Shown here: positions 1 through 64,000 of the stretch, in pieces | Layout: the number at the start of each line of letters is the position of its first letter | How positions within the stretch are numbered: position 1 is the first letter of the stretch | Assembly (NCBI RefSeq): GCF_003018255.1 | Contig: NZ_CP027440.1 | Length of the DNA stretch: 64,000 nt | Direction: 5' to 3' (one strand) | Source of the DNA: Escherichia coli | Lineage (GTDB): Bacteria; Pseudomonadota; Gammaproteobacteria; Enterobacterales; Enterobacteriaceae | Notes under the pieces: generated by a model | Databases searched by the model: none | Told to the model about the DNA's origin: nothing | What the model saw: the letters and a program-made list of their open reading frames with translations, nothing else | Program-made: the position numbers and the translations under genes

Positions 1-1342
1 AGCAAGAGTCCGCATGAGCCTCGACACCCTGCCGGAGCCGCTGACGCAGCTTCATGCGCGACTGGCGGCGCTGGATATCGAGCGGGAGGCGATTGAGCAG
101 GACAGCGTGTTTTATCCCGAAACCAGCCCGGAGCGGCTGGCAGAACTGACCGATTTGCGTGATGAGCTGCAGGCAGAAGCCGGGCATCTGGAAGCGCAGT
201 ATCAGCAGGAAAAGGCACTGGTGCAGCAGATTATGACGTTGCGTCAGGAAGGAACAGACAGCTCTGAACTGCAACAGCAACTGCGGACGCATCAGGGCTT
301 TGCACCGCTGCTGGCGCTGGATGTGGACGCCCGCGCCGTCGCCACGGTGGTGGCGGACTGGACTGGCATCCCGCTCTCTTCCCTGCTCAAGGACGAGCAG
401 AGCGACCTGCTCAGTATGGAACAGAGCCTTGAAAACCGCGTTGTCGGGCAACGCCCGGCGCTCTGCGCCATCGCACAGCGGTTGCGGGCGGCTAAAACCG
501 GCCTCACGCCGGAGAACGGCCCACAGGGGGTATTCCTGCTGACCGGCCCCAGCGGCACCGGTAAAACCGAAACTGCGCTCACACTGGCCGACACCCTGTT
601 TGGCGGTGAAAAATCTCTTATCACCATCAACCTCTCCGAATATCAGGAGCCGCATACCGTCTCCCAGCTTAAGGGGTCTCCTCCGGGCTACGTTGGCTAC
701 GGTCAGGGCGGCGTACTTACCGAAGCCGTTCGCAAACGCCCGTACAGCGTGGTGTTGCTCGACGAAGTGGAAAAGGCGCACCGCGACGTAATGAACCTGT
801 TCTATCAGGTATTTGACCGGGGTTTTATGCGCGACGGCGAAGGCCGGGAAATTGACTTCCGCAACACCGTGATTCTGATGACGGCTAATCTGGGCAGCGA
901 CCACATCATGCAACTGCTGGAGGAAAAACCGGACGCCACGGACGCAGACCTGCATGAACTGCTGTATCCCCTGCTGCGCGAGCACTTCCAGCCTGCACTG
1001 ATGGCGCGTTTTCAGACGGTGATTTACCGCCCGCTGGGACAGGAGGCGATGCGCACCATTGTGGAAATGAAACTGGCGCAGGTGGTTCGTCGTCTTCATC
1101 AGCACTATGGGCTGGAAACGGAAATCAACGACAGCCTGTATGACGCGCTGACCGCCGCCTGCCTGCTGCCGGACACCGGTGCACGCAATATCGACAGCCT
1201 GTTGAACCAGCAAATCCTGCCGGTACTAAGTCAGCAGTTGCTGGCACAGCAGGCCGCGCACCGTAAACCAGCCCAACTACGGCTTGGCTGGGATGAGGAA
1301 GACGGGATTGTACTGGAGTTCGCTACGGAAGAGATGCAATAA
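1..1342 (+). CDS. tssH: ClpV/TssH AAA+ ATPase, C-terminal fragment (5' end lies outside the window)
   Basis: Reading frame is open to the window start. Translation has Walker A GPSGTGKTE and Walker B VVLLDEVEKAH typical of the ClpB/ClpV second AAA+ domain. Sits directly upstream of vgrG. Confidence 0.85.
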   Translation, partial: ARVRMSLDTLPEPLTQLHARLAALDIEREAIEQDSVFYPETSPERLAELTDLRDELQAEAGHLEAQYQQEKALVQQIMTLRQEGTDSSELQQQLRTHQGFAPLLALDVDARAVATVVADWTGIPLSSLLKDEQSDLLSMEQSLENRVVGQRPALCAIAQRLRAAKTGLTPENGPQGVFLLTGPSGTGKTETALTLADTLFGGEKSLITINLSEYQEPHTVSQLKGSPPGYVGYGQGGVLTEAVRKRPYSVVLLDEVEKAHRDVMNLFYQVFDRGFMRDGEGREIDFRNTVILMTANLGSDHIMQLLEEKPDATDADLHELLYPLLREHFQPALMARFQTVIYRPLGQEAMRTIVEMKLAQVVRRLHQHYGLETEINDSLYDALTAACLLPDTGARNIDSLLNQQILPVLSQQLLAQQAAHRKPAQLRLGWDEEDGIVLEFATEEMQ

Positions 1343-1353
1343 CGGAGGCTTTT

Positions 1354-3834
1354 ATGGGTATTCAGAATTTCGACCACTCACACCACAAGCTCAAAATTCG
1401 CGGCCTGAAAAGCCCGGTGGACGTGCTGACGTTTACGGGCCGGGAACAACTCAGCGCACCCTTCCGCTACGACATTGAATTTACCAGTACCGATAAAACC
1501 ATCGAGCCGGAGTCGGTGCTGATGCAGGATGGCGCATTCAGCCTGACGGCACCGCCGGTACAGGGAATGCCGGTACAGACTGCCCTGCGCACCCTGCACG
1601 GCGTCATTACCGGCTTTAAACATCTCTCATCGTCACAGGACGAAGCCCGTTACGAAGTGCGCCTTGAACCCCGTATGGCGCTGCTTACCCGCAGCCGCCA
1701 GAACGCCATCTACCAGAACCAGACGGTGCCGCAAATCGTCGAAAAAATCCTGCGCGAGCGGCACCAGATGCGCGGTCAGGACTTCGTGTTTAACCTCAAA
1801 AGCGAATACCCGTCCCGTGAACAGGTGATGCAGTACGGTGAGGACGACCTGACGTTTATTTCACGCCTGCTGTCAGAAGTGGGTATCTGGTTCCGCTTTG
1901 CCACCGACGCCCGGTTGAAAATCGAAGTTATCGAATTTTACGACGACCAGAGCGGCTACGAGCGCGGGCTGACGCTGCCGCTTCGCCATCCTTCTGGGCT
2001 GTTTGATGGTGAAACGGAAGCCGTATGGGGGCTGAACACCGCGTACAGCGTGGTGGAAAAAAGTGTCTCCACGCGGGACTACAACTACCGTGAAGCCACG
2101 GCGGAAATGACCACAGGCCAGCATGACGCCACCGGGGGCGATAACACCACTTACGGCGAAGCCTACCACTATGCCGACAACTTCCTGCAACAAGGCGATA
2201 AAGAGGCAGCGGAAAGCGGCGCGTTTTATGCCCGTATCCGTCACGAACGCTACCTGAATGAACAGGCCATTCTCAAAGGCCAGAGCACCAGTTCACTGCT
2301 GATGCCGGGGCTGGAGATAAAAGTTCAGGGCGACGACGCGCCTGCGGTGTTCCGCAAGGGCGTGCTGATTACCGGCGTGACGACCAGCGCGGCGCGTGAC
2401 CGCAGCTATGAGCTGACGTTCACGGCGATACCGTACTCAGAGCGCTACGGCTACCGTCCGGCGCTTATCCCCCGCCCGGTCATGGCCGGAACGCTCCCGG
2501 CGCGGGTCACCAGCACGGTGAAGAACGATATCTATGCCCATATCGACAAAGACGGGCGCTACCGGGTCAACCTCGATTTTGACCGCGATACGTGGAAACC
2601 GGGTTATGAGAGCCTGTGGGTACGCCAGTCGCGCCCGTATGCGGGAGACACCTACGGCCTGCATCTGCCGCTGCTGGCGGGAACGGAGGTCAGCATCGCG
2701 TTTGAGGAAGGCAACCCGGACCGACCGTATATCGCCGGGGTAAAGCACGACTCGGCGCACACCGACCATGTGACCATCCAGAACTACAAGCGTAACGTGC
2801 TGCGCACCCCAGCAAACAACAAAATCCGCCTCGACGATGAGCGCGGCAAAGAGCATATCAAGGTCAGTACCGAGTACGGCGGCAAGAGCCAGCTAAACCT
2901 CGGCCATCTGGTGGATGCCGGGAAACAGCAGCGCGGCGAAGGCTTTGAACTGCGTACCGATATGTGGGGCGCAGTGCGGGCGAAGAAAGGCATCTTTATC
3001 AGCGCCGATGCGCAGGACAAGGCTCAGGGTCAGGTGCGGGAAATGGCTCCGGCAATGGCAATACTGGATGGCGCACAGTCACAGATGAAGTCGCTGTCCA
3101 CTGATGCGCAGACGGCGAATGCCGATCCGGCAGATCTGTCATCACAGATAGCGCTGTTGCAGCAGAGTGTAAAAGATCTGACGCAGGCGGTGATCCTGCT
3201 AAGCGCACCCAAAGGCGTGGCGATCGCCAGCGGCGAGCACCTGCAACTGGCGGCGGCAAAGAATGTGATAGCCAACGCAGGCAACAACGCCGATGTCGGC
3301 GTGGTGAAAAATATGTTTATCGGCGTGGGACAGGCGCTGAGCGTGTTTGTGCGTAAAGCGGGCATCAAGCTGTTTGCCAATAAGGGCGCAATCTCGGTGC
3401 AGGCGCAGAACGACTTGATGGAACTGTTGGCGAAGAAGGAAATCATCATTACCAGTACCGAAGATGAAATTAAAATCACGGCGAAGAAAAAGATCACCCT
3501 TAACGGCGGTGGCAGCTACATCCGGCTGGATGCCTGTGGGATAGAAGCGGGAACGCCGGGAGAATATAACGTTAAGGCGGGATATTATGGGCGTAAGCCG
3601 AAGGCGAAGCTGACGCCGGAGCTGATGGCGTTTCCGGTGATTGAGGGTGGAGACTATTCTCGCTGTTTTAAATTTTTTGATGACGAAAATATCCCATATC
3701 GTAATGTTAAGTATATAGCCAATTTTATTGATGGAACAAAAAAGGAAGGTGTCACTGATGATGAGGGATGCACCGAAACATTTTTTAGTGATAAAGAAGA
3801 AGAAATTGAAATTGAGATTTTACTTGGTGTTTAA
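1354..3834 (+). CDS. vgrG: T6SS spike protein VgrG with C-terminal extension
   Basis: 826-aa ORF. The N-terminal two thirds read as a gp27/gp5-like VgrG (N-terminal block ...GLKSPVDVLTFTGREQLSAPFRYDIEFTS...). The last ~60 codons are AT-rich and unlike the core. SD AACGGAGG precedes the ATG. Confidence 0.85.
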   Translation: MGIQNFDHSHHKLKIRGLKSPVDVLTFTGREQLSAPFRYDIEFTSTDKTIEPESVLMQDGAFSLTAPPVQGMPVQTALRTLHGVITGFKHLSSSQDEARYEVRLEPRMALLTRSRQNAIYQNQTVPQIVEKILRERHQMRGQDFVFNLKSEYPSREQVMQYGEDDLTFISRLLSEVGIWFRFATDARLKIEVIEFYDDQSGYERGLTLPLRHPSGLFDGETEAVWGLNTAYSVVEKSVSTRDYNYREATAEMTTGQHDATGGDNTTYGEAYHYADNFLQQGDKEAAESGAFYARIRHERYLNEQAILKGQSTSSLLMPGLEIKVQGDDAPAVFRKGVLITGVTTSAARDRSYELTFTAIPYSERYGYRPALIPRPVMAGTLPARVTSTVKNDIYAHIDKDGRYRVNLDFDRDTWKPGYESLWVRQSRPYAGDTYGLHLPLLAGTEVSIAFEEGNPDRPYIAGVKHDSAHTDHVTIQNYKRNVLRTPANNKIRLDDERGKEHIKVSTEYGGKSQLNLGHLVDAGKQQRGEGFELRTDMWGAVRAKKGIFISADAQDKAQGQVREMAPAMAILDGAQSQMKSLSTDAQTANADPADLSSQIALLQQSVKDLTQAVILLSAPKGVAIASGEHLQLAAAKNVIANAGNNADVGVVKNMFIGVGQALSVFVRKAGIKLFANKGAISVQAQNDLMELLAKKEIIITSTEDEIKITAKKKITLNGGGSYIRLDACGIEAGTPGEYNVKAGYYGRKPKAKLTPELMAFPVIEGGDYSRCFKFFDDENIPYRNVKYIANFIDGTKKEGVTDDEGCTETFFSDKEEEIEIEILLGV

Positions 3835-3866
3835 AAATACTACCCTTAATTATTAAAGAGAAAAAA

Positions 3867-4601
3867 ATGAGCAAAAATGTAATATTAAGTAATGGGGAAA
3901 GAGAAAATCCTTCTCCGCTGATCTATGACAAGCATAAAAAGCACTGTATTTTTCGTACAAAGACATTACTTAGTGAAGAGAAAAAAGAAGACGAAAAATG
4001 TACTGTATCAGTTGTATTTATTGATCATGAGGGGTATATAAGAAATGCTGGAATTATAAAACACACAGTCCCTGAACTTGAAGAAGGTCGCATGCCTAAA
4101 ATTAATGCAATAATATTGCATAGAACAGATTCTTCAACAATAAATGGTACACTTGCTAGTTTTTCTAAAGGCATTGGAACTCATTTTATTGTTGAAAAAG
4201 ATGGTAATATATACCAGGCTGCAAGCCTATTTGTATATACCAGCCATGTGGGGAAGATAAAGTCTCGATGTAAGGAGGAAAAAACATGGTCGTCTGAAGA
4301 AAAAAAGAAAACAGAGGCATTCGGATGGAATGCTAAGAAGATACATGATCATGAAAAAATTAAACAATATCCTTATAGATATCCATATAATATGGACAGT
4401 GTTGGCATTGAGGTTATTGCATTATATGATAAAAAAAATAAAAAATGGGAGTCTGCTACAGACTCTCAAAAAAAATCAATTGAGAAACTTGTAGATATAA
4501 TAAAAAATATTTATGAGTTAGAAGATAGGGATGTTTATGAACATGATAAAATTAGTTATAAAACAGAAGGTGAAGGCGCTGATCTCTATAGTGTTAATTA
4601 A
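3867..4601 (+). CDS. Putative T6SS effector, Amidase_2 (PGRP/AmpD/T7-lysozyme-like) N-acetylmuramoyl-L-alanine amidase domain
   Basis: 244 aa with no signal peptide. Motifs ILHRTDS, THFIVEKDGNIYQ, SVGIEVIALYD and EHDKIS resemble Amidase_2 zinc-amidase signatures. AT-rich gene immediately downstream of vgrG. Confidence 0.55.
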   Translation: MSKNVILSNGERENPSPLIYDKHKKHCIFRTKTLLSEEKKEDEKCTVSVVFIDHEGYIRNAGIIKHTVPELEEGRMPKINAIILHRTDSSTINGTLASFSKGIGTHFIVEKDGNIYQAASLFVYTSHVGKIKSRCKEEKTWSSEEKKKTEAFGWNAKKIHDHEKIKQYPYRYPYNMDSVGIEVIALYDKKNKKWESATDSQKKSIEKLVDIIKNIYELEDRDVYEHDKISYKTEGEGADLYSVN

Positions 4602-4980
4602 TTTCTTTTTTTGTTCAAATAGTTACTCCGAAGAAAAAATAGAGATAATAAACATTAATAAACCAATATATATAGGTACCAATCAATCAGATAAGGTGCT
4701 TATTACTGCGTGTAATCATTGGGTGCTTAATTCTAGAGATATTATAGACATATTCAATCTAAGTATAAAGCATGATGATTATGGCGAAATAAACAGAATG
4801 TATTATTGGTTACCTTGTGAAATTAGAGGGAGACTAATGTATGACGGAATAGAATGGAGTTTTGTTATCAATGCTGCTGCAACAGCAATGTGGATGAGCA
4901 ATGATAAAGAGATTTACTGGGGATGCAATAAAAAAGCATGCGATAATTTCTTTTTATTACCATATGATGGGATGAGGTAA
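4543..4980 (+). CDS. Putative secreted (periplasmic) immunity protein for the upstream amidase
   Basis: Start is ambiguous (ATG 4531/4543 or GTG 4570) and overlaps the effector 3' end. N-terminus MIKLVIKQKVKALISIVLINFFFCSNSYS has the form of a Sec signal peptide. Small Cys-rich AT-rich ORF. Confidence 0.45.
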   Translation: MIKLVIKQKVKALISIVLINFFFCSNSYSEEKIEIININKPIYIGTNQSDKVLITACNHWVLNSRDIIDIFNLSIKHDDYGEINRMYYWLPCEIRGRLMYDGIEWSFVINAAATAMWMSNDKEIYWGCNKKACDNFFLLPYDGMR

Positions 4981-5085
4981 ATCACAGTTAATAAAGCAAA
5001 AACATTATGGACAAGTGAATTAATCAGATAGTTCAAGCACCTTGAGATTCATTGTATTCATATTTCAGAATAACGGATTATTACA

Positions 5086-6300
5086 ATGCCCATCCGACTT
5101 AATACCATTCCCGACGCAGAACCCTATCCCGCACCGCCAGCCCGCATTAAATGGCTGTCAGCCTTATTACTGATGCTGTCTGTTGGTGTGGCAATAACCT
5201 CATTATTCGCCAGCGATGAACTGGCAAAAAACGGCCCATATTTCTGGGGGCTGGCCTGCGGCGTGCCTGCTTTTATCTGGTCACTGGTCGGTTCGGTGCG
5301 CTGGCTGGTATTTGTCACTCAACATATTCGTGCCGATGCCTGGAATCAACGTCGCGAAGAAGTCATTTTGCAGGAAACACGGCGGGGACGACGGGCGTTG
5401 CAGATACTCAGTTTTTCCGTACAAACCGCGCTGAATGGTGATTCCGTCGCAGAAACTACAACAGCATTTCTGGCGCGTCATCAGGTGTTGAATACTTACG
5501 CTGATTTGCGCGGAGAAGATACCGTGCGTCGCAGTGTCATTCCCGTATTAACCAATAAACCGGTTACCGGGCGTTTATCCGAAATTATTTCCCGCCTTTT
5601 TATTGATATCAGACCGCAATTGTTTCTGCTGCCCCCTGATTTTCATATCAACGTACTACTGGAAATTGATGCGCCGCTTTCAGGGGCCTCCGTGAGAACT
5701 ATCTGGCAGGACGAATGGCAAAAAGCCGGACTCCCCGAAGCCCGTCTGTTTTCTGCCCCGGAGCCGGGGCTGGCCGCCGTGGACGACTGGCTGGACAACT
5801 TTATTCAGGAAAAGGCCGTACTGCTGGTGATTTCCGTGCGTCTGGAACCGAAGAACCCGGAACGGACGGCAGAATCCGCCACCGCGCTGTTGCTGGCAAA
5901 CCGACTGACGCAAACCGCGCTGACGCCGCTGGCCCTGCTGCATCGTCCTGAACGTATCACAGATACGGAGATGATGGCGTCAGGCATTGCACAGGCGCTG
6001 GACTGGATGCCGGTGCAGCCAGATGCCATATCCGGCATGTGGACAGTCGAACTGAACAGGGAACAGCGCGCCTCGCTGCTGTCATCTAACCAGCCGTTTA
6101 CTCAGGAAGCCCTGATGTACGAGCTGGATGCCTTTCTGGGGTGCTCCGGACCGGCAGCGCCGTGGCTGTCCGTCGCTGCGGCAACGCTGGCGGCAATACA
6201 ATCACAACACCCCCAACTGACGCTCAGCGGCGTTCAGAACGGGCATTATTCATGGGCGACCATGGTGTCGCCATTCGTTTCCCCTCAGGAGGCATCATAG
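5086..6300 (+). CDS. T6SS-associated inner-membrane protein of unknown function (two N-terminal TM helices plus ~330-aa soluble domain)
   Basis: 404-aa ORF. Hydrophobic stretches WLSALLLMLSVGVAITSLFA and FWGLACGVPAFIWSLVGSVRWLVFV lie near the N-terminus. Composition is GC-rich like the T6SS core genes. Placed between the cargo module and tssM. Confidence 0.5.
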   Translation: MPIRLNTIPDAEPYPAPPARIKWLSALLLMLSVGVAITSLFASDELAKNGPYFWGLACGVPAFIWSLVGSVRWLVFVTQHIRADAWNQRREEVILQETRRGRRALQILSFSVQTALNGDSVAETTTAFLARHQVLNTYADLRGEDTVRRSVIPVLTNKPVTGRLSEIISRLFIDIRPQLFLLPPDFHINVLLEIDAPLSGASVRTIWQDEWQKAGLPEARLFSAPEPGLAAVDDWLDNFIQEKAVLLVISVRLEPKNPERTAESATALLLANRLTQTALTPLALLHRPERITDTEMMASGIAQALDWMPVQPDAISGMWTVELNREQRASLLSSNQPFTQEALMYELDAFLGCSGPAAPWLSVAAATLAAIQSQHPQLTLSGVQNGHYSWATMVSPFVSPQEAS

Positions 6301-6356
6301 TGGTTCCGGGATTAAACCGTCTCCGGCCCCGTTCGGTTTCAGGGCCTGCCATCGTC

Positions 6357-9300
6357 ATGACCGTGGCCGTTGTGGTTGCGCTTTGCACGTTTATTCACCG
6401 TAAACCGGCATTGCTGGGCGTTGAACCGGGTAGTTCACAGCAAATGTACTGGATGGCTGGCGTGATTGCCGCAGGTGTGGTCTTTCTGATTATCATGGGG
6501 GTTTATCATCTGCTGAACCGCCACGCTGCCGTACAGAGCTTTGAACTCCACAGACAGCTTGCCGCCGGAGATGACTATCGGGCGGTGACGACAAAGAAAG
6601 CCGACAGCCGTCATCCGGCAATGGTGGAACTCGCCGCCTTCCTGCGCGACCGCTACGGCCCATTCTGGCGGCGTAAAATCCGCCTGCTGCTGGTGACCGG
6701 CGAGCCTGAACAGGCAGAGGCCATCGCGCCGGGGCTGACCGGGCAACACTGGCTGGAGGGCGACCACACGGTGCTGATATATGGCGGCAGGCCATCTACA
6801 GAGCCTGATGTCGCGCTACTGACCGCCTTAAAAAAACTGCGCCGCAGCCGTCCGCTGGACGGCATCATCTGGCCGCTGACAGAAGAACAGAGCCGCCAGA
6901 CGGCGCAACTCGACAAAGGCTGGCGCGAACTGATAAACGGCGGTAAGCGACTCGGTTTTCAGGCTCCACTCTATTTGTGGCAGGTCTGTGACAACGGTGA
7001 TTATCAGACCGGACGCCCCCTGCAAAGCGTCGGCTGCCTGCTGTCGGAACGCTGTACCCCGGAACAACTGGCTGCAATGCTGGAAGCACAAACCCTGCCG
7101 CTGACGGAACAGGGCATGTCGCAGCTGCTTACCGATAACCGCCATGATTTCCTGCTGCGTCTGGCCCATACCCTTGCAGAGCGGGGTATCGCTCACTGGC
7201 AAAGTATCCTGAAACCGCTGCTGGCAGGCGGCGCATTTTCCTCCCTGCGCCTGCGTGGCCTGATGTTCAGCCCGCCGCTTACCGCCGTACCGGAAGCCGC
7301 ACCTCATGCGTGGCTGCCGTCACCGGTCTGGGCGGGCGTGACCGGCGATAACGCGCGGGGTCGCACGGTGGGCTTTCCGTGGCTGCGTATCACGCTGATG
7401 TCTGCTGTCTGCGTACTGGCGATATGGGGGGCCGGAATGACGACCTCGTTCTTCGCCAACCGCGCACTTGTTCAGGAAACCAGCATCCAGACGGCGCGTG
7501 CACTCGATATCCGTCTGCCGCTGTCTGAACAACTGGTGGCGCTGCATACCCTGCAGGGTGAACTGGAGCGCCTGCAGTACCGTATCCGGGAGGGTGCGCC
7601 GTGGTATCAGCGTTTTGGCCTTGAACGTAACCAGCAACTGCTCGCCGCCGCCTTTCCCGGCTATGCGCAGGCGGCAAACCGGCTGGTGCGCGACGTGGCC
7701 GTTGACCATCTGCAACAGCAACTGAATGCCTTTGTCGCGCTGCCGCCCAATAGTCCGCAGCGTACCGCCACCGGCGAACAGCGCTATAAGCAGCTTAAGG
7801 CATTGCTGATGACTTCCCGCCCGGAAAAGGCCGACGCTGCCTTTTTCAGTACCACGCTGATGGCAGATGACCTGCGCTATGCAGGTGTACCGGAAGGTGT
7901 GCGTCAGAGCGTGTTGCCGTCACTGCTGACCTTCTGGATGGCGAATCTGCCGGAACACCCACAGTGGAAAACTTCGCCGCCACCGGAACTGACCGGCGCA
8001 GTGCGCAAAATCCTGCTGCGCCAGATTGGTGTGCGCAATGCCGAAAACACTCTCTACCAGAACGTACTGCAACAGGTGTCCCGCAACTACGCCGATATGA
8101 CGCTGGCGGACATGACCGGGGATACGCTCACCGAATCTCTTTTCAGTACGGAGCAGACGGTGCCGGGGATGTTTACCCGTCAGGCGTGGGAAGGACAGGT
8201 CAGGGAAGCCATCGAGCAGGTGGTGACGGCGCGGCGCGAGGAAATCGACTGGGTACTCAGCGACCGCCAGCAGGATACCTCTGCGGATATCTCGCCGGAT
8301 ATGCTGCGTAACCGTCTCACTTCACGCTACTTTACCGACTTTGCCGGAAGCTGGCTGGCGTTTCTCAACAGCATTCGCTGGAAAAAGGAAGACTCGCTCT
8401 CCGGCATTCTCGACCAGTTGACGCTGATGGCCGATGCCCGCCAGTCACCGCTGATTGCGCTGACAGACACCCTCGCGTGGCAGGCGGCGGCTGGCAGGGA
8501 AAACCGTGGCCTGTCAGACTCGCTGGCGAAATCGGCACAGGAACTGTTTAACGGCAAGGAGAAAACGCCGCAGCAATCCCGTGAAGGCGACGTGCCTGTC
8601 GGGCCGCTGGATAAAACCTTCGCGCCGCTGCTGCGGTTGCTTGGCGATAAGGCAGGAGGCGGCGACAGCCAGCTGAGCCTGCAGACCTACCTCACCCGAG
8701 TCACCCGCGTGCGCCTCAAACTGCAACAGGTGACCAACGCCCCTGACCCGCAGGAGATGACCCAGCAACTGGCGCAGACGGTCTTACAAGGCAAAACCGT
8801 TGACCTTACCGACACCCGCGACTATGGCAGCCTGATAGCCGCCAGTCTGGGTGAAGAGTGGAGTGGCTTCGGTCAGGCGCTGTTCGTCCGCCCGGTGGAG
8901 CAGTCATGGCGGCAGGTGCTGACGCCTGCGGCAGACAGCCTGAACCGCCAGTGGCAGCGGGCGATTGTCAGCCACTGGGATCAGGACTTCGCTGGTCGCT
9001 ACCCGTTCAAAGCCTCACAAAACGATGCCTCCCTCCCCCTGCTGGCGCAGTACCTGCGCGATGACGGGCGCATCAACCAGTTTATCGCCGCCAATCTTTC
9101 CGGCGTACTGAAACGTGAAGGCCGCTACTGGGTGGCTGACGCCATGAACACGCAGGGGCTGACAGTCAATCCGGACTTTATTCGCGCCCTGAACCGCCTG
9201 CGCGATGTGGCCGATACCGCCTTTGCCAGCGGCGATGCAGGGATACATTTTGAACTGCGGGCAAAACCGGCGCGCGACGTGATGAAGACGCATCTGGTGA

Positions 9301-9683
9301 TTGACGGGCAGGAGCTGGAATATTTCAACCAGAAGGAACGCTGGCAGCGTTTTAACTGGCCGGATGAACAGTGGCAACCCGGCGCATCGCTGAGCTGGAC
9401 CAGTACGCAGGCGATGGAACGCATACTGGCGGATTATCGGGGAAGCTGGAGCCTTATTCGCCTGCTGGAACAGGCGCAGGTGACACCGGTGGACAGCAGT
9501 ACCTTTAAAGTGGTGTGGAAAGCGCAGGACGGCCTGCCGCTGAATTACCTGCTGCGGGTTGAACAGGGTAAAGGGCCGCTGGCGCTGCTGGAACTGAAAA
9601 ACTTCCGCCTGCCGGGACAGGTGTTCCTGACCGGCAGGAGTATGAAGGATGCGGAAGAATACGGGGAAGACGCCGATGAGTGA
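6357..9683 (+). CDS. tssM: TssM (IcmF-family) T6SS membrane-complex protein
   Basis: ~1100 aa. Two TM segments at the N-terminus, a third around WLRITLMSAVCVLAIWGAGM, then a long C-terminal domain. Start is uncertain (GTG 6300 or ATG 6357; the track ORF begins at 6141). Stop overlaps the tssA start. Confidence 0.8.
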   Translation: MTVAVVVALCTFIHRKPALLGVEPGSSQQMYWMAGVIAAGVVFLIIMGVYHLLNRHAAVQSFELHRQLAAGDDYRAVTTKKADSRHPAMVELAAFLRDRYGPFWRRKIRLLLVTGEPEQAEAIAPGLTGQHWLEGDHTVLIYGGRPSTEPDVALLTALKKLRRSRPLDGIIWPLTEEQSRQTAQLDKGWRELINGGKRLGFQAPLYLWQVCDNGDYQTGRPLQSVGCLLSERCTPEQLAAMLEAQTLPLTEQGMSQLLTDNRHDFLLRLAHTLAERGIAHWQSILKPLLAGGAFSSLRLRGLMFSPPLTAVPEAAPHAWLPSPVWAGVTGDNARGRTVGFPWLRITLMSAVCVLAIWGAGMTTSFFANRALVQETSIQTARALDIRLPLSEQLVALHTLQGELERLQYRIREGAPWYQRFGLERNQQLLAAAFPGYAQAANRLVRDVAVDHLQQQLNAFVALPPNSPQRTATGEQRYKQLKALLMTSRPEKADAAFFSTTLMADDLRYAGVPEGVRQSVLPSLLTFWMANLPEHPQWKTSPPPELTGAVRKILLRQIGVRNAENTLYQNVLQQVSRNYADMTLADMTGDTLTESLFSTEQTVPGMFTRQAWEGQVREAIEQVVTARREEIDWVLSDRQQDTSADISPDMLRNRLTSRYFTDFAGSWLAFLNSIRWKKEDSLSGILDQLTLMADARQSPLIALTDTLAWQAAAGRENRGLSDSLAKSAQELFNGKEKTPQQSREGDVPVGPLDKTFAPLLRLLGDKAGGGDSQLSLQTYLTRVTRVRLKLQQVTNAPDPQEMTQQLAQTVLQGKTVDLTDTRDYGSLIAASLGEEWSGFGQALFVRPVEQSWRQVLTPAADSLNRQWQRAIVSHWDQDFAGRYPFKASQNDASLPLLAQYLRDDGRINQFIAANLSGVLKREGRYWVADAMNTQGLTVNPDFIRALNRLRDVADTAFASGDAGIHFELRAKPARDVMKTHLVIDGQELEYFNQKERWQRFNWPDEQWQPGASLSWTSTQAMERILADYRGSWSLIRLLEQAQVTPVDSSTFKVVWKAQDGLPLNYLLRVEQGKGPLALLELKNFRLPGQVFLTGRSMKDAEEYGEDADE

Positions 9684-11286
9684 ACTGTTGCAAAAGCTGA
9701 CCCGTAGCTGTTTTGCCGACCGGGACGCACTGGACTCGGCGCGAACACAGGCGGCGCTGTGGCAGACATGGCTGCTGCCGGTGACGGCAGATACGCCGGT
9801 CGGGGAAGACCCCGGCTACCACGACGATTTCCTGCGTATCCGCGACGAGATGAACAAACTTTCCGGCGCGGATACGGACCTTATCTGCCAGCTTGCCGAA
9901 TCCCTGCTGCTGACGCAGGCAAAAGACGTGCGCATCGCCACTTACTATATCTGGGCGCGACTGCACCGCGATGGCGAACGCGGACTGGCTGAGGGGCTGG
10001 CGCTGTTAGCCGGACTGGTGGAACGCTTCGGTGCGCAACTGCTGCCCTCGCGCCCGGCAAGCCGAAAAATGGCGCTGGAGTGGCTGGCAGGGGAAAAGAT
10101 GCTCGACAGCCTTGCCCGCTACCCGGAAGTGGCAAAAGAGGATTTTGCGAACATTGTTGCCGCTCTTAATCAACTGACGGTTTCCTTCACTGCATGGCCC
10201 GAAGACCAGCATTCCCCCTCCCTGATGCCGCTGATTAACGCGCTGGAATCACGTCTGGCGCAGTCGGGTGGGATGAACGCGGTGGTGCCGCAGAACAGCA
10301 GCGGCGTTCCGGCACCGTCTTCCCCGGTGGATGCGCCACAGGTACAGACCATCACTTCCGGGCGCGACCTGCTCGACCAGGCGAAAGTGCTGGCCCGTTA
10401 TCTGAACGAACAGCCGCAGGGCTGGCTTTCAGCACACCGGCTGATGAAAACCCTGCGCTGGGACACGGTGCATGAACTGCCGCCGGATGTGGACGGAAAA
10501 ACCCGGCTGGCCCCGCCGCGCACAGAATCACGCAACCAGCTTAAGCGGCTGTATGCTCAGCAGAACTGGACGGAACTGCTGGAGCAGGCCGACCTGATGT
10601 TCAGCACCGGCGTCAGCCATTTCTGGCTGGACATTCAGTGGTATCTGCATCAGGCGCTGACTAAGGCGGGCGCACCGTGGGACAGGTGGACAGCGGTTAT
10701 CCGTCAGGACCTGGCGTTACTACTGGAACGCCTGCCGGGGCTGGAAAATCTGGCATGGAACGACGGCACGCCGTTCGCCGATGAGTTGACGCGCAACTGG
10801 ATAGCGCAGCAGGTCATGATGCGGGAAGACGGCGCATGGCTTGCGGGGAAAGCCGCTGTACCGACAGACGACGCCACAAACGACGTACTGGCGCTGGAGC
10901 CGGAAGCGCTGGAGATGGCAGACAGTCAGGGCGTGGAAGCGGCGCTGGGCTGGATACAGACCCGTCCGGGCATCACCACGGCACGCCAGCGCCTGTTATT
11001 GCGACTGCTGATGGCGCGGGTGGCGGAACAGTACGGTAAAAACGAGATGGCGCTCCTGCTGCTGGAAGAACTGGATATCGCCGCACAGGGGCTGACGCTG
11101 ACGCAGTGGGAGCCGGACCTGCTGTTTGAGGTAAAAGCCCGACAGCTGAAACAGCTGCGCCTGCGGGCGCACCGCTATGCGGATAAAGCCCTGCTGAACC
11201 GAAAAATGGAAATCCTGCTGGGAACGCTGGTGACAATAGATCCGGTACGGGCAGCGGTATTGTGTGATACGCAACATAAGGACTGA
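9676..11286 (+). CDS. tssA: TssA (ImpA_N-domain) T6SS baseplate/cap protein
   Basis: N-terminal ImpA_N-like block (...LLPVTADTPVGEDPGYHDDFLRIRDEMNKL...). ATG at 9676 overlaps the tssM stop (ATGAGTGA); an alternative ATG lies at 9649. Confidence 0.8.
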   Translation: MSELLQKLTRSCFADRDALDSARTQAALWQTWLLPVTADTPVGEDPGYHDDFLRIRDEMNKLSGADTDLICQLAESLLLTQAKDVRIATYYIWARLHRDGERGLAEGLALLAGLVERFGAQLLPSRPASRKMALEWLAGEKMLDSLARYPEVAKEDFANIVAALNQLTVSFTAWPEDQHSPSLMPLINALESRLAQSGGMNAVVPQNSSGVPAPSSPVDAPQVQTITSGRDLLDQAKVLARYLNEQPQGWLSAHRLMKTLRWDTVHELPPDVDGKTRLAPPRTESRNQLKRLYAQQNWTELLEQADLMFSTGVSHFWLDIQWYLHQALTKAGAPWDRWTAVIRQDLALLLERLPGLENLAWNDGTPFADELTRNWIAQQVMMREDGAWLAGKAAVPTDDATNDVLALEPEALEMADSQGVEAALGWIQTRPGITTARQRLLLRLLMARVAEQYGKNEMALLLLEELDIAAQGLTLTQWEPDLLFEVKARQLKQLRLRAHRYADKALLNRKMEILLGTLVTIDPVRAAVLCDTQHKD

Positions 11287-12698
11287 TGGCAATGGGAACA
11301 GGCTACTTTCTGGTCAGGGGGGACAAAACCACCTGCGGCGGCAAAATTATTGAAGGCGCGGACGACCATACGATCATGGGTATCCCGCAGGCGCGGGATA
11401 TGGACCGGGTCACCTGCGGCAGATATCCGGGAATGTTTATTATTGTGGGCGGCGTTCCTGAAACAGATATTCACGGCAGGCTGATGGCGGGGACGCTGGA
11501 CAGTCAGAGCAGTTGCCCGTGTAAGGCACGGTTTATTGCGTCAATGATGGATGATACGTATGAGACGGATGACGGGGAAAGTGAAGCGGAACAACATGCG
11601 CAGTCGGCGAAAAAGGATCTGACTTCTGGTTCTGATTCATCCTCTGATGATGTAAAACTGGATTACAGAATTAAATTATCAGGTAATAAGATACTGACGC
11701 CACTGAATATACCTGATTATAAAGAAATGATTAGCGGTGGTAGTACGAAGAATACAGAAAAAATAGATTTTACCATCACAAATAAAGGCGATGAGGCTGA
11801 AGCGCTTTCTCTGGAAGTGCTTGATGGTAATGAAGTGATTTATAGTGAACGGCAGACCGGTAAATATTGTGATAAGGGAGAGCATGCCTGGCAATGGGAT
11901 GGCTACAGTAATCAAGGCATACTGGATACAACTAAGATAAAAAGCAAATCACTACTCGTAAGACTGATTGCTTTATGTGGTGATATGATGATAAAAGTTG
12001 ATTATCCATTGAAAAATGCTGCGAAAGAAGAAGAGTGGGTTGATGTAAAAGTTGACAGAAATAATAAAGTGGTCGATATAACATGGAGATTATCTGTTAA
12101 GGATAGCGGTACAAAAGGCAGTAACCCTGAGTTATCGCCAATACCTTATAGCGATTTAGTTAGTCTTACTAAAAATGGCGTGGAGTTTTACTGGTCACGA
12201 AATGGAAGTCGCGGCGGGGGAATTGGTGGTAATATCGTTACAGCGATTGGGGTTTTTAAAGTAAATGTAAAGGCTGAGATAAATATTACTCCATCTATGC
12301 GAACTTTTGATTTGATATCATCGTTAGATCCAGATATGCAGTCGTCGGTAAGTCTTTTGGGGTTTGAAAAAATATACCATAACTATGGTGGCTATTATAA
12401 TAACAGCAAGGATGAAATAAAGGCTCTTCTATATAGTAATGAAAGATATAAATGGGATAGTGCTCATGAGATGGGACATAAAGTTATGGATAAATATGGT
12501 TCTGAATCATGGACACATAAGGGGACATCCACGCGGGGTCAAAGTACCATCCCTAATACTCCAATGCCATCTTCAGGAGAGATTGATATAATGAAATATG
12601 CAGATAGCTATGCACCTGATAGATATAAGAGATTGGTCGCGGCAGATGAAGATGTTCAGGCATTGATCTGGTTGAGCAGGGTGAGTTTTAATGATTAG
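11286..12698 (+). CDS. PAAR-like domain protein with C-terminal HExxH (zincin-like) putative toxin domain
   Basis: N-terminus (GDKTTCGGKIIEGADDHTIMGIPQARDMDRVTCG...) resembles PAAR/DUF4150 spike-tip domains. C-terminal region is AT-rich and contains HEMGH. ATG overlaps the tssA stop (TGATG). Confidence 0.6.
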   Translation: MAMGTGYFLVRGDKTTCGGKIIEGADDHTIMGIPQARDMDRVTCGRYPGMFIIVGGVPETDIHGRLMAGTLDSQSSCPCKARFIASMMDDTYETDDGESEAEQHAQSAKKDLTSGSDSSSDDVKLDYRIKLSGNKILTPLNIPDYKEMISGGSTKNTEKIDFTITNKGDEAEALSLEVLDGNEVIYSERQTGKYCDKGEHAWQWDGYSNQGILDTTKIKSKSLLVRLIALCGDMMIKVDYPLKNAAKEEEWVDVKVDRNNKVVDITWRLSVKDSGTKGSNPELSPIPYSDLVSLTKNGVEFYWSRNGSRGGGIGGNIVTAIGVFKVNVKAEINITPSMRTFDLISSLDPDMQSSVSLLGFEKIYHNYGGYYNNSKDEIKALLYSNERYKWDSAHEMGHKVMDKYGSESWTHKGTSTRGQSTIPNTPMPSSGEIDIMKYADSYAPDRYKRLVAADEDVQALIWLSRVSFND

Positions 12699-12713
12699 AA
12701 TAATTGTTTTTTA

Positions 12714-13115
12714 TTGTTTTTTTTGAGTGGGTGTACTTCACAAAAAGAGTATTCCAATATAGTCAGGATTGAGAATAGATGCTCCTCAGATATCGATGTC
12801 TTTATTCAGGGATATGTTTCCGGTTCTACGCTGATTTATCAGCATAATATACACTTGCCAGTTGGTGATAGTGATGTATTAGTATATTTTTCCACGGCAG
12901 ATATTGATGATGGTTTTAAATATGAGGGGGCATTCATGATATATAAAGATAGCCGCGGTGAATTGGATTATCCATTCACCATTTCATTGTCAGGGCGCGA
13001 AAAAAAATTTGGGAAGAATGACTTAATTAGATTATCACGAGATATTTCAACAAAAGACGACAGAAAATACGGAGTTATAAGATATATAATCGACAGTCAG
13101 GAAATTTGCCCGTGA
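12714..13115 (+). CDS. Small AT-rich ORF, candidate immunity protein; 5' end probably disrupted by a homopolymer frameshift
   Basis: The track ORF starts at a TTG. An upstream ATG at 12691 (overlapping the PAAR stop) encodes MIRIIVFYCFF and then hits a stop after a T8 tract. One extra T would give MIRIIVFYCFFLSGC..., a lipoprotein signal with lipobox. Confidence 0.4.
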   Translation: MFFLSGCTSQKEYSNIVRIENRCSSDIDVFIQGYVSGSTLIYQHNIHLPVGDSDVLVYFSTADIDDGFKYEGAFMIYKDSRGELDYPFTISLSGREKKFGKNDLIRLSRDISTKDDRKYGVIRYIIDSQEICP

Positions 13116-13324
13116 TGTTTTAAGTTATTCGTTCACAATTATTAATTATTGCCTATTATGTAAGGTAAATTTAATTTGGTTCAGAAAAGACAAGAATACA
13201 TCATTATTAAAATCAATAAGTCAGCAACTATCCATAATATATTCACATAGAATAAATTTAACTATGATGTTACTTCTACACCTGCATGATATTCACTTTC
13301 AATGAAAGGAAGATAATCCCTCCG

Positions 13325-15085
13325 ATGGACGATCTAACCCAACGCTACTACGAAGCCGAAATGCGCTACCTGCGTGAAGCGGGGAAAGAATTTGCGCAGG
13401 CTTACCCCGACCGCGCCGCGATGCTCAATCTTGATAAACCCGGCGCACGCGATCCCTATGTGGAGCGCCTGTTCGAAGGCTTCGCTTTTTTAATGGGTCG
13501 CCTGCGTGAAAAGCTGGATGACGACCTGCCCGAACTGACCGAGGGGCTGGTCAGCCTGCTGTGGCCTCACTACCTGCGAACCATCCCGTCACTTTCCGTG
13601 GTTGAACTGTCGACAGATCACCGGCAGATGAAGCAGAGCGAAACACTGAGTAATTTTCAGGTATTGTCGCGTCCTGTTGGCGAGCGCAGAACCCGCTGTG
13701 TCTACAGTGCTACGCGGGATATCACGCTGCATCCGCTGGCGCTGCCGGACGTGTCATTGCAATATGAACCGGACGGGCGCTCGGTTATCCGTCTGCGCTT
13801 TGAATGCGGCCCGCTGGTTGGTGACTGGTCACAGATCGATCTATCCCGTTTGCCGCTCTATCTCAATGCCGACAGCCCGGTGGCCTGTGCGCTGCACCGG
13901 GCTTTAACGCTTGGCACCCAGCAGTTCTGGCTGCGTCTGCCGGGGCAGGAACGCCGTGTGCTGGACGCGCACTTTTCCCCGATGGGTTTTGATGACAATG
14001 ACCGACTGTGGCCAAAAGGCGAGTCGGCGTTCAGCGGCTACCAGTTGCTGCTGGAGTATTTCACCTTCCGCGAAAAGTTTATGTTTGTGGCGCTGAACGG
14101 GCTGGAGAACGTCATCTGGCCGGAAGGGATGAGCGGCTTTGAGATTGACGTGGTGCTGAGCGAGAACTGGCCTCACGACCTGCCGTTTGACAGCGATAAT
14201 ATCCGTCTGCACTGCGTGCCGGTCATCAACCTGTTCCCGCTGGAAGCCGATCCGTTACACCTTTCGCCACTGGAAAACGAATTTCTGCTGCGCCCGATGC
14301 GTATTCAGGACGGGCATACCGAGATTTATTCCGTCGACAACATTATTTCTTCGCGCCATACCGGCAGTCAGGCGTATGTCCCGTTTTCCAGCTTTCGTCA
14401 CCGGGGCGGGATGCTGCGCCACGATGCACCGGAACGCTATTACCATACGCGGGTTAAGCGCGGCCCTTCCGGCCTGCATGATACCTGGCTGATTCTGGGC
14501 GGCGATGCGTTTGATTCCGACCGGATGCTGGAGGATGAAACGCTCTCTTTAAGCCTGACCGGCACTAACGGACAGCTTCCCCGTAAGGCTTTACAGAGCA
14601 CGCTGCTTGATACGCCAGTTCATGCCTCACAGAACGTCCTGCGGGTGCGCAACCTGTGCGCCCCGACGCAGCCCTGTTATCCCCCGGCGCGTGACCGCTT
14701 CCACTGGCGGGTGCTCAGCCACCTCGGTTCTAACTTTCTTTCAATGATGGATAACGCCGAAATTCTGCGCGGCACGCTGGCGCTGTACGACTGGACCGAA
14801 AGCGAGATGAACCGCCGCCGTCTGTCGGCGATTGTCGACGTTCAGCACAGCCTGATACAGCGTTTTGAAAGAGGCTTTCTGCTGCGTGGCGTGGATATTC
14901 AGGTGACGCTGGACAGCACCGGCTTTGCCGGAGAGGGTGATATCACGCTGTTTGGCGAACTGCTGCACCGCTTCTTTGCACTGTATGCCGATATCCACTT
15001 ATTCACTCAACTGACCTTAATTCTGCAACCCACAGGAAAGTGCCTGCAATGGACAGAGCATCACAGCCAGCGCGTACCGGGCTGA
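13325..15085 (+). CDS. tssF: TssF (ImpG/VasA family) baseplate protein
   Basis: N-terminus MDDLTQRYYEAEMRYLREAGKEFAQAYPDRAAMLNL matches the conserved TssF N-terminal pattern. The track ORF begins 13 codons upstream at 13286. Confidence 0.8.
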   Translation: MDDLTQRYYEAEMRYLREAGKEFAQAYPDRAAMLNLDKPGARDPYVERLFEGFAFLMGRLREKLDDDLPELTEGLVSLLWPHYLRTIPSLSVVELSTDHRQMKQSETLSNFQVLSRPVGERRTRCVYSATRDITLHPLALPDVSLQYEPDGRSVIRLRFECGPLVGDWSQIDLSRLPLYLNADSPVACALHRALTLGTQQFWLRLPGQERRVLDAHFSPMGFDDNDRLWPKGESAFSGYQLLLEYFTFREKFMFVALNGLENVIWPEGMSGFEIDVVLSENWPHDLPFDSDNIRLHCVPVINLFPLEADPLHLSPLENEFLLRPMRIQDGHTEIYSVDNIISSRHTGSQAYVPFSSFRHRGGMLRHDAPERYYHTRVKRGPSGLHDTWLILGGDAFDSDRMLEDETLSLSLTGTNGQLPRKALQSTLLDTPVHASQNVLRVRNLCAPTQPCYPPARDRFHWRVLSHLGSNFLSMMDNAEILRGTLALYDWTESEMNRRRLSAIVDVQHSLIQRFERGFLLRGVDIQVTLDSTGFAGEGDITLFGELLHRFFALYADIHLFTQLTLILQPTGKCLQWTEHHSQRVPG

Positions 15086-16128
15086 CCGACCGGCTGGCCC
15101 CGGATATTGCGCGGATCAATTTTTACCGTTTTTGCCAGTTGCTGGAACAGAGCCCGCAGAACGCGCCGCTGGGCAGTACCGACAGCCCCGCCACCGATGC
15201 GGTGCGCTTTCGTCCTCATCCAGGTATGGGCTTTCCGGTCAGCGAGTTAAAAAACGTTGAACGTGACGTGGGCAATCCCGACGCGCCCCCCACGGTGCGC
15301 ACCACTTTTCTCGGCCTGTACGGCGTGGATTCGCCGCTGCCAACCGCCTATCTGGACTACATTACCCAGCGTCATGACGGACATGACGCAGTGATGGCGT
15401 TTCTCGATATTTTTAACCATCGCTTTATTACTCAGTACTACCGCATCTGGCGCAAATATAACTACCCGGCGTCGTTTGAAGCAGGTGCCGTGGATGACAT
15501 TTCCCGTTGTCTGCTGGGACTCATCGGGCTGGGTATTCCCGGCAGCGAGAACCATATCGCCACGCCGGTATCCCGTTTTCTGGCCCTGCTCAGCGTGATG
15601 CGCCTGCCGACGCGCACGGCGGAAGGCGTTACGGCACTGGTGGGACTGCTTGCCCCGCTGACGAAAGCGACGGTGGTGCCTCATGATCCGCAGCCTGTAA
15701 TTCTCCCGGCCCCTGCGGGTCTGTCAAAAAATTCACGCATCAGCCTGAAAACGCGAACGCTGCTGGGGCGTACCGGTACCGACGTCAACAGCCAGTTGCT
15801 GCTGAAACTGTATACCGAAGATGCCGCAGAAGCGCGTGGCTGGCTGCCCGGCGGGCAACTGCACAGCGATTTGCTGGTGCTGCTGCGCGTTTATCTGGGC
15901 TGGCGCTGTCAGGCCCGTCTGCAACTGACGCTGCCCGTCAGCCTGTTGCCTGCTGCCCGGCTGGGAAAACAGCGTGTACAGATTAGCCGTACCGGCATCC
16001 TTCGCGCCTCCTTTGCCGCGCCCGCGACCGGAACAGTGACGGTCAGTCTGGGGCGTTATCAGGGATTAATACCCGCTTTTTCCATTCGTAACAGGGAGAG
16101 TATGACTCATGTTTCCTATTCGTTTTAA
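15049..16128 (+). CDS. tssG: TssG baseplate protein
   Basis: N-terminal ...INFYRFCQLLEQ... is typical of TssG. ATG at 15049 follows SD AGGAAAG and overlaps the tssF 3' end. Confidence 0.8.
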   Translation: MDRASQPARTGLTDRLAPDIARINFYRFCQLLEQSPQNAPLGSTDSPATDAVRFRPHPGMGFPVSELKNVERDVGNPDAPPTVRTTFLGLYGVDSPLPTAYLDYITQRHDGHDAVMAFLDIFNHRFITQYYRIWRKYNYPASFEAGAVDDISRCLLGLIGLGIPGSENHIATPVSRFLALLSVMRLPTRTAEGVTALVGLLAPLTKATVVPHDPQPVILPAPAGLSKNSRISLKTRTLLGRTGTDVNSQLLLKLYTEDAAEARGWLPGGQLHSDLLVLLRVYLGWRCQARLQLTLPVSLLPAARLGKQRVQISRTGILRASFAAPATGTVTVSLGRYQGLIPAFSIRNRESMTHVSYSF

Positions 16129-16645
16129 ACGTCCGGCGTTGCTCTGTATGGCGATGCTGACGGTTGTTCTGAGTGGCTGCGGGCTGATTCAGAAAGTGGT
16201 GGATGAATCGAAAAGCGTGGCCTCAGCCGTTTTCTACAAACAAATCAAAATACTGCATCTCGATTTCTTCTCCCGCAGCGCCCTGAATACGGATGCGGAA
16301 GATACGCCGCTTTCCACGATGGTGCATGTCTGGCAACTGAAAACCCGCGAAGATTTTGATAAGGCGGATTATGACACCCTGTTTATGCAGGAAGAGAAGA
16401 CGCTGGAGAAGGACGTACTGGCAAAACACACCGTCTGGGTAAAACCTGAAGGCACGGCATCCCTGAATGTGCCGCTGGATAAAGAGACGCAGTTTGTCGC
16501 CATTATTGGGCAGTTTTATCACCCGGATGAAAAAAGCGACAGCTGGCGTCTGGTGATCAAAAGGGACGAACTGGAGGCCGACAAGCCGCGCTCGATTGAA
16601 CTGATGAGAAGCGACCTGCGACTGCTGCCTCTCAAGGATAAATAA
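16109..16645 (+). CDS. tssJ: TssJ outer-membrane lipoprotein
   Basis: 178 aa. Signal peptide with lipobox (MLTVVLSGCGL). Size and position between tssG and tssE. Confidence 0.8.
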   Translation: MFPIRFKRPALLCMAMLTVVLSGCGLIQKVVDESKSVASAVFYKQIKILHLDFFSRSALNTDAEDTPLSTMVHVWQLKTREDFDKADYDTLFMQEEKTLEKDVLAKHTVWVKPEGTASLNVPLDKETQFVAIIGQFYHPDEKSDSWRLVIKRDELEADKPRSIELMRSDLRLLPLKDK

Positions 16646-16648
16646 CCG

Positions 16649-17077
16649 ATGGCGACACCTTCCTTATATGAAATGCTGACGTTCAGTTTCAGCGGCGAGT
16701 TACCGCTGGAACAGGTCAGTGAGCGGGATCAGCTTATCCTTTCCGTGATGGACAATATGCAACGCATTATCAACTGTCGGGCAGGCACACTGGCGCATTT
16801 GCCGGATTACGGTCTGCCGGATCTCAGCCTGATCCATCAGGGGATGGCTGCGGGTATTCATAGCCTGATGCGCCAGATTGAAGAAACGCTGCTGCGTTAT
16901 GAACCACGCCTGAATCAGATACAGGTGGAGTTACTGCCCCAGCCCGGTCCGGGGCATCTTAATTACCTGATCCACGCGCAGCTTCCCGATACCGGCTGGA
17001 TACGCTTTGATGGCGTATTTTCTCCGGAAGGACGAATTGTTCTGCGTCATCTCAAACAACAGGAGCGGGCGTACTGA
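16649..17077 (+). CDS. tssE: TssE (gp25-like) baseplate protein
   Basis: 142-aa protein of gp25/GPW25 size class. Stop overlaps the next gene start (TGATG). Confidence 0.75.
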   Translation: MATPSLYEMLTFSFSGELPLEQVSERDQLILSVMDNMQRIINCRAGTLAHLPDYGLPDLSLIHQGMAAGIHSLMRQIEETLLRYEPRLNQIQVELLPQPGPGHLNYLIHAQLPDTGWIRFDGVFSPEGRIVLRHLKQQERAY

Positions 17078-18453
17078 TGGCAAGTAACGCGAATTTTATC
17101 AGCCAGTTCGTCATGGGCGGCGATCCCTGTACTTATAAGGAATCCGGTGAACTGCAGGCTGAAATGAGTAAACTGACTCACCCGGCCCGACCGGATGTGG
17201 ACTGGCGTCAGGTGGAAAAACTCTGCCTCGCGCTGTTCCGGCAAAATGGCGTGGAACTACAGACGCTGGTCTGTTACGTGCTGGCAATAACCAGACGGCA
17301 GGGGCTGGCAGGGATGGCAGACGGACTCGGTTCACTGGATATACTGCTCCAGCGCTGGGCTGACTTCTGGCCGGTACAGGTACATTCCAGAATATCACTG
17401 CTCAGCTGGGTCACAGAAAAAATGCAGCAGGCACTGAGAACGCTGGATATTCAGTATCAGGATCTGCCGCAGATCTACCGTTGTGTACAGCATCTTTCCG
17501 CCATCGAAACCACGCTGCAACAGTGTGAACTGTGGCATATGACGAAGCTGGACGTATTGTCCGGGCAGTTTCGCAATGCGGCTCTGCGTCTGGAACGGCT
17601 GGCGCCTCAGGGAGCGGAAACCATTATCACTCCCCCTGAATTACCCCGCCGGGAAATGAATCAACCGAAAAAGTCAGAGGAAAGTCCACAGCCGGTTTTT
17701 GCAACCAGATCCGTTCAGCAAAACGATAAGGATGCCAGTCCACCCGTGCCATCCCCTGAAATCTCCCGGCAGCGGACATGGCCGATATTTATGGCCGGAA
17801 TGGTTGTGATGGCCGGTCTCGGCGGAACAGGATTATGGGGCTGGTCGCAGCTTAATCAGCCGGACGCGCTAATCCAGCGAATACAACTGTCTGTCATGCC
17901 GTTGCCGCAGTCGCTGGAGAGCGGCGAACTGGCAAAGCTGGATGTAAAGGATAAGGCGCTGCTGGCTCAGGACAGAACAATTGCGGCAAGTCAGATGCAA
18001 CTGGAGCAGTTAAACAAATTGCCTGCCCGCTGGCCACTGGAGCAGGGATATCGCCAGCTACGCCAGCTTGATGCCCTGTGGCCGGATAATCCTCAGGTCA
18101 GGGCGCTGAACGCGCAGTGGCGCAAACAGCGGGAGCTGAGCGCCCTGTCTGCTGAGGCACTGAATGGCTATGCTCAGGCGCAGAGCCAGCTACAGCGCCT
18201 GTCGGCGCAGCTGGATGCACTGGATGAACGTAAGGGGAGATATCTGACCGGTTCGGAACTAAAAACGGCGGTGTACGGCATCCGGCAGTCGTTAAAGGAG
18301 CCGCCGCTGGAAGAACTGCTTCGGCAACTGGAAGAGCAAAAACAGACCGGAGAGGTTTCGCCAACGCTGTTGACGCAAATTGATACCCGGTTAAATCAGT
18401 TGTTGAATCGCTATGTCATTTTACTGGATACGAAGGTGGAACAAAGTCAGTAA
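17077..18453 (+). CDS. ImpA_N-domain, membrane-anchored T6SS accessory protein (TagA/VasL-like)
   Basis: N-terminal ImpA_N-like region, one hydrophobic helix (WPIFMAGMVVMAGLGGTGLWGW), and a C-terminal Q/L/E/R-rich region with heptad-like character. Last gene of the + strand cluster. Confidence 0.6.
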   Translation: MASNANFISQFVMGGDPCTYKESGELQAEMSKLTHPARPDVDWRQVEKLCLALFRQNGVELQTLVCYVLAITRRQGLAGMADGLGSLDILLQRWADFWPVQVHSRISLLSWVTEKMQQALRTLDIQYQDLPQIYRCVQHLSAIETTLQQCELWHMTKLDVLSGQFRNAALRLERLAPQGAETIITPPELPRREMNQPKKSEESPQPVFATRSVQQNDKDASPPVPSPEISRQRTWPIFMAGMVVMAGLGGTGLWGWSQLNQPDALIQRIQLSVMPLPQSLESGELAKLDVKDKALLAQDRTIAASQMQLEQLNKLPARWPLEQGYRQLRQLDALWPDNPQVRALNAQWRKQRELSALSAEALNGYAQAQSQLQRLSAQLDALDERKGRYLTGSELKTAVYGIRQSLKEPPLEELLRQLEEQKQTGEVSPTLLTQIDTRLNQLLNRYVILLDTKVEQSQ

Positions 18454-18660
18454 ACATCGGGGGATTTATGTACCAATAAGGGATATGTGACCTTGCCATT
18501 TTTTAAAATGGAGTCTCTGTGTACAAAAAAGAGAGGAACAGGCCATTCGATCTACTCGTTGATTCACATCAGATAATGAGTGTATATTTCGGTAGATAGC
18601 TTGGGTTCGGGAACAGTGAATACCTTAAGTTTCAAAAGATTGGATTAACCTCTTGACTGT

Positions 18661-18674
18661 GGCCCCCGCAACCA
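18661..18674 (+). repeat. 14-nt segment identical to the 3' end of initiator tRNA-fMet (GGCCCCCGCAACCA); putative island attachment-site remnant
   Basis: Exact match to the acceptor-stem 3' strand plus discriminator and CCA of E. coli tRNA-fMet as I recall it. No full tRNA is present in the window. Lies at the boundary between the T6SS cluster and the downstream region. Confidence 0.55.
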
Positions 18675-18692
18675 ATTTATTAGAATGCTGAC

Positions 18693-18728
18693 AAACCGCA
18701 ATGTGTTCTACAAATTGCGGTTTTTTTG
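18693..18728 (+). terminator. Rho-independent terminator ending the T6SS operon
   Basis: Inverted repeat AAACCGCAAT / ATTGCGGTTT followed by TTTTTTT. Confidence 0.6.
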
Positions 18729-18753
18729 TATTTAAAATCTTTGTTCGCTGAAC

Positions 18754-19710
18754 TCACAACACGTTTTTTATCTCCCTTCCTGCGAAGTAATCAATTATCG
18801 ACTGGGCAACGTGTATCCCGGTTTGCTGGTATGACTCAACGGTGGCGGCCGCGATATGCGGCGTTGTAATGATATTTTTGGCATGTAGCAGTGGGCTAAA
18901 TTGCGCCAACGGTTCAGAGCTAAACACATCCAGCGCCGCAAACACATTTCGTTCTTCAATCACCTGAAGTAAAGCGCCCTCATCCAGCAACTTTCCCCTT
19001 GCGGCATTGATGATCAGAGCACCATTGCGCATCATCGACAAATATTTATGACTAATGAAGTTCTCCAGCTCAGAAGAAAAAGGCAAAAGAACAATGATGA
19101 CATGCGACTGCATAAAGATATCTTCAATTGATACAAACTGAACTCCAGCTTTGTCAGCAACCTGATAGTCGGGTTGTTTGTCAAAAGCTAAAAGCTCAAC
19201 ATCAAAACCAGATAACCTTTTCGCCAGTGTTTTGCCAATATTGCCGTAGCCAAGCAGGCCAATACGTTTACCTTGTAACTCGCAGCCATGCGACTCACCC
19301 CAATAACCATTTTGCATTGCATGATAGCTACCGGGGATATTTCTCATGCTCGCAAAAATAAGACCGATGATAAATTCCGCGACTGCGTTTGAATTAATCC
19401 CAACAGCATTATTGACCACAATACCTGATTGTCGAGCCGTATGAAGATCAATATTATCAATCCCTGTCCCGAATCTCGATATTATTTTCACTCCTGGTAG
19501 TCGCGATAACGTATCCGCTTGATAACAATCTTTTCCGGCAATGACTGCGCAAATAGATTCTCGTAATACTGTGGATTCTGATTTAACCAGATGCTCCACA
19601 TTATTCTTGATAATAAGGTTAAAATGATTTTCTCTTAGCAGCTTGCTGGCAGAAACACAACGCGCTGAAAAGCTGGGAACGGTGACCAGAACGTTTTTCA
19701 TAGCTGACAC
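18754..19710 (-). CDS. D-isomer-specific 2-hydroxyacid dehydrogenase family protein
   Basis: 318 aa. NAD-binding motif GLLGYGNIGKTLAKRL. Low-GC gene. Confidence 0.7.
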   Translation of the reverse strand: MSAMKNVLVTVPSFSARCVSASKLLRENHFNLIIKNNVEHLVKSESTVLRESICAVIAGKDCYQADTLSRLPGVKIISRFGTGIDNIDLHTARQSGIVVNNAVGINSNAVAEFIIGLIFASMRNIPGSYHAMQNGYWGESHGCELQGKRIGLLGYGNIGKTLAKRLSGFDVELLAFDKQPDYQVADKAGVQFVSIEDIFMQSHVIIVLLPFSSELENFISHKYLSMMRNGALIINAARGKLLDEGALLQVIEERNVFAALDVFSSEPLAQFSPLLHAKNIITTPHIAAATVESYQQTGIHVAQSIIDYFAGREIKNVL

Positions 19711-19771
19711 TCACATCAATGAACGCCACCCCAAAAGATGGCGTGACCGGTTACTGTTTTATATTCTAAAA

Positions 19772-20368
19772 TTATGAGTTTGCTTTAATACCGAGCGCAC
19801 CTCCTGGATGATATAAGCCGAAATCAGCACGAGTAAACTTTTTCAATTCGGAGAGCGCAAGCGCCACCGCATCACCAACAACCAGAACGACTGTTGATGA
19901 GCATGACGGCGCTAAACCTAAATTATCCGCCTCACTTTTTACGGGAATTTCAACGGATAAATCACAACTTATCGCAAGCGATGAGCGATGACTGCGGGTA
20001 AAGGAGATCAAATAATTACCCATTTTTTTCAGACTAGGTAGTGTTGCCAGGATTTCTGTCGTCTCACCACTGTTTGAAATAAGAATAACAACATCATCTT
20101 TCGCCACCATCCCAAGATCGCCGTGTACGGCTTCAGTACCGTGAACAAAAAACGAGGGAGTTCCAGTGCTGGCAAATGTTGCGGCGAGTTTTCGGGCAAT
20201 AATACCGGACTTACCGACACCAATAAAAACAACTTTCCCCTGACAAGACTGTAATACTTTAATTAAATTTGCGACCTCCGAAAGGGGGGAATCAATAACT
20301 TCTTCAACTGCTTTATGTTCGTTACGCATAAAATGTTTAATGAGATGGATAAGATCCGTACTGTTCAT
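19772..20368 (-). CDS. SIS-domain sugar-phosphate isomerase (KpsF/GutQ-like, no CBS domains)
   Basis: 198 aa. SIS-like block VVFIGVGKSGIIARKLAATFASTGTPSFFVH...ILISNSGETTEIL. Confidence 0.65.
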   Translation of the reverse strand: MNSTDLIHLIKHFMRNEHKAVEEVIDSPLSEVANLIKVLQSCQGKVVFIGVGKSGIIARKLAATFASTGTPSFFVHGTEAVHGDLGMVAKDDVVILISNSGETTEILATLPSLKKMGNYLISFTRSHRSSLAISCDLSVEIPVKSEADNLGLAPSCSSTVVLVVGDAVALALSELKKFTRADFGLYHPGGALGIKANS

Positions 20369-20370
20369 TT

Positions 20371-21546
20371 TTATTTTCCTTGATTAATATTTTTAATTAC
20401 ACTCGCAAGACGCGTAAGCCCCATATATAATTTTTCTCGACCGCAGGCCAGGTTCAGACGAAGGTAGCCCTCCCCCTCCGTTCCATAGACATTCCCCGCC
20501 ATAATGCCCACTTTGCCTTCATGAATTAATCGACTGTAGAATTCATCAAAGGAATAACCAATAGCAGAGCAATCTATCCACGAAAAATAGCAACCATCAG
20601 CTGGCCTTACGATCAATTCTGGAGTATTTTCGTTCAGATACTGCTGGGTGAATTGAATGTTAGAGGCGATATGTGCCTTTAATGACTTTAACCATCCCTC
20701 ACATTCATTATAGGCAACAATGGTTGCAATTATATTCAGTACTGATGGGGAGTTTACGAAATCGCGATACCTCGATATCGTTCTGAACTTATGATTATAA
20801 TCCTCGTCAGTTGAAATCAGATACGATCCTGTTAGCGCAGGAACATTAAATGTTTTCGATATCGAGTTAAATACCACTACTTTTTCTTTTTTTATTTTAA
20901 GCGCGGATGTAAAGCTACGATTAAAAACAAAATCACTATGAATTTCATCTGAACATAACCAGACATTATGCCTTGTACAGCTTGTAGCGATTTTAAGCAG
21001 TTCTTCTTCCGACCAGACTGTTCCTGTCGGATTATGAGGATTACATAATAACACCATCTTTGCGCTTTTAATCTTAAGATCAAAATCTTGCCAGTTGATA
21101 GCGTAGCCCCCCTCATTTTTTATAATCAAAGAGGCTGTCAGAATATTTCGCTCGCTATGTTTAATTACATCAAAAAATGCATTATAGACAGGTGTAAAAA
21201 CGAGAATATTATCACCATGCGATGTCAATAACTCTATTGCCTTTGCAATAGAGTACATCACACTGGGGCTATAGGTTATCCATTCAGGTTTAATGTCTGT
21301 TTGATATTGTTGATGATACCAGTTTACTATCGCATTCAGATATTCACCATGTTGCCAACGACTGTACCCTAAAATCGGGTGTTCCAGGCGTTTTTTTAAT
21401 GCTCTGGTGATAGCGTCTGGTATCGGAAGATCCATATCTGAAATAGAGAAGGGTAATACATCTTTTACACCAAATCTGTCCTCGCAAAAGTCCCATTGGG
21501 TGCAATATGTTCCTTTACGGGAAATAGGAGTATTAAAAATATCCAT
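20371..21546 (-). CDS. PLP-dependent aminotransferase class I/II, MalY/PatB-like C-S lyase
   Basis: 391 aa. Motif CNPHNPTG and a lysine-containing SISKTFN block typical of this family. Confidence 0.7.
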   Translation of the reverse strand: MDIFNTPISRKGTYCTQWDFCEDRFGVKDVLPFSISDMDLPIPDAITRALKKRLEHPILGYSRWQHGEYLNAIVNWYHQQYQTDIKPEWITYSPSVMYSIAKAIELLTSHGDNILVFTPVYNAFFDVIKHSERNILTASLIIKNEGGYAINWQDFDLKIKSAKMVLLCNPHNPTGTVWSEEELLKIATSCTRHNVWLCSDEIHSDFVFNRSFTSALKIKKEKVVVFNSISKTFNVPALTGSYLISTDEDYNHKFRTISRYRDFVNSPSVLNIIATIVAYNECEGWLKSLKAHIASNIQFTQQYLNENTPELIVRPADGCYFSWIDCSAIGYSFDEFYSRLIHEGKVGIMAGNVYGTEGEGYLRLNLACGREKLYMGLTRLASVIKNINQGK

Positions 21547-23126
21547 CAGCGCATCCCCATGTAGTTATCCATATCCCTACGCAGGGCGATGACTTTAGTG
21601 CCGATAATGACTTGTAGGGTATTTTGATCAAGTTTAACAACCGCAATCCCGCCAGCTCTTTTTATTGCAACTTCATCAATCAATCCCATATCTGCGATTG
21701 TTAAACGTAAACGAGTTACGCAATTATCCAGTGACTTAATATTCTCTTTACCACCAAGTGCCTTAACCATCTGCTCCGCTGCTTGCAACTCTGATTTATC
21801 AAGAGTTGGGGTATCCGCTATAGCCGTATCTTCGTGAGCGTTCAGCGTGACAGGACTGGACTCTTCACGTCCTACGGTCATCAGGTTAAATTTGAGAATG
21901 GTCCAACGGAACACAAAGTAATAAATGAAGAAATAGGCCACTTCAACACACACCGCGATCGGCCAACCTGTTCTTGTGCCACGCAATACGCCAAAGCTAA
22001 TAAATTGAATCAGATCGCCAGTAAATCCCATCTTCACGCCCATATATGGCAAGACCATGTTGGCGAATCCATTCATAAAGGCATGGAAGACAAACAGCAG
22101 CGGACTGACAAATAAGAACAGAAATTCAATCGGTTCGCTGACGCCACCAATAATAACCGTAAGCACACCGGAAATAAGCAATGCTTTGATAGCCTTTCTG
22201 TTTTGAGCATGAGCAGTGCGATACATGGCCAGTGCAGCACCAGCCAGACCGTACTGAATCATCAGTTTGCCCTGCTCCATTTTCCCCGCCAAATCCAGCG
22301 GAATGACCGCATTCTCTTTGACGTACGCCATAAACATGTTCAGGGTGCCGTAATACTCTTCGCCGCCAATCACAGCCGAACCGCCGATTGGCGTAAAGCG
22401 GAACACTGACGTCACCAGATGGTTTAAGCCAAAAGGAATCGTCACACGTTCGGCAACTGCATAGAAGAAATAACCAACAGGACCGGAAGTTGATATCCAG
22501 TGGCCAATGAGCATGAAGAGATTGAAAAATGGCGGCCAGATAAAAGGAATGATCAGACCAAATCCACTCATCACAATCAGTGTAATGATAGGCACCAGAC
22601 GTGGGCCGCTATAAAAACCTAATGATTCTGGAATGCGTAAATTAACGATCTTTTTATACATGCTGGCGACTAATAACCCAGCAACAATTCCCCCTAACAC
22701 GCTGGTATTGTAGGACTGGATCCCCAGAATGATGTTTTGCCCATGTGTCGACATTTGGTCAGCAACGACCAATAAGTCGTGCTGTTTAAGATAAAAGTTC
22801 GTTCCCAGATGCATCGCCATAAAACCAATTAAGCCAGAAAAAGCACCATAGGCTTTATCCTCTTTATCTTTTAATAATCCTAAGGGAATCGCTATCGCAA
22901 ACAATACAGGTAAATTAACAAAGGCAAACAAACCAAGACTAACAATGAAATCAAGTATGGTTTTAATTATTGGAATAGCCAGAAATGGAATTAACTTTGC
23001 CATATCATCACTGGCTAAACCACTTCCCAGCCCTAGCATCATGCCACATACACTTAGCAGAGCAATGGGATACATAAATGCCTTCCCCAGGCTCTGAAAA
23101 AAACTCCAGGCTTTCTTTTGTTTCAT
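21546..23126 (-). CDS. PTS glucose-family EIICB component
   Basis: 526 aa. Polytopic membrane domain plus C-terminal EIIB with NCVTRLRL phosphorylation-site motif. Confidence 0.8.
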   Translation of the reverse strand: MKQKKAWSFFQSLGKAFMYPIALLSVCGMMLGLGSGLASDDMAKLIPFLAIPIIKTILDFIVSLGLFAFVNLPVLFAIAIPLGLLKDKEDKAYGAFSGLIGFMAMHLGTNFYLKQHDLLVVADQMSTHGQNIILGIQSYNTSVLGGIVAGLLVASMYKKIVNLRIPESLGFYSGPRLVPIITLIVMSGFGLIIPFIWPPFFNLFMLIGHWISTSGPVGYFFYAVAERVTIPFGLNHLVTSVFRFTPIGGSAVIGGEEYYGTLNMFMAYVKENAVIPLDLAGKMEQGKLMIQYGLAGAALAMYRTAHAQNRKAIKALLISGVLTVIIGGVSEPIEFLFLFVSPLLFVFHAFMNGFANMVLPYMGVKMGFTGDLIQFISFGVLRGTRTGWPIAVCVEVAYFFIYYFVFRWTILKFNLMTVGREESSPVTLNAHEDTAIADTPTLDKSELQAAEQMVKALGGKENIKSLDNCVTRLRLTIADMGLIDEVAIKRAGGIAVVKLDQNTLQVIIGTKVIALRRDMDNYMGMR

Positions 23127-23157
23127 GTGGGTTATCTCATATAAATGTTATATATAA

Positions 23158-23982
23158 TTAGTCCATTAATACTTTGGTACGAATAGAGAGATATAGTTTT
23201 TCTTCTAAAATTAATTCATATTTAAAAGTGGCATACAGATACCGTTCAATTTCATGAATTGCGCGCTGTAACAGGATGTCCTTTTCAAGAAACTGTTCAT
23301 AGATATCACCAATATCTTTCTGTTTTATTTTTTCATTGCATAACACGCGACTTGAAAAATATTTAAGGTGCATCATAAATCTGGAATAGTTAAATGAACT
23401 TCTGTCCACCTTTCTGTTATAAACAACTTCAATAAGCTCCGTGATTATTTGCGACAACTCAATAATCCGTACTGATTCATAATCAACTGAATTTTCATAA
23501 TTATTTAAAATATGCAATGCTATAAAACCAATCTCATCATCAGGAAGTTGAACGCTGAATTGCTCATTAATGATAGTTAATGCATCGCGACTTATCGCAT
23601 ACTCTGCTTTGTACAACGCTTTGATTTCATCAAGGAAAACATTATTAATTTGTATACCTGAAACTACTCGGGATATTGCATTCGAAATGTGATCCGCAAG
23701 AATCAATAGTAGCGATGGATTGAGATTTTTTTCGAGATTTTTCTCCGCATATTGCACTATTTTTTCGGCAACAAAAATATACTCAATATCCACATGTTCA
23801 ATCAATTTGTAGAGTTTATTTTTTTGTTCGTTTCTGACATAAAAAATCCGGTTAGCCGGATGTTCAGGGACCGACATTCCATATTTTTTGTTATAACCGA
23901 CGCCAGGTCCAGAAATGATAACCTCCTGTCCATTCATCGATGCCTGTACACAATTATTGTTCATGACTTTTTCGATGATCAT
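23158..23982 (-). CDS. BglG/LicT-family transcription antiterminator (CAT RNA-binding domain plus PRD domains)
   Basis: Start taken at MIIEKVMNNNCVQASMNGQEVIISGPGVGYNKK (CAT domain signature) with SD GGAG 7 nt upstream. The track ORF extends 19 codons further upstream, into the leader hairpin. Confidence 0.75.
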   Translation of the reverse strand: MIIEKVMNNNCVQASMNGQEVIISGPGVGYNKKYGMSVPEHPANRIFYVRNEQKNKLYKLIEHVDIEYIFVAEKIVQYAEKNLEKNLNPSLLLILADHISNAISRVVSGIQINNVFLDEIKALYKAEYAISRDALTIINEQFSVQLPDDEIGFIALHILNNYENSVDYESVRIIELSQIITELIEVVYNRKVDRSSFNYSRFMMHLKYFSSRVLCNEKIKQKDIGDIYEQFLEKDILLQRAIHEIERYLYATFKYELILEEKLYLSIRTKVLMD

Positions 23983-23993
23983 TCCATGACTCC

Positions 23994-24075
23994 AAAAAAA
24001 AAGGCAAGGCACGTCAGAAGTAATAATTACTTCAAACATTGCCTTGCCTGATTTAACAGTTACAAGATGATTAAC
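23994..24075 (-). promoter_or_regulatory. Leader intrinsic terminator with overlapping RAT-like element upstream of the antiterminator gene
   Basis: On the minus strand: AGGCAAGGCA, a loop containing the palindrome GAAGTAATAATTACTTC, TGCCTTGCCT, then T9, directly abutting the SD. Upstream TTGTAACTGTTAAATCAGGCAAGGCA resembles the RAT consensus. Confidence 0.5.
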
Positions 24076-24239
24076 TAATGCGTATACATTACACGGAATT
24101 GTGCTTAATTAAAGAGATGGTCGGCTTATTTTTCAAGCCGACATTCAAATATTCGACATCAGTCACAAAACCAGCATCTAATATTCATGAAAATGTTATC
24201 TATTCAACGAAATATAAATTCATTGAATAAATAAAAACA

Positions 24240-25493
24240 TCATCCCCTTCTCGCCAGCGTCGCCCCATCGGCAAAATACGCTTTAATCCCCGCAAGAATA
24301 GACTCCGCAACTTCCTGCTGGAAAGTCGCCGTTTTCAGTTTACGTTCTTCCTCAACGTTACTGATAAACGCCGTTTCGACCAGAATGGAGGGAATATCTG
24401 GTGCCTTTAGTACGGCAAACCCGGCCTGTTCAACTTGATTTTTATGCAGCTTGTTGATTTTACCGAGCTTATTCAGCACCGCTTTACCAAACTTCAGGCT
24501 GTCGGCAATGGTCAGCGACTGCACCATATCGAACATGGTGTGGTCGACATAGCGGTCACCGCTTTTGCTCACGCCACCAATCAAGTCCGAGGCGTTCTGG
24601 GTTTGTGCCAGATATTTTGCCGCAGTACTGGTTGCACCTTTGGTTGAGAGCGCAAACACAGAGGAACCGCTCGGCTGACGACTGGTAAAGGCGTCGGCAT
24701 GGATAGAGACAAACAGGTCAGCACGCTGTTTCTGGGCTTTTGCTACGCGCACTTGCAACGGAATGAAGATGTCTTCATTGCGCGTCATGTACACCTTCAT
24801 ATTGCCCTCTTTCTCGATCAGAGAGCGCAGACGGCGAGCTATTTGCAATACCACGTCTTTTTCGCGCGTTTTGTATTTCCCCACCGCACCGGAGTCTTCG
24901 CCACCGTGGCCAGGGTCAAGCATAATGACAATAGGACGATCGCGCCCTGCTTTACCCGGTTGTGGACCACTTTGTGCTGGCGGCACCTGCTTTTCGAGGT
25001 CGCCTTTGTTGTAATCCTCCAGCAGCGCCAGCAGCGGGTCCTGCATATCCTGTGCATTGGCCGGATAGAGGTCCATCACCAGACGCTCTTTAAACCCGGC
25101 GACCGGCGCAAGGGCAAACAGCTGCGGTTTTACGTTTTGCTTTAATTCAAAAACCATACGTACGGTTTGCGGGTCAAATTGCCCGACGCGCGCCGACTTG
25201 ATGAACGGGTCGTCAGCGCGGATTTGCGCAGCCATCCCCTTGAGTACCGAGTTCAGGTTTACATCTTCGATATCCACCACCACGCGTTCAGGATTACTCA
25301 ACGCGAACTGCTTATATTTCAGCTGACGATTTGATTCTACCGTCACGCGGGTGTAGCTGGACGCAGGCCAGACGCGCACCGCCACGACCTGGCTGACCGC
25401 AGCCAGGCTGACCTGACTTACGCTCAATAGCCACATGGCACCCGCGCCTTGCAGTAAACGACGACGGCTGATTGCAGTGTTGGATCCTGACAT
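24240..25493 (-). CDS. amiC: N-acetylmuramoyl-L-alanine amidase AmiC
   Basis: 417 aa. Tat signal [15 protein letters not shown]. Colinear with K-12 amiC-argA. Confidence 0.9.
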
Positions 25494-25724
25494 GCCTCTC
25501 CCGAGCAAAAGAAATCTAAGCTGTGTAACAAGTAAACGACCAATTTGACCGGAAACTTTAGCGAAAGACGCATAATCTGTCATCTATAAAACGGTAAACA
25601 TTCTTTTTATATTCACGGTATTACTGATAAAAAACTCGCTCCCGCATAAAATTTACACTTGCACCCTGCGAAAAAACAGAATAAAAATACAATAATTTCG
25701 AATAATCATGCAAAGAGGTGTACC

Positions 25725-27056
25725 GTGGTAAAGGAACGTAAAACCGAGCTGGTCGAGGGATTCCGCCATTCGGTTCCCTATATCAATACCCACCGGGGAA
25801 AAACATTTGTCATCATGCTCGGCGGTGAAGCCATTGAGCATGAGAATTTCTCCAGTATCGTTAATGATATCGGGTTGTTGCACAGCCTCGGCATCCGTCT
25901 GGTGGTGGTCTATGGCGCACGTCCGCAGATCGACGCAAATCTGGCTGCGCATCACCACGAACCGCTGTATCACAAGAATATACGTGTGACCGACGCCAAA
26001 ACACTGGAACTGGTGAAGCAGGCTGCGGGAACATTGCAACTGGATATTACTGCTCGCCTGTCGATGAGTCTCAATAACACGCCGCTACAGGGCGCGCATA
26101 TCAACGTCGTCAGTGGCAATTTTATTATCGCCCAGCCGCTGGGCGTCGATGACGGCGTGGATTACTGCCATAGCGGGCGTATCCGGCGGATTGATGAAGA
26201 CGCGATCCATCGTCAACTGGACAGCGGTGCAATAGTGCTAATGGGGCCGGTCGCTGTTTCAGTCACTGGCGAGAGCTTTAATCTGACCTCGGAAGAGATT
26301 GCCACTCAACTGGCCATCAAACTGAAAGCTGAAAAGATGATTGGTTTTTGCTCTTCCCAGGGCGTCACTAATGACGACGGTGATATTGTCTCCGAACTTT
26401 TCCCTAACGAAGCGCAAGCACGGGTAGAAGCCCAGGAAGAGAAAGGTGATTACAACTCCGGTACGGTGCGCTTTTTGCGTGGCGCAGTGAAAGCCTGCCG
26501 CAGCGGCGTGCGTCGCTGTCATTTAATCAGTTATCAGGAAGATGGCGCGCTATTGCAAGAGTTGTTCTCACGCGACGGTATCGGTACGCAGATTGTGATG
26601 GAAAGCGCCGAGCAGATTCGTCGCGCAACAATCAACGATATTGGCGGTATTCTGGAGTTGATTCGCCCGCTGGAGCAGCAAGGTATTCTGGTACGCCGTT
26701 CTCGCGAGCAGCTAGAGATGGAAATCGACAAATTCACCATTATTCAGCGCGATAACACGACTATTGCCTGCGCCGCGCTCTATCCGTTCCCGGAAGAGAA
26801 GATTGGGGAAATGGCCTGTGTGGCAGTTCACCCGGATTACCGCAGCTCATCAAGGGGCGAGGTTCTGCTGGAACGCATTGCCGCTCAGGCGAAGCAGAGC
26901 GGCTTAAGCAAATTGTTTGTGCTGACCACGCGCAGTATTCACTGGTTCCAGGAACGTGGATTTACCCCGGTGGATATTGATTTACTCCCCGAGAGCAAAA
27001 AGCAGTTGTACAACTACCAGCGTAAATCCAAAGTGTTGATGGCGGATTTGGGGTAA
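25725..27056 (+). CDS. argA: Amino-acid N-acetyltransferase (N-acetylglutamate synthase)
   Basis: 443 aa from GTG start ([34 protein letters not shown]...). Confidence 0.92.
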
Positions 27057-27293
<237 letters not shown>

Positions 27294-29120
27294 TTATTCC
27301 CGCGAACTAAACAATGCCGCCAGACCACTGCGCCGCTCAGTGCGCGTGGCAATTGCCGCACTTAAAATGCGCTCATCGGCATACAGCGACAGACGGCGAC
27401 GCGCGCGGGTCACTGCGGTGTAAACCAGCTCTCGCGTTACTACCGGCGTGCGTTGACTCGGTAAAATCAACGCCGCATGGTCGAACTCCGATCCCTGCGA
27501 TTTATGTACCGTCATCGCCCACGTCGTTTCGTGCTCTGGCAGGCGACTCGGTTGCACAGACTTAATATTGCCGTCCGGCATCGCAAACCAAACGCGCGTC
27601 CCCTGCCCGCGATCCAGCGCAATACCGATATCGCCATTAAACAACCCAAGCGCGCTGTCATTACGGGCAATCATCACCGGTCGGCCTTCGTACCAACGAG
27701 AGTGCGGATTACGATGAATTTTGCGCTTCTGTTGCATAAACTGCTCAATTCGCTCATTCAGTCCAGCCACGCCAAACGGCCCTTCCCGCAGGGCGCACAA
27801 AAGCTGGTACTCATTGAACGCCTGAATGATTAAATCCGGCTCGGCACGCGCTTGCAGCAGATCCAGATAACGCCCGTAACCCGCAAGAGCCTCCTCAAGC
27901 ATCGCAATATAGTCTTCGCCGCTCTGTAAGAGCCGTTTTTCGATATCAGTAAAATCCTGCTGAAAAACGGTTTTCACTGCCGTTTTATCACCACGGTTGA
28001 TCGCCGCAGCTAACTGACCAATGCCAGAATCGCTGCCGAAACGATAGCTTTTTTGCAGCAGGCAGAGACTGTCGCGCAAAGATGCCGCTTCTGTGCCAGT
28101 TCCTGACGGAACGTGAGTTCCCGTCAGGCGGCTCAACTGCCCGGCACGCTCGGCGGTAAAGCCCGCGTTGGCATAAGCGCAGATATCGCCCAGCACAGCT
28201 CCAGCCTCAACTGAGGCCAGTTGATCGCGATCACCGAGGAAGATCACTCGCGCATGATCGGGCAACGCATCGATCAGGCGCGACATCATGGGGAGATCGA
28301 TCATTGACGCTTCATCCACCACCAGCACATCAAGATGCAGCGGGTTACCGGCATGATGACGTAAACGCTGGCTACCCGGCTGCGCACCCAGCAATCGGTG
28401 CAAAGTGCTGGCATCTTCCGGAATGCGTTTCTTTTGTTCATCGGTCAGCGGTAACTGGCGCAAAGCCTTGCCGAGAGATTCGGTTAAGCGCGCGGCAGCT
28501 TTACCCGTTGGTGCAGCCAGACGGATACGGCAGCGTTCGCCGTCTGCCATTTGAATTAACGCTGCCAGCAACTTCGCTACGGTGGTCGTTTTACCGGTGC
28601 CAGGGCCGCCGGAAATCACCGAGATCCGCCGCGTCAGCGCCACTGCCGCCGCCACTTTTTGCCAGTTAATTTCATCGCTTACTGGAAAAAGTTTGTCCAG
28701 GGTTTGCGCCAGTAGAGCTTCATCAACCTCAATGGCATGATTCACTTCGTTGAAAAAGCGTGCCACTGTGCGCTCGTTACACCACATGCGATTCAAATAA
28801 AGACGATCACCACAGAGGATCATCGGCGTTGGTTCATCTCCCCGGCTGACCGCTTGTGAAGCCAGCAAGCATTCTTCCCAATTTTGTAACTCACCGATTT
28901 CGCTGACGCAGGTTGCTAACAGCGGATGTGACGCCTCGTTATTTTCCAGTCGTGAGAGCGGTAAACAGACATGCCCTTCCCCGGCGTCGTGGCTTAACAG
29001 GGCTGCCGCGAGGGTGACGGCAGGATGTTCATCTCCCGCCACGGTCAGGGCAAATTGCACATCCAGCGGGCGTAACTGTTTGTGCTCCACAGCTTCCAGT
29101 AATTGCTTTTGCAATTTCAT
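27294..29120 (-). CDS. recD: Exodeoxyribonuclease V alpha subunit RecD
   Basis: 608 aa. Walker [10 protein letters not shown]. Overlaps the recB stop. Confidence 0.92.
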
Positions 29121-32100
29121 TACGCCTCCTCCAGGGTGATACCGGCAAACATCTCATCCATCAGGTCAATCAACCCGGCGTTGGGTCGGGTCGCGTAGAT
29201 CCCTTGTTGCGGATGTTCTTTATCAACACCACGCAGGAACAGATAAATAACGCCGCCAAAGTGGCGCTCATAGTCGTAATCAGCAATGCGATGGCGCAGA
29301 TAACGGTGCAGCGCCAGGGTATAAAGCTGATATTGCAGATCATAGCGGTGTGCCTGCATTGCCGCTGCCATAGCCTGTTGGGTGTAAGCAGAACTGTCTT
29401 CACCCAACCAGTTGGATTTATAGTCGAGCAGGTAATAACGCCCTTCGTGGCGGAACACCAGGTCAATAAAGCCTTTTAACATGCCGCGTACCTGCATGAA
29501 CTCCAGCGGCGGGCAGCCAGCGGATAGCGAGTCAAACTGGCGAATTAGTGCATCAAGCTGGCTGGCGATGAGCGGTTCGCTAATCGGCAGGTAAAACTCC
29601 ATCTCCACCTGTTTATCGCGGTCGGAAAGCTGACTCAGGCTAACACCCGTTTCATTGAGAGGTGCCTGGAGGACAGCCGTGATCCACTCGGTCAACACCG
29701 GTTCCCACTGCGATTCAAAGCCGCCGAGTTCCAGTTTTTCCTGTACCCAGTTCGGGTCAACCGGCTGGGTAAAATCGAGGTCTTCAAACAAACTGTGCAA
29801 GAATGTCCCCGGTGACGCACCGCGCGGGAACTGATGCGGTGTTAACGTCGGTTCGTCAACGACGCTGACCACGCCTGCGGCATCAACATCCAGCCGTGGC
29901 ATCAGATCCTGAGCGATACCGTGACCACGCTGCTGCAAACCGGAGTAGCTGGTGACACGCCAGTTATCGCCGGGCAATCGTTGTAGCGTCCTCGCATTCA
30001 GTTCTGCAGTTATAGCATCATTAACCTGCCAGGGCTGGTTATCACCAGTTTGTGCCGTTTGCCAGGCAATATCATCATCGCATAACGCTTCAATACAGGT
30101 GCGAAGCCCTGCCGCATCTTGCGGTTCCCCTTTTTGCAGCAAACGCCCGAGCGCACTTTGGTGGACGTCGGTGTCACCTTTTTTATCGCCACGACGGCGC
30201 ACCAGCGGTGCAACGCCGAGACTGCAATGCCAAACCGAACGCGTCAGCGCCACGTAAAGCAAACGCAGATCTTCCGCCAGACGTTCGGCCTCCGCGAGAT
30301 CGACGCTTTCTGGCGCAGCATTAAGATCCAGAACAGCCTCAAACGAGTGGCGATCGTGATAGAACGCCTGATCCTGGACGCGGAAATTGGTAATAAATGG
30401 CAACCAGACCAGCGGATATTCCAGCCCTTTTGATTTATGGATCGTGACAATCTGCACCAGATGTTTATCACTTTCGAGGCGCATTTGTTGGCTGGAGGCA
30501 TTACTGTCTGGCTCGAGGATATGTTGCGATAACCAGCGTACCAGCGCATGTTCACTTTCCAGCTGCGTTCCGGCTTCTTGTAGCAATTCGCTGATATGCA
30601 AGATATCGGTAAGACGCCGCTCACCGCCTGCTGTTGCCAGCAAGTTTTCTGCAATGTTACGCGCCGACATCAGCGCCCGCAGCATCGGCATAACGCCACG
30701 TTTGCGCCAGATTTGCCGATAACCATCGAACTCTTCGACGACCGCATCCCACGCATGTTCGTCATTATTCAGCGTTTCAATATCCAGCGCATTCAGCCCC
30801 ATCATTGACGTTGCCAGCGCACTGCGCAGGGTGTTCTCACGTTCGGGAGTCATCACCGCCTGCAACAGCCAAAGCATCTCCTGCGCTTCCAGAGTTTCAA
30901 AAACACTGTCGCGGTTCGAAAGGTAAACGGAAGGGATTTCCAGCAGCATTAAGGCATCGCGCACCTGGGCGGCCTCCTGGCGGCTGCGCACCAGCACACT
31001 GATGTCCGAAGCACGCACCGGACGCGCGTCGTCGCCGTTCATCAGCAACGCTTCGCCCCGCTGTCCGGCTTGTAGCCAGTCGCGGATTTGCGCAGCACAT
31101 ACCTGCGCCATGGTACTTTGATAGTCGCCAACGCCGCAGCTTTCGCCTTCCATCAGCCACATTTTCATCGCAGGCTGCGTTTCACCTTTAAACACAAAAC
31201 GTAACGCCTGATTTTTGCCGGCAGATTTCACAGGAATAAACGGTATTTCACGAAACATGAACGCGTCATCAGTCTGGCTGAAAAGTTTGTTAACGCTGTT
31301 CACCATTCCCGGTGCGGAACGCCAGTTGGTATCTAAGGTGTAGTGAGCATGAACTTCGCTACGCGCCTTCATATAAGTGAAGATATCCGCACCCCGGAAT
31401 GCATAAATAGCCTGTTTCGGGTCGCCAATCAGCAACAATGCGGTTTCCGGCTGATGGTGCCAGATACGGCGAAAAATTCGATACTGCTGGGGGTCGGTAT
31501 CCTGAAATTCATCGATCATTGCCACCGGGAATCGCGTACGGATCGCCGCTGCCAATACCTCGCCGCTTTCACTACGCAGCGCGGAATCGAGCCGACTTAA
31601 CATGTCATCAAAACCCAATTCGCCACGGCGGCGTTTTTCACGCGCTACTGTTTCGCGGATCTCAGCCAATGCGCTGGTGATCACCAGATCGCGGATCGAC
31701 AATGGTTCTGCAAGCAGTTGATCGATCGCCTCAAACAGTGGATGTCGCGGGGTTTCCCCCCCGGCTTTCGTGCGATCTTCTAAGAAACGCTGAGAGAATT
31801 TTTCCAGCGACTCCGGCAACTGATAGCTGTTGGTCTCTTCTTCTGCCCAGGCGCTGATCTTGTCGATCCATTTAGCCTGATTGCTACGGTTAAACTTGCG
31901 TCGATCAATACCAGAAGATTCGATCAGCGCATCCAGTTCACCCACTGCGTCGCGCCACTGCTGTTTTACGGCATCAATACGCGCCACAATTTGCGCGTGG
32001 CGGGAAGCAAGCGTTTCATCATCGGGCGGCGGTGCTTTGATAACCGGTGCTTCGCCTTGCAGATAACGATTAATATCGCGCAGCAACGCCTGCGGCCCTT

Positions 32101-32662
32101 TCCAGGTTTCAAAGACCACCTGGGCAATTTCACGCGGCAGCGGGTAGCAGTGGCGACGCCAGAAATCGGCGCAGGCCTGGTAGCGTAGCAGAGACTCATC
32201 TTCAATCAGCTGCTGCTCAAACAGCATGCCGGATTCAAAGGCATTCAGGTTGAGCATGCGCTGGCAAAAACCGTGAATAGTAAAGACTGCCGCTTCATCC
32301 ATCTGCCGTTCGGCTAACAACAACCACTGCGCGGCTTGCGCTTTATCGTCGATCTCCTCCAGCAGGAGTTTGTACAGTGGATTGTCGGTGGTTTCACGCA
32401 GACAGGCGATGCGCAACTCGTGGATATTGCTACGGATACGACCGCGCAATTCTGCCGTGGCAGCCTCGGTAAAGGTGACCACCAGCAGTTCTTCAACGGT
32501 CAGCGGGCGGGGAAAGGCGGCAGAACCGCCTAGTCCAAGTAACAGGCGCAAATAGAGCGCCGCAATCGTAAAGGTTTTGCCTGTGCCGGCAGAGGCTTCA
32601 ATCAGGCGCTCGCCCTGTAAGGGCAAGCGCAAAGGATCTAGTGTCTCGGCGACATCACTCAT
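29120..32662 (-). CDS. recB: Exodeoxyribonuclease V beta subunit RecB
   Basis: 1180 aa from [13 protein letters not shown]. Helicase motif ASAGTGKTF. Confidence 0.92.
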
Positions 32663-35543
32663 TCTTTTCACTCATCAGGGGCATTGTTTGCTGCAACGCG
32701 CTGACGTTCTCCCACACTTTCCAGCCTTCAGGATGCACATATTCGGCTTTCCCGTTCTGGCTGCCGGAAATCTGCGACAGAATAGCCATGCCTTGCGGCT
32801 CGACCACCGCCTGATGGAAGAAATCAGCAAGTTTTTGCGGCGTCAGCAGTTTTATCTGGGCCACGATTTTATCACGCGAATCGAAGCGCATATTGCCGCG
32901 ATCGAAATCTTTACTTAACTTCGATGCTTCTTCGCCGAGCGTTTGCGGTGCCTGCAGCATCTGGGTTATTACCGCCTGCTGGATTTGCGCAAACTCCTCT
33001 GGCTTCATCGCCCGCAATTTTGCCTCTGCGGTTGGGAAAAACGCCTTGTAACGCTCCCACAAGAATGAAGGCTGTTTATCATTGCTTTGCAAAAGGAAGC
33101 CCATGCCCCACTGACGCCCCACGCTCATTGGAAACGCAAACACGGCATAGCCCAACTGTTCTTCGGTACGCAACTGATTGTAGAACCACGGCTGTACGAT
33201 CTGCCCCAACAGAGAGCTATAGGCTGAGCTGGTGTATTCATCGTAGCCAGTCGGTACAAATACCGCTGCCAGTGCGGAGTCGGTGCTGTTACCGGCTTTT
33301 TCAAAGATGACAGATTGTTTTTTATCGACCACGACATCTTTGTTACGGCACCACTCCGAACCATCAGCGCCCAACTGTTTTTGCACATCGCGTGCCAGCG
33401 TTGTTGCCTGGGCTTCGGTCATGTTGCCAATAACCATAAACTCTGGTCGAGCCCCTGATTTTAAGGCGTCGCGATAGGCCAGCACCTCTTTCAAAGTGAT
33501 TGAAGGCAAAATTTTGCGCCGTTCATCTCGCGAGAAGTACGGCACTTGCGAGAGCATCTGCGCGGGCATAATCGCCTGCTCGAACGCTTTGCCCTTTTCT
33601 GCGGAATCCATCATCTGGTTATACCAGGACTTCGCCTGCTCAAGCTGATCTTCCGTAGCGGTATAGCTAAAGTACCCCTCGAGCAATGCCTGGAACAGCT
33701 GCGGCAGACGCTGGGTGTAACCATTAGCATTAACCATAAGGCCGTTGTTAGCGTTGGTGGAAAAACTAATGCCACCAACCGACGCCTGGTTGCTTAACTG
33801 ATCAAGCGCTAGCCCGGCAAGATAATCATTGAGCGCAAACATCACCTGATTGCGGGCGCTGTCCATGGCTTTCGGATTACGCAAAATCAGGCTGACATCA
33901 GCTTTGGGTTCGCTGGAAAAATAACGGCTTGGCGCATAGACCACACGCAGATTCGACTCATCAACAATAAGCTCTGGATGGTCATATTTCTTCTCTGACT
34001 TAATCAGCGAGAAATCGTCAGGAATATAGGGGTTAAGCTCTGGCAAAGAGAGCGCAATGTCGGCGGCTTTTTTCTGCCAGTCAGCGAAAGTTTGTGCGCT
34101 AATTTTATCGACCTGATACGGCGCATCGACAAAGTAAGCCGTTTTGTTGTGCGGCTCTTTCGGGCTGATATACCAGATACGCGCATTCTGCGGCGTCATC
34201 ATCGCCAGGCGTTCTTTTACTGCTTTAGCGTCGTACCGATCGGCAATATTGACTGCATCCAGCGTATGCTCAACAGGAACGCGAATCATGGTATCTGCCA
34301 GCCATTCGACGTAATCCATATCACGGGTGATTGACGGATAACGAAAGTCGATATCCAGCACATTCGCCAGTTCATCGAAGTATTGTTTATCAATCCCTTT
34401 TTCGCGTAACAGATTGAGGTAGCTAAAAATGGCCGCCACAACCTGATCGCGATTCGCCAGACCTTTATCGGTTAAAGACGCAGAGATCGCTAATACGCCG
34501 CTGTTGCCGTTGACGATAGGATCGGAATTGGCGCTAATGCCCTCAACTAATCCCTGCTTTTGCAGCCAGTCAGAAAGTGTACCTGGGCTGCGATTACCGA
34601 TCAGATAGGTAATCAATTCATCCGTTTTACTACGGAACTTCGCTGAATTGTTATCGATGCGAAACTCAACGCGCAGAACTTTACGCGGCAGCGCCGGGAC
34701 GTAATGAATGATAATACCTTTTTGCGCGTCGGTGACTACCGGCACGGTGATTTCCGGTTTTTTGCTCTCTTTGTTCGGCACGCGACCAAAGGTGTCCGCC
34801 GCCATTTTTGCCAACTCCGGCAGCGGTTTATTGCTGTAAATAACCGCCTTCATCAGATTGGCAGAGTAATATTTCTCGTGAAAATCTTTCAGCGCCTGCT
34901 GCACCGGATTTCCGGGTTTGTCGCTTAAAGTTTCGAGGTTACCACCAGAAAACTTTGAACCGGGGTGTGCCGGGTTAATGGTTTCTGCGCTGACCTGTGC
35001 CATGCGCATCCCGTCACGCGTACGCGCCATGGTTAATTCGGCATTCACTGCATTACGTTCACGTTCGGCGTATTTCTTGTCGAGCAAGGGTTCTGCAATA
35101 GCGTCCGCCAGGCGGTCTACCGCACCGGGCAAGGCGTCGTTCTCAACTTCCAGATAGAAAGCCGTGCGATACGGTGCCGTGCTGGCATTGTGACTGCCGC
35201 CGTGCATTTTGAGATATTCGGCCAGACTGTCAGCCTGCGGGTACTTTTTCGACCCCATCAGACTCATATGTTCAAGGTAATGTGCCAGCCCCTGGTACGC
35301 CTCGGGATCTTCCAGCGACCCAACGGGCACTACCAGCGCCGAGAGCGATTTAACCGCCTGCGGATCAGAAACCAGCAAGACCACCATACCGTTATCCAGA
35401 CGTATAGCCTGATACTGGCGGTTATCTTTATCACTTTTACGGATGGTTTCCTGAATCGGCTGCCATCCCGTTTCTGCCTGACTTAAGGGTGCCCAAAGGG
35501 CAACAAACAACAATAATGCTTTGAACCAGGTGCTGCGGGGCAT
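32655..35543 (-). CDS. ptrA: Protease III (pitrilysin)
   Basis: 962 aa. Signal peptide. Inverted zincin motif HYLEH. Confidence 0.92.
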   Translation of the reverse strand: MPRSTWFKALLLFVALWAPLSQAETGWQPIQETIRKSDKDNRQYQAIRLDNGMVVLLVSDPQAVKSLSALVVPVGSLEDPEAYQGLAHYLEHMSLMGSKKYPQADSLAEYLKMHGGSHNASTAPYRTAFYLEVENDALPGAVDRLADAIAEPLLDKKYAERERNAVNAELTMARTRDGMRMAQVSAETINPAHPGSKFSGGNLETLSDKPGNPVQQALKDFHEKYYSANLMKAVIYSNKPLPELAKMAADTFGRVPNKESKKPEITVPVVTDAQKGIIIHYVPALPRKVLRVEFRIDNNSAKFRSKTDELITYLIGNRSPGTLSDWLQKQGLVEGISANSDPIVNGNSGVLAISASLTDKGLANRDQVVAAIFSYLNLLREKGIDKQYFDELANVLDIDFRYPSITRDMDYVEWLADTMIRVPVEHTLDAVNIADRYDAKAVKERLAMMTPQNARIWYISPKEPHNKTAYFVDAPYQVDKISAQTFADWQKKAADIALSLPELNPYIPDDFSLIKSEKKYDHPELIVDESNLRVVYAPSRYFSSEPKADVSLILRNPKAMDSARNQVMFALNDYLAGLALDQLSNQASVGGISFSTNANNGLMVNANGYTQRLPQLFQALLEGYFSYTATEDQLEQAKSWYNQMMDSAEKGKAFEQAIMPAQMLSQVPYFSRDERRKILPSITLKEVLAYRDALKSGARPEFMVIGNMTEAQATTLARDVQKQLGADGSEWCRNKDVVVDKKQSVIFEKAGNSTDSALAAVFVPTGYDEYTSSAYSSLLGQIVQPWFYNQLRTEEQLGYAVFAFPMSVGRQWGMGFLLQSNDKQPSFLWERYKAFFPTAEAKLRAMKPEEFAQIQQAVITQMLQAPQTLGEEASKLSKDFDRGNMRFDSRDKIVAQIKLLTPQKLADFFHQAVVEPQGMAILSQISGSQNGKAEYVHPEGWKVWENVSALQQTMPLMSEKNE

Positions 35544-35718
35544 TCACGGACCTCATAATCAACTTTATTTTCTGGCCAGATTCAACAGGTTAACGCAAAT
35601 CATCTGCCAGAATTTAATCTTGTGCTGAACGAGTCAGCCTATGTCTATATATCCATCAGTCCGTGACTGGTGCGCATCATAAAGCAAGCAGATATATTGC
35701 GCAATTTTTATACAGCAC

Positions 35719-38700
35719 TCATGACTGATTAAAGCGAAACAGCGGTAACAGGAAACGTTGCGACTGTTCAACGATAGCCTCCATTGTCTCTGGTGTTAAT
35801 TGCCGCCAGAGCCGTTGATACCAGATATCATCACCTTCGCCACGCACCATCATGTTGCCTTCGTAAGCCTGAAGGAATTTCGTACGGGCTTTTTGTAACG
35901 TGGAATCGTCATCCAGCATGGCATCGTTTTGCGCGTCATAACAGGTTTTTAGCCACGCGCCGCCACTTTCAGGTAACACCAGCAATGGCGCGGACATTCC
36001 TTCACGATACCCCTCAATCAGTTGTGAGAGGTAATGCAAAGCCTGTTCGGCTGCAAGCGGCGGAAAACGCCACTCGCCGTCTTTGCGTAGAAAAAGGCGA
36101 CTTTCACCATTACCACCGCTGGCACAGTAGACAAGGTGTTCCAGCCAAAGTTGCATTCCCTGCGCCACACTTAATAAAGAGGGACGCCAGCGCAACAGGC
36201 CATCCGGCTGCACCTGCGGCAACCAGCCAGTTATCTGCACACCGTTGCAGGCGAGATCAATTTCCATACTCTGCCCCGGCTGGCGACGTGCAATGACTCT
36301 GTCGGCAAGCTGCTGCATCTCCTGGCACTGTGTTTCCCAGAAAATTTCACCAAAAGCGCCATACGGTAAATCCCCTGCCGCCCGGAAGCGGCGGAATAAG
36401 CGATCGGCATCATCCTGCTCAACCAGTGCATTCAATAACTGCTGATTGATTTGATAACGGCTAAGCCCTTCCAGAATAAATGGCTCGGTGTCGGGGATTT
36501 CGCTGTCTTCAGTACGGAAGTTCACCTGCAAACGCATCTGGAAGAACGCCCGTACCGGATGTGCCCAGAATCGTTGTAGCGTTTCCAGCGGCACGGTTTC
36601 CGGTAAGGTAAACGGCAGCGGCTGAACAAATTCAGAATGTGCTTTACCAGCCTGGCTGGCCGCAGGTAGCCATTCACGAGCATAGCTTTGTCGTTCGCCT
36701 GGCTGGTAGTTTTGCGGATCAAACGGCATCCGGGTATGGAGGCAAGTAAGATGCGCTTTTACCCTTGCCTCGCTTTCATCACAGTTGAGCGCTTCATCGC
36801 CCGGTAGATAATGGCTTTGCCCGATGTAGTCGATCAGTTCCTGCACCAGTACCGACGGGAAACGTTCACTGTTATCCTGAATAGAACGCCCGATATAGCT
36901 GATATAGAGTTTTTGCTGCGCGGAAATTAACGCTTCCAGGAACAGATAGCGGTCGTCATCGCGACGGCTACGGTCGCCACGCTTCGGTTTCTGGCTCATC
37001 AGGTCAAAGCCCAATGGCGCAAGCTGGCGTGGATAAACGCCGTCGTTCATTCCCAGCAGGCAAACCACTTTGAATGGGATGGAACGCATTGGCATCAGAG
37101 TACAAATGTTAACCGGTCCGGCGAGAAAACGCTGGCTGATACGTTCCTGATCCAGGCGCTGTGCCAGTTCATCACGCAATAGTGACAGCGGCACCGCGTC
37201 GCCATACTGCGCACCTAAACCTTCGGCGATAATCGCCTGCCATTGTTGTTCGATCAGCGTCATAGCCGCTTCGGTTTCCGCATCCGGCAGGAAGAAGGCG
37301 TTGAGCATATCGCGACAAACCGGCAACCACTCTTCCAGCGGACGCTCCTGCGCCAGCCCGCGACGCCAGATGTTTAGCTGCATTAGCAGTGAAGCCAGAT
37401 GCCCCACCAGTTCTGCAATTAAGCCGCTCGATTCATCATAAGGTAGAACCGATTGCCACTCGCCCTGCGCGCTCTCCATCGCGTAGCCCAGCAACATACG
37501 CGTCAGGCCAAATCGCCAGGTGTGTTGTCCGGTGGCGGGGAGTTCCAGCTCGCGAACGTTGTCGTCATCTATCCCCCAACGAATGCCGGATTCGTTGACC
37601 CACTGGCGTAAATAACGCAGCCCTTCTTCGGTGATGTCAAACCGCGCCGCCAGCACCGGCACATCCAGCAGCGCCAGCACATCCTCTGACACAAAGCGAC
37701 TGTCAGGCAGTGATAACAGGCTGATAAACGCTTCCAATACCGGATGTGACTGCCGCGCCCGACGGTCGGAAATGGCGTAAGGCAGGTAACGATCCGCAGG
37801 TGCGCTACCAAACACAGCCTGAATAAACGGACTGTAGCTGTCGATGTCGGCCACCATCACGATGATGTCGCGCGGAGTCAGTGTCGGGTCTTCCTCCAGC
37901 ATCGCCAGCAGGCGATCGTGTAAAACTTCAACTTCACGCTGCGGGCTATGGCAAACGTGAAAGGTGATACTGCTATCCAGTGGATCAAGCGGGCGTTTGT
38001 TATCGCTACGGGAAAACTCTTCGATGTTTACACCAGCAACGGCGCGGTTTTCCAGTTCCAGAATGTCAGACTGAATGTTATGCAGCAGGTTATCTGGCGT
38101 AACATCGACAAAAGCGTCCAGCTCCTGGCTGCTCTCCAGATCAGAAAGGAGATAAATGTAGTCGCGCCCAAGCTTGCCCCATGAGGCCAGCAGCGGGTTG
38201 CCGACATCCTGTTCACCATCGCTGTTAAAGAGCTGCCCGGCATTTTCGCTGTCGCGAAATAGCGGTAATTCTCGATCTTCAAAACTGTGTCGGCGCTGGC
38301 GAGTCAGTAGTTTCGCCAGATAAGCAGGATCTTTAATGTCGCCCCAGTAATAACGGCAGGGGTTGGTAAACAGGAGATGGATTTCAATATGTTTACCCAG
38401 CGCCTGGAGTGCCTGGAGATAAACAGGCGGTAACGCGGAAATACCGCATATAAAGACGCGCGAAGGTAACCCCGGCGGGCAGGTCGTCGCGGACTCCAGC
38501 GTTTCGATAAAGCGCTGATAGAGATTGGCGCGGTGCCAGCGCGGTTGCCCGAGTTCATGGGTATATTCCACCAACGCCTTCCACAACGGCGCTTGCCAGG
38601 CCTGTGCTTCTCCCAGCCCTTCAACCAAATGTCCTATTTCCCACTGTGCCAGCCAGTCCGGACGATAGACCAGATACTGGTCAAACAGGTCCGCCGCTTT

Positions 38701-39087
38701 TGAAGAAAGCTGGAACAGTTTTCGCTTGTCGCTATCGTCAGTCAGATAATGCCGCAACAGGGTAAAGTCTTCGCGCTCCAACAGTTGCGGCAGCAGAGTC
38801 ATCAGTTTCCAGCTCATGCTCTGTTTGTTAAAGGCGCTCTCTTTGGGGATTTCCGGTAACACCCGGACGAACATATCCCAGATAAAGCTCGCTGGCAGCG
38901 GAAAATCAATGTTTGCCGCAATACCAAACTTTTGCGACAGGGTCATTTGCAGCCACTGCGCCATACCGGTACTTTGCACCAGAATCATTTCTGGTTCGAA
39001 AGGATCGTCCAGCCGTTCGCGTTCGACGATAAACTCCATCAACGCTTCCAGCACGTCCAGACGATTGGAATGGTAGACCCTTAACAT
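35719..39087 (-). CDS. recC: Exodeoxyribonuclease V gamma subunit RecC
   Basis: 1122 aa. Conserved position between ptrA and ppdC. Confidence 0.92.
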   Translation of the reverse strand: MLRVYHSNRLDVLEALMEFIVERERLDDPFEPEMILVQSTGMAQWLQMTLSQKFGIAANIDFPLPASFIWDMFVRVLPEIPKESAFNKQSMSWKLMTLLPQLLEREDFTLLRHYLTDDSDKRKLFQLSSKAADLFDQYLVYRPDWLAQWEIGHLVEGLGEAQAWQAPLWKALVEYTHELGQPRWHRANLYQRFIETLESATTCPPGLPSRVFICGISALPPVYLQALQALGKHIEIHLLFTNPCRYYWGDIKDPAYLAKLLTRQRRHSFEDRELPLFRDSENAGQLFNSDGEQDVGNPLLASWGKLGRDYIYLLSDLESSQELDAFVDVTPDNLLHNIQSDILELENRAVAGVNIEEFSRSDNKRPLDPLDSSITFHVCHSPQREVEVLHDRLLAMLEEDPTLTPRDIIVMVADIDSYSPFIQAVFGSAPADRYLPYAISDRRARQSHPVLEAFISLLSLPDSRFVSEDVLALLDVPVLAARFDITEEGLRYLRQWVNESGIRWGIDDDNVRELELPATGQHTWRFGLTRMLLGYAMESAQGEWQSVLPYDESSGLIAELVGHLASLLMQLNIWRRGLAQERPLEEWLPVCRDMLNAFFLPDAETEAAMTLIEQQWQAIIAEGLGAQYGDAVPLSLLRDELAQRLDQERISQRFLAGPVNICTLMPMRSIPFKVVCLLGMNDGVYPRQLAPLGFDLMSQKPKRGDRSRRDDDRYLFLEALISAQQKLYISYIGRSIQDNSERFPSVLVQELIDYIGQSHYLPGDEALNCDESEARVKAHLTCLHTRMPFDPQNYQPGERQSYAREWLPAASQAGKAHSEFVQPLPFTLPETVPLETLQRFWAHPVRAFFQMRLQVNFRTEDSEIPDTEPFILEGLSRYQINQQLLNALVEQDDADRLFRRFRAAGDLPYGAFGEIFWETQCQEMQQLADRVIARRQPGQSMEIDLACNGVQITGWLPQVQPDGLLRWRPSLLSVAQGMQLWLEHLVYCASGGNGESRLFLRKDGEWRFPPLAAEQALHYLSQLIEGYREGMSAPLLVLPESGGAWLKTCYDAQNDAMLDDDSTLQKARTKFLQAYEGNMMVRGEGDDIWYQRLWRQLTPETMEAIVEQSQRFLLPLFRFNQS

Positions 39088-39099
39088 AGCGGCTCCTGA

Positions 39100-39423
39100 C
39101 TACTGACGATTCGGGCAATGCAGGCGGGTCATCTCGCCTTCTCTGCCCCCGGGTGAAACTAGCGTAACGCTGATGCTGACACATCCCGCCTGCGATGTCT
39201 GCATTCGGTTGACCTGCCAGTTAGCAGGTGGCGAAATCGCGCGCAGTTGCGTTTGCTGCCAGCCATGCCGCCAGAGCTGTTGGTACTGGTTTCTGCTGGC
39301 AAGACTGTTCATTAATGTTCGCTGGAAACCCGATAACGCAGTGACAATCATCACCATCAACACCATCGCCAACATTACCTCCGGCAGACTAAAGCCTTGT
39401 TGATTCCTCAGGGAAGCTGACAT
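39100..39423 (-). CDS. ppdC: Prepilin-type protein PpdC
   Basis: 107 aa from [24 protein letters not shown] (prepilin N-methylation-like N-terminus). Confidence 0.85.
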
Positions 39424-39815
39424 AACGCCCTCTCTTTCAGCGGACAAAAATCGCTCCAGCCGCGTGGCGAAAAAACAATGTTTCCATCGATGACTTCGCC
39501 TGTTCGCCACAACGAAACGCCTTCATAACCAGCAATCAATAAGGCTTCATTATCTGCCAGTAAACGCAGACAAACCCGGGCACCGGTGGCAGCATACAGT
39601 AAGCACTGAACTGCGGGCAGCGTCTGCCAGGAGTGCATTTTTCCCCACTCCAGCGCCGACTGAACGATGGCCTGGCGGCGCAATGACTGACTTTCCATGC
39701 TCACGCGAGAAGCAAAACTGCGATCCTGCTGACTCATTCCTTGCAATAGCAAGCTACCCAAAATCAGCAGCATCAGGACCAGAGCCAGTGACGAAACACC
39801 CTTTTCGCGGTTCAC
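39408..39815 (-). CDS. ygdB: YgdB family protein
   Basis: 135 aa. Conserved gene between ppdC and ppdB. Confidence 0.85.
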
Positions 39816-40375
39816 AGGTTGGATCCTGTCACGCTATAGCTGGCATCCACCACGGTTTGCGGATCAGCCTTGCTGGCAGCGTGCATATTAACCGTCAACA
39901 CCGGCGAGAAGCCGCTGACATCCTGACGTACGACCTGAAAAGTGTCGATAATGATGGCATCCGGATTAGTGACTTTATCCCAGCCCTTACCTTCACAGGA
40001 TGTCGCACCGCGTAGCGTTTCCAGCACATGCTCCTTCAGACGAAATCCAATCTGGTCGGACTCTTTTACCGGTTCGCGATCCCAGATACCATTACTGTTC
40101 GCATCCCACTGCACAATGACACAGTCACCCTGTCCGACAATTTCCAGCCCTTCGCCCGTACAGCTGCCATGGCAATAACCCGCCCTCTGGAGATGCTTCG
40201 CGACGGTAAATACCCGCAGCCAGATTTCATCTTCCAGCGCCAGCTTACGGGTGTTCGTTAAACTTTCACGCTGTAACGCAGGCAGAAAGCGTGCAGCCCC
40301 CAGCAACAATACGCTACTGATCGCCATAGCAATCAACACTTCCAGCAGAGAAAAACCTTGCTCTTTTACAGGCAT
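39812..40375 (-). CDS. ppdB: Prepilin-type protein PpdB
   Basis: 187 aa from [21 protein letters not shown]. Confidence 0.85.
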
Positions 40376-40836
40376 CCTTCTGTTTCTCCTTGCTGACAAA
40401 GCCGGAGTCTTCCCCACGGCGAAACCACTAGCCACCACTCGCCCGTTGAGTTTTTGAAGCGAATATGCCCGGCCCATGCGGTATTGCGCAGGCCAAAGAA
40501 AGCAAGCGAAGGTGTCAGGTCGCTCATTTCGACTTCGGGCCAGCGCGGCACAAAGACCAATGGTGAACTGCCATGACAGGTATTCGCCCCAGCAACGGAA
40601 CTCACAAGGCACCATAACGTCCCCTCCCTGATAAGACTGATACTGTGGTCGCGGTTATGCCAGTTGGCATCTTCACGTAAATAGAGCAAATAGTCCCGCG
40701 CCTGGCTGGCGGTTTGCCAAAGCCGTTGCGACTGCTGCCAGTATTGCCAGCCATAAAGCCCACTTGCGCTTAGCATGACCAGAATCAGCATCGCGACCAG
40801 CGTTTCAATCAGCGTATAACCACGTTGTGTTTTCAT
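40366..40836 (-). CDS. ppdA: Prepilin-type protein PpdA
   Basis: 156 aa. [19 protein letters not shown] prepilin leader. Confidence 0.88.
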
Positions 40837-40971
40837 GCCGGCAGTATGGAGCGAGGAGAAAAAAAGACGAGGGCCAGTTTCTATTTCTTCGGCACATCTT
40901 CCGGACTATTTACGCCGTTGCAGGACGTTGCAAAATTTCGGGAAGGTGTCTCGAAGAATTTAACGGAGGGC

Positions 40972-40999
40972 AAAAAAAACCGACGCACACTGGCGTCGG
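40972..40999 (-). terminator. Rho-independent terminator downstream of thyA
   Basis: Minus-strand hairpin CCGACGCCAGTGTGCGTCGG followed by T8. Confidence 0.65.
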
Positions 41000-41020
41000 C
41001 TCTGGCAGGATGTTTCGTAA

Positions 41021-41815
41021 TTAGATAGCCACCGGCGCTTTAATGCCCGGATGTGGATCGTATCCTTCAATCTCAAAGTCTTCGAAACGGTAGTCGAAGA
41101 TGGATTCGGGTTTACGTTTGATAATCAACTTCGGCAGCGGACGCGGTTCGCGGCTTAATTGCAGATGAGTTTGATCCATATGGTTGCTGTAGAGATGCGT
41201 GTCGCCACCGGTCCAGACAAAATCACCCACTTCCAGATCGCACTGCTGCGCCATCATATGCACCAGTAACGCGTAGCTGGCAATGTTGAACGGCAGGCCG
41301 AGGAAGACGTCACAGGAGCGCTGATAAAGCTGGCAAGAGAGTTTGCCGTCTGCCACATAGAACTGGAAGAATGCATGGCACGGTGCCAGCGCCATTTTAT
41401 CCAGTTCGCCTACGTTCCACGCTGAAACAATAATGCGGCGGGAATCCGGGTCGTTTTTCAGCTGGTTCAGTACAGTAGTGATCTGGTCAATATGACGACC
41501 ATCCGGCGTTGGCCAGGCGCGCCACTGTTTACCATACACTGGCCCGAGGTCGCCGTTTTCATCGGCCCATTCGTCCCAGATGGTGACATTGTTTTCGTGT
41601 AGATAAGCAATGTTAGTGTCGCCCTGCAGGAACCACAGCAGTTCGTGGATGATGGAACGCAGGTGGCAACGTTTAGTTGTCACCAGCGGGAATCCATCCT
41701 GCAGGTTAAAACGCATCTGATGACCAAAAATGGAAAGCGTTCCGGTTCCGGTACGGTCGTTTTTCTGTGTGCCTTCGTCGAGCACTTTTTGCATCAGTTC
41801 TAAATACTGTTTCAT
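41021..41815 (-). CDS. thyA: Thymidylate synthase
   Basis: 264 aa with highly conserved ThyA sequence. Confidence 0.95.
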
Positions 41816-41821
41816 GGTTCC

Positions 41822-42697
41822 TCAGGAAACGTGTTGCTGTGGGCTGCGACGATATGCCCAGACCATCATGATCACACCCGCGACAATCATCGGGATGGAA
41901 AGAATTTGCCCCATGCTGATGTACTGCACCCAGGCACCAGTAAACTGCGCGTCGGGCTGGCGGAAAAACTCAACAATGATGCGAAACGCGCCGTAACCAA
42001 TCAGGAACAAGCCTGAGACAGCTCCCATTGGGCGCGGTTTACGAATATACAGGTTGAGGATAATAAACAGCACCACACCTTCCAGCAGCAGCTCGTAAAG
42101 CTGTGATGGGTGGCGCGGCAGCACACCGTAAGTGTCGAAAATGGATTGCCACTGCGGATTGGTTTGCAGCAGCAAAATATCTTCTGTACGGGAGCCAGGG
42201 AACAGCATGGCAAACGGGAAGTTCGGGTCAACGCGGCCCCACAATTCACCGTTAATAAAGTTGCCCAGGCGCCCGGCACCAAGACCAAACGGAATGAGTG
42301 GGGCAATAAAATCAGAGACCTGGAAGAAGGAACGTTTAGTACGGCGGGCGAAGATAATCATCACCACGATAACGCCAATCAGGCCTCCGTGGAAGGACAT
42401 GCCGCCGTCCCATACACGGAAAAGATACAGCGGATCGGCCATAAACTGCGGGAAATTGTAGAACAGAACATAACCAATACGTCCACCGAGGAAGACGCCG
42501 AGGAAGCCCGCATAGAGTAAGTTTTCAACTTCATTTTTGGTCCAGCCACTGCCCGGACGATTCGCCCGTCGTGTTGCCAGCCACATTGCAAAAATGAAAC
42601 CCACCAGATACATCAGGCCGTACCAGTGAAGCGCCACGGGTCCTATTGAGAAAATGACCGGATCAAACTCCGGAAAATGCAGATAGCTACTGGTCAT
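41822..42697 (-). CDS. lgt: Prolipoprotein diacylglyceryl transferase
   Basis: 291 aa polytopic membrane protein immediately upstream of thyA. Confidence 0.93.
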
Positions 42698-42847
42698 CTG
42701 TCACCACAAGTTCTTGTTATTTCGCTGAAAGAGAACAGCGATTGAAATGCACGCCGCAGGTTTCAGGCGCTCCAAAGGTGCGAATAATAGCACAAGGGGA
42801 CCTGGCTGGTTGCCGGATACCGTTAAAAAATATGTATATGATCCGCG

Positions 42848-45094
42848 CTATAACCCCCCGCGAATCAACCCGCCCATGCCGCGACGCTCCATAAAGGCTG
42901 CAACCTGATGGCGAACTTCGGTCGCCAGTTGCGCTTCCAGACTACGCTGCGCAAGATTTTCTGCTTCAGCAAAATCAATGCGCCGCAGCAGGTATTTTAC
43001 GCGCGCTACAGAACGTCCGTTCATAGACAGATGGCGATACCCAAGCCCAATGAGGATTGCCACGCACATGGGATCGCCCGCCATTTCACCGCACAAACGG
43101 AGATCGATTCCATGTATTTCCGCTTCCCGGGCGATCATCGCCAGAGCTCGTAACATTGCAGGATGAAGACTGTCATAAATGTTCGCCACCCGGGTATTGT
43201 TGCGATCAACGGCCAGGATGTATTGAGTCAGATCGTTGGTGCCAACAGAGATGAAATCGACCCGCTTTGCCAGATGCGGCAGCATAAATACCATTGACGG
43301 CACTTCCAGCATGATGCCGATACGTGGTTTGGGAATTTCGTAACCGATCATCTCCTCGACTTCACGTCCGGCACGTTCAATCAGGCGGCGTGCTTCGTCA
43401 ACTTCATCGAGGCTTGTGACCATCGGCAACAGAATATTCAGGTTGCCCGTAGCGGCATTAGCACGCAGCATCGCCCGCACCTGGATCAAGAAGATCTCCG
43501 GCTGATCGAGCGTAATGCGAATCCCACGCCAACCCAGGCATGGATTCTCTTCGCTAATCGGCATGTAAGGCAGCTGCTTATCTGCTCCGACATCCAGCGT
43601 ACGCAAGGTGACGGGTTTATCATTAAACATTTGCAGCATCCCCTGATACTGCGCCACCTGTTCTTCTTCCGACGGAAAACCACTTTGCAGCATGAATGGG
43701 ATTTCAGTGCGATAAAGTCCTATGCCATCAATACGGCTGCCCAGTTTTTCTTCATGTTCCGGGCTTAAACCGGCATTGAGCATGACTTTAATGCGCTCGC
43801 CGCTTTTTAACTGGGCGGGTAAATTGACGTCATCTTCCGCCAGACGGCTAAGCTCGATCTCTTCACTAATTAGCCGCTGATATTCTTGCAGCAGTACCGG
43901 TTCCGGATCGACCAGCAATTCACCGCGATAACCATCGACGATCAGCGTCCGACGATGCAGTACCGAAGGCTGAATATCCGCGCCCATCACGGTAGGTATC
44001 CCCAGCGCACGTACCATGATCGCAGCATGGGAGTTGGCAGCGCCATCGCGCACGACAACACCGACTAAGCGATCCTGGGGCAGCTCAGCAAGCGTTGTCG
44101 CTGACAGTTCATCTGCCACCAGAATGAAACGTTCCGGCCAGGCGTTCGGCCCTTGATTAGCGTCATCAAGATGAAACAGCAATCGCTGACCCAGCGCACG
44201 TAAATCGCCAGCCCGCTCTTTGAGATAGTTATCGCTTAGCGCGGCAAACTGTTCGGCAAATTTTTCAATGACCGTTTTTACCGCCCACTCTGCCACCGAG
44301 CCTTTATCAACCTCGGCAAACAATTCGCGACGCAGCCGGGTATCCGAAAGCAGGTGTGAGTAAAGATCGAAAATAGCCGCCGTTTCTTTTTGTGCACCGG
44401 CAGCAAAGCGTTTGCTATAGCGGCGAAACTCGTTAGCCGCCTCTTCCAACGCCCCGGTCAGTCGTTCGCGTTCCAGAGCCGGATCCAGCGTTGATGCCTG
44501 ATACACCTGTTCCATTAAAGGTAACGTGGCATCCTGCCAGCCTTCGGCAATCGCCACACCAGGTGCTGCCGGTAATGCACGGATTCGCGTCTGGCGATAT
44601 TGCCCAAACAAGGCAGTCAACTGCGACTGAGAAAGAATAGCTGCCATCTGGGTGGCAAGCGTCACCAGGAAGGATTCTTCACTTTCGTCATACTGGCGCA
44701 ACTCTCGTTGCTGTACCACCAGTACACCAAGCAACTGGCGACGTTGAATAATTGGTACGCCTAAAAACGCGCGGAAACGTTCTTCTTTTACGGAGGGGAT
44801 GTATTTGAAGCTGGGGTGCTTTTGCGCATCTGCAAGGTTTATCGGTTCCGCCAGCCTGCCAACCAGGCCGACGATCCCTTCATCAAACGCGAGCGTTACA
44901 GTGCGACCGCGTGGTTTTTTCAGTCCCCGGGTCGCCATCAGGTAGTAACAACGTCGATCATGATCGGCCAGGTAGACCGAACAGACCTCGGTATCCATCG
45001 CAAGACAGATGTCGGTAACCAGAATATTTAACGCCTCATTCAGGCGTGGTGCGCTGGCTACCTTTTCGACTATTTCGCGCAGGCGAGTGAGCAT
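42848..45094 (-). CDS. ptsP: Nitrogen-PTS enzyme I (EI-Ntr) with GAF domain
   Basis: 748 aa. Conserved position upstream of lgt. Confidence 0.92.
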   Translation of the reverse strand: MLTRLREIVEKVASAPRLNEALNILVTDICLAMDTEVCSVYLADHDRRCYYLMATRGLKKPRGRTVTLAFDEGIVGLVGRLAEPINLADAQKHPSFKYIPSVKEERFRAFLGVPIIQRRQLLGVLVVQQRELRQYDESEESFLVTLATQMAAILSQSQLTALFGQYRQTRIRALPAAPGVAIAEGWQDATLPLMEQVYQASTLDPALERERLTGALEEAANEFRRYSKRFAAGAQKETAAIFDLYSHLLSDTRLRRELFAEVDKGSVAEWAVKTVIEKFAEQFAALSDNYLKERAGDLRALGQRLLFHLDDANQGPNAWPERFILVADELSATTLAELPQDRLVGVVVRDGAANSHAAIMVRALGIPTVMGADIQPSVLHRRTLIVDGYRGELLVDPEPVLLQEYQRLISEEIELSRLAEDDVNLPAQLKSGERIKVMLNAGLSPEHEEKLGSRIDGIGLYRTEIPFMLQSGFPSEEEQVAQYQGMLQMFNDKPVTLRTLDVGADKQLPYMPISEENPCLGWRGIRITLDQPEIFLIQVRAMLRANAATGNLNILLPMVTSLDEVDEARRLIERAGREVEEMIGYEIPKPRIGIMLEVPSMVFMLPHLAKRVDFISVGTNDLTQYILAVDRNNTRVANIYDSLHPAMLRALAMIAREAEIHGIDLRLCGEMAGDPMCVAILIGLGYRHLSMNGRSVARVKYLLRRIDFAEAENLAQRSLEAQLATEVRHQVAAFMERRGMGGLIRGGL

Positions 45095-45106
45095 AATTGG
45101 CGTGAC

Positions 45107-45637
45107 TTAACCTCTTTTACGTCGATAAGCAGATGCGTTTTGTGGTTTTGGCGTATTTTCCTGCAGTGACATCACCACACTCGCGAACTCTTTCATTACC
45201 CTACGGTAGACATCACGTTTAAATGACACCACCTGTCTGACTGGATACCAGTAACTTACCCATCGCCAGCCGTCAAACTCTGGTGTACTGCTGGTTTGCA
45301 TATTGATTTCTGCATCGCCGCTCACCAGCTGCAAGAGAAACCATTTTTGTTTTTGGCCGATACAAACCGGCTTCGTGTCCCAACGCACCAAACGTTTCGG
45401 TAATTTGTAGCGCAACCAGTTACGCGTTGAAGCAAGGATTCGAACGTCTTTGCGGCTTAATCCTACTTCTTCAAACAATTCACGGTACATCGCCTGCTCT
45501 GCGGATTCTCCGGGGTTGATTCCGCCTTGCGGAAATTGCCAGGAGTGCTGACCAAATCGCCGGGCCCACATTACCTGCCCCTGGCGATTACAAATCACGA
45601 TACCTACGTTTGGGCGGTAGCCATCGTCATCAATCAC
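45107..45637 (-). CDS. rppH: RNA pyrophosphohydrolase (Nudix)
   Basis: 176 aa. Nudix box [22 protein letters not shown]. Confidence 0.93.
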
Positions 45638-46321
45638 CGGACTACCTCAAAATAAAGCTTTATATACGAATGATTGTTTCATACTCCAGGAAGACGGTAA
45701 ACCACTCTCTGCAGGGCATTACACACTAATAACAATTGAATAACTCACAGTTATGTGCAGAGTTATAAACAGAGGAAGGGGTGGATAGCCGTTTTTATTC
45801 ACCTTTTCTGTGGATAGAGTTGTGAAGAACTACGGAATTACTACGGGAAAACCCGGAGCATTCTGAATAAGACAGATACAGAGATTTTAAAATATTCATT
45901 ATCAGTCAATGCATTACATGTGATTTGAGTAATAAAAAAGAGTAATTCGTGACCCAGGTCACACCTCTCATTTACGGGTTGGCGAAAGATCAACCAATGC
46001 CGTATTTATCCACAGAATGTGCCACTAAGTTAAGCACTGAACCACTAAAAACTGGAGTTTCGTCGCACGTCAAGGCTGTAAATGGAAACAGTAGTGAAGG
46101 TTTTTCACAGTTATCCCAGCTTTCTGTGGATAACATGGTGTAAGATCCTGTTTATTTTCAGTGACCAGATTTGGAAAACCCGTTGCAGTGTTGCGCAACT
46201 CGATTACCGGCAACCTAAAAAGCAATATAAATCAGAGAATTGAACAACGCATGTGGAAAAAGTTACACTGCGAATATTCGGCACTTAATTGCTGTTTGTT
46301 TTTTAACCAAGGTATCATGAC

Positions 46322-47011
46322 ATGTCCCAACCTCGCCCACTGCTCTCTCCTCCCGAAACTGAAGAACAATTGTTAGCGCAAGCACAACAACTTTCTGGTT
46401 ATACATTGGGAGAACTGGCGGCACTTGCCGGGCTGGTTACGCCGGAGAATTTAAAACGCGATAAGGGCTGGATTGGCGTGTTACTGGAGATCTGGCTAGG
46501 TGCCAGCGCAGGGAGTAAACCTGAGCAAGATTTTGCTGCTCTGGGCGTGGAACTTAAAACTATCCCTGTGGATAGTCTTGGTCGTCCGCTGGAAACAACA
46601 TTCGTTTGTGTTGCCCCGTTAACGGGCAATAGCGGGGTGACCTGGGAAACCAGCCACGTGCGCCACAAGCTCAAACGCGTGCTGTGGATACCGGTTGAAG
46701 GCGAGCGCAGCATCCCGCTGGCAAAGCGTCGCGTAGGATCACCGTTGCTGTGGAGCCCGAATGAAGAGGAAGACCGACAGTTACGCGAAGACTGGGAAGA
46801 ATTAATGGATATGATTGTTCTCGGTCAGATTGAGCGGATCACCGCTCGTCACGGGGAATATTTACAGATACGACCGAAAGCAGCGAATGCGAAAGCGCTG
46901 ACCGAAGCTATTGGTGCCCGGGGCGAACGGATTCTGACGCTGCCGCGCGGATTTTATTTGAAGAAGAATTTCACCAGTGCGCTACTGGCCCGTCATTTTC
47001 TGATCCAGTAG
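46322..47011 (+). CDS. mutH: DNA mismatch repair endonuclease MutH
   Basis: 229 aa. Conserved sequence and position. Confidence 0.93.
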
Positions 47012-47079
47012 CCATCGCTTTGACCTGCCGCTTTCCGGGCATATAATTACCGCTTCATTTTTTTGGCAGGGCTTTTTAG

Positions 47080-47793
47080 ATGTTATTTGCATGGATAACC
47101 GATCCTAACGCCTGGCTTGCGCTCGGTACACTGACGCTGCTGGAGATCGTTCTTGGGATCGACAATATTATTTTCCTTTCTCTGGTGGTGGCAAAGCTTC
47201 CCACAGCACAACGTGCTCATGCGCGCCGTCTGGGGTTGGCGGGAGCCATGGTCATGCGTCTGGCGCTGCTGGCATCCATCGCCTGGGTTACGCGCCTGAC
47301 GAATCCGCTTTTTACAATATTCAGTCAGGAAATTTCCGCCCGTGATTTGATCCTGCTTCTGGGTGGCTTGTTCCTTATCTGGAAAGCCAGCAAGGAAATC
47401 CACGAATCCATCGAAGGTGAAGAAGAAGGGCTGAAAACACGCGTTTCATCATTCCTCGGCGCTATCGTGCAGATTATGCTGCTGGATATTATCTTCAGCC
47501 TCGACTCGGTGATTACCGCTGTGGGTCTGTCAGATCACCTGTTTATTATGATGGCTGCCGTGGTGATTGCCGTAGGCGTGATGATGTTCGCCGCGCGCTC
47601 GATTGGTGATTTTGTCGAGCGCCATCCTTCGGTAAAAATGCTGGCGCTCTCTTTCCTGATTCTGGTGGGCTTTACCCTGATTCTGGAAAGTTTCGACATC
47701 CACGTACCGAAAGGTTACATCTACTTCGCGATGTTCTTCTCTATTGCGGTTGAAAGCCTCAACCTGATTCGCAACAAAAAGAATCCGCTCTGA
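47080..47793 (+). CDS. ygdQ: TerC-family inner membrane protein
   Basis: 237 aa multi-TM protein. Confidence 0.88.
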
Positions 47794-47930
47794 TACTCCG
47801 TACGCTCTCCTGCGGGAGGGCGTACTCACTCCTGTTACCCTCACAGTTTAAGATTTTCCTGCTTTCAAGATATATAACGTCGGTTTATAAACAGACTATT
47901 ATCATAGGTGGGCCAAATGAGGATAACCGG

Positions 47931-48149
47931 ATGAAAAAATGGGCAGTAATAATTTCTGCAGTCGGACTGGCGTTTGCTGTTTCCGGGTGTTCCAGTGATT
48001 ACGTCATGGCGACCAAAGATGGCCGTATGATTTTGACCGATGGAAAACCTGAAATTGATGATGATACCGGGCTGGTGAGTTATCACGATCAGCAAGGTAA
48101 CGCGATGCAAATTAACCGTGATGATGTTTCGCAAATTATTGAACGTTAA
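47931..48149 (+). CDS. ygdR: Small lipoprotein YgdR
   Basis: 72 aa. Signal with lipobox VSGC. Confidence 0.85.
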
Positions 48150-48256
48150 CAAATAAGGTCAGCATCCGGCTGGCCTTAAGATTTTTCTCTTTCCCTTTTC
48201 CCTTCCCTCTGCCATTTTTATATTCCTTATGTCGTGATTATAAAAAGGAAACGGCT

Positions 48257-49297
48257 ATGCAATATCACCGTATACCCCACAGTTCGCTGGAAGTCAGCAC
48301 GCTGGGGCTTGGCACGATGACGTTTGGTGAACAGAACAGCGAAGCCGACGCCCACGCACAACTCGACTATGCCGTCGCTCAGGGCATTAACCTTATCGAC
48401 GTTGCCGAAATGTACCCAGTACCTCCGCGCCCCGAAACTCAAGGGCTAACCGAAACCTACGTCGGCAACTGGCTGGCGAAACATGGCAGCCGCGAAAAGT
48501 TAATTATCGCCTCCAAAGTGAGCGGACCGTCGCGCAATAATGACAAAGGCATCCGCCCGGATCAGGCGCTGGATCGGAAGAATATCCGCGAAGCGCTGCA
48601 TGACAGCCTCAAGCGTCTGCAGACTGATTACCTCGATCTTTATCAGGTGCACTGGCCGCAGCGCCCAACCAACTGCTTCGGCAAACTCGGTTATAGCTGG
48701 ACAGATTCTGCGCCTGCGGTTTCGCTGCTGGATACACTGGACGCACTGGCAGAGTACCAACGCGCGGGAAAAATTCGTTATATCGGCGTGTCGAACGAAA
48801 CTGCATTTGGCGTAATGCGCTACCTGCATCTGGCGGACAAACACGATCTGCCGCGTATTGTCACCATTCAGAACCCCTACAGTCTGTTAAACCGCAGTTT
48901 TGAAGTAGGTCTGGCAGAAGTCAGCCAGTATGAAGGGGTCGAACTGCTGGCCTATTCGTGCCTGGGTTTCGGCACGCTGACCGGGAAATATCTCAACGGT
49001 GCAAAACCCGCTGGCGCACGTAATACGCTCTTTAGTCGGTTCACCCGCTATAGCGGTGAGCAAACGCAAAAAGCCGTCGCGGCGTATGTTGATATAGCCA
49101 GACGTCATGGCCTGGATCCTGCACAGATGGCGCTCGCTTTTGTACGCCGTCAACCGTTTGTTGCCAGCACTCTGCTGGGCGCAACCACGATGGAGCAGCT
49201 GAAAACTAACGTCGAAAGTTTGCATCTGGAGTTAAGCGAAGACGTATTAGCAGAAATTGAAGCGGTGCATCAGGTTTACACTTATCCGGCACCATAA
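48257..49297 (+). CDS. tas: Aldo-keto reductase Tas
   Basis: 346 aa aldo-keto reductase family sequence. Confidence 0.9.
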   Translation: MQYHRIPHSSLEVSTLGLGTMTFGEQNSEADAHAQLDYAVAQGINLIDVAEMYPVPPRPETQGLTETYVGNWLAKHGSREKLIIASKVSGPSRNNDKGIRPDQALDRKNIREALHDSLKRLQTDYLDLYQVHWPQRPTNCFGKLGYSWTDSAPAVSLLDTLDALAEYQRAGKIRYIGVSNETAFGVMRYLHLADKHDLPRIVTIQNPYSLLNRSFEVGLAEVSQYEGVELLAYSCLGFGTLTGKYLNGAKPAGARNTLFSRFTRYSGEQTQKAVAAYVDIARRHGLDPAQMALAFVRRQPFVASTLLGATTMEQLKTNVESLHLELSEDVLAEIEAVHQVYTYPAP

Positions 49298-49328
49298 GAT
49301 TAACGCCGGTTAAAACCGGCGTTAAATA

Positions 49329-52695
<3,367 letters not shown>

Positions 52696-52761
52696 TCAGT
52701 AAAAGCGAATGGAGGGAGATTACACGAGATAAAGAACGCGAGCGACAGTAAATTAGGTGCG

Positions 52762-52849
52762 AAAAAAAACCTGCGCATCCGCGCAGGTTGGTGCAAGAGA
52801 CAGGGTACGAAGAGCGTACCGAATAATCTCACCAATCAATACCTCTGGG
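52762..52849 (-). ncRNA. omrA: Small regulatory RNA OmrA
   Basis: Minus-strand unit beginning CCCAGAGGTATTGATTGGTGAG and ending in the terminator hairpin CCTGCGCGGATGCGCAGG plus T-run. In the aas-galR intergenic region, as in K-12. Confidence 0.8.
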
Positions 52850-52963
52850 ATCTTGATTGTGGTCTGCACGACGACTCTTCGCCAGTGAGAAAACGCAAAG
52901 GAATGAAGGGAAATGCAACGAGGTGTGTAAATTGTCGGTTACTGTTACAGATTGATGACCGGC

Positions 52964-53045
52964 AAAAAAAACCTGCGCATCTGCGCAGGCTGGTGTAATT
53001 CATGTGCTCAACCCGAAGTTGACTTCACCTATCAATACCTCTGGG
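52964..53045 (-). ncRNA. omrB: Small regulatory RNA OmrB
   Basis: Paralogous unit: CCCAGAGGTATTGATAGGTGAAGTCAAC..., terminator CCTGCGCAGATGCGCAGG plus T-run. Confidence 0.8.
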
Positions 53046-53258
53046 ATCACCACTTTAGCAACCTGAAGCCAAACGCCACCAGCGGTCAATCGCAACAGCG
53101 TTTCGCAAAGTGTAACCAAAGGTTTGCAATCTCTTTTTTTGTCTTACTTATTTGCGTTTGGCTCACATTCCCACAATGAAAACACGCCGCCCCTTGAACC
53201 AACGGGCGTTTTCCGTAACACTGAAAGAATGTAAGCGTTTACCCACTAAGGTATTTTC

Positions 53259-54290
53259 ATGGCGACCATAAAGGATGTAGCCCGACTGGCAGGCGTTTCA
53301 GTCGCCACCGTTTCCCGCGTCATTAATAATTCACCCAAAGCCAGCGAAGCTTCCCGGCTTGCTGTGCATAGTGCAATGGAGTCTCTTAGCTATCACCCGA
53401 ACGCCAACGCCCGTGCGCTGGCGCAGCAGACCACTGAAACGGTCGGTCTGGTCGTTGGTGATGTTTCCGATCCGTTTTTCGGTGCAATGGTGAAAGCGGT
53501 CGAACAGGTGGCTTATCACACTGGTAATTTTTTATTGATTGGCAACGGTTACCACAACGAACAAAAAGAGCGTCAGGCCATTGAGCAACTGATCCGCCAT
53601 CGCTGTGCTGCGTTGGTCGTCCATGCCAAAATGATCCCGGATGCCGATTTAGCCTCATTAATGAAACAAATGCCCGGTATGGTGCTGATCAACCGTATCC
53701 TGCCTGGCTTTGAAAACCGTTGTATTGCTCTGGACGATCGTTACGGTGCCTGGCTGGCTACGCGTCATTTAATTCAGCAAGGTCATACCCGCATTGGTTA
53801 TCTGTGCTCTAACCACTCTATTTCTGACGCCGAAGATCGTCTGCAAGGGTATTACGATGCCCTTGCTGAAAGTGGTATTCCGGCCAATGACCGGCTGGTG
53901 ACATTTGGCGAACCAGACGAAAGCGGCGGCGAACAGGCAATGACCGAGCTTTTGGGACGAGGCAGAAATTTCACTGCGGTAGCCTGTTATAACGATTCAA
54001 TGGCGGCGGGCGCGATGGGCGTGCTCAATGATAATGGTATTGATGTACCGGGTGAGATTTCGTTAATTGGCTTTGATGATGTGCTGGTGTCACGCTATGT
54101 GCGCCCGCGTCTGACCACCGTGCGTTACCCAATCGTGACGATGGCGACCCAGGCTGCCGAACTGGCTTTGGCGCTGGCGGATAATCGCCCTCTCCCGGAA
54201 ATCACTAATGTCTTTAGTCCGACGCTGGTACGTCGCCATTCAGTGTCAACTCCGTCGCTGGAGGCAAGTCATCATGCAACCAGCGACTAA
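53259..54290 (+). CDS. galR: Galactose operon repressor (LacI family)
   Basis: 343 aa. N-terminal HTH MATIKDVARLAGVSVATVSRVIN. Confidence 0.92.
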   Translation: MATIKDVARLAGVSVATVSRVINNSPKASEASRLAVHSAMESLSYHPNANARALAQQTTETVGLVVGDVSDPFFGAMVKAVEQVAYHTGNFLLIGNGYHNEQKERQAIEQLIRHRCAALVVHAKMIPDADLASLMKQMPGMVLINRILPGFENRCIALDDRYGAWLATRHLIQQGHTRIGYLCSNHSISDAEDRLQGYYDALAESGIPANDRLVTFGEPDESGGEQAMTELLGRGRNFTAVACYNDSMAAGAMGVLNDNGIDVPGEISLIGFDDVLVSRYVRPRLTTVRYPIVTMATQAAELALALADNRPLPEITNVFSPTLVRRHSVSTPSLEASHHATSD

Positions 54291-54296
54291 CCGCAG

Positions 54297-55559
54297 TTAA
54301 AGCAATTCCAGCGCCAGTAATTCTTCAATGGTCTGGCGACGGCGAATCAACCGCGCCTGACCATTATCAAACAGAACTTCTGGTAACAGCGGACGGCTGT
54401 TGTAGTTGGATGACATTGATGCGCCATATGCCCCTGTATCATGCAGTACCAGATAATCACCTGCCTTCACTTCCGGCAAGGCGCGGGTTTCGACATTTCC
54501 CCCTTCCTGCTGGGTAAAGACATCGCCCGATTCACATAACGGCCCGGCGACGACGGTTTCCACCGTTGGTGCGTGTTCCAGAGAACGACCATCAGCTGCC
54601 AGGGCACTGATATGGTGGTAACTACCGTACATTGCCGGGCGCATCAGATCGTTGAACCCGGCATCAACCAGCACAAAGTGGCGGCTACCCATTTGTTTGA
54701 CGCTCCGCACTTGAGTAATTAATACGCCAGACTGCGCTACCAGAAAGCGACCCGGTTCAATTTCCAGTTTCACAGGGTGGCCCAAATGGCGGGCGATTTG
54801 CTGACGCGCGGCATTCCACAGACCATAATAATGCTCGGTATCAACCGCCTCTTCACCCTGTTGATAAGGAACAGAAAGCCCACCGCCCGCAGAAATAGCC
54901 TGTAAATCCTGACCGAATTCGAGGACCTGACGCACCATAGCACCACATACCTGTTCCAGATGGGCATAATCGACGCCAGAACCAATGTGCATGTGAATGC
55001 CGACCAGCTGTAGATGATGACGTTGTATCACGTCCAGTGCGGCGGGCAGATCGGTGTACCAGATACCGTGCTTGCTGTTTTCGCCACCGGTATTGGTTTT
55101 TTGGCTATGCCCGTGACCAAACCCCGGATTAACACGCAGCCATACCCGATGCCCTGGCGAAACCTGACCCAGTTGGTCGAGCATATCAACAGAACCCGCA
55201 TTCACCGGAATTTGCAATTCACTGACGCGTTCAAGCGTCGCCTGATCGATAACATCTGCCGTAAAAACAATATCATCAGGGTGCGTTTGCGGATTGTAAC
55301 CCGCCGCCAGTGCACGCTCTATTTCGCCTAACGAGACGGAATCCACTTTCACGCCCTGCTCACGCATTAAGCGCAAAATATGAATATTGGAACAGGCTTT
55401 CTGTGCGAAGCGCACCACATCAAACTGTTTCAGCGCTGCAATCTGCCGACGAATAATTTGCGCATCGTAGACCCACACCGGGCAGCCAAATTCTGCGGGC
55501 AAACGCAGCAGATTTTCGGCGGTGAGATCGGTATCAGTGCTGAACAGTGAATGTGGCAT
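54297..55559 (-). CDS. lysA: Diaminopimelate decarboxylase
   Basis: 420 aa. Divergent from lysR. Confidence 0.93.
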   Translation of the reverse strand: MPHSLFSTDTDLTAENLLRLPAEFGCPVWVYDAQIIRRQIAALKQFDVVRFAQKACSNIHILRLMREQGVKVDSVSLGEIERALAAGYNPQTHPDDIVFTADVIDQATLERVSELQIPVNAGSVDMLDQLGQVSPGHRVWLRVNPGFGHGHSQKTNTGGENSKHGIWYTDLPAALDVIQRHHLQLVGIHMHIGSGVDYAHLEQVCGAMVRQVLEFGQDLQAISAGGGLSVPYQQGEEAVDTEHYYGLWNAARQQIARHLGHPVKLEIEPGRFLVAQSGVLITQVRSVKQMGSRHFVLVDAGFNDLMRPAMYGSYHHISALAADGRSLEHAPTVETVVAGPLCESGDVFTQQEGGNVETRALPEVKAGDYLVLHDTGAYGASMSSNYNSRPLLPEVLFDNGQARLIRRRQTIEELLALELL

Positions 55560-55680
55560 AACAAACTCCAGATAAGTGCTTTTTTATGATTACGCCACAT
55601 CATAAAAAGAATAAAAAATATCGATTTATGTCGAGTCTATGCAAAAATGATATGGATTACCGGATTGCGAGAGAGCGCTA

Positions 55681-56616
55681 ATGGCCGCCGTTAACTTACG
55701 TCATATTGAAATTTTTCATGCGGTAATGACCGCCGGAAGCCTGACTGAGGCGGCACACCTGCTACACACCTCACAGCCAACTGTCAGCCGCGAACTGGCG
55801 CGCTTTGAGAAGGTGATCGGGCTGAAATTGTTTGAGCGCGTACGTGGACGATTGCATCCTACCGTGCAAGGACTGCGTCTGTTTGAAGAAGTGCAACGAT
55901 CCTGGTACGGACTGGATCGCATTGTCAGCGCCGCAGAAAGTCTGCGCGAGTTTCGCCAGGGAGAACTGTCTATTGCCTGCCTGCCGGTCTTTTCGCAATC
56001 TTTTTTACCGCAGCTCCTGCAACCCTTTCTGGCACGTTATCCCGATGTCAGCTTAAATATCGTGCCCCAGGAATCACCGCTACTTGAAGAGTGGCTCTCG
56101 GCCCAGCGTCATGATTTAGGACTCACGGAGACACTCCATACGCCTGCGGGAACAGAACGTACCGAATTACTCTCTTTAGATGAAGTGTGTGTGTTACCTC
56201 CGGGCCATCCGCTGGCGGTAAAAAAGGTATTAACGCCGGATGATTTTCACGGTGAAAACTACATCAGCCTTTCCCGTACTGACAGCTATCGCCAGTTGCT
56301 GGATCAATTGTTTACTGAGAATCAGGTTAAACGACGCATGATCGTAGAAACCCACAGCGCCGCGTCAGTCTGCGCAATGGTACGGGCGGGGGTAGGTGTT
56401 TCGGTGGTTAACCCGCTCACCGCACTGGATTATGCGGCAAGCGGTTTAGTGGTACGGCGGTTCAGTATTGCGGTTCCGTTCACCGTCAGCCTGATCCGCC
56501 CCCTGCACCGCCCGTCATCAGCGCTGGTTCAGGCGTTTAGTGAGCATTTACAAGCGGGATTACCGAAACTGGTCACTTCTCTTGACGCTATTTTGTCGTC
56601 AGCTACGACAGCATAA
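55681..56616 (+). CDS. lysR: LysR transcriptional activator
   Basis: 311 aa. N-terminal HTH of the LysR family; divergent from lysA. Confidence 0.92.
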
Positions 56617-57295
56617 AAGCGACAGCATCCTCGGCATGGATCGCCGCAGTATCAAACACAGGCAGAACACTGCGCTCTTCTGGCACCAGTAAACCAATTT
56701 CCGTACAGCCAAAAATGACACCCTGTGCGCCCTGTTCTGCAAGGCGAGCAATCACTTGCGCATAATAAGTGCGTGACGCTTCGGTAAATTGCCCCAGACA
56801 CAGTTCTTCAAAAATAATCTGATTAATTTTCGCCCGTTTATCCGCTTCAGGAATGAGACAGTTGATGGAAAATTGTTCCGTCAGCCGCCCGCGATAAAAA
56901 TCCTGTTCCATGGTGTAACGCGTACCCAGCAGCGCCACACGAGTCATTCCAGCCCGGATAATTGCACGTCCAGTGGCATCCGCTATGTGTAAGAAAGGCA
57001 GAGAGCAACGAGACTCAATGGCATCCGCCACTTTATGCATCGTATTGGTGCATAACACAATACCTTCTGCGCCCGCCCGCTGTAAGCCAAGCGCCGCCTC
57101 AGCCAGAATATCCCCGGTTTTGTCCCACTCACCGCGACGCTGGCACTCTTCTATTTCATGAAAATCGACGCTATGTAGCAGCACTTGCGCAGAGTGAAGC
57201 CCACCAAGCCGCTGTTTAATGCCTTCATTTATCAGACGATAGTAAGGAATAGTGGATTCCCAGCTCATTCCTCCCAGCAAACCAATTGTTTTCAT
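56603..57295 (-). CDS. ygeA: Asp/Glu racemase family protein
   Basis: 230 aa. Conserved position. Confidence 0.88.
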
Positions 57296-57384
57296 TCCTC
57301 TCTCCTGATGTGTGTTACCGCAACAAGGCTGAATAAGGAACGAGACAAACGCCTCAACGGCCAGGTGCCTAATCTCTATTAACG

Positions 57385-57417
57385 AAAAAAGGGCCGGATG
57401 TACAGCACATCCGGCCC
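57385..57417 (-). terminator. Rho-independent terminator downstream of araE
   Basis: Minus-strand hairpin GGGCCGGATGTGCTGTACATCCGGCCC followed by a T-run. Confidence 0.65.
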
Positions 57418-57423
57418 GTGAAA

Positions 57424-58842
57424 TCAGACGCCGATATTTCTCAACTTTTCGCCTGCCATCAGTTTGCGCTCGATATGTTCCAGCGTGACATTTTTGGTTT
57501 CCGGAATGAGCCAGAAAGTGATGCCCACAAACGCAATGTTCAGCGCAGTGTAGAGCCAGAACGTACCGGCAGCGCCAATGCTATCAAGCAGTGTCAGGAA
57601 GGTCGCGCCGATAATCATATTCGACACCCAGTTTGTCGTCGTTGAGCAGGTGATGCCAAAATCGCGGCATTTCAGCGGCTGAATTTCAGAGCACAAGATC
57701 CACACCACTGGCGCGGCGCTCATCGCATAACCGGCAATACACATCATCGTCATGCCAACAGAGAGCCAGGACAAGCCACTGGAAGCCGTACCGTTATCAA
57801 ACTGCATCAGGCAGTAACCCAGCACCAGAGTGCCTAACGCCATCACGCTGAAACCAATTTTCAGAGCCGGCTTACGCCCTGCTTTATCTACCGTAAAGAC
57901 CGCAATGAAGGTAGCGAACATAAAGGTCAGCCCCACGACCAGAGTCGCAATCATCTGTTGTTCTGTGGTCGTAAAGCCCGCCATTTTGAAGATACGTGGC
58001 GCGTAGTACATGATGATGTTCATACCGGTAAACTGCTGCATCGCCTGCAACAACATACCGAGAAACACAGCACGACGGACGTTACGGTTGATCTTAAACA
58101 GTGCCCAACCGCCCTGTTTTAACTTCAGGCTTTCACGAATTTCGTTGAGTTCTTCTCGCGCTTTTTCCGACGTATCGCGCAGCATACGCAACACTTCTTC
58201 CGCCTCAATATGACGCCCTTTTTCCGCCAGCCAGCGCGGGCTATTTGGCAGGAAGACCACCAGAATAATCAGCAGGACTGCTGGTAAAGCAAGAACCCCC
58301 AACATTGCGCGCCAGTTACCGCTATAACTGAACGCTGTATCGGATAAAAACGCCAGCACGATGCCGAGTGTGACCATCAACTGGTACATACTGATCATCT
58401 TACCGCGAACGTTTTCACTTGCCATTTCAGAAAGATACAGAGGAGCGGTGTAAGACGCGATCCCGACAGCAATGCCCAGCACCACACGAGCGGCGATTAA
58501 CATCTCTACGCTGGTCGCAAATGCGGACCCTATCGAACCGAGCACAAAAAGGATAGCCCCCGCCATCAGGCTGTATTTACGCCCCAGGCGGAACGACAGC
58601 CACCCATTAAACAGCGCACCAATTGCTGCGCCGAGCATCATGCTACTGACCACCCATTCCTGCAAACGGCTGGTCAGCACAAAGTGATCGGTAATGAACG
58701 GCAACGCTCCGGCGATTACGCCGATATCAAGACCAAATAACAATCCTGCGACCGCAGCAGCTACCGAAACAAACATATTCATACGCCGCGTATCCCGCAA
58801 AGAACGTGGCGTTAAAGCAGATTCCGTATTGATAGTAACCAT
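57424..58842 (-). CDS. araE: Arabinose:H+ symporter (MFS sugar porter)
   Basis: 472 aa from [17 protein letters not shown]. 12-TM sugar porter. Confidence 0.92.
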
Positions 58843-59156
58843 TTTTTCCTGCCAGCAGAGAGTAAGACATAGTGAAAAAATACGTGAACAATTCACACAG
58901 GTGTCAGGTCGGAAATAGCATAAATATGGATTAAATTGCTGCGACATGTCGTTATGTGATGGATATTCCAATTTTCAAATTAAGTTGAATTATTGAGATT
59001 ATTATTAACCACCTAATTTTAAAGCAGATAAAATTCATAAAGTTCATTAATTGATAATTGATATGGATTATTTCATAACCATGATATGGATTATGATGAT
59101 CTACAGGTATAAAAAACCCTGCCATGCGGCAGGGTCATAAAAGTAAGAGAAATGAA

Positions 59157-59918
59157 TTAACGAGCCAGCCAACCGCCATCCACGGCAATGGTATAACCAT
59201 TCACATAATCTGAAGCGCTGGAGGCAAGGAACACTACCGGCCCCATCAGGTCACTCGGCAGTCCCCAACGGCCAGCTGGAATGCGGTCGAGAATTTCCGC
59301 GCTACGTTGTTCATCTGCCCGTAGTTGTTGAGTATTGTTGGTTGCCATGTAACCCGGAGCTATCGCATTAACATTAATGTTGTGTTTAGCCCATTCATTC
59401 GCCATCAATCGCGTCACGCCCATCACGCCGCTTTTTGATGCGGTATAAGAAGGCACACGGATCCCGCCCTGGAAGGAGAGCATTGACGCGATATTGATAA
59501 TCTTGCCGCCATTGCCTTGCGCGATAAAGTGTTTCGCCGCTGCCTGAGACATGAAGAATACGCTCTTGATATTCAGGTTCATGACATCGTCCCAGTCTTT
59601 TTCGCTGAACTCGAGAGCGTCTTCGCGGCGAATCAATCCGGCGTTATTCACCAGGATATCAATATGACCAAACTCAGCTACCGCGCGATCCAGCAGTGCT
59701 GGAATGCCATCAATCTTTCGCAGATCGGCGGTCAGGCTTAAAAAACGACGCCCCAGCGCCGTGACCTGCTTGATGGTTTCAGTCGGTTCAACGATGTTAA
59801 TGCCAACAATGTCACAGCCTGCTTGCGCCAGCCCCAACGCCATCCCCTGGCCCAGCCCAGTATCACAACCAGTGACGACCGCAACTTTACCTTCGAGAGA
59901 AAATGCACTTAAAATCAT
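59157..59918 (-). CDS. kduD: 2-dehydro-3-deoxy-D-gluconate 5-dehydrogenase (SDR)
   Basis: 253 aa. SDR motif VTGCDTGLG. Confidence 0.92.
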   Translation of the reverse strand: MILSAFSLEGKVAVVTGCDTGLGQGMALGLAQAGCDIVGINIVEPTETIKQVTALGRRFLSLTADLRKIDGIPALLDRAVAEFGHIDILVNNAGLIRREDALEFSEKDWDDVMNLNIKSVFFMSQAAAKHFIAQGNGGKIINIASMLSFQGGIRVPSYTASKSGVMGVTRLMANEWAKHNINVNAIAPGYMATNNTQQLRADEQRSAEILDRIPAGRWGLPSDLMGPVVFLASSASDYVNGYTIAVDGGWLAR

Positions 59919-59947
59919 AACAATACCTTATTCGTTTATGCCCACAA

Positions 59948-60784
59948 CTAGCGCAAATCTTTAACGGCCACATGGTCCATATCATCAAAAACCTGGTTTT
60001 CACCGACCATGCCCCAGATAAAGGTATAAGCTTTGGTTCCGACGCCGGAATGGATCGACCAGCTCGGGGAGATCACCGCCTGCTCGTTATGCATCACAAT
60101 GTGACGCGTTTCTTGCGGTTGCCCCATCATGTGGAAAACGCAGGCGTCATCATCCATATTGAAATAGAAATAAACTTCCATCCGGCGCTCGTGGGTGTGA
60201 CACGGCATGGTGTTCCACAAGTTACCTGGAGCCAGCTCCGTCAGCCCCATACTCAATTGGCAGGTTTCCAGCACATCCGGGACAAAATATTTGTTAATCG
60301 TGCGACGGTTACTGGTGAGGTTATCGCCTAACGTGACTGGAGATACTTCGTCCGGTGTGACTTTTTTGGTGGGATACGTCGTATGCGCGGGTGCGCAATT
60401 GTAATAAAACTTCGCCGGAGTGGCGGTATCAATACTGGCAAAGACAACTTCTTTTGCACCTTTACCAACATACAGGGCTTCGCGGTGACCGATTTCATAG
60501 CATTGACCATCGACAGTAATCGTACCGGCACCGCCAATATTGATAATACCTAACTCGCGACGTTCAAGGAAATAGCTTACGCCGAGTTGTTTACCAACTT
60601 CCCCGCCAACGGAAACCGTTTTAGTTACCGGCATAATGCCGCCAACAATAATACGGTCAATGTGGCTGTAAACCATGGTGTACTCATCGGCGACAAATAC
60701 CTTTTCAACCAAAAATTCATTGCGCAGCCCCTGGGTATCCAGCGTTTTTGCGTGCGCACTGTGGATGCTCTGTCTTACGTCCAC
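59948..60784 (-). CDS. kduI: 5-dehydro-4-deoxy-D-glucuronate isomerase
   Basis: 278 aa. Conserved sequence, adjacent to kduD. Confidence 0.92.
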
Positions 60785-61070
60785 ATCAACCTCCGATAAT
60801 CAGTGAAGCGTGAAAATAGAAAACGATAGTGAAACGCTGTTTCGTTTTCTCTATAAGGGGATGATATGCCCACGGGATAGGGTTTTCAATTAAAAATAAA
60901 ACAATGTTTCATTTTTAAGGTAAGGACTGAAAAAAGTGCAGTGTCGATCACGAATATGTCATGAGAATGGAAAAATCAGGGAGCCCTGAAAAGGTATGTC
61001 GACTCGCCAGCCACCATTATTCAACAGATTAATGACGGCTGATATTTATCGGTAAGGAGGAAATGCAGAG

Positions 61071-62252
61071 CTATTCGTCACGTTCAATGGTCAATGCCAC
61101 GCCCTGGCCCCCGCCGATACAAAGCGTAGCCAGTCCTTTGCGGGCATTACGTTTCACCATTTCATGAACCAGAGAAACGAGGATTCGGCAACCGGAAGCG
61201 CCTATTGGGTGACCGAGTGCGATCGCGCCACCATTGACATTGACACGACGCTCATCCCATTCAAGCATCTTGCCAACCGAAAGCGCCTGTGCAGCAAACG
61301 CTTCATTAGCCTCGATAAGATCGACATCAGCCAACTGCCAGCCTACACGCTCCAGGCAACGGCGGGTCGCATACACCGGCGCAATTCCCATCAATGCCGG
61401 ATCTACACCAACGCTGGCAAATGCGCGGATGCGGGCCAGCACGGGTAAATTCAACGCTCGTGCTTTGGCTTCGCTCATCATCATTACTGCAGCTGCGCCA
61501 TCGTTTATGGATGATGCATTACCCGCTGTCACAGAACCGAGACTATCAAATGAAGGATTTAAACGGGCTAAGCCTTCTGCACTGGCGTCAGTGCGTGGCT
61601 GCTCATCGGTATCAACAACCAACGTCTGACCGTTACTTTGGGTCATTACCGGGACGATCTCATCTTTAAATCGTCCAGCGTCAATCGCCGCTCGCGCTTT
61701 TTGTTGCGAGCTAAGTGCGTAAGCATCCTGCAACTGACGGCTGATGCCATATTCGCGAGCCAGATTTTCGGCGGTGACACCAATATGATAATCATTGAAG
61801 GCATCCCACAACCCATCGTGCACAAGACTATCAACCAACTGGCTATTGCCAAGCTGTGCACCGGTGCGGCTATCAGTCAGAACATGTGGTGCGCGGCTCA
61901 TGTTTTCCTGGCCACCGGCGATGACAATATCAGCCTCGCCACACTGTATCGCCTGAGTAGCCAGATGCAGTGCTTTAAGCCCGGAACCGCAAACGTCATT
62001 AATAGTGATTGCAGAAACGCTATTAGGAAGACCACCTTTAATAGCCGATTGCCTTGCCGGATTCTGCCCTGCCCCTGCAGTCAACACCTGACCAAGAATT
62101 ACTTCATCCACCGCATATGCAGGAACGCCGGTACGTTCTATTAACGCTTTCACGACCAAGCTGCCAAGTTCCACGGCGGAATGACCCGCTAACGCACCAC
62201 GGAAGCAGCCGATGGGTGTCCGTAACGCCCCGACAATCACAACGTCTTTCAT
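61071..62252 (-). CDS. yqeF: Acetyl-CoA acetyltransferase (thiolase) family protein
   Basis: 393 aa. Thiolase signatures including the C-terminal GGGQG region. Confidence 0.9.
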   Translation of the reverse strand: MKDVVIVGALRTPIGCFRGALAGHSAVELGSLVVKALIERTGVPAYAVDEVILGQVLTAGAGQNPARQSAIKGGLPNSVSAITINDVCGSGLKALHLATQAIQCGEADIVIAGGQENMSRAPHVLTDSRTGAQLGNSQLVDSLVHDGLWDAFNDYHIGVTAENLAREYGISRQLQDAYALSSQQKARAAIDAGRFKDEIVPVMTQSNGQTLVVDTDEQPRTDASAEGLARLNPSFDSLGSVTAGNASSINDGAAAVMMMSEAKARALNLPVLARIRAFASVGVDPALMGIAPVYATRRCLERVGWQLADVDLIEANEAFAAQALSVGKMLEWDERRVNVNGGAIALGHPIGASGCRILVSLVHEMVKRNARKGLATLCIGGGQGVALTIERDE

Positions 62253-62506
62253 CACAACCTCGCACCAATTAACAGTGCAATAGTAAATGAATGTTAATTA
62301 CAGTTATCTTAATTGTTTAAAAAAAGTGATTTTTATCACAAAGGAAATATGCCTGAGTAGCAATCAGAGACATAACTGGCACGTAAGGTTTGCAACCACT
62401 AACCCACCAATAGAGAGGTAGAAAGGGCGTTAATCTCCCATACTTAACCTGGTTTATGGTAAATTGCCCTCCATTTTGTTTAATTTGTAGATGATACGTT
62501 CAGATA

Positions 62507-63736
62507 ATGTCTAATATTTGGTCAAAAGAAGAAACTCTGTGGAGTTTCGCGCTCTACGGCACAGCCGTTGGTGCAGGCACGCTCTTCCTTCCTATTCAGT
62601 TAGGTTCGGCGGGGGCTGTGGTCCTGTTTATTACTGCTCTGGTCGCCTGGCCTTTAACATATTGGCCACATAAAGCCTTATGCCAGTTCATCCTCTCATC
62701 GAAAACATCAGCAGGTGAAGGGATAACGGGCGCGGTAACACACTACTATGGCAAGAAGATTGGTAATCTGATTACCACGCTGTACTTCATCGCCTTTTTT
62801 GTCGTCGTGTTGATATATGCAGTGGCAATTACCAACTCACTTACAGAACAGCTGGCAAAGCATATGGTTATTGATCTTCGCATCCGTATGTTGGTGAGTC
62901 TGGGGGTTGTATTAATCCTGAATCTCATTTTTCTGATGGGACGCCATGCCACTATTCGGGTAATGGGATTTTTGGTATTCCCATTGATTGCCTATTTCTT
63001 ATTTCTTTCTATTTACCTGGTCGGTAGTTGGCAACCTGATCTATTAACAACCCAGGTAGAGTTCAATCAGAATACCCTTCACCAGATATGGATATCGATT
63101 CCCGTGATGGTTTTCGCTTTTAGCCATACGCCCATTATTTCTACGTTTGCCATAGACAGACGTGAAAAATATGGCGAACACGCTATGGATAAATGCAAAA
63201 AAATTATGAAAGTCGCTTATCTCATCATCTGCATAAGTGTATTGTTCTTTGTCTTTAGCTGCCTGCTTTCTATTCCACCTTCGTATATTGAAGCGGCTAA
63301 AGAAGAAGGGGTTACCATTTTATCGGCGCTTTCTATGCTGCCGAACGCCCCAGCATGGTTGTCAATTTCCGGGATTATTGTCGCAGTAGTTGCGATGTCG
63401 AAATCATTCCTGGGTACGTACTTTGGCGTTATTGAAGGTGCCACAGAGGTCGTCAAAACAACATTACAGCAGGTTGGTGTAAAGAAAAGTCGTGCATTTA
63501 ACCGCGCACTATCAATTATGTTGGTATCGCTGATTACCTTCATTGTTTGTTGCATTAACCCGAACGCGATTTCGATGATTTACGCGATCAGCGGCCCGCT
63601 CATTGCCATGATACTTTTCATCATGCCTACGCTGTCAACGTATCTCATCCCGGCGCTTAAACCCTGGCGTTCCATCGGAAATCTGATTACCCTGATCGTG
63701 GGTATCCTGTGCGTATCGGTAATGTTCTTTAGCTAA
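62507..63736 (+). CDS. yqeG: Serine/threonine-type transporter family membrane protein
   Basis: 409 aa polytopic membrane protein. Conserved position after yqeF. Confidence 0.88.
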   Translation: MSNIWSKEETLWSFALYGTAVGAGTLFLPIQLGSAGAVVLFITALVAWPLTYWPHKALCQFILSSKTSAGEGITGAVTHYYGKKIGNLITTLYFIAFFVVVLIYAVAITNSLTEQLAKHMVIDLRIRMLVSLGVVLILNLIFLMGRHATIRVMGFLVFPLIAYFLFLSIYLVGSWQPDLLTTQVEFNQNTLHQIWISIPVMVFAFSHTPIISTFAIDRREKYGEHAMDKCKKIMKVAYLIICISVLFFVFSCLLSIPPSYIEAAKEEGVTILSALSMLPNAPAWLSISGIIVAVVAMSKSFLGTYFGVIEGATEVVKTTLQQVGVKKSRAFNRALSIMLVSLITFIVCCINPNAISMIYAISGPLIAMILFIMPTLSTYLIPALKPWRSIGNLITLIVGILCVSVMFFS

Positions 63737-64000
63737 TATCCGTTGTGGATGGTTCAAAATTGCTTCAATTTTGAACCATCCCAGTTTTCATAATGTTCAT
63801 TTGTTATTATTCCGCTCTATCACTTCTCTCGTAATATTATATAATTATCAGCCACTTAAACACACAAAGAGTTCTAAACATCTTAAATAAGACTATTTAA
63901 GATACATGACGATTGCATTGCGTAAACGCTTTTTATTTACAAAAAAATGGGGAAGTATTACGGCGATTGCGAAAAGTCTGAAGCGCTTGAATTAAGATAA

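Follow-up and report, generated by a model that had tools for sequence, protein, structure and literature searches.

The window analyzed here, a 64,000-nucleotide stretch of Escherichia coli DNA (contig NZ_CP027440.1), contains a T6SS cluster in which the N-terminal domain of TssA recurs in the product of a second gene. The question that this locus raises is whether the second gene encodes another TssA or an accessory protein of the TagA/VasL type, as the first-pass annotation had proposed, and, in the latter case, on which side of the membrane its C-terminal domain lies.

The final gene of the cluster and its setting

The gene in question occupies positions 17077–18453 of the plus strand, as defined by the list of open reading frames, Pfam matches and alignment with the TagA protein of EAEC, and encodes 458 amino acids from an ATG start codon. 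Identical coordinates are annotated for this ORF by RefSeq in near-identical genomes, where its product bears the name 'VasL domain-containing protein' (WP_021516405.1, from a locus that is 99.3% identical). Immediately 5' of it on the same strand lies tssE (16649–17077), coding for the gp25-like baseplate wedge (PF04965, 50.5 bits). Reading of the junction (17061–17079, plus strand) reveals a Shine-Dalgarno sequence, AGGAG (17061–17065), followed by the ATG of the tagA-type gene, which overlaps the tssE stop codon by one base (TGATG), an arrangement that makes translational coupling of the two genes probable.

On the 3' side, the T6SS operon ends with a terminator-like hairpin followed by a U-run at 18693–18730 of the plus strand. 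This hairpin was first spotted by eye and then confirmed by RNA folding, which gave an energy of -13.8 kcal/mol and a z of -3.95, with none of 200 shuffled sequences folding equally well; a simple promoter and terminator scan near the tagA-type gene missed it and produced nothing useful. Past the hairpin the G+C content, until then about 0.54, drops to 0.40, and sugar-metabolism genes in convergent orientation follow. The hairpin, the drop in G+C and the convergent metabolic genes on its 3' side together indicate that the cluster ends with the tagA-type ORF, in agreement with the earlier statement that a 458-aa protein stands at the cluster end.

According to Pfam, the cluster begins with the C-terminal part of ClpV/TssH and continues with VgrG, an Amidase_2-domain protein, two ORFs without assignment and TssM, after which come a class-A TssA, a 470-aa PAAR protein, a small ORF, TssF, TssG, TssJ and TssE; a scan with NCBIfam models of the unassigned ORFs near the tagA-type gene returned no usable match. 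The tssA gene of this series (9649–11286, plus strand) combines ImpA_N (PF06812, 68.9 bits) with VasJ (PF16989, 259.5 bits) and would provide the expected binding partner of TagA, its product matching the PDB entries 6rju (580 bits), 4yo3 and 4yo5, all of which are structures of EAEC TssA. A long class-A TssA with ImpA_N and VasJ and a tagA-type gene therefore coexist in one T6SS cluster. The gene order is syntenic with that of the Sci-1 cluster of EAEC 042 and, judged from its sequence, the cluster belongs to the Sci-1 (T6SS-i2) type of E. coli chromosomal T6SS, a subclass also called 'T6SS1' that is typical of ExPEC phylogroup B2 (PMC12282107). Megablast places the island in the E. coli chromosome adjoining amiC-argA-recD-recB-ptrA-recC, a site different from that of the island in strain 042.

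Of 5426 complete E. coli genomes, 1337, or about a quarter, carry the tagA-type gene with an identity of at least 95%, among them those of strains 536, ATCC 25922 and APEC O2-211; at the same identity and with at least 80% query coverage it is present in 1316 complete genomes. These counts bear on the idea that the gene, lying as it does at the island's edge, is decaying or no longer functional, which might be suggested by its last place in the cluster beside the drop in G+C, by the truncation of some database members and by the orthologue in EAEC 042, which appears in RefSeq as pseudogene fragments. Against this idea, the ORF is intact both here and, in reality, in strain 042, its coverage is preserved in the 1316 genomes just mentioned, its motifs are strongly conserved across genera and its probable translational coupling to tssE also speaks for a working gene, so that we consider decay to be extremely improbable.

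Domain architecture and relationship to TssA

From N- to C-terminus, the protein consists of ImpA_N, a flexible linker of about 55 residues that is rich in proline, a single hydrophobic helix and VasL, which is entirely helical. ImpA_N (PF06812) is recognized by Pfam at residues 24–112 (17146–17412, plus strand) with 45.3 bits against a cut-off of 26.9, within a helical N-terminal domain that extends approximately from residue 20 to residue 175. The linker, delimited by composition and pLDDT, covers the 57 residues from 176 to 232 (17602–17772, plus strand); it is rich in P, Q, E and S, with proline accounting for 19% of its residues. The all-α VasL domain (PF12486) occupies residues 306–448 (17992–18420, plus strand) and matches positions 2–145 of the 147 in the profile with 134 bits against a cut-off of 27.3. 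Homology to ImpA_N or VasL had been predicted from the letters of the sequence, and both profiles now score above the Pfam gathering thresholds; the ImpA_N-like character of the N-terminus is further sustained by its paralogy to the N-terminus of the cluster TssA (27% identity, E 1e-8).

The AlphaFold2 model, built on an alignment of 42 sequences, has a mean pLDDT of 74 and reproduces this organization, with a confident helical N-domain at residues 20–175 (pLDDT about 85–93), a disordered linker at 181–232 (pLDDT below 50), one helix at 235–259 and a confident all-helical C-domain at 298–457. When the full model was compared with the PDB using Foldseek, the best match was the N-terminal domain of TssA (6hs5, probability 1.00), the only others being non-significant matches to TPR or solenoid proteins; a sequence search of the PDB with the 458-aa protein retrieved no relative, its lone match (E 0.45) being spurious.

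The shared ImpA_N domain and the weak, partial NCBIfam matches to TssA could be taken to indicate a genuine second TssA, redundant as cap or priming factor with that encoded by the cluster tssA. Such a possibility appears very remote, since the scores with the NCBIfam TssA equivalogs are far below their cut-offs (59.8 versus 230.1 for TIGR03362 and 26 versus 160.85 for TIGR03363), with only the N-terminal part aligning. In addition, Pfam finds no VasJ (PF16989) match in the 458-aa protein, which is devoid of the Nt2-CTD part and has instead a membrane helix and a VasL domain, and the cluster already has a complete class-A TssA. The NCBIfam collection holds no model for TagA or VasL, and its matches to TssA, IglI and anti-sigma proteins, all sub-threshold, were not accepted as evidence of membership.

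We are instead highly confident that the gene codes for TagA (TsmA/VasL/EvfB), an accessory protein of the E. coli Sci-1-type (T6SS-i2) system. The TagA/VasL-type reading of the first-pass annotation is upheld by the ImpA_N and VasL profiles, by the presence of a separate class-A TssA and by full-length homology to EAEC TagA, with which the protein shares 33% identity over 443 residues (E 5e-69), end to end.

One element of the original description did not survive, namely the heptad-like nature of the C-terminal tail. Its reported richness in Q, L, E and R is correct, for the last 202 residues contain 18.8% L, 13.9% Q, 8.9% A, 7.4% R and 7.4% E. Nevertheless, the periodicity of L, I, V, M and F at 3.5 residues is not significant over residues 257–458, where 16% of shuffled sequences reach the observed power, and it is marginal over residues 300–450 (3.5% of shuffles). 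The C-part also contains no proline-free window of 28 residues having at least 75% hydrophobic a/d positions. A coiled-coil or heptad-repeat tail was consequently rejected, the model showing ten packed helices of short to medium length; as modeled, the tail is a multi-helix bundle or solenoid and no long coiled coil.

A database search retrieved 728 homologues of the protein, from the genera Escherichia, Salmonella, Photorhabdus, Yersinia, Citrobacter, Cronobacter, Serratia and Pectobacterium, and the 120 matches listed possess both ImpA_N and VasL, with the exception of a few that are fragmentary or chimeric. The family is small, given that the profile of the C-part identifies just 314 cluster representatives among 1.84 billion. 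Its ImpA_N-helix-VasL layout is kept in distant representatives; combinations of VasL with VipB, TssK or LysR were judged to be chimeric assemblies or fragments and not informative fusions.

Across 42 homologues, the ImpA_N motif K32-L-T-H-P-A-R-P-D-V-D-W43 is invariant or nearly so and is accompanied by a second conserved motif, G58-x-E-L-Q62. The same alignment shows F238 and G241 to be invariant in the membrane helix, together with L379..L382-D-E..G387-x-Y-x-T-x-S-E-L-K396 and E412-E..R416 in the VasL domain. These invariant clusters in ImpA_N, helix and VasL are candidate interfaces. The length of the linker between ImpA_N and the helix is variable, with the start of the helix ranging from residue 193 to residue 339 across the family, whereas the distance from the helix to VasL is constant at about 70 residues, a combination that fits a flexible cytoplasmic tether.

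Membrane topology of the VasL domain

The 458-aa protein has exactly one hydrophobic segment, a Gly/Ala-rich helix at residues 234–256 (WPIFMAGMVVMAGLGGTGLWGW; 17776–17844, plus strand) that is recognized from its Kyte-Doolittle profile and in the AlphaFold2 model and constitutes a putative membrane anchor. The earlier claim of one transmembrane helix is thus borne out, as far as the number of hydrophobic segments goes, by both the profile and the model, with the reservation that the hydrophobicity of the segment is borderline in this allele: the Kyte-Doolittle maximum over 19 residues is 1.51 and glycine makes up 25% of the segment, which ranks among the weakest hydrophobic helices of a family having a mean value of about 1.8–1.93. 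Topology was evaluated with a set of 63 full-length representatives sharing less than 50% mutual identity. The hydrophobic segment is present throughout this set, with a Kyte-Doolittle value of at least 1.6 in 86% of its members, and its position is conserved in these 63 sequences as well as in the 42 homologues.

Two compositional features of the 63 representatives are informative about the orientation of the helix. The first is the distribution of K and R in the flanking stretches of 15 residues, which has a mean of 2.8 on the N-side versus 1.25 on the C-side; positive residues are more numerous on the N-side in 48 representatives, less numerous in 3 and equal in 12. The second feature is cysteine, the frequency of which is 1.08 per 100 residues before the helix versus 0.047 after it, and 58 of the 63 proteins have no cysteine at all in the approximately 200 residues past the helix, a result with which a closer set of 107 homologues agrees. 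As a control we used TssA, the cytoplasmic paralogue, represented by 115 homologues from the same genera, in which cysteine amounts to 1.21 per 100 residues in the first 230 positions and to 0.65–0.74 in the C-part, with just four of the 115 proteins being without cysteine in their last 200 residues. The VasL part thus has roughly one fifteenth of the cysteine frequency seen in the cytoplasmic C-part of TssA. Among the proteins encoded in the window, mature TssJ and the periplasmic portion of TssM are likewise Cys-free. Cysteine depletion is a compositional argument that concerns related sequences, and the helix of the present allele is a weak one.

The combination of one spanning helix, positive-inside bias and cysteine avoidance leads us to favour a topology with the N-terminus inside and the C-terminus outside, in which the conserved VasL domain would be periplasmic; we put the chances of this prediction at about even. 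With the same degree of assurance, the TagA/VasL family may be considered truly bitopic in the inner membrane, unlike its original description as 'cytosolic, membrane-associated'.

That description forms the starting point of the main alternative, according to which the protein belongs to the same family and has the same stopper or anchor role but is monotopic, the helix being embedded in the inner membrane from its cytoplasmic side, or resting on that side, while ImpA_N and VasL are both located in the cytoplasm, where VasL could also contact TssA or the sheath. EAEC TagA is said to be cytosolic with tight membrane association, and the helix of our allele is, as already seen, borderline hydrophobic and Gly-rich. 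Furthermore, an interaction has been reported between fragments from the C-termini of TssA and TagA of V. cholerae (PMC7545191), which would require both fragments to be on one side of the membrane and counts against a periplasmic VasL. Conversely, the AlphaFold2 helix is continuous, without a hairpin, and its length of about 25 residues is sufficient to span the membrane, while the clear hydrophobicity of the helix in most of the family, the 48 to 3 bias in flanking charges and the rarity of cysteine in comparison with the C-part of TssA are all unfavourable to a monotopic arrangement. We assign to this arrangement a probability that falls slightly short of even.

Should the VasL domain indeed be periplasmic, its invariant motifs, LDxLDE..G.Y.T.SELK and EE..R, could serve to bind a partner in that compartment, for instance peptidoglycan, TagL or the portion of TssM located there. 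Such binding would help to account for the resistance of the distal end to force and for its support of contraction towards it.

Proposed role and comparison with known systems

Proteins of class B (TsmA) are defined by ImpA_N with a hydrophobic domain and a VasL C-terminus (Schneider et al. 2019, PMC6745524). The role ascribed to this class is that of a membrane anchor which halts sheath polymerization and keeps the sheath extended (PMC6745524, PMC6450956, PMC7896307). In V. cholerae, TagA is located at the membrane, forms spots of estimated hexamers at the distal ends of full-length sheaths and prevents their excessive polymerization; in its absence the sheaths are long, bent or detached, and when overproduced it prevents their assembly (PMC6745524). 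EAEC TagA brings TssA to the envelope, and in the delta-tagA mutant the distal ends slide, the static extended phase is lost and fewer non-canonical contractions occur (Szwedziak and Pilhofer 2019, PMC6450956). More generally, systems with long TssA use the TagA anchor (Bernal et al. 2021, PMC7896307). It is on the basis of this class literature and of homology that we assign the same role of sheath stopper and anchor to the protein of the window, which by analogy would act as does the studied EAEC TagA, 33% identical to it.

The mechanism that we propose would begin with the hydrophobic helix, which, as inferred from the EAEC and V. cholerae homologues, would anchor the protein to the inner membrane. 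Flexibly tethered to this anchor, the ImpA_N domain might then capture the TssA-capped end of the sheath, upon which polymerization would stop and the sheath would be held in the extended state. Loss of the protein would be expected, from what is seen with its homologues, to produce over-long, bent or detached sheaths and to render killing less efficient while leaving the system alive.

A different emphasis would see in the protein less a mechanical clamp than a negative regulator, in competition with TssA and restricting the number of sheaths. The inspiration for it comes from V. cholerae, where overproduction of TagA prevents sheaths from assembling and keeps TssA at the initiation sites, the authors suggesting that TagA removes or blocks TssA (PMC6745524). 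At native levels, however, TagA is seen at the distal end of sheaths that have reached full length, and without it the extended waiting state is shorter (PMC6745524, PMC6450956). We regard a chiefly regulatory function as unlikely, although the two roles are not exclusive.

The ExPEC-type T6SS-i2 cluster is of the 'long TssA plus TagA' kind, in which extended sheaths are expected to be held for long and not to be fired at once. The TagA family, its domain layout, its stopper and anchor role and the RefSeq name of the gene are already known, and as an annotation the present assignment is of little importance; the wider interest lies in the VasL domain, in its topology as well as its function.

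The closest system for comparison is that of EAEC, in which TagA (EC042_4550) is encoded by an intact ORF of 455 aa located downstream of tssE in E. coli 042 (NC_017626.1, 4884070–4885437); RefSeq splits this ORF into three pseudogene fragments, but it is in fact intact. EAEC TagA has ImpA_N at residues 8–109 and VasL at residues 306–449, and shares with the 458-aa protein of the window these two domains, a single hydrophobic segment around residue 235 and an origin in a cluster of the tssM-tssA...tssF-tssG-tssJ-tssE type; within the Sci-1 cluster its gene stands at the tssE-distal end. The two loci differ in that our gene overlaps the tssE stop codon, whereas in 042 four annotated genes, including those for a GIY-YIG nuclease and a 3'-5' exonuclease, separate tssE from tagA; the EAEC helix is also more hydrophobic, with a Kyte-Doolittle value of 1.99 versus 1.51. 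A literature search for EC042_4550 and a statement of its topology found nothing.

V. cholerae TagA, or VasL (VCA0121), belongs to the same class as the protein of the window and has given its name to the Pfam VasL family. Its gene follows vasK (tssM), unlike the gene described here, which follows tssE. In sequence the V. cholerae protein is a very distant one, its identity with EAEC TagA amounting to 19.3% (PMC6745524). Class-A TssA (TsaC), represented in the window by the gene at 9649–11286 and in the PDB by 6rju, 4yo3 and 4yo5, has the N-terminal ImpA_N domain in common with our protein but is soluble and has neither a membrane helix nor VasL, its VasJ part (Nt2 plus CTD) forming a dodecameric cap.

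The Pfam description of the VasL family reads 'EvfB, or VasL' and thereby connects the protein with EvfB of Edwardsiella tarda. In E. coli K1 RS218, a T6SS deletion has been described as extending 'from evfB to hcp1' (PMC6730261), so that the name is already in use for a gene at the end of the ExPEC cluster; our literature search found no mechanistic study of RS218 evfB. Finally, TagB and TagJ, the partners of short TssA, also stabilize the extended sheath through TssA (PMC7896307), but they are unrelated small soluble proteins that lack ImpA_N, membrane helix and VasL, and they act at the baseplate instead of the distal end.

Low-G+C segments within and beyond the cluster

The interval from vgrG to tssM (window 3867-6300) has a low G+C content of 0.417 and carries three ORFs, coding for a protein of 244 aa with an Amidase_2 domain, an overlapping product of 149 aa and a protein of 404 aa that belongs to no family. 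Other hypothetical genes occupy this site between vgrG and tssM in CU42ET-1, a related and nearly identical strain. The segment is probably a variable bay for effector and immunity genes, in which the Amidase_2 protein represents a candidate effector targeting peptidoglycan. Another low-G+C stretch (0.43, window 11286-13115) contains a PAAR protein of 470 aa, whose motif is confined to the first ca. 70 residues while the remaining ca. 400 are unassigned, followed by an ORF of 133 aa without family; the two are candidates for a PAAR-linked toxin and its immunity gene.

Immediately past the T6SS cluster lies a convergent block, also of low G+C (0.39-0.46), which spans window 18754-24000 and continues beyond. 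Its genes code for a 2-hydroxyacid dehydrogenase, a SIS isomerase of the KpsF/GutQ type, an aminotransferase of the MalY/PatB type, a PTS EIIC and a PRD protein, and are followed by the core genes amiC, argA, recD, recB, ptrA and recC. This block looks like a second accessory module of the same island as the T6SS cluster.

Start and cysteine distribution of TssM

The mechanical ORF of tssM begins with a GTG codon at window 6141 and overlaps by 160 bases (window 6141-6300) the preceding ORF of 404 aa. Since the TssM of the related strain is shorter in RefSeq (1109 aa), the real start probably lies downstream of this GTG.

All six Cys residues of the window TssM (6141-9683) fall within its first 424 residues, leaving none in the periplasmic part of ca. 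700 residues. TssJ (window 16109-16645) has no Cys after that of its lipobox. Both regions thereby show the same avoidance of Cys as the VasL portion of TagA-family proteins.

The tagA gene and its surroundings in E. coli 042

RefSeq breaks up EC042_4550, the EAEC tagA that has been studied by experiment, and lists three 'pseudogene' fragments under the labels ImpA_N, POTRA and VasL. ORF and domain checks in E. coli 042 show an unbroken reading frame of 455 aa with ImpA_N and VasL (NC_017626.1 4884070-4885437, corresponding to 5071-6438 of the Sci-1 locus L003), and the RefSeq split looks like an annotation artefact.

In the window, tssE and tagA overlap. In E. coli 042, four annotated genes lie between them (L003:864-5016), of which two code for hypothetical proteins, one for a member of the GIY-YIG nuclease family and one for a 3'-5' exonuclease. 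The arrangement of strain 042 has the appearance of a later insertion into the operon.

Follow-up and report, generated by a model that had tools for sequence, protein, structure and literature searches.

A tRNA-fMet 3'-end remnant behind an Escherichia coli T6SS cluster as the probable attR-type scar of the metV island

Introduction

Why does the 3' end of an initiator tRNA stand behind the last gene of a T6SS cluster, in DNA that holds no tRNA gene? The question is raised by a 64,000-nt stretch of Escherichia coli DNA (the window), for which an earlier note had proposed that a 14-nt match to tRNA-fMet is the attR-like distal repeat of a tRNA-targeted island whose intact tRNA lies upstream. 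From the comparisons reported here, we consider it highly probable that the 14-mer is an attR-type scar of a tRNA-targeted genomic island, namely of the T6SS module of PAI-metV.

The island itself is already known. PAI-CFT073-metV is a curated island at metV (c3385-c3410) (PMC6315130, PMC2660368, PMC3032704), with 32 kb, 25 CDS, 53% GC, no transposase and 0 integrases (PMC6315130, PMC3573123, PMC2660368, PMC3032704). A T6SS 'downstream of metV' was also noted in E. coli W, where it represents ETSS2 (PMC3032704), and the c3405-c3410 PTS block occurs without the T6SS in E2348/69 and SMS-3-5 (PMC2831201). The window carries another strain's copy of PAI-CFT073-metV, with the same locus, the same gene order and near-identical sequence, and no substantive difference.

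Gene content of the window

The window comprises, in order, tssH through the VasL-domain gene, the tRNA remnant, a PTS/sugar operon of five minus-strand genes, amiC, argA, and recD, recB, ptrA and recC. The distal c. 18.5 kb of the T6SS cluster (1..18453, plus strand) were assigned from the open reading frames and from the RefSeq annotation of the collinear strains S88 and JNE23-011, and comprise the 3' part of tssH, vgrG, cargo, tssM, tssA, a PAAR gene, tssF, tssG, tssJ, tssE and the VasL-domain gene; the cluster begins at tssB, c. 7.8 kb upstream of the window. The VasL-domain gene (17077..18453, plus strand; Pfam ImpA_N and VasL domains in its homologues) is the last T6SS gene.

Between this gene and the remnant lie two further elements. 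A gene for a regulator of the Ros/MucR family is represented by its first 31 nt (18519..18549, plus strand), recognised by alignment to E. coli 503025 (locus L006), in which the gene is intact (182 aa); its remaining 664 bp are deleted in the window, with the junction at 18549/18550. A microhomology, TTCGA(A), is found at both ends of the 664-bp deletion in the intact version. The regulator gene (PF05443) also follows the VasL-domain gene in Salmonella and in the K-12-type E. coli island. The second element is the island-side right arm, or P arm (18550..18660, plus strand), which abuts the remnant; it has a homologue in Salmonella (locus L018), adjoins the remnant in conserved form in every island-bearing E. 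coli locus irrespective of the downstream sequence, and is absent from island-free genomes. No matches were obtained for the regulator gene and the right arm against phages, or for the regulator protein against PHROGs and NCBIfam.

Downstream of the remnant, the PTS/sugar module (18754..24039, minus strand; 5.3 kb) corresponds to CFT073 c3405-c3410 and encodes a 2-hydroxyacid dehydrogenase, an SIS isomerase, a MalY/PatB aminotransferase, a PTS EIICB component and a PRD antiterminator. It is absent from K-12, where homology to the window resumes at the stop codon of amiC (24240..25493, minus strand), the first core gene past the variable region. The claim of the earlier note that the 14-mer marks the island boundary thus holds for the T6SS module and not for the variable region as a whole, in which the PTS operon still precedes amiC. 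In a search for a second tRNA remnant with up to 3 mismatches allowed, the matches did not exceed chance (9 found vs 7.5 expected) and none was located near 24040-24240; as no repeat family occurs at the PTS/amiC boundary either, the PTS module has no tRNA repeat as its border. Positions 18575-18599 in the right arm form an inverted repeat of 25 nt (80% complementary) with 24200-24224, at the end of the PTS module next to amiC; this is probably due to chance, since the left arm of the island is absent from PTS-only genomes.

The GC content is 55-62% in the T6SS core genes, 31-37% in the cargo patches, 34-44% in the PTS module and 50-56% in the flanking core; the switch from T6SS to PTS values is located at the remnant, which agrees with two modules of separate origin. 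Within the T6SS cluster, the low-GC patches at 4001-5000 (31%) and 12001-13000 (37%), after vgrG and the PAAR gene, probably represent swappable effector/immunity cargo; their gene content differs among the window, S88 and JNE23-011. In the flanking core, the gap between argA and recD (27040-27280) holds c. 185 bp more than that of S88, with a near-repeat of the argA 3' end (27040-27080 vs 27196-27236) on both sides of REP-like palindromes.

The tRNA-fMet remnant and the terminator behind it

The remnant, GGCCCCCGCAACCA, is located at 18661..18674 (plus strand) and matches the final 14 nt of K-12 metV (77 nt) without a mismatch, as it does those of metZ and metW. In standard tRNA numbering, we take it to represent positions 63-76, i.e. 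3 nt of the T stem, the 3' strand of the acceptor stem, the discriminator base and CCA. It is the single match in the 64-kb window when 1 mismatch is allowed, for which 0.04 matches are expected from shuffled sequence. It starts 207 nt past the stop codon of the VasL-domain gene, and a hairpin begins 18 nt downstream of it. No tRNA gene was predicted by ARAGORN in the whole 64 kb, and an Rfam scan of 18300-18900 (E up to 10) returned only meaningless eukaryotic miRNA and snoRNA noise and no known RNA family; the 14-mer is without tRNA function now.

The hairpin is formed by the arms AAACCGCAAT (18693-18702) and ATTGCGGTTT (18714-18723) and runs into seven T residues (18721-18727). The stretch folds at -23.7 kcal/mol (z = -4.3 vs shuffles), and hairpin and T7 run together represent an intrinsic terminator (18693..18727, plus strand); a simple pattern-based terminator scan gave no match here, because the loop is long and interrupted. 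In Escherichia whittamii and in 597 genomes of E. coli, intact metV is directly followed by the same sequence; what serves in island-free genomes as the terminator of the metZWV operon stands here behind the T6SS operon. In all these respects the earlier note was accurate: it had read the 14-mer as the tRNA-fMet 3' end just past the last T6SS gene, had seen no full tRNA gene in the window, and had placed an intrinsic terminator directly behind.

Intact metV upstream of the T6SS cluster

The closest genome, E. coli JNE23-011, is collinear with the window over positions 1-59086 at 99.1-99.5% identity, and its recC is 100% identical. In every related genome examined (S88, JNE23-011, 503025, and loci L010 and L014), intact metZ, metW and metV genes are found upstream of the T6SS cluster and share the orientation of the remnant, as the earlier note had anticipated. 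The order mltA-metZ-metW-metV is on the plus strand, and in JNE23-011, S88 and further genomes the distance from the end of metV to tssB is 632-636 bp; by collinearity with JNE23-011, the end of metV lies c. 8.5 kb (8.46 kb) upstream of window position 1.

The resulting order, mltA-metZWV-[island]-amiC-argA-recD, is the K-12 interval with an insertion. In K-12, as the earlier note had stated, metZ-metW-metV lie beside amiC, at a distance of 73 bp from metV, with neither T6SS nor PTS genes between them.

The mismatches to JNE23-011 are unevenly distributed: of 119 over window positions 15720-27000, where identity is 99.5%, 78 fall within 19000-20000, in the dehydrogenase gene. Because of this cluster the best match to 17800-19600 reaches only 97.2%, and from its sequence the stretch looks like a recombination patch.

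Four states of the metV-amiC interval

Among 5,426 complete E. coli genomes, the interval between metV and amiC was found in four states. In state A (c. 3,480 genomes), metV is followed by the K-12 trailer and amiC. State B (597 genomes; e.g. E2348/69) has metV joined directly to the sequence of the window from 18675 onward, i.e. to the PTS operon, without T6SS, and then amiC. State C (c. 1,100 genomes, made up of 944-951 intact copies plus IS-interrupted ones such as those of ST131 with ISEc12) is the arrangement of the window, of CFT073 and of S88, with metV, T6SS, remnant, PTS operon and amiC. In state D (250 genomes), metV is followed by the T6SS, the Ros/MucR gene, the same right arm, GGCCCCCGCAACCA, the K-12 trailer and amiC.

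The breakpoints between these states coincide to the base. In state B genomes, homology with the window begins at query base 562, corresponding to window position 18661 and hence to base 1 of the 14-mer, and the homology of state A genomes to the state D junction likewise starts at base 1 of the 14-mer. One island arm with its 14-mer is thus joined to two chromosomal flanks, the PTS type and the K-12 type, and each flank behind the remnant is what follows intact metV in island-free genomes; therefore the junction has the signature of an attR site (a P-O-B' structure). The two flank types in E. coli could be linked by a single rare crossover at short homology.

The junction is stable across island lineages. 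CFT073 is 99.6% identical at 100% coverage across window 18100-18900 (VasL-domain gene, remnant and dehydrogenase gene), and lineages whose VasL-domain gene is 81-82% identical to that of the window keep the same junction. Such VasL genes are found in four E. coli loci with a heavily deleted T6SS, in which tssB and tssC are joined to distal genes (L010, L011, L014 and L015); even here, the island terminates with this arm and the 14-nt remnant. Two apparent exceptions proved to be insertion sequences: 'short' matches in ST131 genomes have ISEc12 between the VasL-domain gene and the remnant, and a K-12-type trailer broken off early in H158 is only an IS200 insertion. ISEc12 (IS21 family) was located in ST131 strain 5392 (L007 4522-6824) and lies at the same place in other ST131 genomes.

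When one genome per species was scanned for the junction of metV with ATTTATTAGAAT, it was found only in E. whittamii; this trailer is therefore not a general enterobacterial flank of metV. E. whittamii Sa2BVA5 (locus L009) is in state B at roughly 90% identity, with the PTS operon directly after metV and no T6SS. Since this is about the divergence of the species, the PTS-type arrangement is old, or was exchanged between species.

Length of the direct repeat

The earlier note had given the length of the match correctly as 14 nt; the actual repeat is longer, and its length depends on the chromosomal background. In genomes with the arrangement of the window, an exact direct repeat of 41 nt (18661..18701, plus strand) comprises the metV 3' end and 27 nt of trailer, with its other copy at the left end of the island: in S88 and JNE23-011, intact metV is followed by ATTTATTAGAATGCTGACAAACCGCAA, which is identical to window 18675-18701. 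Past the 41 nt, the two copies differ wholly in the 13-nt hairpin loop and then share TTGCGGTTTTTT. In the K-12-type background, the repeat is only the 17 nt GGCCCCCGCAACCAATT, to 18677.

As the left-end trailer matches the trailer in the window, a version of the metV trailer and terminator belongs to the island itself at its left end, and this island-borne sequence is conserved between the E. coli and Salmonella islands. The first 27 nt of the chromosomal trailer are identical to the island trailer in state C, with its PTS-type flank, and different in state D (GCTGAC vs ATCAGA). With 27 nt past the tRNA, the identity exceeds the usual length of an integrase core, and it probably arose by gene conversion between the repeats, or from kinship of the island trailer with the PTS-type chromosomal trailer; for the resemblance of the two trailers, gene conversion and delivery of the PTS operon by an earlier, related island are both possible.

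The orthologous island of Salmonella enterica

Contigs followed from a VasL-domain gene of 68% identity led to an orthologous T6SS island in the same metV-amiC interval of Salmonella enterica. At its right end, the VasL-domain gene is followed by the Ros/MucR gene, a homologous right arm, the remnant GGCCCTCGCAACCA, a K-12-like terminator and amiC-argA-recD; the remnant carries one substitution, which fits a scar under no constraint. That this remnant is followed by a K-12-like trailer points to the K-12-type flank as the older state and to the PTS-type flank as derived. Other T6SS loci of Salmonella have further genes downstream of MucR, and the right arm is not a truncated part of these. In those loci, which lie at another site (L012/L013 10045-11725; L017 6781-8461), the VasL-domain and Ros/MucR genes are followed by genes for a Cas1-domain protein and an AcrVA2-like protein; the Cas1-domain protein (283 aa, PF01867) is solitary, and no CRISPR context is visible in its flank.

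The left end of the Salmonella island shows mltA, two tRNA-fMet genes and a left arm homologous to that of E. coli, including the terminator copy, followed by an integrase gene 270 nt past the tRNA, a TraI_2_C fragment and tssB. The integrase (403 aa; L023 4716-5927, S. enterica GCA_008809095.1) is a tyrosine integrase that matches NF007246 over residues 1-393 with 487 bits (cutoff 434), and its Pfam domains, Arm-DNA-bind_3, Phage_int_M and Phage_integrase, are typical of P4-family island integrases. The gene is intact in one of the four loci; in the other three, codon 108 is a premature stop.

E. coli is without this 3.3-kb integrase segment, with c. 515 bp of AT-rich sequence in its place; neither a whole nor a partial integrase gene was found in the E. 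coli island loci and the window (best tblastn E = 0.24). The earlier note had suggested looking for an integrase next to the intact tRNA: there is none in E. coli, and the orthologous Salmonella island has one after its tRNA. Since the E. coli and Salmonella islands are c. 78% identical in DNA, they could derive from one ancient shared insertion rather than from independent integrations. One ancient insertion followed by a large number of exact losses, and repeated integration, are equally possible.

Origin of the junction

Of the features that characterise tRNA-targeted islands, the locus has an intact tRNA gene in the same orientation, a distal repeat, empty sites in genomes of the same species and a distinct GC content; an integrase beside the tRNA in E. 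coli and a circular attP or excision form were not found. The attR-like repeat with an intact tRNA upstream, as proposed in the earlier note, is supported by the repeat itself, by metV and by the base-exact empty sites.

For the formation of the junction, we propose that an integrase-carrying T6SS island recombined through its attP into the 3' end of metV, in a Campbell-type event mediated by a tyrosine integrase. Its attP would have comprised the tRNA-fMet 3' end (last 14 nt), some bases of trailer and a terminator copy of its own. At the left junction, metV would have been kept intact, completed and terminated by island-borne sequence, and the right junction would have received the displaced tRNA 3' end with the original chromosomal trailer and terminator, so that the old metZWV terminator would now be placed to end T6SS transcripts and to insulate the convergent PTS operon. 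The integrase module would later have been deleted in E. coli, as would the Ros/MucR gene in the lineage of the window. That an integrase of the Salmonella type made the junction, and the order in which the T6SS and PTS modules were acquired, are points that we infer. With its integrase module lost, the island would now be fixed in place in E. coli and subject to vertical inheritance, exchange by homologous recombination, or deletion.

Chance as the source of the 14-mer, unrelated to metV, is practically negligible. The match is short, which would speak for chance; it is nonetheless expected 0.04 times even with 1 mismatch allowed, the identity runs on to 41 nt including the metV trailer, and synteny breaks at exactly its position in c. 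4,000 genomes. The 41-nt repeat and the base-exact empty-site breakpoints refute a chance match. Very improbable, too, is that a fourth tRNA-fMet gene once stood in the tandem array, lost its body when the T6SS DNA was inserted into it, and left the 14-mer as its tail. With metZ, metW and metV in a tandem array, extra copies are conceivable, and Salmonella has two copies at the locus; the empty sites, however, show three copies in E. coli and two in Salmonella, the last joined directly to the trailer, a four-copy allele was not seen in the loci read, the lack of an island-free genome with an extra complete copy at this position among the 5,426 speaks against it as well, and the island-borne trailer and terminator at the left end and the integrase would be left unexplained.

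Somewhat less improbable, and still unlikely, is that the T6SS entered without an integrase, by RecA-dependent or short-homology Campbell recombination through a copy of the metV flank, and that the Salmonella integrase is an unrelated neighbour. The 60-100 nt in the left arm that resemble the metV trailer and terminator, and the 41-67 nt of homology available in the PTS-type background, would accommodate such an entry, as would the lack of an integrase from the E. coli copies and of observed circular or tandem forms. The K-12-type background, however, shares only 17 nt, too short for efficient RecA action, and has its junction at the identical base; the same base is used in Salmonella, where a P4-like integrase stands in the expected place, inside the conserved left arm and before tssB. 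Integration at the metV 3' end by an integrase since lost from E. coli is hence the reading that we prefer.

Whether such an island still moves was addressed by searches for its mobile forms. A synthetic attP (right arm, core and left arm) was matched at a coverage of at least 80% in 0 of the 5,426 genomes, assemblies being a weak test of excision, and neither an attP-like junction nor a tandem copy of the island was found in the same 5,426 complete genomes. No copies of window 18100-18900 were found on plasmids, and no phage copy of the island end either; mobility is therefore historical and not demonstrated. It is doubtful that the integrase-less 30-kb island is a satellite, excisable and re-integrable at metV in trans by a P4-like integrase, with the remnant as a live attR. 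If it were, the integrase would come from the type of the Salmonella orthologue or from an E. coli paralogue elsewhere, and the two junction types and c. 4,000 empty sites would reflect repeated site-specific gain and loss.

Relation to other islands and significance

The closest parallel is Salmonella SPI-19, a T6SS island between functional serX and a scar of its last 15 nt, interpreted as insertion at the tRNA 3' end (PMC2907695). Both are T6SS islands with a functional tRNA and a 3'-end scar; SPI-19 differs in its target, serX, in the phylogenetic group of its T6SS, and in a large inversion that separates the scar from the intact tRNA.

Islands with P4-family integrases, such as the HPI at asnT and the PAIs of strain 536, are inserted at tRNA 3' ends and carry the integrase directly after the tRNA. 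Like them, PAI-metV has an intact tRNA on one side and a short direct repeat of the tRNA 3' end on the other, deviates in GC content and varies in its occurrence among strains. The integrase after the tRNA is matched only in the Salmonella orthologue and is wholly lost from the E. coli copy. PAI-metV further differs in that the repeat starts only 14 nt from the tRNA end, and in that the island brings its own tRNA-operon trailer and terminator.

In the papers searched, the primary description of the island (Lloyd et al. 2007) not among them, no description of the 14-, 17- or 41-nt repeat or of a two-module split based on it was found. The remnant is real but ordinary, a textbook attR scar of a known island, and leaves the current understanding of genomic islands and of T6SS unchanged. 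For PAI-metV, the integrase-bearing Salmonella orthologue explains the tRNA site of an island that is catalogued as integrase-free. With the scar as a boundary exact to the base, PAI-metV divides into two modules of independent acquisition, a T6SS island of high GC content with attL/attR ends and a PTS/sugar operon of low GC content without repeats; this boundary is useful for scoring the presence or absence of the island in ExPEC and for the design of clean deletions.

Follow-up and report, generated by a model that had tools for sequence, protein, structure and literature searches.

The five AT-rich genes that lie between the T6SS cluster and amiC in the 64-kb stretch of Escherichia coli DNA that we analyzed (the window) are very probably a copy of c3405-c3410 (pafR, pafP/"malX"), a self-regulated PTS operon that forms a separate and old module. 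We put the probability of this reading at roughly 0.88. The operon itself is already known: it is c3405-c3410 of PAI-CFT073-metV, the "malX" PAI marker, and the pafRP locus of ExPEC. The new details are the RAT-plus-terminator leader, the sites that the operon occupies in other hosts, its AT-richness there, the divergence of its alleles, and the purifying selection on its genes. The features of the locus are:

18661..18674, plus strand: att remnant, GGCCCCCGCAACCA, the last 14 nt of the tRNA-fMet gene metV (from alignment with metV of O111:H8 and K-12)
18684..18732, no strand assigned: GC-rich hairpin with a T-run (inverted repeat I4), between att and the dehydrogenase stop codon
18754..19701, minus strand: D-isomer 2-hydroxyacid dehydrogenase, PGDH-like, 315 aa, without an ACT domain
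19772..20368, minus strand: SIS-only sugar-phosphate isomerase of the KpsF/GutQ type, 198 aa, without CBS domains
20371..21546, minus strand: PLP-dependent C-S beta-lyase of the PatB/MalY family, 391 aa
21546..23126, minus strand: PTS EIICB of the glucose/MalX subfamily, 526 aa, without an EIIA domain (the "malX" PAI-marker gene, pafP)
23158..23982, minus strand: BglG/LicT-family PRD antiterminator, 274 aa (pafR)
23994..24048, minus strand: intrinsic leader terminator, GGCAAGGCA...TGCCTTGCC followed by T9, just upstream of a GGAG Shine-Dalgarno and the antiterminator ATG
24043..24066, minus strand: predicted RAT-like hairpin for antiterminator binding, CTTGTAACTGTTAAATCAGGCAAG, whose 3' part runs into the terminator's 5' arm
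24120..24142, minus strand: hairpin 3' of the amiC stop codon (24240), a terminator-like site from a consensus scan only

Several pieces of evidence speak for the identity of the locus. First, in CFT073 (NC_004431.1, 3249590-3254819), five matching genes are found in the same order between VasL and amiC, with amino acid identities of 95.6-99.3% (tblastn). The layout of T6SS VasL, att, operon, and amiC is also the same. (The dehydrogenase is the first gene past VasL; C_RS16160 holds that position in CFT073, and the two proteins are 95.6% identical.) Second, the PCR primers for the RPAi marker, which is scored by an amplicon of about 0.93 kb, both have sites in the operon. RPAi-f matches 23260-23281 (minus strand, 0 mismatches) inside the antiterminator gene and RPAi-r matches 22360-22381 (plus strand, 1 mismatch) inside the EIICB gene, which gives a predicted product of 922 bp; both primers are exact in CFT073. 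Because colinearity and primer sites are read directly from the sequence, the identity of the locus is firm. The RPAi primers are the malX primers of Johnson & Stell (PMC12058657), and c3405-c3410 were assigned to PAI-CFT073-metV in PMC2831201. PMC8882828, in its part on pafR and pafP, also locates these two genes on the metV island. What differs from CFT073 is the allele: the window's operon has 96.2-96.5% nucleotide identity to two B2-type alleles (L016 and L017), and the most similar complete genome reaches 98.5%. The segment 19260-19860 is a recombinant patch that agrees with another allele class, which is seen in 106 genomes.

The operon consists of five co-directional ORFs on the minus strand, which span 18754-23982. 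(The ORF list gives 18754-19710, 19772-20368, 20371-21546, 21546-23126, and 23158-24039; we adopted a PGAP-style start at 19701 for the dehydrogenase and the real start at 23982 for the antiterminator.) From the antiterminator to the dehydrogenase, the intergenic gaps are 31, -1 (an overlap), 2, and about 70 nt. Profile assignments of all five products bear out the identities given to these genes in the original prediction. It had also described the operon as more AT-rich than the T6SS and core genes, and this is correct: GC is 40.6% (0.406) in the operon, versus 54% in the T6SS part (0.541) and 52% in the core part (0.516). GC3 is lower as well, at 0.32-0.46 in the operon genes versus 0.59-0.60 in amiC, argA, and vasL.

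The antiterminator matches the LicT model over its full length, with a score (225.7 bits) that is below the equivalog cut-off of 300. In Pfam, it has a CAT_RBD domain (residues 1-55, E = 2.7e-14), a PRD (residues 73-160, E = 5.6e-24), and a weak second PRD (residues 180-251, E = 0.038). Three of the four regulatory histidines of LicT are kept (the equivalents of H100, H159, and H207). The equivalent of H269 is arginine in Escherichia, Atlantibacter, and Citrobacter, and histidine in the distant ortholog from L023 (Logan SRR31617696), which is the most divergent full operon. Given the weak second PRD and the arginine at the fourth histidine, control by HPr may differ from the LicT paradigm.

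The leader upstream of pafR could be aligned across eight loci from at least three genera (the hosts include Escherichia, Atlantibacter, and Citrobacter) plus one further taxon with a distant ortholog. The RAT is nearly invariant among these: each sequence can form the full set of 7 pairs, and there is one compensatory change, from G-C to A-U. It is the single RAT-like match in the window, where 0.03 would be expected by chance, and it fits the published RAT consensus. The terminator has a predicted fold of -30.2 kcal/mol (z = -3.9), and its hairpin is conserved, with compensatory pairs at 4 positions. In other words, all 8 of the 8 aligned loci retain the RAT and the terminator together. A consensus scan of the leader found no convincing sigma-70 promoter, and an Rfam scan of the whole window at gathering thresholds found OmrA and OmrB only, with no family in the leader.

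This arrangement is similar to the BglG/SacY/LicT/GlcT systems (bgl in E. coli; licT-bglPH and glcT-ptsG in B. subtilis), which have a CAT RNA-binding domain with PRDs, a RAT hairpin that overlaps an intrinsic leader terminator, and an adjacent gene for the cognate PTS permease. There are three differences. The permease here is of the Glc/MalX type and a glycosidase gene is missing; the enterobacterial orthologs have arginine in place of the fourth regulatory histidine; and there is just one RAT with terminator, before the regulator gene, and none in the 31-nt gap between the regulator and the permease.

We propose that transcription would begin at a putative weak promoter downstream of amiC and would halt at the leader terminator. 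When EIICB is busy transporting its sugar, it would presumably stop keeping the antiterminator phosphorylated. The antiterminator could then bind the RAT, which overlaps the terminator, and allow read-through into all five genes. EIICB would import and phosphorylate a glucose-family sugar derivative, and because it lacks an EIIA domain, it probably relies on EIIA-Glc (Crr). The downstream steps would fall to the C-S lyase, the CBS-less arabinose-5-P/ribulose-5-P isomerase, and the PGDH-like dehydrogenase, in an order and with roles that we infer. The CAT_RBD and PRD domains, the LicT-like profile match, the conserved RAT and terminator, and the tight gene spacing speak for this mechanism, as do the joint retention of the five genes in other hosts and their low dN/dS (values below). 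Points against it are the weak second PRD, the arginine at the fourth histidine, the negative promoter scan of the leader, and the lack of a nameable pathway for the three enzymes.

The isomerase shares 192 of its 198 residues (97%) with PDB 5UQI/5VHU, a solved structure whose chain has the same sequence as C_RS16165 from CFT073. This match adds to the evidence for the identity of the locus and makes the isomerase the c3406 ortholog. The papers Lloyd 2009, Mosberg 2011, and Baum 2014 are said to have reported arabinose-5-phosphate isomerase (API) activity (Mosberg 2011, for c3406), antitermination activity, and attenuation in the bladder upon deletion of c3405-10. The isomerase resembles KdsD and GutQ in its KpsF/GutQ-type SIS domain and, like gutQ, its gene lies within a PTS operon, but KdsD and GutQ have tandem CBS domains after the SIS domain. 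The profiles match over the SIS half only (KdsD, 197 bits; kpsF, 191.8 bits, just under the cut-off of 203.7).

The lyase scores 368 bits against TIGR04350 (above the cut-off of 340), aligns at full length with E. coli MalY (1D2F) and with 4DGT from C. difficile, and matches the SKxFN lysine motif. More distant lyases from MAGs (L010-L015, 28-34% identity) look like generic PatB. The dehydrogenase has GxGxxG and R/E/H motifs, and its closest match in PDB is 1WWK. We rejected its assignment as the D-3-phosphoglycerate dehydrogenase SerA, as it scores well below the equivalog cut-offs (216.7 versus 454 bits for TIGR01327 and 152.7 versus 404 bits for PRK11790). Also, SerA usually has a regulatory ACT domain, whereas this protein has the catalytic and NAD domains only. 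Distant homologs of the dehydrogenase (about 40% identity) have DHDPS-family aldolases as neighbors, in clusters of the nan-like or rhamnosidase kind. We did not transfer a substrate from these homologs because they are too distant and their context is too different. No pathway that joins the lyase, the API, and the 2-hydroxyacid dehydrogenase could be derived or named; glucosaminate-type and serine-pathway-like schemes were dropped as unsupported.

A possible but rather doubtful alternative is that the system is chiefly a sensor, with the permease and the antiterminator reporting a host-derived sugar instead of serving a catabolic pathway. Through RAT-like sites at other places in the genome, the antiterminator would also control biofilm, motility, and virulence genes, and the three enzymes would be minor or regulatory (for instance, by supplying arabinose-5-P for signaling or for KDO synthesis). 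The c3406-type isomerase suits this idea, and API paralogs occur in other PTS operons too, such as gutQ. The review PMC8882828, in the portion that summarizes Baum 2014, also points this way: there, expression of pafR is described as changing genes for virulence, biofilm, and metabolism and as inhibiting motility, and a table lists pafRP and pafP mutants as attenuated in mice. However, all five genes stay together in other hosts (at 48-85% amino acid identity), and all five are under purifying selection (dN/dS of 0.04-0.20), which argues that the enzymes belong to the selected function. Furthermore, the only RAT-like site within the window is in the operon's own leader.

The junctions support our reading of the operon as a separate module. 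The att remnant that had been predicted next to the operon is real: it is the 14-nt match to the 3' end of metV, in a single copy in the window. The T6SS island has its right end at this remnant, and the operon is on the far side of that boundary. (Since an ARAGORN scan of the window gave no tRNA, metV itself must lie upstream of position 1.) In K-12, the site is simply metV, 73 bp, and amiC, in agreement with the prediction that K-12 would lack the operon and have a bare tRNA-amiC junction. The hairpin at 18684..18732 is the terminator after metV in operon-bearing alleles; it is conserved in Escherichia and Atlantibacter, while Citrobacter has a different hairpin and K-12 carries another terminator. 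At the other end, the hairpin at 24120..24142 is probably, though on weak evidence, what terminates amiC in alleles that carry the operon. All four combinations of presence and absence of the T6SS and the operon occur at the metV-amiC locus. Since the operon is found with or without the T6SS, and beyond the att repeat of that island, it is a module of its own, as originally suggested.

When we compared complete E. coli genomes, the operon was present in 1,688 of 5,426 (31%), so it is not universal in the species. The junction of VasL, att, and the dehydrogenase was found in 951 genomes. The absence of the operon from 69% of genomes, its GC content of 0.41 (versus 0.52 in the flanks), and its location directly downstream of tRNA genes (in E. 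coli, and likewise in Citrobacter with tRNA-Asp) might indicate a recent horizontal transfer from a low-GC donor to ExPEC lineages, with insertion at metV by an integrase as a classical pathogenicity islet. We consider this unlikely for several reasons. First, there is no integrase gene: the gaps at 18454-18753 and 24040-24239 contain no ORF of at least 80 amino acids, and the five operon ORFs have other assignments. A search for repeats flanking the operon gave only short, chance-like pairs, and the sole copy of the 14-nt att belongs to the T6SS island. On these grounds, we rejected an integrase-borne genomic island at a tRNA site. (An inverted repeat of 25 nt and 80% identity, 18575-18599/24200-24224, was rejected as the module boundary because its left arm is on the T6SS side of att.) Second, the operon occupies the same metV-amiC site in E. 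whittamii, cryptic-clade Escherichia, and Atlantibacter hermannii, with divergence like that of amiC (72.7% vs 75.6% nt). Third, within E. coli, the operon alleles are mosaic, and they are 4-6 times more diverged than amiC (dS of 0.30-0.46 versus 0.08). Finally, in each of the hosts examined, the AT content of the operon exceeds that of its flanks, and we found no donor of matching composition. The original description of the operon as a separately acquired module stands, with the acquisition probably being an old one. We propose that the operon is old in Escherichia and is exchanged when homologous recombination takes place in the conserved flanks (metV and amiC).

The EIICB protein scores 536 bits against TIGR02004, versus a cut-off of 632, and 525 versus 665 in a second comparison with MalX; its scores for PtsG and NagE are 352 and 325 bits. 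The operon is similar to malX-malY of K-12 in that a MalX-type EIICB and a MalY/PatB C-S lyase are neighbors and the EIIA domain is missing from both permeases. But malX-malY is controlled by MalI, a LacI-type repressor, in place of the PRD antiterminator and RAT found here, and the operon adds two enzymes, the SIS isomerase and the dehydrogenase. Because EIICB is below the MalX equivalog cut-offs and there is no LacI-type repressor, we rejected identity with the K-12 malXY operon. The BglG/LicT-family antiterminator with its RAT and terminator could also suggest a bgl-like operon for beta-glucoside utilization, but this is very improbable, as models for beta-glucoside EII match only the EIIB part of the Glc/MalX-type permease (31-48 bits) and a profile search of the five products found no phospho-beta-glucosidase or other glycosidase family (GH1 or GH4 phospho-glycosidases included). 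The same evidence speaks against the beta-glucoside-like substrate that had originally been suggested.

"malX/PAI" is among the most widely typed ExPEC markers, and effects on fitness in the urinary tract have been reported. Recognizing the locus keeps the operon from being reported as a new island, and it places the "malX" marker in a small metV-amiC operon that is genetically separable from the adjoining T6SS. The locus combines deep, mosaic allelic diversity with AT-richness that persists across genera. More tentatively, and at some odds against, the five genes could form an undescribed PTS-linked pathway, with the enzymes acting in sequence on a sugar conjugate from the host. It would have been maintained as an ancient presence/absence polymorphism at metV-amiC that several species share, and would be AT-rich in all hosts. 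In that case, the substrate might be, for example, a thio- or amino-acid-linked sugar of the glucose family. If true, working out such a pathway would account for the association of the 25-year-old "malX" marker with extraintestinal virulence.

We examined the five minus-strand genes between the att remnant and amiC. The original prediction gave a family for each gene, and both the open reading frames and the NCBIfam and Pfam assignments agree:

18754-19710, minus strand: D-2-hydroxyacid (PGDH-like) dehydrogenase, 315 amino acids, with an annotation-style start at 19701 (NCBIfam, 217 bits against a cut-off of 454)
19772-20368, minus strand: SIS protein, 198 amino acids (NCBIfam KpsF/GutQ-type SIS domain; the CBS half is absent)
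20371-21546, minus strand: PatB-family C-S lyase, 391 amino acids (NCBIfam, 368 bits, above the cut-off of 340)
21546-23126, minus strand: MalX-like EIICB, 526 amino acids (NCBIfam, 536 bits)
23158-24039, minus strand: LicT-like antiterminator, 274 amino acids from its real start, the ATG at 23982 (NCBIfam, 226 bits)

From the antiterminator to the dehydrogenase, the intergenic spacings are 31, -1, 2, and about 70 nt, so the five genes form an operon-like unit. The antiterminator's ATG at 23982 has a GGAG 7 nt upstream, and the 57 nt of open reading frame that precede it are a terminator hairpin.

By its sequence, this operon is a well-known locus. First, the same five genes lie between VasL of the type VI secretion (T6SS) cluster and amiC in E. 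coli CFT073 (NC_004431.1, 3249590-3254819), with 95.6-99.3% amino acid identity. The SIS protein is identical at 192 of 198 positions to the chain in PDB entries 5UQI and 5VHU, which is identical to the CFT073 protein. (The CFT073 protein, c3406, is reportedly an arabinose-5-phosphate isomerase, which is credited to Mosberg et al. 2011.) The CFT073 genes, c3405-c3410, were described as "PTS system, maltose/glucose specific" and placed inside PAI-CFT073-metV; by the same report, all four UPEC genomes examined carry them, as do E2348 and SMS-3-5 (PMC2831201). Second, the RPAi primers, the classic ExPEC primers for the PAI marker malX, which are listed as malX with Johnson & Stell 2000 as the source (PMC12058657), match the operon. 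RPAi-f matches exactly at 23260-23281 (minus strand) and RPAi-r matches with one mismatch at 22360-22381 (plus strand), for an in silico product of 922 bp; in CFT073, both are exact at the same place. Third, a review describes pafR as a transcription regulator encoded on the CFT073 metV island, and it cites Baum et al. 2014 for impaired pafRP and pafP mutants in a mouse model of urinary tract infection (PMC8882828). Overall, the sequence identifies the operon as c3405-c3410, pafRP, and the malX pathogenicity island marker, and as such it was already known.

We then considered how the operon might be regulated. Its leader contains two overlapping elements:

24066-24043, minus strand: RAT-like (antiterminator-binding RNA) hairpin, CTTGTAACTGTTAAATCAGGCAAG
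24048-23994, minus strand: strong intrinsic terminator, GGCAAGGCA...TGCCTTGCC followed by T9 (fold of -30.2 kcal/mol, z = -3.9)

The hairpin CTTGTAACTGTTAAATCAGGCAAG fits the RAT consensus of BglG, SacY, and LicT targets, TTGTTACTG...CAGGCAAA. (Further PafR targets would be expected to carry TTGTNACTG-N6-CAGGCAAG, then a terminator.) The 3' part of the RAT doubles as the 5' arm of the terminator. We aligned the leaders of eight loci, from the window, O111:H8, a cryptic-clade Escherichia, E. whittamii, Atlantibacter hermannii, two Citrobacter, and a distant ortholog. In these leaders, the core of the RAT is nearly constant and the sequence around it diverges. All seven of the proposed RAT pairs form in all eight leaders, with one double change from G-C to A-U; with so little variation in the core, the statistical support for these pairs is weak. 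Pairing in the terminator stem is kept via compensatory changes at four positions.

The antiterminator has a CAT_RBD domain and two PRDs, of which the first is strong and the second weak (Pfam), and it keeps the equivalents of LicT's H100, H159, and H207. (At the equivalent of LicT's His269, around residue 268, all of the Escherichia, Atlantibacter, and Citrobacter orthologs have arginine, and the distant ortholog at locus L023 has histidine.) EIICB has the CxTRLR motif of EIIB, lacks an EIIA domain, and also matches PtsG (352 bits) and NagE (325 bits) in NCBIfam. By analogy with MalX and PtsG, it may use Crr. Given the conserved RAT and terminator and the antiterminator's domains, this is most likely a self-regulated PTS operon that would be controlled by substrate-dependent antitermination. 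A beta-glucoside-like substrate, which was originally suggested as a possibility, is unlikely: the EII falls outside the Bgl type (its match to the beta-glucoside models in NCBIfam is confined to the EIIB part) and the operon has no glycosidase gene.

How does the operon relate to the T6SS island? The att remnant GGCCCCCGCAACCA (18661-18674) exactly repeats the final 14 nt of metV and has no second copy in the window; no tRNA genes lie within these 64 kb. In K-12, metV is followed by 73 bp and then amiC, without the operon, and operon-bearing and empty alleles diverge directly after the 3' end of the tRNA and directly after the stop codon of amiC. The operon is not universal: besides its absence from K-12, it is present in 1,688 of 5,426 complete E. 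coli genomes (31%), nearly always as one chromosomal copy (1,206 at 95-99% identity to the window and 482 at 90-95%). We found four configurations at this site: empty (K-12); the operon directly after metV (O111:H8, with EIICB frameshifted); T6SS and operon (the window, JNE23-011, and CFT073); and T6SS with a MucR-family gene and no operon (IAL7254). The junction from VasL through att to the dehydrogenase occurs in 951 genomes, and the T6SS side alone was matched in about 250. Thus, the operon forms a module of its own, distinct from the T6SS island, as had been proposed: each occurs without the other, and the operon lies outside the island's att repeat. We found no integrase or flanking repeats bracketing the operon.

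Several other features of the region are worth recording. In strains with the metV T6SS and no operon, the MucR-family regulator gene sits between VasL and the att copy (4119-4667 of locus L004 from IAL7254; also genome H78, O103:H2). Some strains carry a decayed operon, with the EIICB frameshift in O111:H8 TW05614 (L002, 7886-9452) or with IS1 or ISEc12 insertions (H46 and H56). Within the T6SS cluster, 3045-6645 and 11287-13324 do not align with CFT073 and coincide with low-GC bins (0.31-0.49); they are probably variable effector/immunity cargo. The OmrA and OmrB sRNA genes (52762-52849 and 52964-53045, minus strand) are ordinary core features.

The operon was also expected to be more AT-rich than its surroundings, and it is: its GC content is 0.406, versus 0.541 in the T6SS part and 0.516 in the core part of the window. 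(GC3 is 0.32-0.46 in the operon and 0.59-0.60 in amiC, argA, and vasL. Further bins below the core average, at 0.41-0.45, lie outside the operon at 45001-46000 and 62001-64000.) It is more AT-rich than its own flanks in every host compared: 0.41 vs. 0.52 in E. coli, 0.39-0.40 vs. 0.50 in Citrobacter, 0.465 vs. 0.56 in Atlantibacter, and 0.36 vs. 0.51 (right flank) at L023. Among these hosts, we found no low-GC donor of matching composition.

Several other hosts also carry all five genes together in this order. They are at the metV-amiC site in E. whittamii, in the cryptic-clade strain "E. coli E69" (whose amiC is only 92% identical to the window's), and in Atlantibacter hermannii (68-86% amino acid identity). 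In Citrobacter (freundii complex and amalonaticus), the operon adjoins tRNA-Asp. (At Citrobacter loci L006 and L008, 9847-9924, the module abuts the 3' end of tRNA-Asp; the hairpin downstream differs, and the flanking sequence is not shared.) L023 has all five genes at 48-74% amino acid identity. Across all five genes, dN/dS is 0.04-0.20.

Alleles of the operon are quite diverged even within E. coli. Between the window and O111:H8, dS is 0.30-0.46 for the operon and 0.078 for amiC; the operon's divergence is comparable to that of amiC between E. coli and E. whittamii (dS of 0.31). The window and JNE23-011 are identical except at 19260-19860, which covers the dehydrogenase gene's 5' half and the SIS gene's 3' end. 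This patch matches most alleles, that of JNE23-011 among them, at 86-91% identity, and it matches 106 genomes, such as APEC O2-211, at 99.7%. From these sequence comparisons, the patch is recombinant and the operon's alleles are mosaic. The original prediction is confirmed as an observation and is essentially right in its interpretation. Our best reading is that the operon represents a presence/absence polymorphism that is old and recombining, and not a recently inserted islet.

Follow-up and report, generated by a model that had tools for sequence, protein, structure and literature searches.

Between amiC (24240-25583) and a minus-strand cluster of five genes lie 257 nt of spacer with an RNA leader, flagged in a first-pass annotation of this DNA, which is very probably a protein-mediated antitermination switch of the BglG/SacY/LicT type governing the operon of the malX island. 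Two RNA structures and their overlap carry this reading, as do their conservation and covariation across lineages, the agreement with the RAT core and the protein domains that the neighbouring genes encode. All positions given here are those of the window, the whole 64,000-nucleotide stretch of DNA that was analysed. The window is of a B2-like E. coli type, with 99.9% identity to DETEC-S792 and 98.4% to LF82 over 1.2 kb, and the five-gene cluster corresponds to c3405-c3410 of PAI-CFT073-metV (PMC2831201).

The first gene of the cluster (23158-23982, minus strand, as are the other four) encodes an antiterminator of 274 aa with a CAT RNA-binding domain followed by PRD1 and PRD2, an assignment made with NCBIfam, Pfam, PDB and RefSeq. 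The Pfam domains are CAT_RBD at residues 1-55, PRD at 73-160 and a weak PRD at 180-251. The best NCBIfam matches are LicT (225.7 bits) and GlcT (179.2 bits), both under the equivalog cut-offs, and structures of LicT (1TLV, 6TWR, 1H99, 1L1C) and GlcT (3RIO) in the PDB align from residue 2. Next comes a gene for a MalX-like PTS EIICB of the MalX/PtsG family (21546-23126, 526 aa), which carries the EIIB active-site motif CVTRLR with Cys469 and is, by analogy, the presumed sugar sensor that would phosphorylate the antiterminator. The same operon continues with genes for a MalY/PatB-family PLP-dependent C-S lyase (20371-21546, 391 aa) and a short SIS-domain sugar-phosphate isomerase-like protein (19772-20368, 198 aa), and the cluster ends in a D-2-hydroxyacid/phosphoglycerate dehydrogenase-like gene (18754-19710; the RefSeq product is slightly shorter, 315 aa). 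The antiterminator and EIICB genes are separated by 31 nt, a gap too short for a further RAT and terminator, and neither pattern nor covariance-model searches found a second RAT in the 64-kb window. Since there is no second RAT before the PTS gene, the whole operon has a single RAT/terminator checkpoint. The first-pass annotation had placed the leader before the antiterminator's own gene; the CAT-PRD gene does lie directly downstream, so that control would include the regulator itself.

A long minus-strand hairpin running into nine U, a Shine-Dalgarno sequence and the ATG of the BglG-family gene had been described, and every one of these elements is found in its place. The hairpin is an intrinsic terminator stem-loop of 48 nt (24049-24002, minus strand; −28.1 kcal/mol, z = −6.89). 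Its outer stem of 10 bp (AGGCAAGGCA/UGCCUUGCCU; in DNA letters the 5′ arm is AGGCAAGGCA at 24049-24040 and the 3′ arm TGCCTTGCCT at 24011-24002) encloses a middle stem of 4 bp and, within that, an inner stem of 7 bp (GAAGUAA/UUACUUC). The inner palindrome is likewise present, as GAAGTAATTATTACTTC at 24033-24017; the letters quoted for it earlier, GAAGTAATAATTACTTC, contain one wrong base. The 62-nt terminator segment folds at −28.1 kcal/mol, compared to −10.4 ± 2.6 kcal/mol for dinucleotide shuffles, none of which (0/200) was as good, and folding of the whole 136-nt region gives z = −4.65. The U-tract of 9 U occupies 24002-23994 (minus strand), its first U (24002) also pairing with A24049, and directly after it stands the Shine-Dalgarno sequence GGAG (23993-23990, minus strand), 7 nt before the ATG and conserved in all leaders. 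A simple terminator scanner did not return the 24049-24002 hairpin, a miss which we attribute to the 28-nt interior between the outer arms, beyond the scanner's 3-8 nt loop rule. Another terminator-like hairpin, in the CAT coding region (23861-23846), was dismissed as a chance occurrence; it is not conserved in Escherichia whittamii, E69 and Citrobacter.

The preference for a start codon at 23982 over one at 24039 was borne out. LicT and GlcT fragments align from residue 2 of the protein, RefSeq agrees and GGAG lies 7 nt upstream, and we therefore take 23982 as the start. The ATG at 24039 falls inside the terminator, is without a usable Shine-Dalgarno sequence and is replaced by ACG in three lineages (Citrobacter MGH106, locus L006 and Atlantibacter). 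Between the U-tract and the in-frame ATG at 23982 there are 11 nt, which leaves no room for a promoter downstream of the terminator, and the operon must therefore be transcribed through it. The hairpin abuts the Shine-Dalgarno sequence and the 136-nt fold pairs the start-codon region with an upstream segment, as might suit a stem-loop acting mainly after transcription, on the stability of the antiterminator mRNA or on its translation. This we consider extremely improbable: the Shine-Dalgarno sequence itself is outside the hairpin, and a GC-rich 10-bp stem followed by nine U is textbook intrinsic-terminator geometry, with 7-9 U kept in all lineages.

The second structure is a 26-nt RAT hairpin, UCUUGUAACUGUUAAAUCAGGCAAGG (24067-24042, minus strand), identified by folding, by a pattern derived from bgl, by a covariance model (R1) and by conservation. 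A RAT-like string overlapping the 5′ arm of the terminator had been pointed out before; it is TTGTAACTGTTAAATCAGGCAAGGCA, at 24065-24040, and its core is matched by both the bgl pattern and R1. This core, UUGUAACUG-UUAAAU-CAGGCAA, matches the RAT of the BglG/LicT/SacY systems. The lower stem consists of the pairs U2·G27, C3-G26, U4-A25, U5-A24 and G6-C23, the internal loop of U7, A8 and A9 facing G22, and the upper stem of C10-G21, U11-A20 and G12-C19 beneath the top loop UUAAAU. The hairpin thereby has the two short helices and the asymmetric loop U7-N8-A9 / G22 of the core consensus UUGUnACyG-(loop)-CrGGCAA. In isolation it folds at −6.2/−6.3 kcal/mol, and canonical RATs at −3.0 to −7.2 kcal/mol.

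From the common core of the t1 and t2 RATs of bgl in the K-12 genome (GGATTGTTACTGCATTCGCAGGCAAAACC and GGATTGTTACCGCACTAAGCGGGCAAAACC, respectively) we built a loose pattern, TTGTNACNR-N4-8-YNGGCAA. It has one match in the 64-kb window, at 24065-24044 on the minus strand, where 0.04 would be expected by chance. Model R1 was built from 47 distinct canonical RATs, taken from the loci of relatives and from K-12 bgl, with none from the E. coli subfamily; in these, 100% of cells are paired, with covariation from U-A to C-G and from G-C to A-U. With filters off, its top match in the window is the same site (24065-24044, 18.3 bits, E about 0.002), where of the canonical model, 29 nt long, no more than positions 4-25/27 can be aligned; the bgl RATs, part of the set on which R1 was trained, reach about 40 bits. 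Under default filters R1 also matches this site in the orthologous loci except the two of the Enterobacter lineage. A second R1 match, at 19171-19209 on the plus strand, was rejected; it carries a 24-nt insertion, lies on the wrong strand within the dehydrogenase gene and has E = 0.027.

What the earlier identification of a RAT got right is thus the core; this RAT has neither the canonical lower helix, G1G2/C28C29, nor the lower internal loop (N3 / N26-A27). In the 47 canonical RATs that helix is paired without exception, as GG/CC in 45 and as AG/CU in 2. Subfamily RATs have instead (A/U)(U/A)C...G(G/A)CA, in which C3 pairs with G26 and U2 with position 27 (G27, or A27 in Citrobacter and Atlantibacter). 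Inspection of the leaders revealed no conserved substitute for the lower helix. An extended helix that would restore a 29-nt RAT (A1-U31 and C0-G32 are possible in E. coli) was discarded, being unconserved in Citrobacter and Atlantibacter by inspection. A scan of 23700-24400 against Rfam gave only chance-level matches, with no hit to RF03530 (bglG-cis-reg; gathering threshold 80 bits) at E ≤ 10. The K-12 bgl leaders themselves score 22-24 bits on RF03530, and since this family barely recognises them, its negative result is uninformative.

The RAT and the terminator exclude one another on folding, as had been proposed. The 3′ strand of the RAT and the 5′ arm of the terminator share about 8 nt (24049-24042), and enforcing the RAT makes the leader about 10 kcal/mol less stable. 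The inner hairpin that then remains is parted from the U-tract by 15 unpaired nt and therefore lacks terminator geometry. Across the leaders the RAT folds at −5 to −6.6 kcal/mol and the terminator at −25 to −30 kcal/mol, with an overlap of 8 nt, or of 4-6 nt in the Enterobacter lineage, where this shorter overlap suggests a weaker exclusivity. With a terminator of so much greater stability than the RAT, a protein would be needed to hold the latter, as is established for LicT and SacY (PMC5393181, PMC3575810).

A 5′ leader with mutually exclusive folds might also be a metabolite-binding riboswitch, in which a small molecule binds the leader RNA and switches the terminator, and the leader had been called riboswitch-like. 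That label does not hold. The sole structure competing with the terminator is the 26-nt hairpin bearing the signature of a protein-binding RAT, which we judge too small and simple for an aptamer; no Rfam family, riboswitches included, matches the leader at E ≤ 10, and an RNA-binding antiterminator is encoded immediately downstream. A riboswitch is on this evidence scarcely credible.

To the antitermination reading, comparison across genomes adds 12 orthologous leaders from 5-6 lineages in three genomic neighbourhoods. Orthologous operons with the same gene order occur in E. whittamii, in the divergent E. coli E69, in two Citrobacter genomes with matching metagenome contigs and in Atlantibacter hermannii; further ones are found on the unassigned contig L010 and in Enterobacter sp. 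ENT03 with matching contigs (43% protein identity). One more locus, a degenerate copy on a 1.9-kb read-assembly contig (L011), was discarded as unreliable. In all 12 leaders the order is RAT, stem-loop, 7-9 U, Shine-Dalgarno sequence and ATG, and 11-13 nt lie between the end of the U-tract and the start codon. The tract is 7 U long in the Enterobacter lineage and 9 U long in those of E. coli, Citrobacter, Atlantibacter and L010.

The RNAalifold consensus of the 12 leaders is the terminator. Across them 96.7% of its cells are paired and 4 pairs show double changes (11 cells); 0/500 shuffles reach the observed covariation or pairing, and all slid controls fall to 34-56% paired. Atlantibacter and the Enterobacter lineage have terminators whose sequence differs largely from that of E. 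coli but whose folds are just as good (−26 to −30 kcal/mol). In 10 of the 12 leaders the RAT core is the same while the flanks diverge, with 96.9% of cells paired. Its sole informative change, from G12-C19 to A12-U19 in the Enterobacter lineage, keeps the upper helix, so that RAT covariation within the subfamily comes from one lineage only. Among the E. coli variants inspected, including the O111:H8 type with 94% identity, the RAT does not vary; the O111:H8-type leader has one change in the terminator, by which a G·U pair becomes A-U.

These comparisons bear on a simpler explanation, in which the hairpin is only a constitutive intrinsic terminator, ending amiC or insulating the island, and the RAT-like sequence is a coincidence. 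In K-12 the amiC terminator comes right after the stop codon and homology to the window ends there; the island strains have lost that terminator, and 24049-23994 is the first convincing one downstream of amiC. The gene upstream of the operon is, however, amiC only in Escherichia and Atlantibacter. It is an LTXXQ-protein gene in the Citrobacter-type loci and an AP-endonuclease-family gene in the Enterobacter type, and with three different upstream neighbours the leader must be assigned to the operon and not to amiC. A plain terminator would also account neither for the joint travel of RAT and terminator with the operon behind unrelated genes, nor for the persistence of the RAT core amid diverging flanks, nor for a RAT match that a model built independently ranks first in 64 kb; moreover, with no space for a promoter ahead of the ATG, the operon has to be read through the hairpin. 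We hold this explanation to be very improbable; a secondary role as amiC terminator may nonetheless be combined with antitermination.

We also surveyed a wider family of 75 loci with relatives of the antiterminator, one genome per species. The RAT pattern occurs on the coding strand, 76-180 nt upstream of the antiterminator ATG, in 52 of these loci, and it recurs just past the antiterminator gene in 21 of the 75. On the opposite strand it was not found once in the 493 kb of these loci. A RAT before the antiterminator gene is therefore the norm in the family.

A consensus promoter scan of the intergenic region between amiC and the antiterminator gene returned no σ70 site. Alignment of the upstream region shows three conserved blocks, a CRP-like sequence (24167-24152), a hairpin (24142-24120) and TAnnGT with TATAC (24091-24081). 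The last of these lies in a candidate weak promoter region (24114-24081, minus strand), conserved across lineages in different genomic contexts, in which TAATGT (24091-24086) or TATACG (24086-24081) may serve as the −10 element and the T-rich stretch at 24114-24103 as the −35 region. From this candidate promoter, transcription is predicted to start at about 24079-24074; any start upstream of 24067 is compatible with the antitermination model. The candidate CRP-like site, TGTGACTGATGTCGAA (24167-24152, minus strand), has the form TGTGA-N6-TC, kept in most lineages and degenerate in two Citrobacter genomes (TGTGG, TGTGAG). It would lie some 80-85 nt upstream of the predicted start, which is no clean class I or class II spacing.

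Taking these observations together with what is established for the family, we infer RNA binding by the antiterminator, its control by phosphorylation (through EIICB and HPr), an inducing sugar and the promoter. The switch would then work as follows. Transcription would begin somewhere upstream of 24067, and the nascent RNA would first form the weak RAT hairpin (24067-24042). If nothing held this hairpin, its 3′ strand would be captured by the stabler terminator (24049-24002 plus the nine U), and RNA polymerase would let go of a short leader RNA immediately ahead of the ribosome-binding site. If the antiterminator were active, a dimer of its CAT domain would bind and stabilise the RAT and thereby withhold about 8 nt of the 5′ arm of the terminator; with the RAT held, polymerase would read on into the genes for the antiterminator, the EIICB, the MalY/PatB lyase, the SIS-domain protein and the dehydrogenase. 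By analogy with the family, EIICB would phosphorylate PRD1 (His98/His157) when the sugar is absent and so inactivate the antiterminator, and sugar transport would drain the phosphate and leave it active. Since the regulator lies behind its own terminator, induction would amount to a positive feedback that needs some basal read-through.

Residues of the antiterminator bear on which RAT it may recognise. In LicT the RNA is contacted by residues 5-10, Gly26, Arg27, Phe31 and Gln32 (PMC3105407). K5, N8-N10 and G25 (equivalent to LicT G26) are conserved contact positions in the present protein; the position of Arg27 is taken by Pro26 (Ala in the Enterobacter lineage), that of Phe31 by Tyr30 (Tyr or Phe among the orthologues) and that of Gln32 by Asn31. 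Arg27 of LicT, which matters for RAT binding there, reads the lower loop of the RAT and is replaced by Pro in SacT and by Ala in SacY, and Asn at the position of Gln32 occurs in SacT and SacY (PMC3105407). An RNA that lacks the lower loop thus stands beside a protein that lacks Arg27, and the two losses appear coherent. The family has four phosphorylatable histidines, two per PRD, of which His98, His157 and His205 are conserved in the orthologues; at the fourth position the Enterobacter lineage has His, and the sequences of E. coli, Citrobacter, Atlantibacter and L010 have Arg268.

One could suppose that this RAT is served mainly by another antiterminator such as BglG, which would make the control a matter of cross-talk rather than of autoregulation. 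The RAT core is common to the bgl RATs, and cross-talk of BglG-family proteins with non-cognate RATs is documented in B. subtilis (PMC1635312, PMC3105407). Against it, the lower helix and loop present in all 47 canonical RATs, both bgl ones among them, are missing here, and the adjacent antiterminator is only 30% identical to K-12 BglG, with a CAT motif, SG(P/A)GVG(Y/F)N, that is specific to its subfamily. Moreover RAT, CAT-PRD gene and EIICB gene are inherited as one block in every lineage. Such service by another protein is improbable, and autoregulation by the adjacent antiterminator is the reading we prefer.

A more tentative proposal, which we think unlikely, is that this subfamily recognises its RAT in an altered mode, with the CAT dimer sitting asymmetrically on a 'half-canonical' RAT. 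In the LicT complex the lower RAT loop is a contact site for the second CAT monomer, and Arg27 reads it (PMC3105407). The features on which the proposal draws are the lost lower helix and loop, the Pro or Ala that replaces Arg27, and the Arg that the E. coli clade has for the fourth PRD histidine. If it were true, the malX operon would be insulated from BglG cross-talk and possibly from HPr-dependent control, and its leader would offer a minimal RAT that answers to a sugar signal connected with extraintestinal virulence.

The locus has long been only a virulence marker. The primers RPAi f and RPAi r of the widely used ExPEC "malX (PAI)" PCR marker (PMC12058657) match 23281-23260 (0 mismatches) and 22360-22381 (1 mismatch), with a predicted product of 922 bp that extends across the antiterminator and PTS genes. 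Of 5426 complete E. coli genomes, 1688 carry the leader, those of Nissle 1917 and LF82 among them. With expression gated by RAT and terminator, a fusion of the leader to a reporter could be used to screen for the inducing sugar, and further copies of CTTGTAACTGTTAAATCAGGCAAG in island-positive genomes would mean that the regulon is larger than this operon. The literature searched holds no description of this leader, or of the substrate or regulation of the operon. The site may already stand in the RAT search of K-12 and UPEC genomes by Gordon et al. 2015, as cited in PMC12591593, or in a 2009 paper on UPEC genomic islands in J Bacteriol. The mechanism itself is textbook, which keeps the general interest modest; this instance of it is undescribed as far as searched, and its RAT is mildly unusual.

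Among known systems, bglGFB of E. coli K-12 shares with the malX leader a RAT overlapping a terminator upstream of the antiterminator gene (bglG), with a PTS permease following, and the RAT core UUGU-N-AC-Y-G...C-R-GGCAA is common to both; at bgl t1 we read an overlap of RAT and terminator of about 5 nt from the sequence. BglG, too, is without the fourth PRD histidine, having an Asn in its C-terminal ...FLAINIERV... (judged by eye against LYLTIHI of LicT, beyond the BLASTP alignment). The two systems also differ. Between bglG and bglF stands a further RAT with its terminator, t2, where the 31-nt gap here has none; the lower part of the bgl RATs, helix and loop, is the canonical GGA...AACC in place of C3-G26; and the bgl permease is a beta-glucoside EIIBCA and not a glucose/maltose-family EIICB.

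The same RAT core and the same overlap of RAT and terminator are seen in the B. subtilis systems of LicT (licS, bglPH), SacY (sacB) and SacT (sacPA), and LicT is the best protein match of the antiterminator in NCBIfam and the PDB. Unlike in those RATs, a C-G pair here closes the lower loop, beneath which there is no GG/CC helix. B. subtilis GlcT-ptsG resembles the malX operon in coupling an antiterminator to a glucose-family PTS permease, GlcT being the second-best NCBIfam match. The RAT and terminator of ptsG are placed after glcT, ahead of ptsG, and not upstream of glcT. Among the key determinants of specificity in the LicT, SacY and SacT systems is the lower internal loop (positions 3, 26 and 27; PMC1635312, PMC3105407), and the ptsG RAT also deviates from other RATs in this loop (PMC1635312).

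In nagY-nagE of Enterococcus faecalis, the 5′ UTR of the antiterminator gene has a single, poorly canonical RAT overlapping a rho-independent terminator, and the system is autoregulated (PMC9981650). It belongs to another phylum and responds to N-acetylglucosamine, binding and regulation by NagY are experimentally shown where those at the malX leader are predicted, and it differs in the genes downstream, which here encode the MalY-like lyase, the SIS protein and the dehydrogenase. With the antiterminator gene first, the PTS gene second and a terminator kept by compensatory changes, nagY-nagE (PMC9981650) is nevertheless the closest described architecture to that of the malX leader.

The operon running from the malX-like EIICB gene to the dehydrogenase gene (18754-23126, minus strand) encodes, besides this EIICB, a C-S lyase resembling malY/PatB, a SIS-domain protein and a 2-hydroxyacid dehydrogenase. 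The SIS protein is a truncated KpsF/GutQ-type SIS domain without CBS domains, and no EIIA gene is encoded in the operon. Genes 1-4 are conserved in Enterobacter, down to 43% protein identity. About 35 nt past the dehydrogenase stop codon lies a candidate operon-end terminator, the minus-strand hairpin CCGCAATTTGTAGAACACATTGCGG followed by TTTGT (~18696-18720). The far side of the operon is directly adjoined by a type VI secretion gene (TssA/VasL-like, plus strand, 17077-18453 and beyond), and in LF82 tssE, tssJ and tssG also flank the operon on this side. Such a type VI secretion flank is as expected for PAI-metV, the CFT073 island carrying this operon.

RPAi f and RPAi r, from Johnson and Stell 2000 (cited in PMC12058657), are the standard primers for the ExPEC virulence marker 'malX, PAI marker'. 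Matched to the window, RPAi f finds its site at 23281-23260 (minus strand, no mismatches) and RPAi r at 22360-22381 (plus strand, one mismatch), predicting an amplicon of 922 bp (22360-23281). From these positions, the amplicon covers the antiterminator gene at its 3' end and the EIICB gene over its 5' half.

Two further elements resembling leader components were rejected. The second-best match of the canonical RAT covariance model in the window (19171-19209, plus strand, 14.7 bits, E = 0.027) has the ends GGGUUGUU...CAAAACC and an insert of 24 nt. It falls within the dehydrogenase gene but on its non-coding strand, and chance is the most likely explanation. Within the CAT-domain coding sequence of the antiterminator gene, the terminator-like hairpin ATCCGGCTAACCGGAT followed by TTTTTAT (23846-23861, minus strand) is not conserved in E. 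whittamii, E. coli strain E69, Citrobacter or Atlantibacter, and is therefore probably fortuitous as well.

Homology to K-12 stops exactly at the amiC stop codon (24238-24242; 3220-3260 in the comparison locus L088). In the window, island DNA takes the place of both the metZWV tRNA genes and the terminator that follows amiC in K-12, AAAAAGGCGCTGAATGGCGCTTTTTT; no tRNA gene is present in its 64 kb. Since the native terminator has been replaced, read-through from amiC may enter the leader. A minus-strand hairpin, GTCGGCTT-GAAAAAT-AAGCCGAC (24120-24142), could act as a substitute amiC terminator or as an insulator; its T-tract is poor. E. whittamii retains it with another stem sequence, GCCAGA/TCTGGC, whose counterpart hairpin in strain E69 is weaker. 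This hairpin lies between the candidate promoter and a CRP-like half-palindrome, TGTGACTGATGTCGAA, containing TGTGA-N6-TC (24152-24167, minus strand), which is conserved in most lineages at this place upstream of the leader, is degenerate in both Citrobacter genomes and represents a possible catabolite-control site.

In one strain, E. coli ES7 (NZ_CM184333.1), the IS5-like element ISEc68 is inserted at a position equivalent to ~24075-24078, at a TTAG ~8-11 nt upstream of the RAT. The native upstream region is thereby separated off, and the RAT and terminator are left intact. The bgl operon is activated by IS insertion, and the ISEc68 position upstream of the RAT is reminiscent of this.

Codon 268 of the antiterminator gene (23179-23181), at the position of the fourth PRD histidine, encodes Arg (LYLSIRT) in E. 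coli, Citrobacter, Atlantibacter and the comparison contig L010; the equivalent residue in the Enterobacter lineage is His. Replacement of this histidine may alter HPr-dependent control. In LicT the fourth conserved PRD histidine is His269 (in LYLTIHI); K-12 BglG, judged by eye, has Asn at this position.

Follow-up and report, generated by a model that had tools for sequence, protein, structure and literature searches.

The 64,000-nt stretch of Escherichia coli DNA that was analysed (hereafter the window) carries, at positions 52762-53045, two independently transcribed paralogous small RNA genes of the Hfq-binding class, OmrA and OmrB, and we hold this reading to be about 97% probable. When the whole 64-kb window was scanned with Rfam release 15 at gathering thresholds, exactly two matches were obtained, both to the OmrA-B family (RF00079, gathering score of 40 bits) and both covering the model in full (1-87 of 87). 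The match at 52762-52849 scored 96.6 bits (E = 6e-18) and that at 52964-53045 scored 86.1 bits (E = 2e-15). As a reference, we used the curated genes of K-12 MG1655 (NC_000913.3). The aas-proximal unit was found to be identical to K-12 omrA (b4444) over 88 of 88 nt and the galR-proximal unit to K-12 omrB (b4445) over 82 of 82 nt.

52762..52849, minus strand: omrA gene, 88 nt, start at 52849 and 3' end at 52762 (RF00079 match, identity to K-12 b4444)
52964..53045, minus strand: omrB gene, 82 nt, start at 53045 and 3' end at 52964 (RF00079 match, identity to K-12 b4445)

A first-pass annotation of this DNA had described an OmrA/OmrB pair made of two paralogous minus-strand units of about 85 nt, and had proposed a covariance-model scan for OmrA-B as the check. 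That scan returned the two full-length matches given above and, together with the 100% identity to K-12, bears out the pair, with units of 88 and 82 nt. The interval proposed there runs exactly from the OmrA 3' end to the OmrB 5' end. The units had been left unassigned; by identity with the K-12 genes, 52762-52849 is OmrA and 52964-53045 is OmrB. When aligned with each other, the two units are identical in 64 of 90 columns, with both ends alike and a divergent centre. Likewise, a direct-repeat search detected repeats of 24 nt at the 5' end (96%) and of 35 nt at the 3' end (91%), 196-202 nt apart. For this strain, we computed the identity and boundaries of the units, their structure, synteny and conservation, the hexamers of their promoters and their in silico pairing, while the dependence on OmpR, sigma-S and Hfq and the repression of targets are taken from the literature on the identical K-12 sequences. 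Since the RNAs are identical to those of K-12, experiments performed in K-12 would carry over directly, and we infer that omrA and omrB are probably expressed and active in this strain as they are in K-12.

The location between aas and galR, also part of the first-pass annotation, is supported by NCBIfam equivalogs for both neighbours, which score well over their cut-offs, and by synteny with K-12.

50515..52674, minus strand: aas, downstream neighbour (NF005959 equivalog, 1530 bits)
53259..54290, plus strand: galR, divergent neighbour (NF008002 equivalog, 735 bits)

The aas start codon lies 87 nt beyond the OmrA 3' end on the same strand, 213 nt separate the transcription start of omrB from the galR start codon, and lplT and lysA are found beyond aas and galR, as in K-12. 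In MG1655, omrA adjoins aas and omrB adjoins galR, both on the aas strand. Compared with K-12 OmrA (RygA) and OmrB (RygB), the RNA sequences, strand, order, spacing and flanks all match; the terminators, both -10 hexamers and the upstream blocks conserved in the promoters are the same too. Between tas and ygeA, a span of 8.5 kb, the window shows 145 differences from K-12 (~1.7%), and the host strain is, as judged from its sequence, an E. coli other than K-12.

Of 5,426 complete E. coli genomes, 5,423 carry the aas-galR intergenic region, at least 80% of which is retained in 5,405. In all, 5,427 matching places were obtained: one was on a plasmid-labelled record, and a few genomes had two, among them strain 300709 (NZ_CP025903.1). 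A mislabelled replicon or a duplication could possibly account for the plasmid-labelled or double matches. In CFT073 (NC_004431.1, 3283336-3284631), the region is split by the insertion of an IS200C transposase and is found as two pieces over 1,296 nt.

Beyond E. coli, a scan of one genome per species with the 15-mer common to the two 5' ends recovered many Enterobacterales loci, and Rfam was then run on 20 of these. Full-length OmrA-B matches were obtained in 19 of the 20 loci; in the twentieth (L021), the 15-mer is at the very end of the stretch. Tandem pairs were found in Escherichia albertii, Citrobacter, Enterobacter, Kosakonia, Pluralibacter, Serratia grimesii and Edwardsiella. One copy was found in the stretch analysed for Dickeya, Erwinia, Lelliottia, Shimwellia, Siccibacter, Superficieibacter and one Pantoea. 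In Pantoea stewartii (L030), the copies lie at 2747-2822 and 4789-4879, about 2 kb apart. Other Pantoea loci (L059, L076/L077) also hold two OmrA-B genes, at a distance of about 2 kb or more, and not as a tandem of about 200 nt; one Pantoea copy is unusually short (75-76 nt), with a central hairpin that is almost absent. The window thus holds a tandem pair, about 200 nt from start to start, of the kind typical of Escherichia, Citrobacter and Enterobacter, whereas other Enterobacterales have single-copy or dispersed loci, which share with it the same invariant 5' end, the terminator and the match to the family model. Single-copy OmrA-B loci were reported to retain the omrB-type promoter (PMC13425233). 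The 15-mer also gave many single matches in unrelated phyla, and these were taken to be chance, because by our own estimate about 500 are expected in 298 Gb on both strands.

The OmrA-B sequences of these loci were aligned, giving 29 sequences that include Escherichia, Citrobacter, Enterobacter, Kosakonia, Pluralibacter, Serratia, Edwardsiella, Pantoea, Erwinia and Dickeya. Column identity averages 97% in the 21 columns of the 5' end and 94% at the 3' end, and falls to 58% in the centre, where there are many indels. This pattern bears on the reading of the region as coding for small proteins, such as the 55-aa ATG ORF at 52836-53003 on the minus strand or ORFs of 78, 75 and 43 aa. ORFs overlapping the units are indeed present in a mechanical ORF list. 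However, the 55-aa ORF starts in OmrB and reaches OmrA only by crossing the terminator of the former and the promoter of the latter, so that it is spanned by no single predicted transcript. In addition, invariant ends, an indel-rich centre without a kept frame and compensatory changes in the stem form the pattern of an RNA, and we give the coding of small proteins hardly any credence compared with two sRNA genes.

On the minus strand, both units start with CCCAGAGGTATTGAT. This common 5' sequence, which had been noticed in the first-pass annotation, is exact in both units and found nowhere else in the window: when searched on both strands of the 64 kb with up to two mismatches, it gave two matches only, at the two 5' ends, where 0.07 were expected, and 1 of 100 shuffles reached two matches. 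The 5' end that defines the family, CCCAGAGGUAUUGAU... at the transcription start, is also exact in both units and invariant in 29 of the 29 aligned members. Within nt 1-21, OmrA and OmrB differ solely at nt 16, and nt 1-15 and 17-20 are invariant in the 29 sequences, other genera included. As the loci were recruited with this exact 15-mer, the constancy of nt 1-15 follows in part from the search itself; nt 17-20 and the 3' end are free of this effect.

52829..52849, minus strand: OmrA 5' target-pairing (seed) region, nt 1-21 (identity with OmrB, conservation, predicted duplexes, PMC2588501)
53025..53045, minus strand: OmrB 5' target-pairing (seed) region, nt 1-21 (same types of evidence as for OmrA)

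Duplexes were computed between nt 1-21 of the window RNAs and the -60 to +30 regions of K-12 targets, the strain's own target genes being outside the window, with mononucleotide-shuffled seeds as a control.

ompT: nt 1-9 with +12 to +20, nine consecutive pairs; dG of -19.3 kcal/mol for OmrA and -17.8 kcal/mol for OmrB; z of -3.7 and -3.2
ompR: 5' end over the Shine-Dalgarno region; dG of -16.9 kcal/mol for OmrA and -19.0 kcal/mol for OmrB; z of -2.8 and -3.8
cirA: published location recovered; dG of -13.6 kcal/mol for both OmrA and OmrB; z of -0.9 for both

For ompT and ompR, the seed is complementary to the translation-initiation region at the published sites, and better than the shuffled seeds. 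The energy of the cirA duplex was indistinguishable from that of shuffled seeds (z of -0.9), although the duplex lies at the published site, and therefore the cirA interaction rests on published genetics. In K-12, nt 1-9/2-10 of OmrA/B were described to pair with +12 to +20 of ompT and with the cirA leader, compensatory-mutation experiments back the pairing with ompT, and compensatory mutations restore the regulation of ompR (PMC2588501).

At the 3' end, each unit carries an intrinsic terminator.

52762..52789, minus strand: OmrA intrinsic terminator, hairpin at 52768-52789 and U8 tail (terminator scan, MFE fold, covariation)
52964..52991, minus strand: OmrB intrinsic terminator, hairpin at 52970-52991 and U8 tail (terminator scan, MFE fold, covariation)

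The terminator scan placed in each a hairpin of 9 pairs (6 of them GC) with a 4-nt loop, followed by the T-run, and the MFE folds put the same hairpins, with z of -2.7 and -2.9 compared to shuffles. The common terminator hairpin of the first-pass annotation is therefore found by both approaches in both units, and it has the form seen in the OmrA-B family, CCUGCGC-loop-GCGCAGG followed by a U-run. Across the 29 sequences, from at least 14 genera, the terminator helix is 100% paired and shows three compensatory pairs (U-A to C-G, G-C to A-U and C-G to U-A). Its covariation score was reached by 0 of 500 column shuffles, and the signal was lost when the partner was slid by 1-3 columns. The GGUG/CACC helix is invariant across the alignment, and covariation is neutral on it.

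A hairpin followed by a T-run could also be the ordinary terminator, attenuator or intergenic repeat of a neighbouring protein gene. The OmrA terminator precedes aas by 87 nt, both being on the minus strand, which makes effects of read-through or attenuation conceivable, and matches to Leu_leader lie over both units (27.8 and 23.2 bits). Nevertheless, these scores are far under the gathering threshold of 50 and the leader peptide context is absent, and there is no upstream minus-strand gene to terminate, since galR is divergent. Nor would attenuation account for a 20-nt 5' segment that is invariant across more than 14 genera and sits exactly at a mapped transcription start. Finally, the curated annotation and experiments in K-12 define discrete RNAs of 88 and 82 nt with mapped ends. 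We consider a mere terminator or attenuator origin close to negligible, and the hairpins are best read as the 3' ends of OmrA and OmrB. The permissive Rfam scan of the intergenic region for further RNAs gave sub-threshold matches only. Along with Leu_leader, SgrS (15.2 vs 37 bits) and TeloSII_ncR49 (24.5 vs 55 bits) overlap or adjoin the sRNAs, and they were rejected as noise driven by the terminators.

To describe the promoters, positions were counted back from the 5' ends annotated in K-12, and the 120 nt upstream of each gene were aligned across ten genera.

52850..52963, minus strand: omrA promoter region, -1 to -114 (computed positions, cross-genus conservation, literature)
52856-52861, minus strand: omrA -10 hexamer CACAAT (-12 to -7), with C at both -12 and -13
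52890-52899, minus strand: PomrA conserved block TTTGCGTTTT, at about -45 (ten-genus alignment)
52911-52919, minus strand: PomrA conserved block GTTGCATTT, at about -70 (ten-genus alignment)
52942-52949, minus strand: PomrA conserved block TGTAACAG, at about -100 (ten-genus alignment)
53046..53159, minus strand: omrB promoter region, -1 to -114 (computed positions, cross-genus conservation, literature)
53052-53057, minus strand: omrB -10 hexamer TAAAGT (-12 to -7), with T at -12 (counted back from the 5' end)
53059-53060, minus strand: omrB TG at -15/-14, as TG-n-TAAAGT (counted back from the 5' end)
53087-53097, minus strand: PomrB conserved block TGTTGCGATTG, at about -47 (ten-genus alignment)
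about 53104-53115, minus strand: PomrB conserved block TTACACTTTGCG, at about -70 (ten-genus alignment)

Both promoters have poor -35 hexamers. The CACAAT and TAAAGT -10 hexamers are kept in Enterobacteriaceae, and the upstream blocks differ between PomrA and PomrB. At the sequence level, each gene thus has a promoter of its own, with -12C for omrA and -12T for omrB. According to a review, -12C renders omrA almost wholly dependent on sigma-S, while omrB, with -12T, is sigma-S independent (PMC12692685). The pattern of blocks in the window agrees with the four conserved regions described in PomrA and the two in PomrB, whose motifs differ between the promoters (PMC13425233). In K-12, OmpR-P was shown to directly activate either promoter in vitro on templates from -114 to +50, and it does so in vivo too, while an omrA template cut at -60 was unresponsive (PMC5175337). 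Since the -114 templates respond and the -60 omrA template does not, it can reasonably be supposed that the OmpR sites are among the blocks conserved from -60 to -114. A scan for the sigma-70 consensus over 52600-53300 gave zero sites, as expected because the promoters are weak and activator-dependent with a poor -35; this negative scan was counted neither for nor against the promoters, whose hexamers were read at a fixed distance from known starts.

The 584-nt intergenic region (52675-53258) differs from that of K-12 by three substitutions, all outside the transcribed RNAs. Two of them, at 53175 and 53189, precede the galR start codon by 70-84 nt and fall at -130 and -144 of omrB, whose promoter (-1 to -114) is identical to that of K-12. 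The third, at 52886, falls at -37 of omrA, where the window has A on the minus strand and K-12 has G. It could then be asked whether the units are non-functional relics, conserved in this strain but silent through a change such as the one at -37. The three substitutions are what this idea can call upon. However, no change touches the transcribed regions, the -10 hexamers or any of the promoter blocks conserved across genera, the omrB promoter is unaltered, and the A allele is common in E. coli, other genomes of the species having a 100% identical omrA promoter. The -37 column of PomrA is also variable between genera, with A in Citrobacter as well. We therefore regard silent relics as very improbable, and functional omrA and omrB as the reading to be kept. 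There is a slim chance that the A/G polymorphism, which adjoins the conserved CTGG block of the -35 region, alters the expression of omrA, be it basal or dependent on OmpR/sigma-S, from one lineage to another; neutrality is favoured because the column varies between genera. If true, such an effect would amount to a lineage-specific tuning of the OmrA/OmrB balance.

Other Hfq-dependent envelope sRNAs with a conserved 5' seed, such as RybB and MicA, are not known to be related to OmrA and OmrB in sequence or to occur as tandem duplicates, and they are under the control of sigma-E instead of OmpR. What they have in common with OmrA and OmrB is the single-stranded 5' seed, the U-tail of the intrinsic terminator for Hfq, and the repression of multiple outer-membrane protein mRNAs (PMC2588501). 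In the proposed mechanism, transcription of omrA and omrB would be activated by OmpR-P, as shown for the K-12 promoters, from which those of the window differ solely at omrA -37. In the mature RNAs, the single-stranded common 5' end (about nt 1-21) would form imperfect duplexes with many mRNAs at their translation-initiation regions, with ompT, cirA, fecA, fepA, ompR-envZ, csgD, flhDC, dgcM, btuB and others as the expected targets. Pairing would block ribosome binding and promote RNase E-dependent decay; in K-12, the regulation of ompT and cirA by OmrA/B requires Hfq and RNase E (PMC2588501). The 3' hairpin and U-tail would serve as both terminator and Hfq anchor. Hfq binding and dependence, shown for the identical K-12 RNAs (PMC2588501), would be expected of the window copies, which have the terminator with its U8 tail. 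With ompR as a target, OmrA and OmrB would exert a negative feedback on their own activator OmpR, and in K-12 the action of OmrA/B on ompR was reported to close such a loop (PMC2588501).

The pair had been put down as a known feature, and rightly, as OmrA and OmrB are already well studied in E. coli; there is nothing unusual about the feature in the window. They have been studied since 2001-2006 and the topic is still active, with a review in 2025; papers of 2026 reportedly describe an RstA-specific activation of omrB and new metabolic targets of OmrA/OmrB. The first-pass annotation had recorded the pair as absent from the ORF track, which is reasonable, as PGAP records list no feature there either. 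In the PGAP-annotated RefSeq E. coli genomes (L002, for example), every row listed reads 'none' over omrA and omrB, and among the records compared the two genes are annotated only in the curated K-12 record. Flagging them thus fills a real gap, both being left unlabelled by PGAP in thousands of E. coli RefSeq genomes. The value as a discovery is very small, and the pair is a clean positive control for reading coordinates, strand, motif and identity from raw sequence.

Elsewhere in the window, positions 1-18500 carry a type VI secretion gene cluster, which we take to be absent from K-12 at the corresponding position.

14-1342: C-terminal part of ClpV
1354-3834: VgrG
3867-4601: Amidase_2 protein
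5086-6300: 404-aa ORF without Pfam match
6141-9683: TssM/IcmF
9649-11286: TssA/VasJ
11286-12698: PAAR protein
13286-15085: TssF
15040-16128: TssG
17077-18453: VasL

No tRNA genes were found in the window, and Rfam at gathering thresholds gave no GcvB match. The K-12 layout would presumably predict a tRNA and GcvB upstream; their absence is put down to a loss of collinearity between the window and K-12 upstream of amiC, which the secretion cluster would explain, and not to a fault of the scan. Adjoining amiC, a cluster of five genes resembling those for sugar utilisation was observed at 18754-24039 on the minus strand.

18754-19710, minus strand: D-2-hydroxyacid dehydrogenase
19772-20368, minus strand: SIS-domain protein
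20371-21546, minus strand: class I/II aminotransferase
21546-23126, minus strand: PTS EIICB
23158-24039, minus strand: BglG-type antiterminator (PRD and CAT_RBD)

With a BglG-type antiterminator in the cluster, an RNA antiterminator target and a terminator are predicted upstream of the PTS gene.
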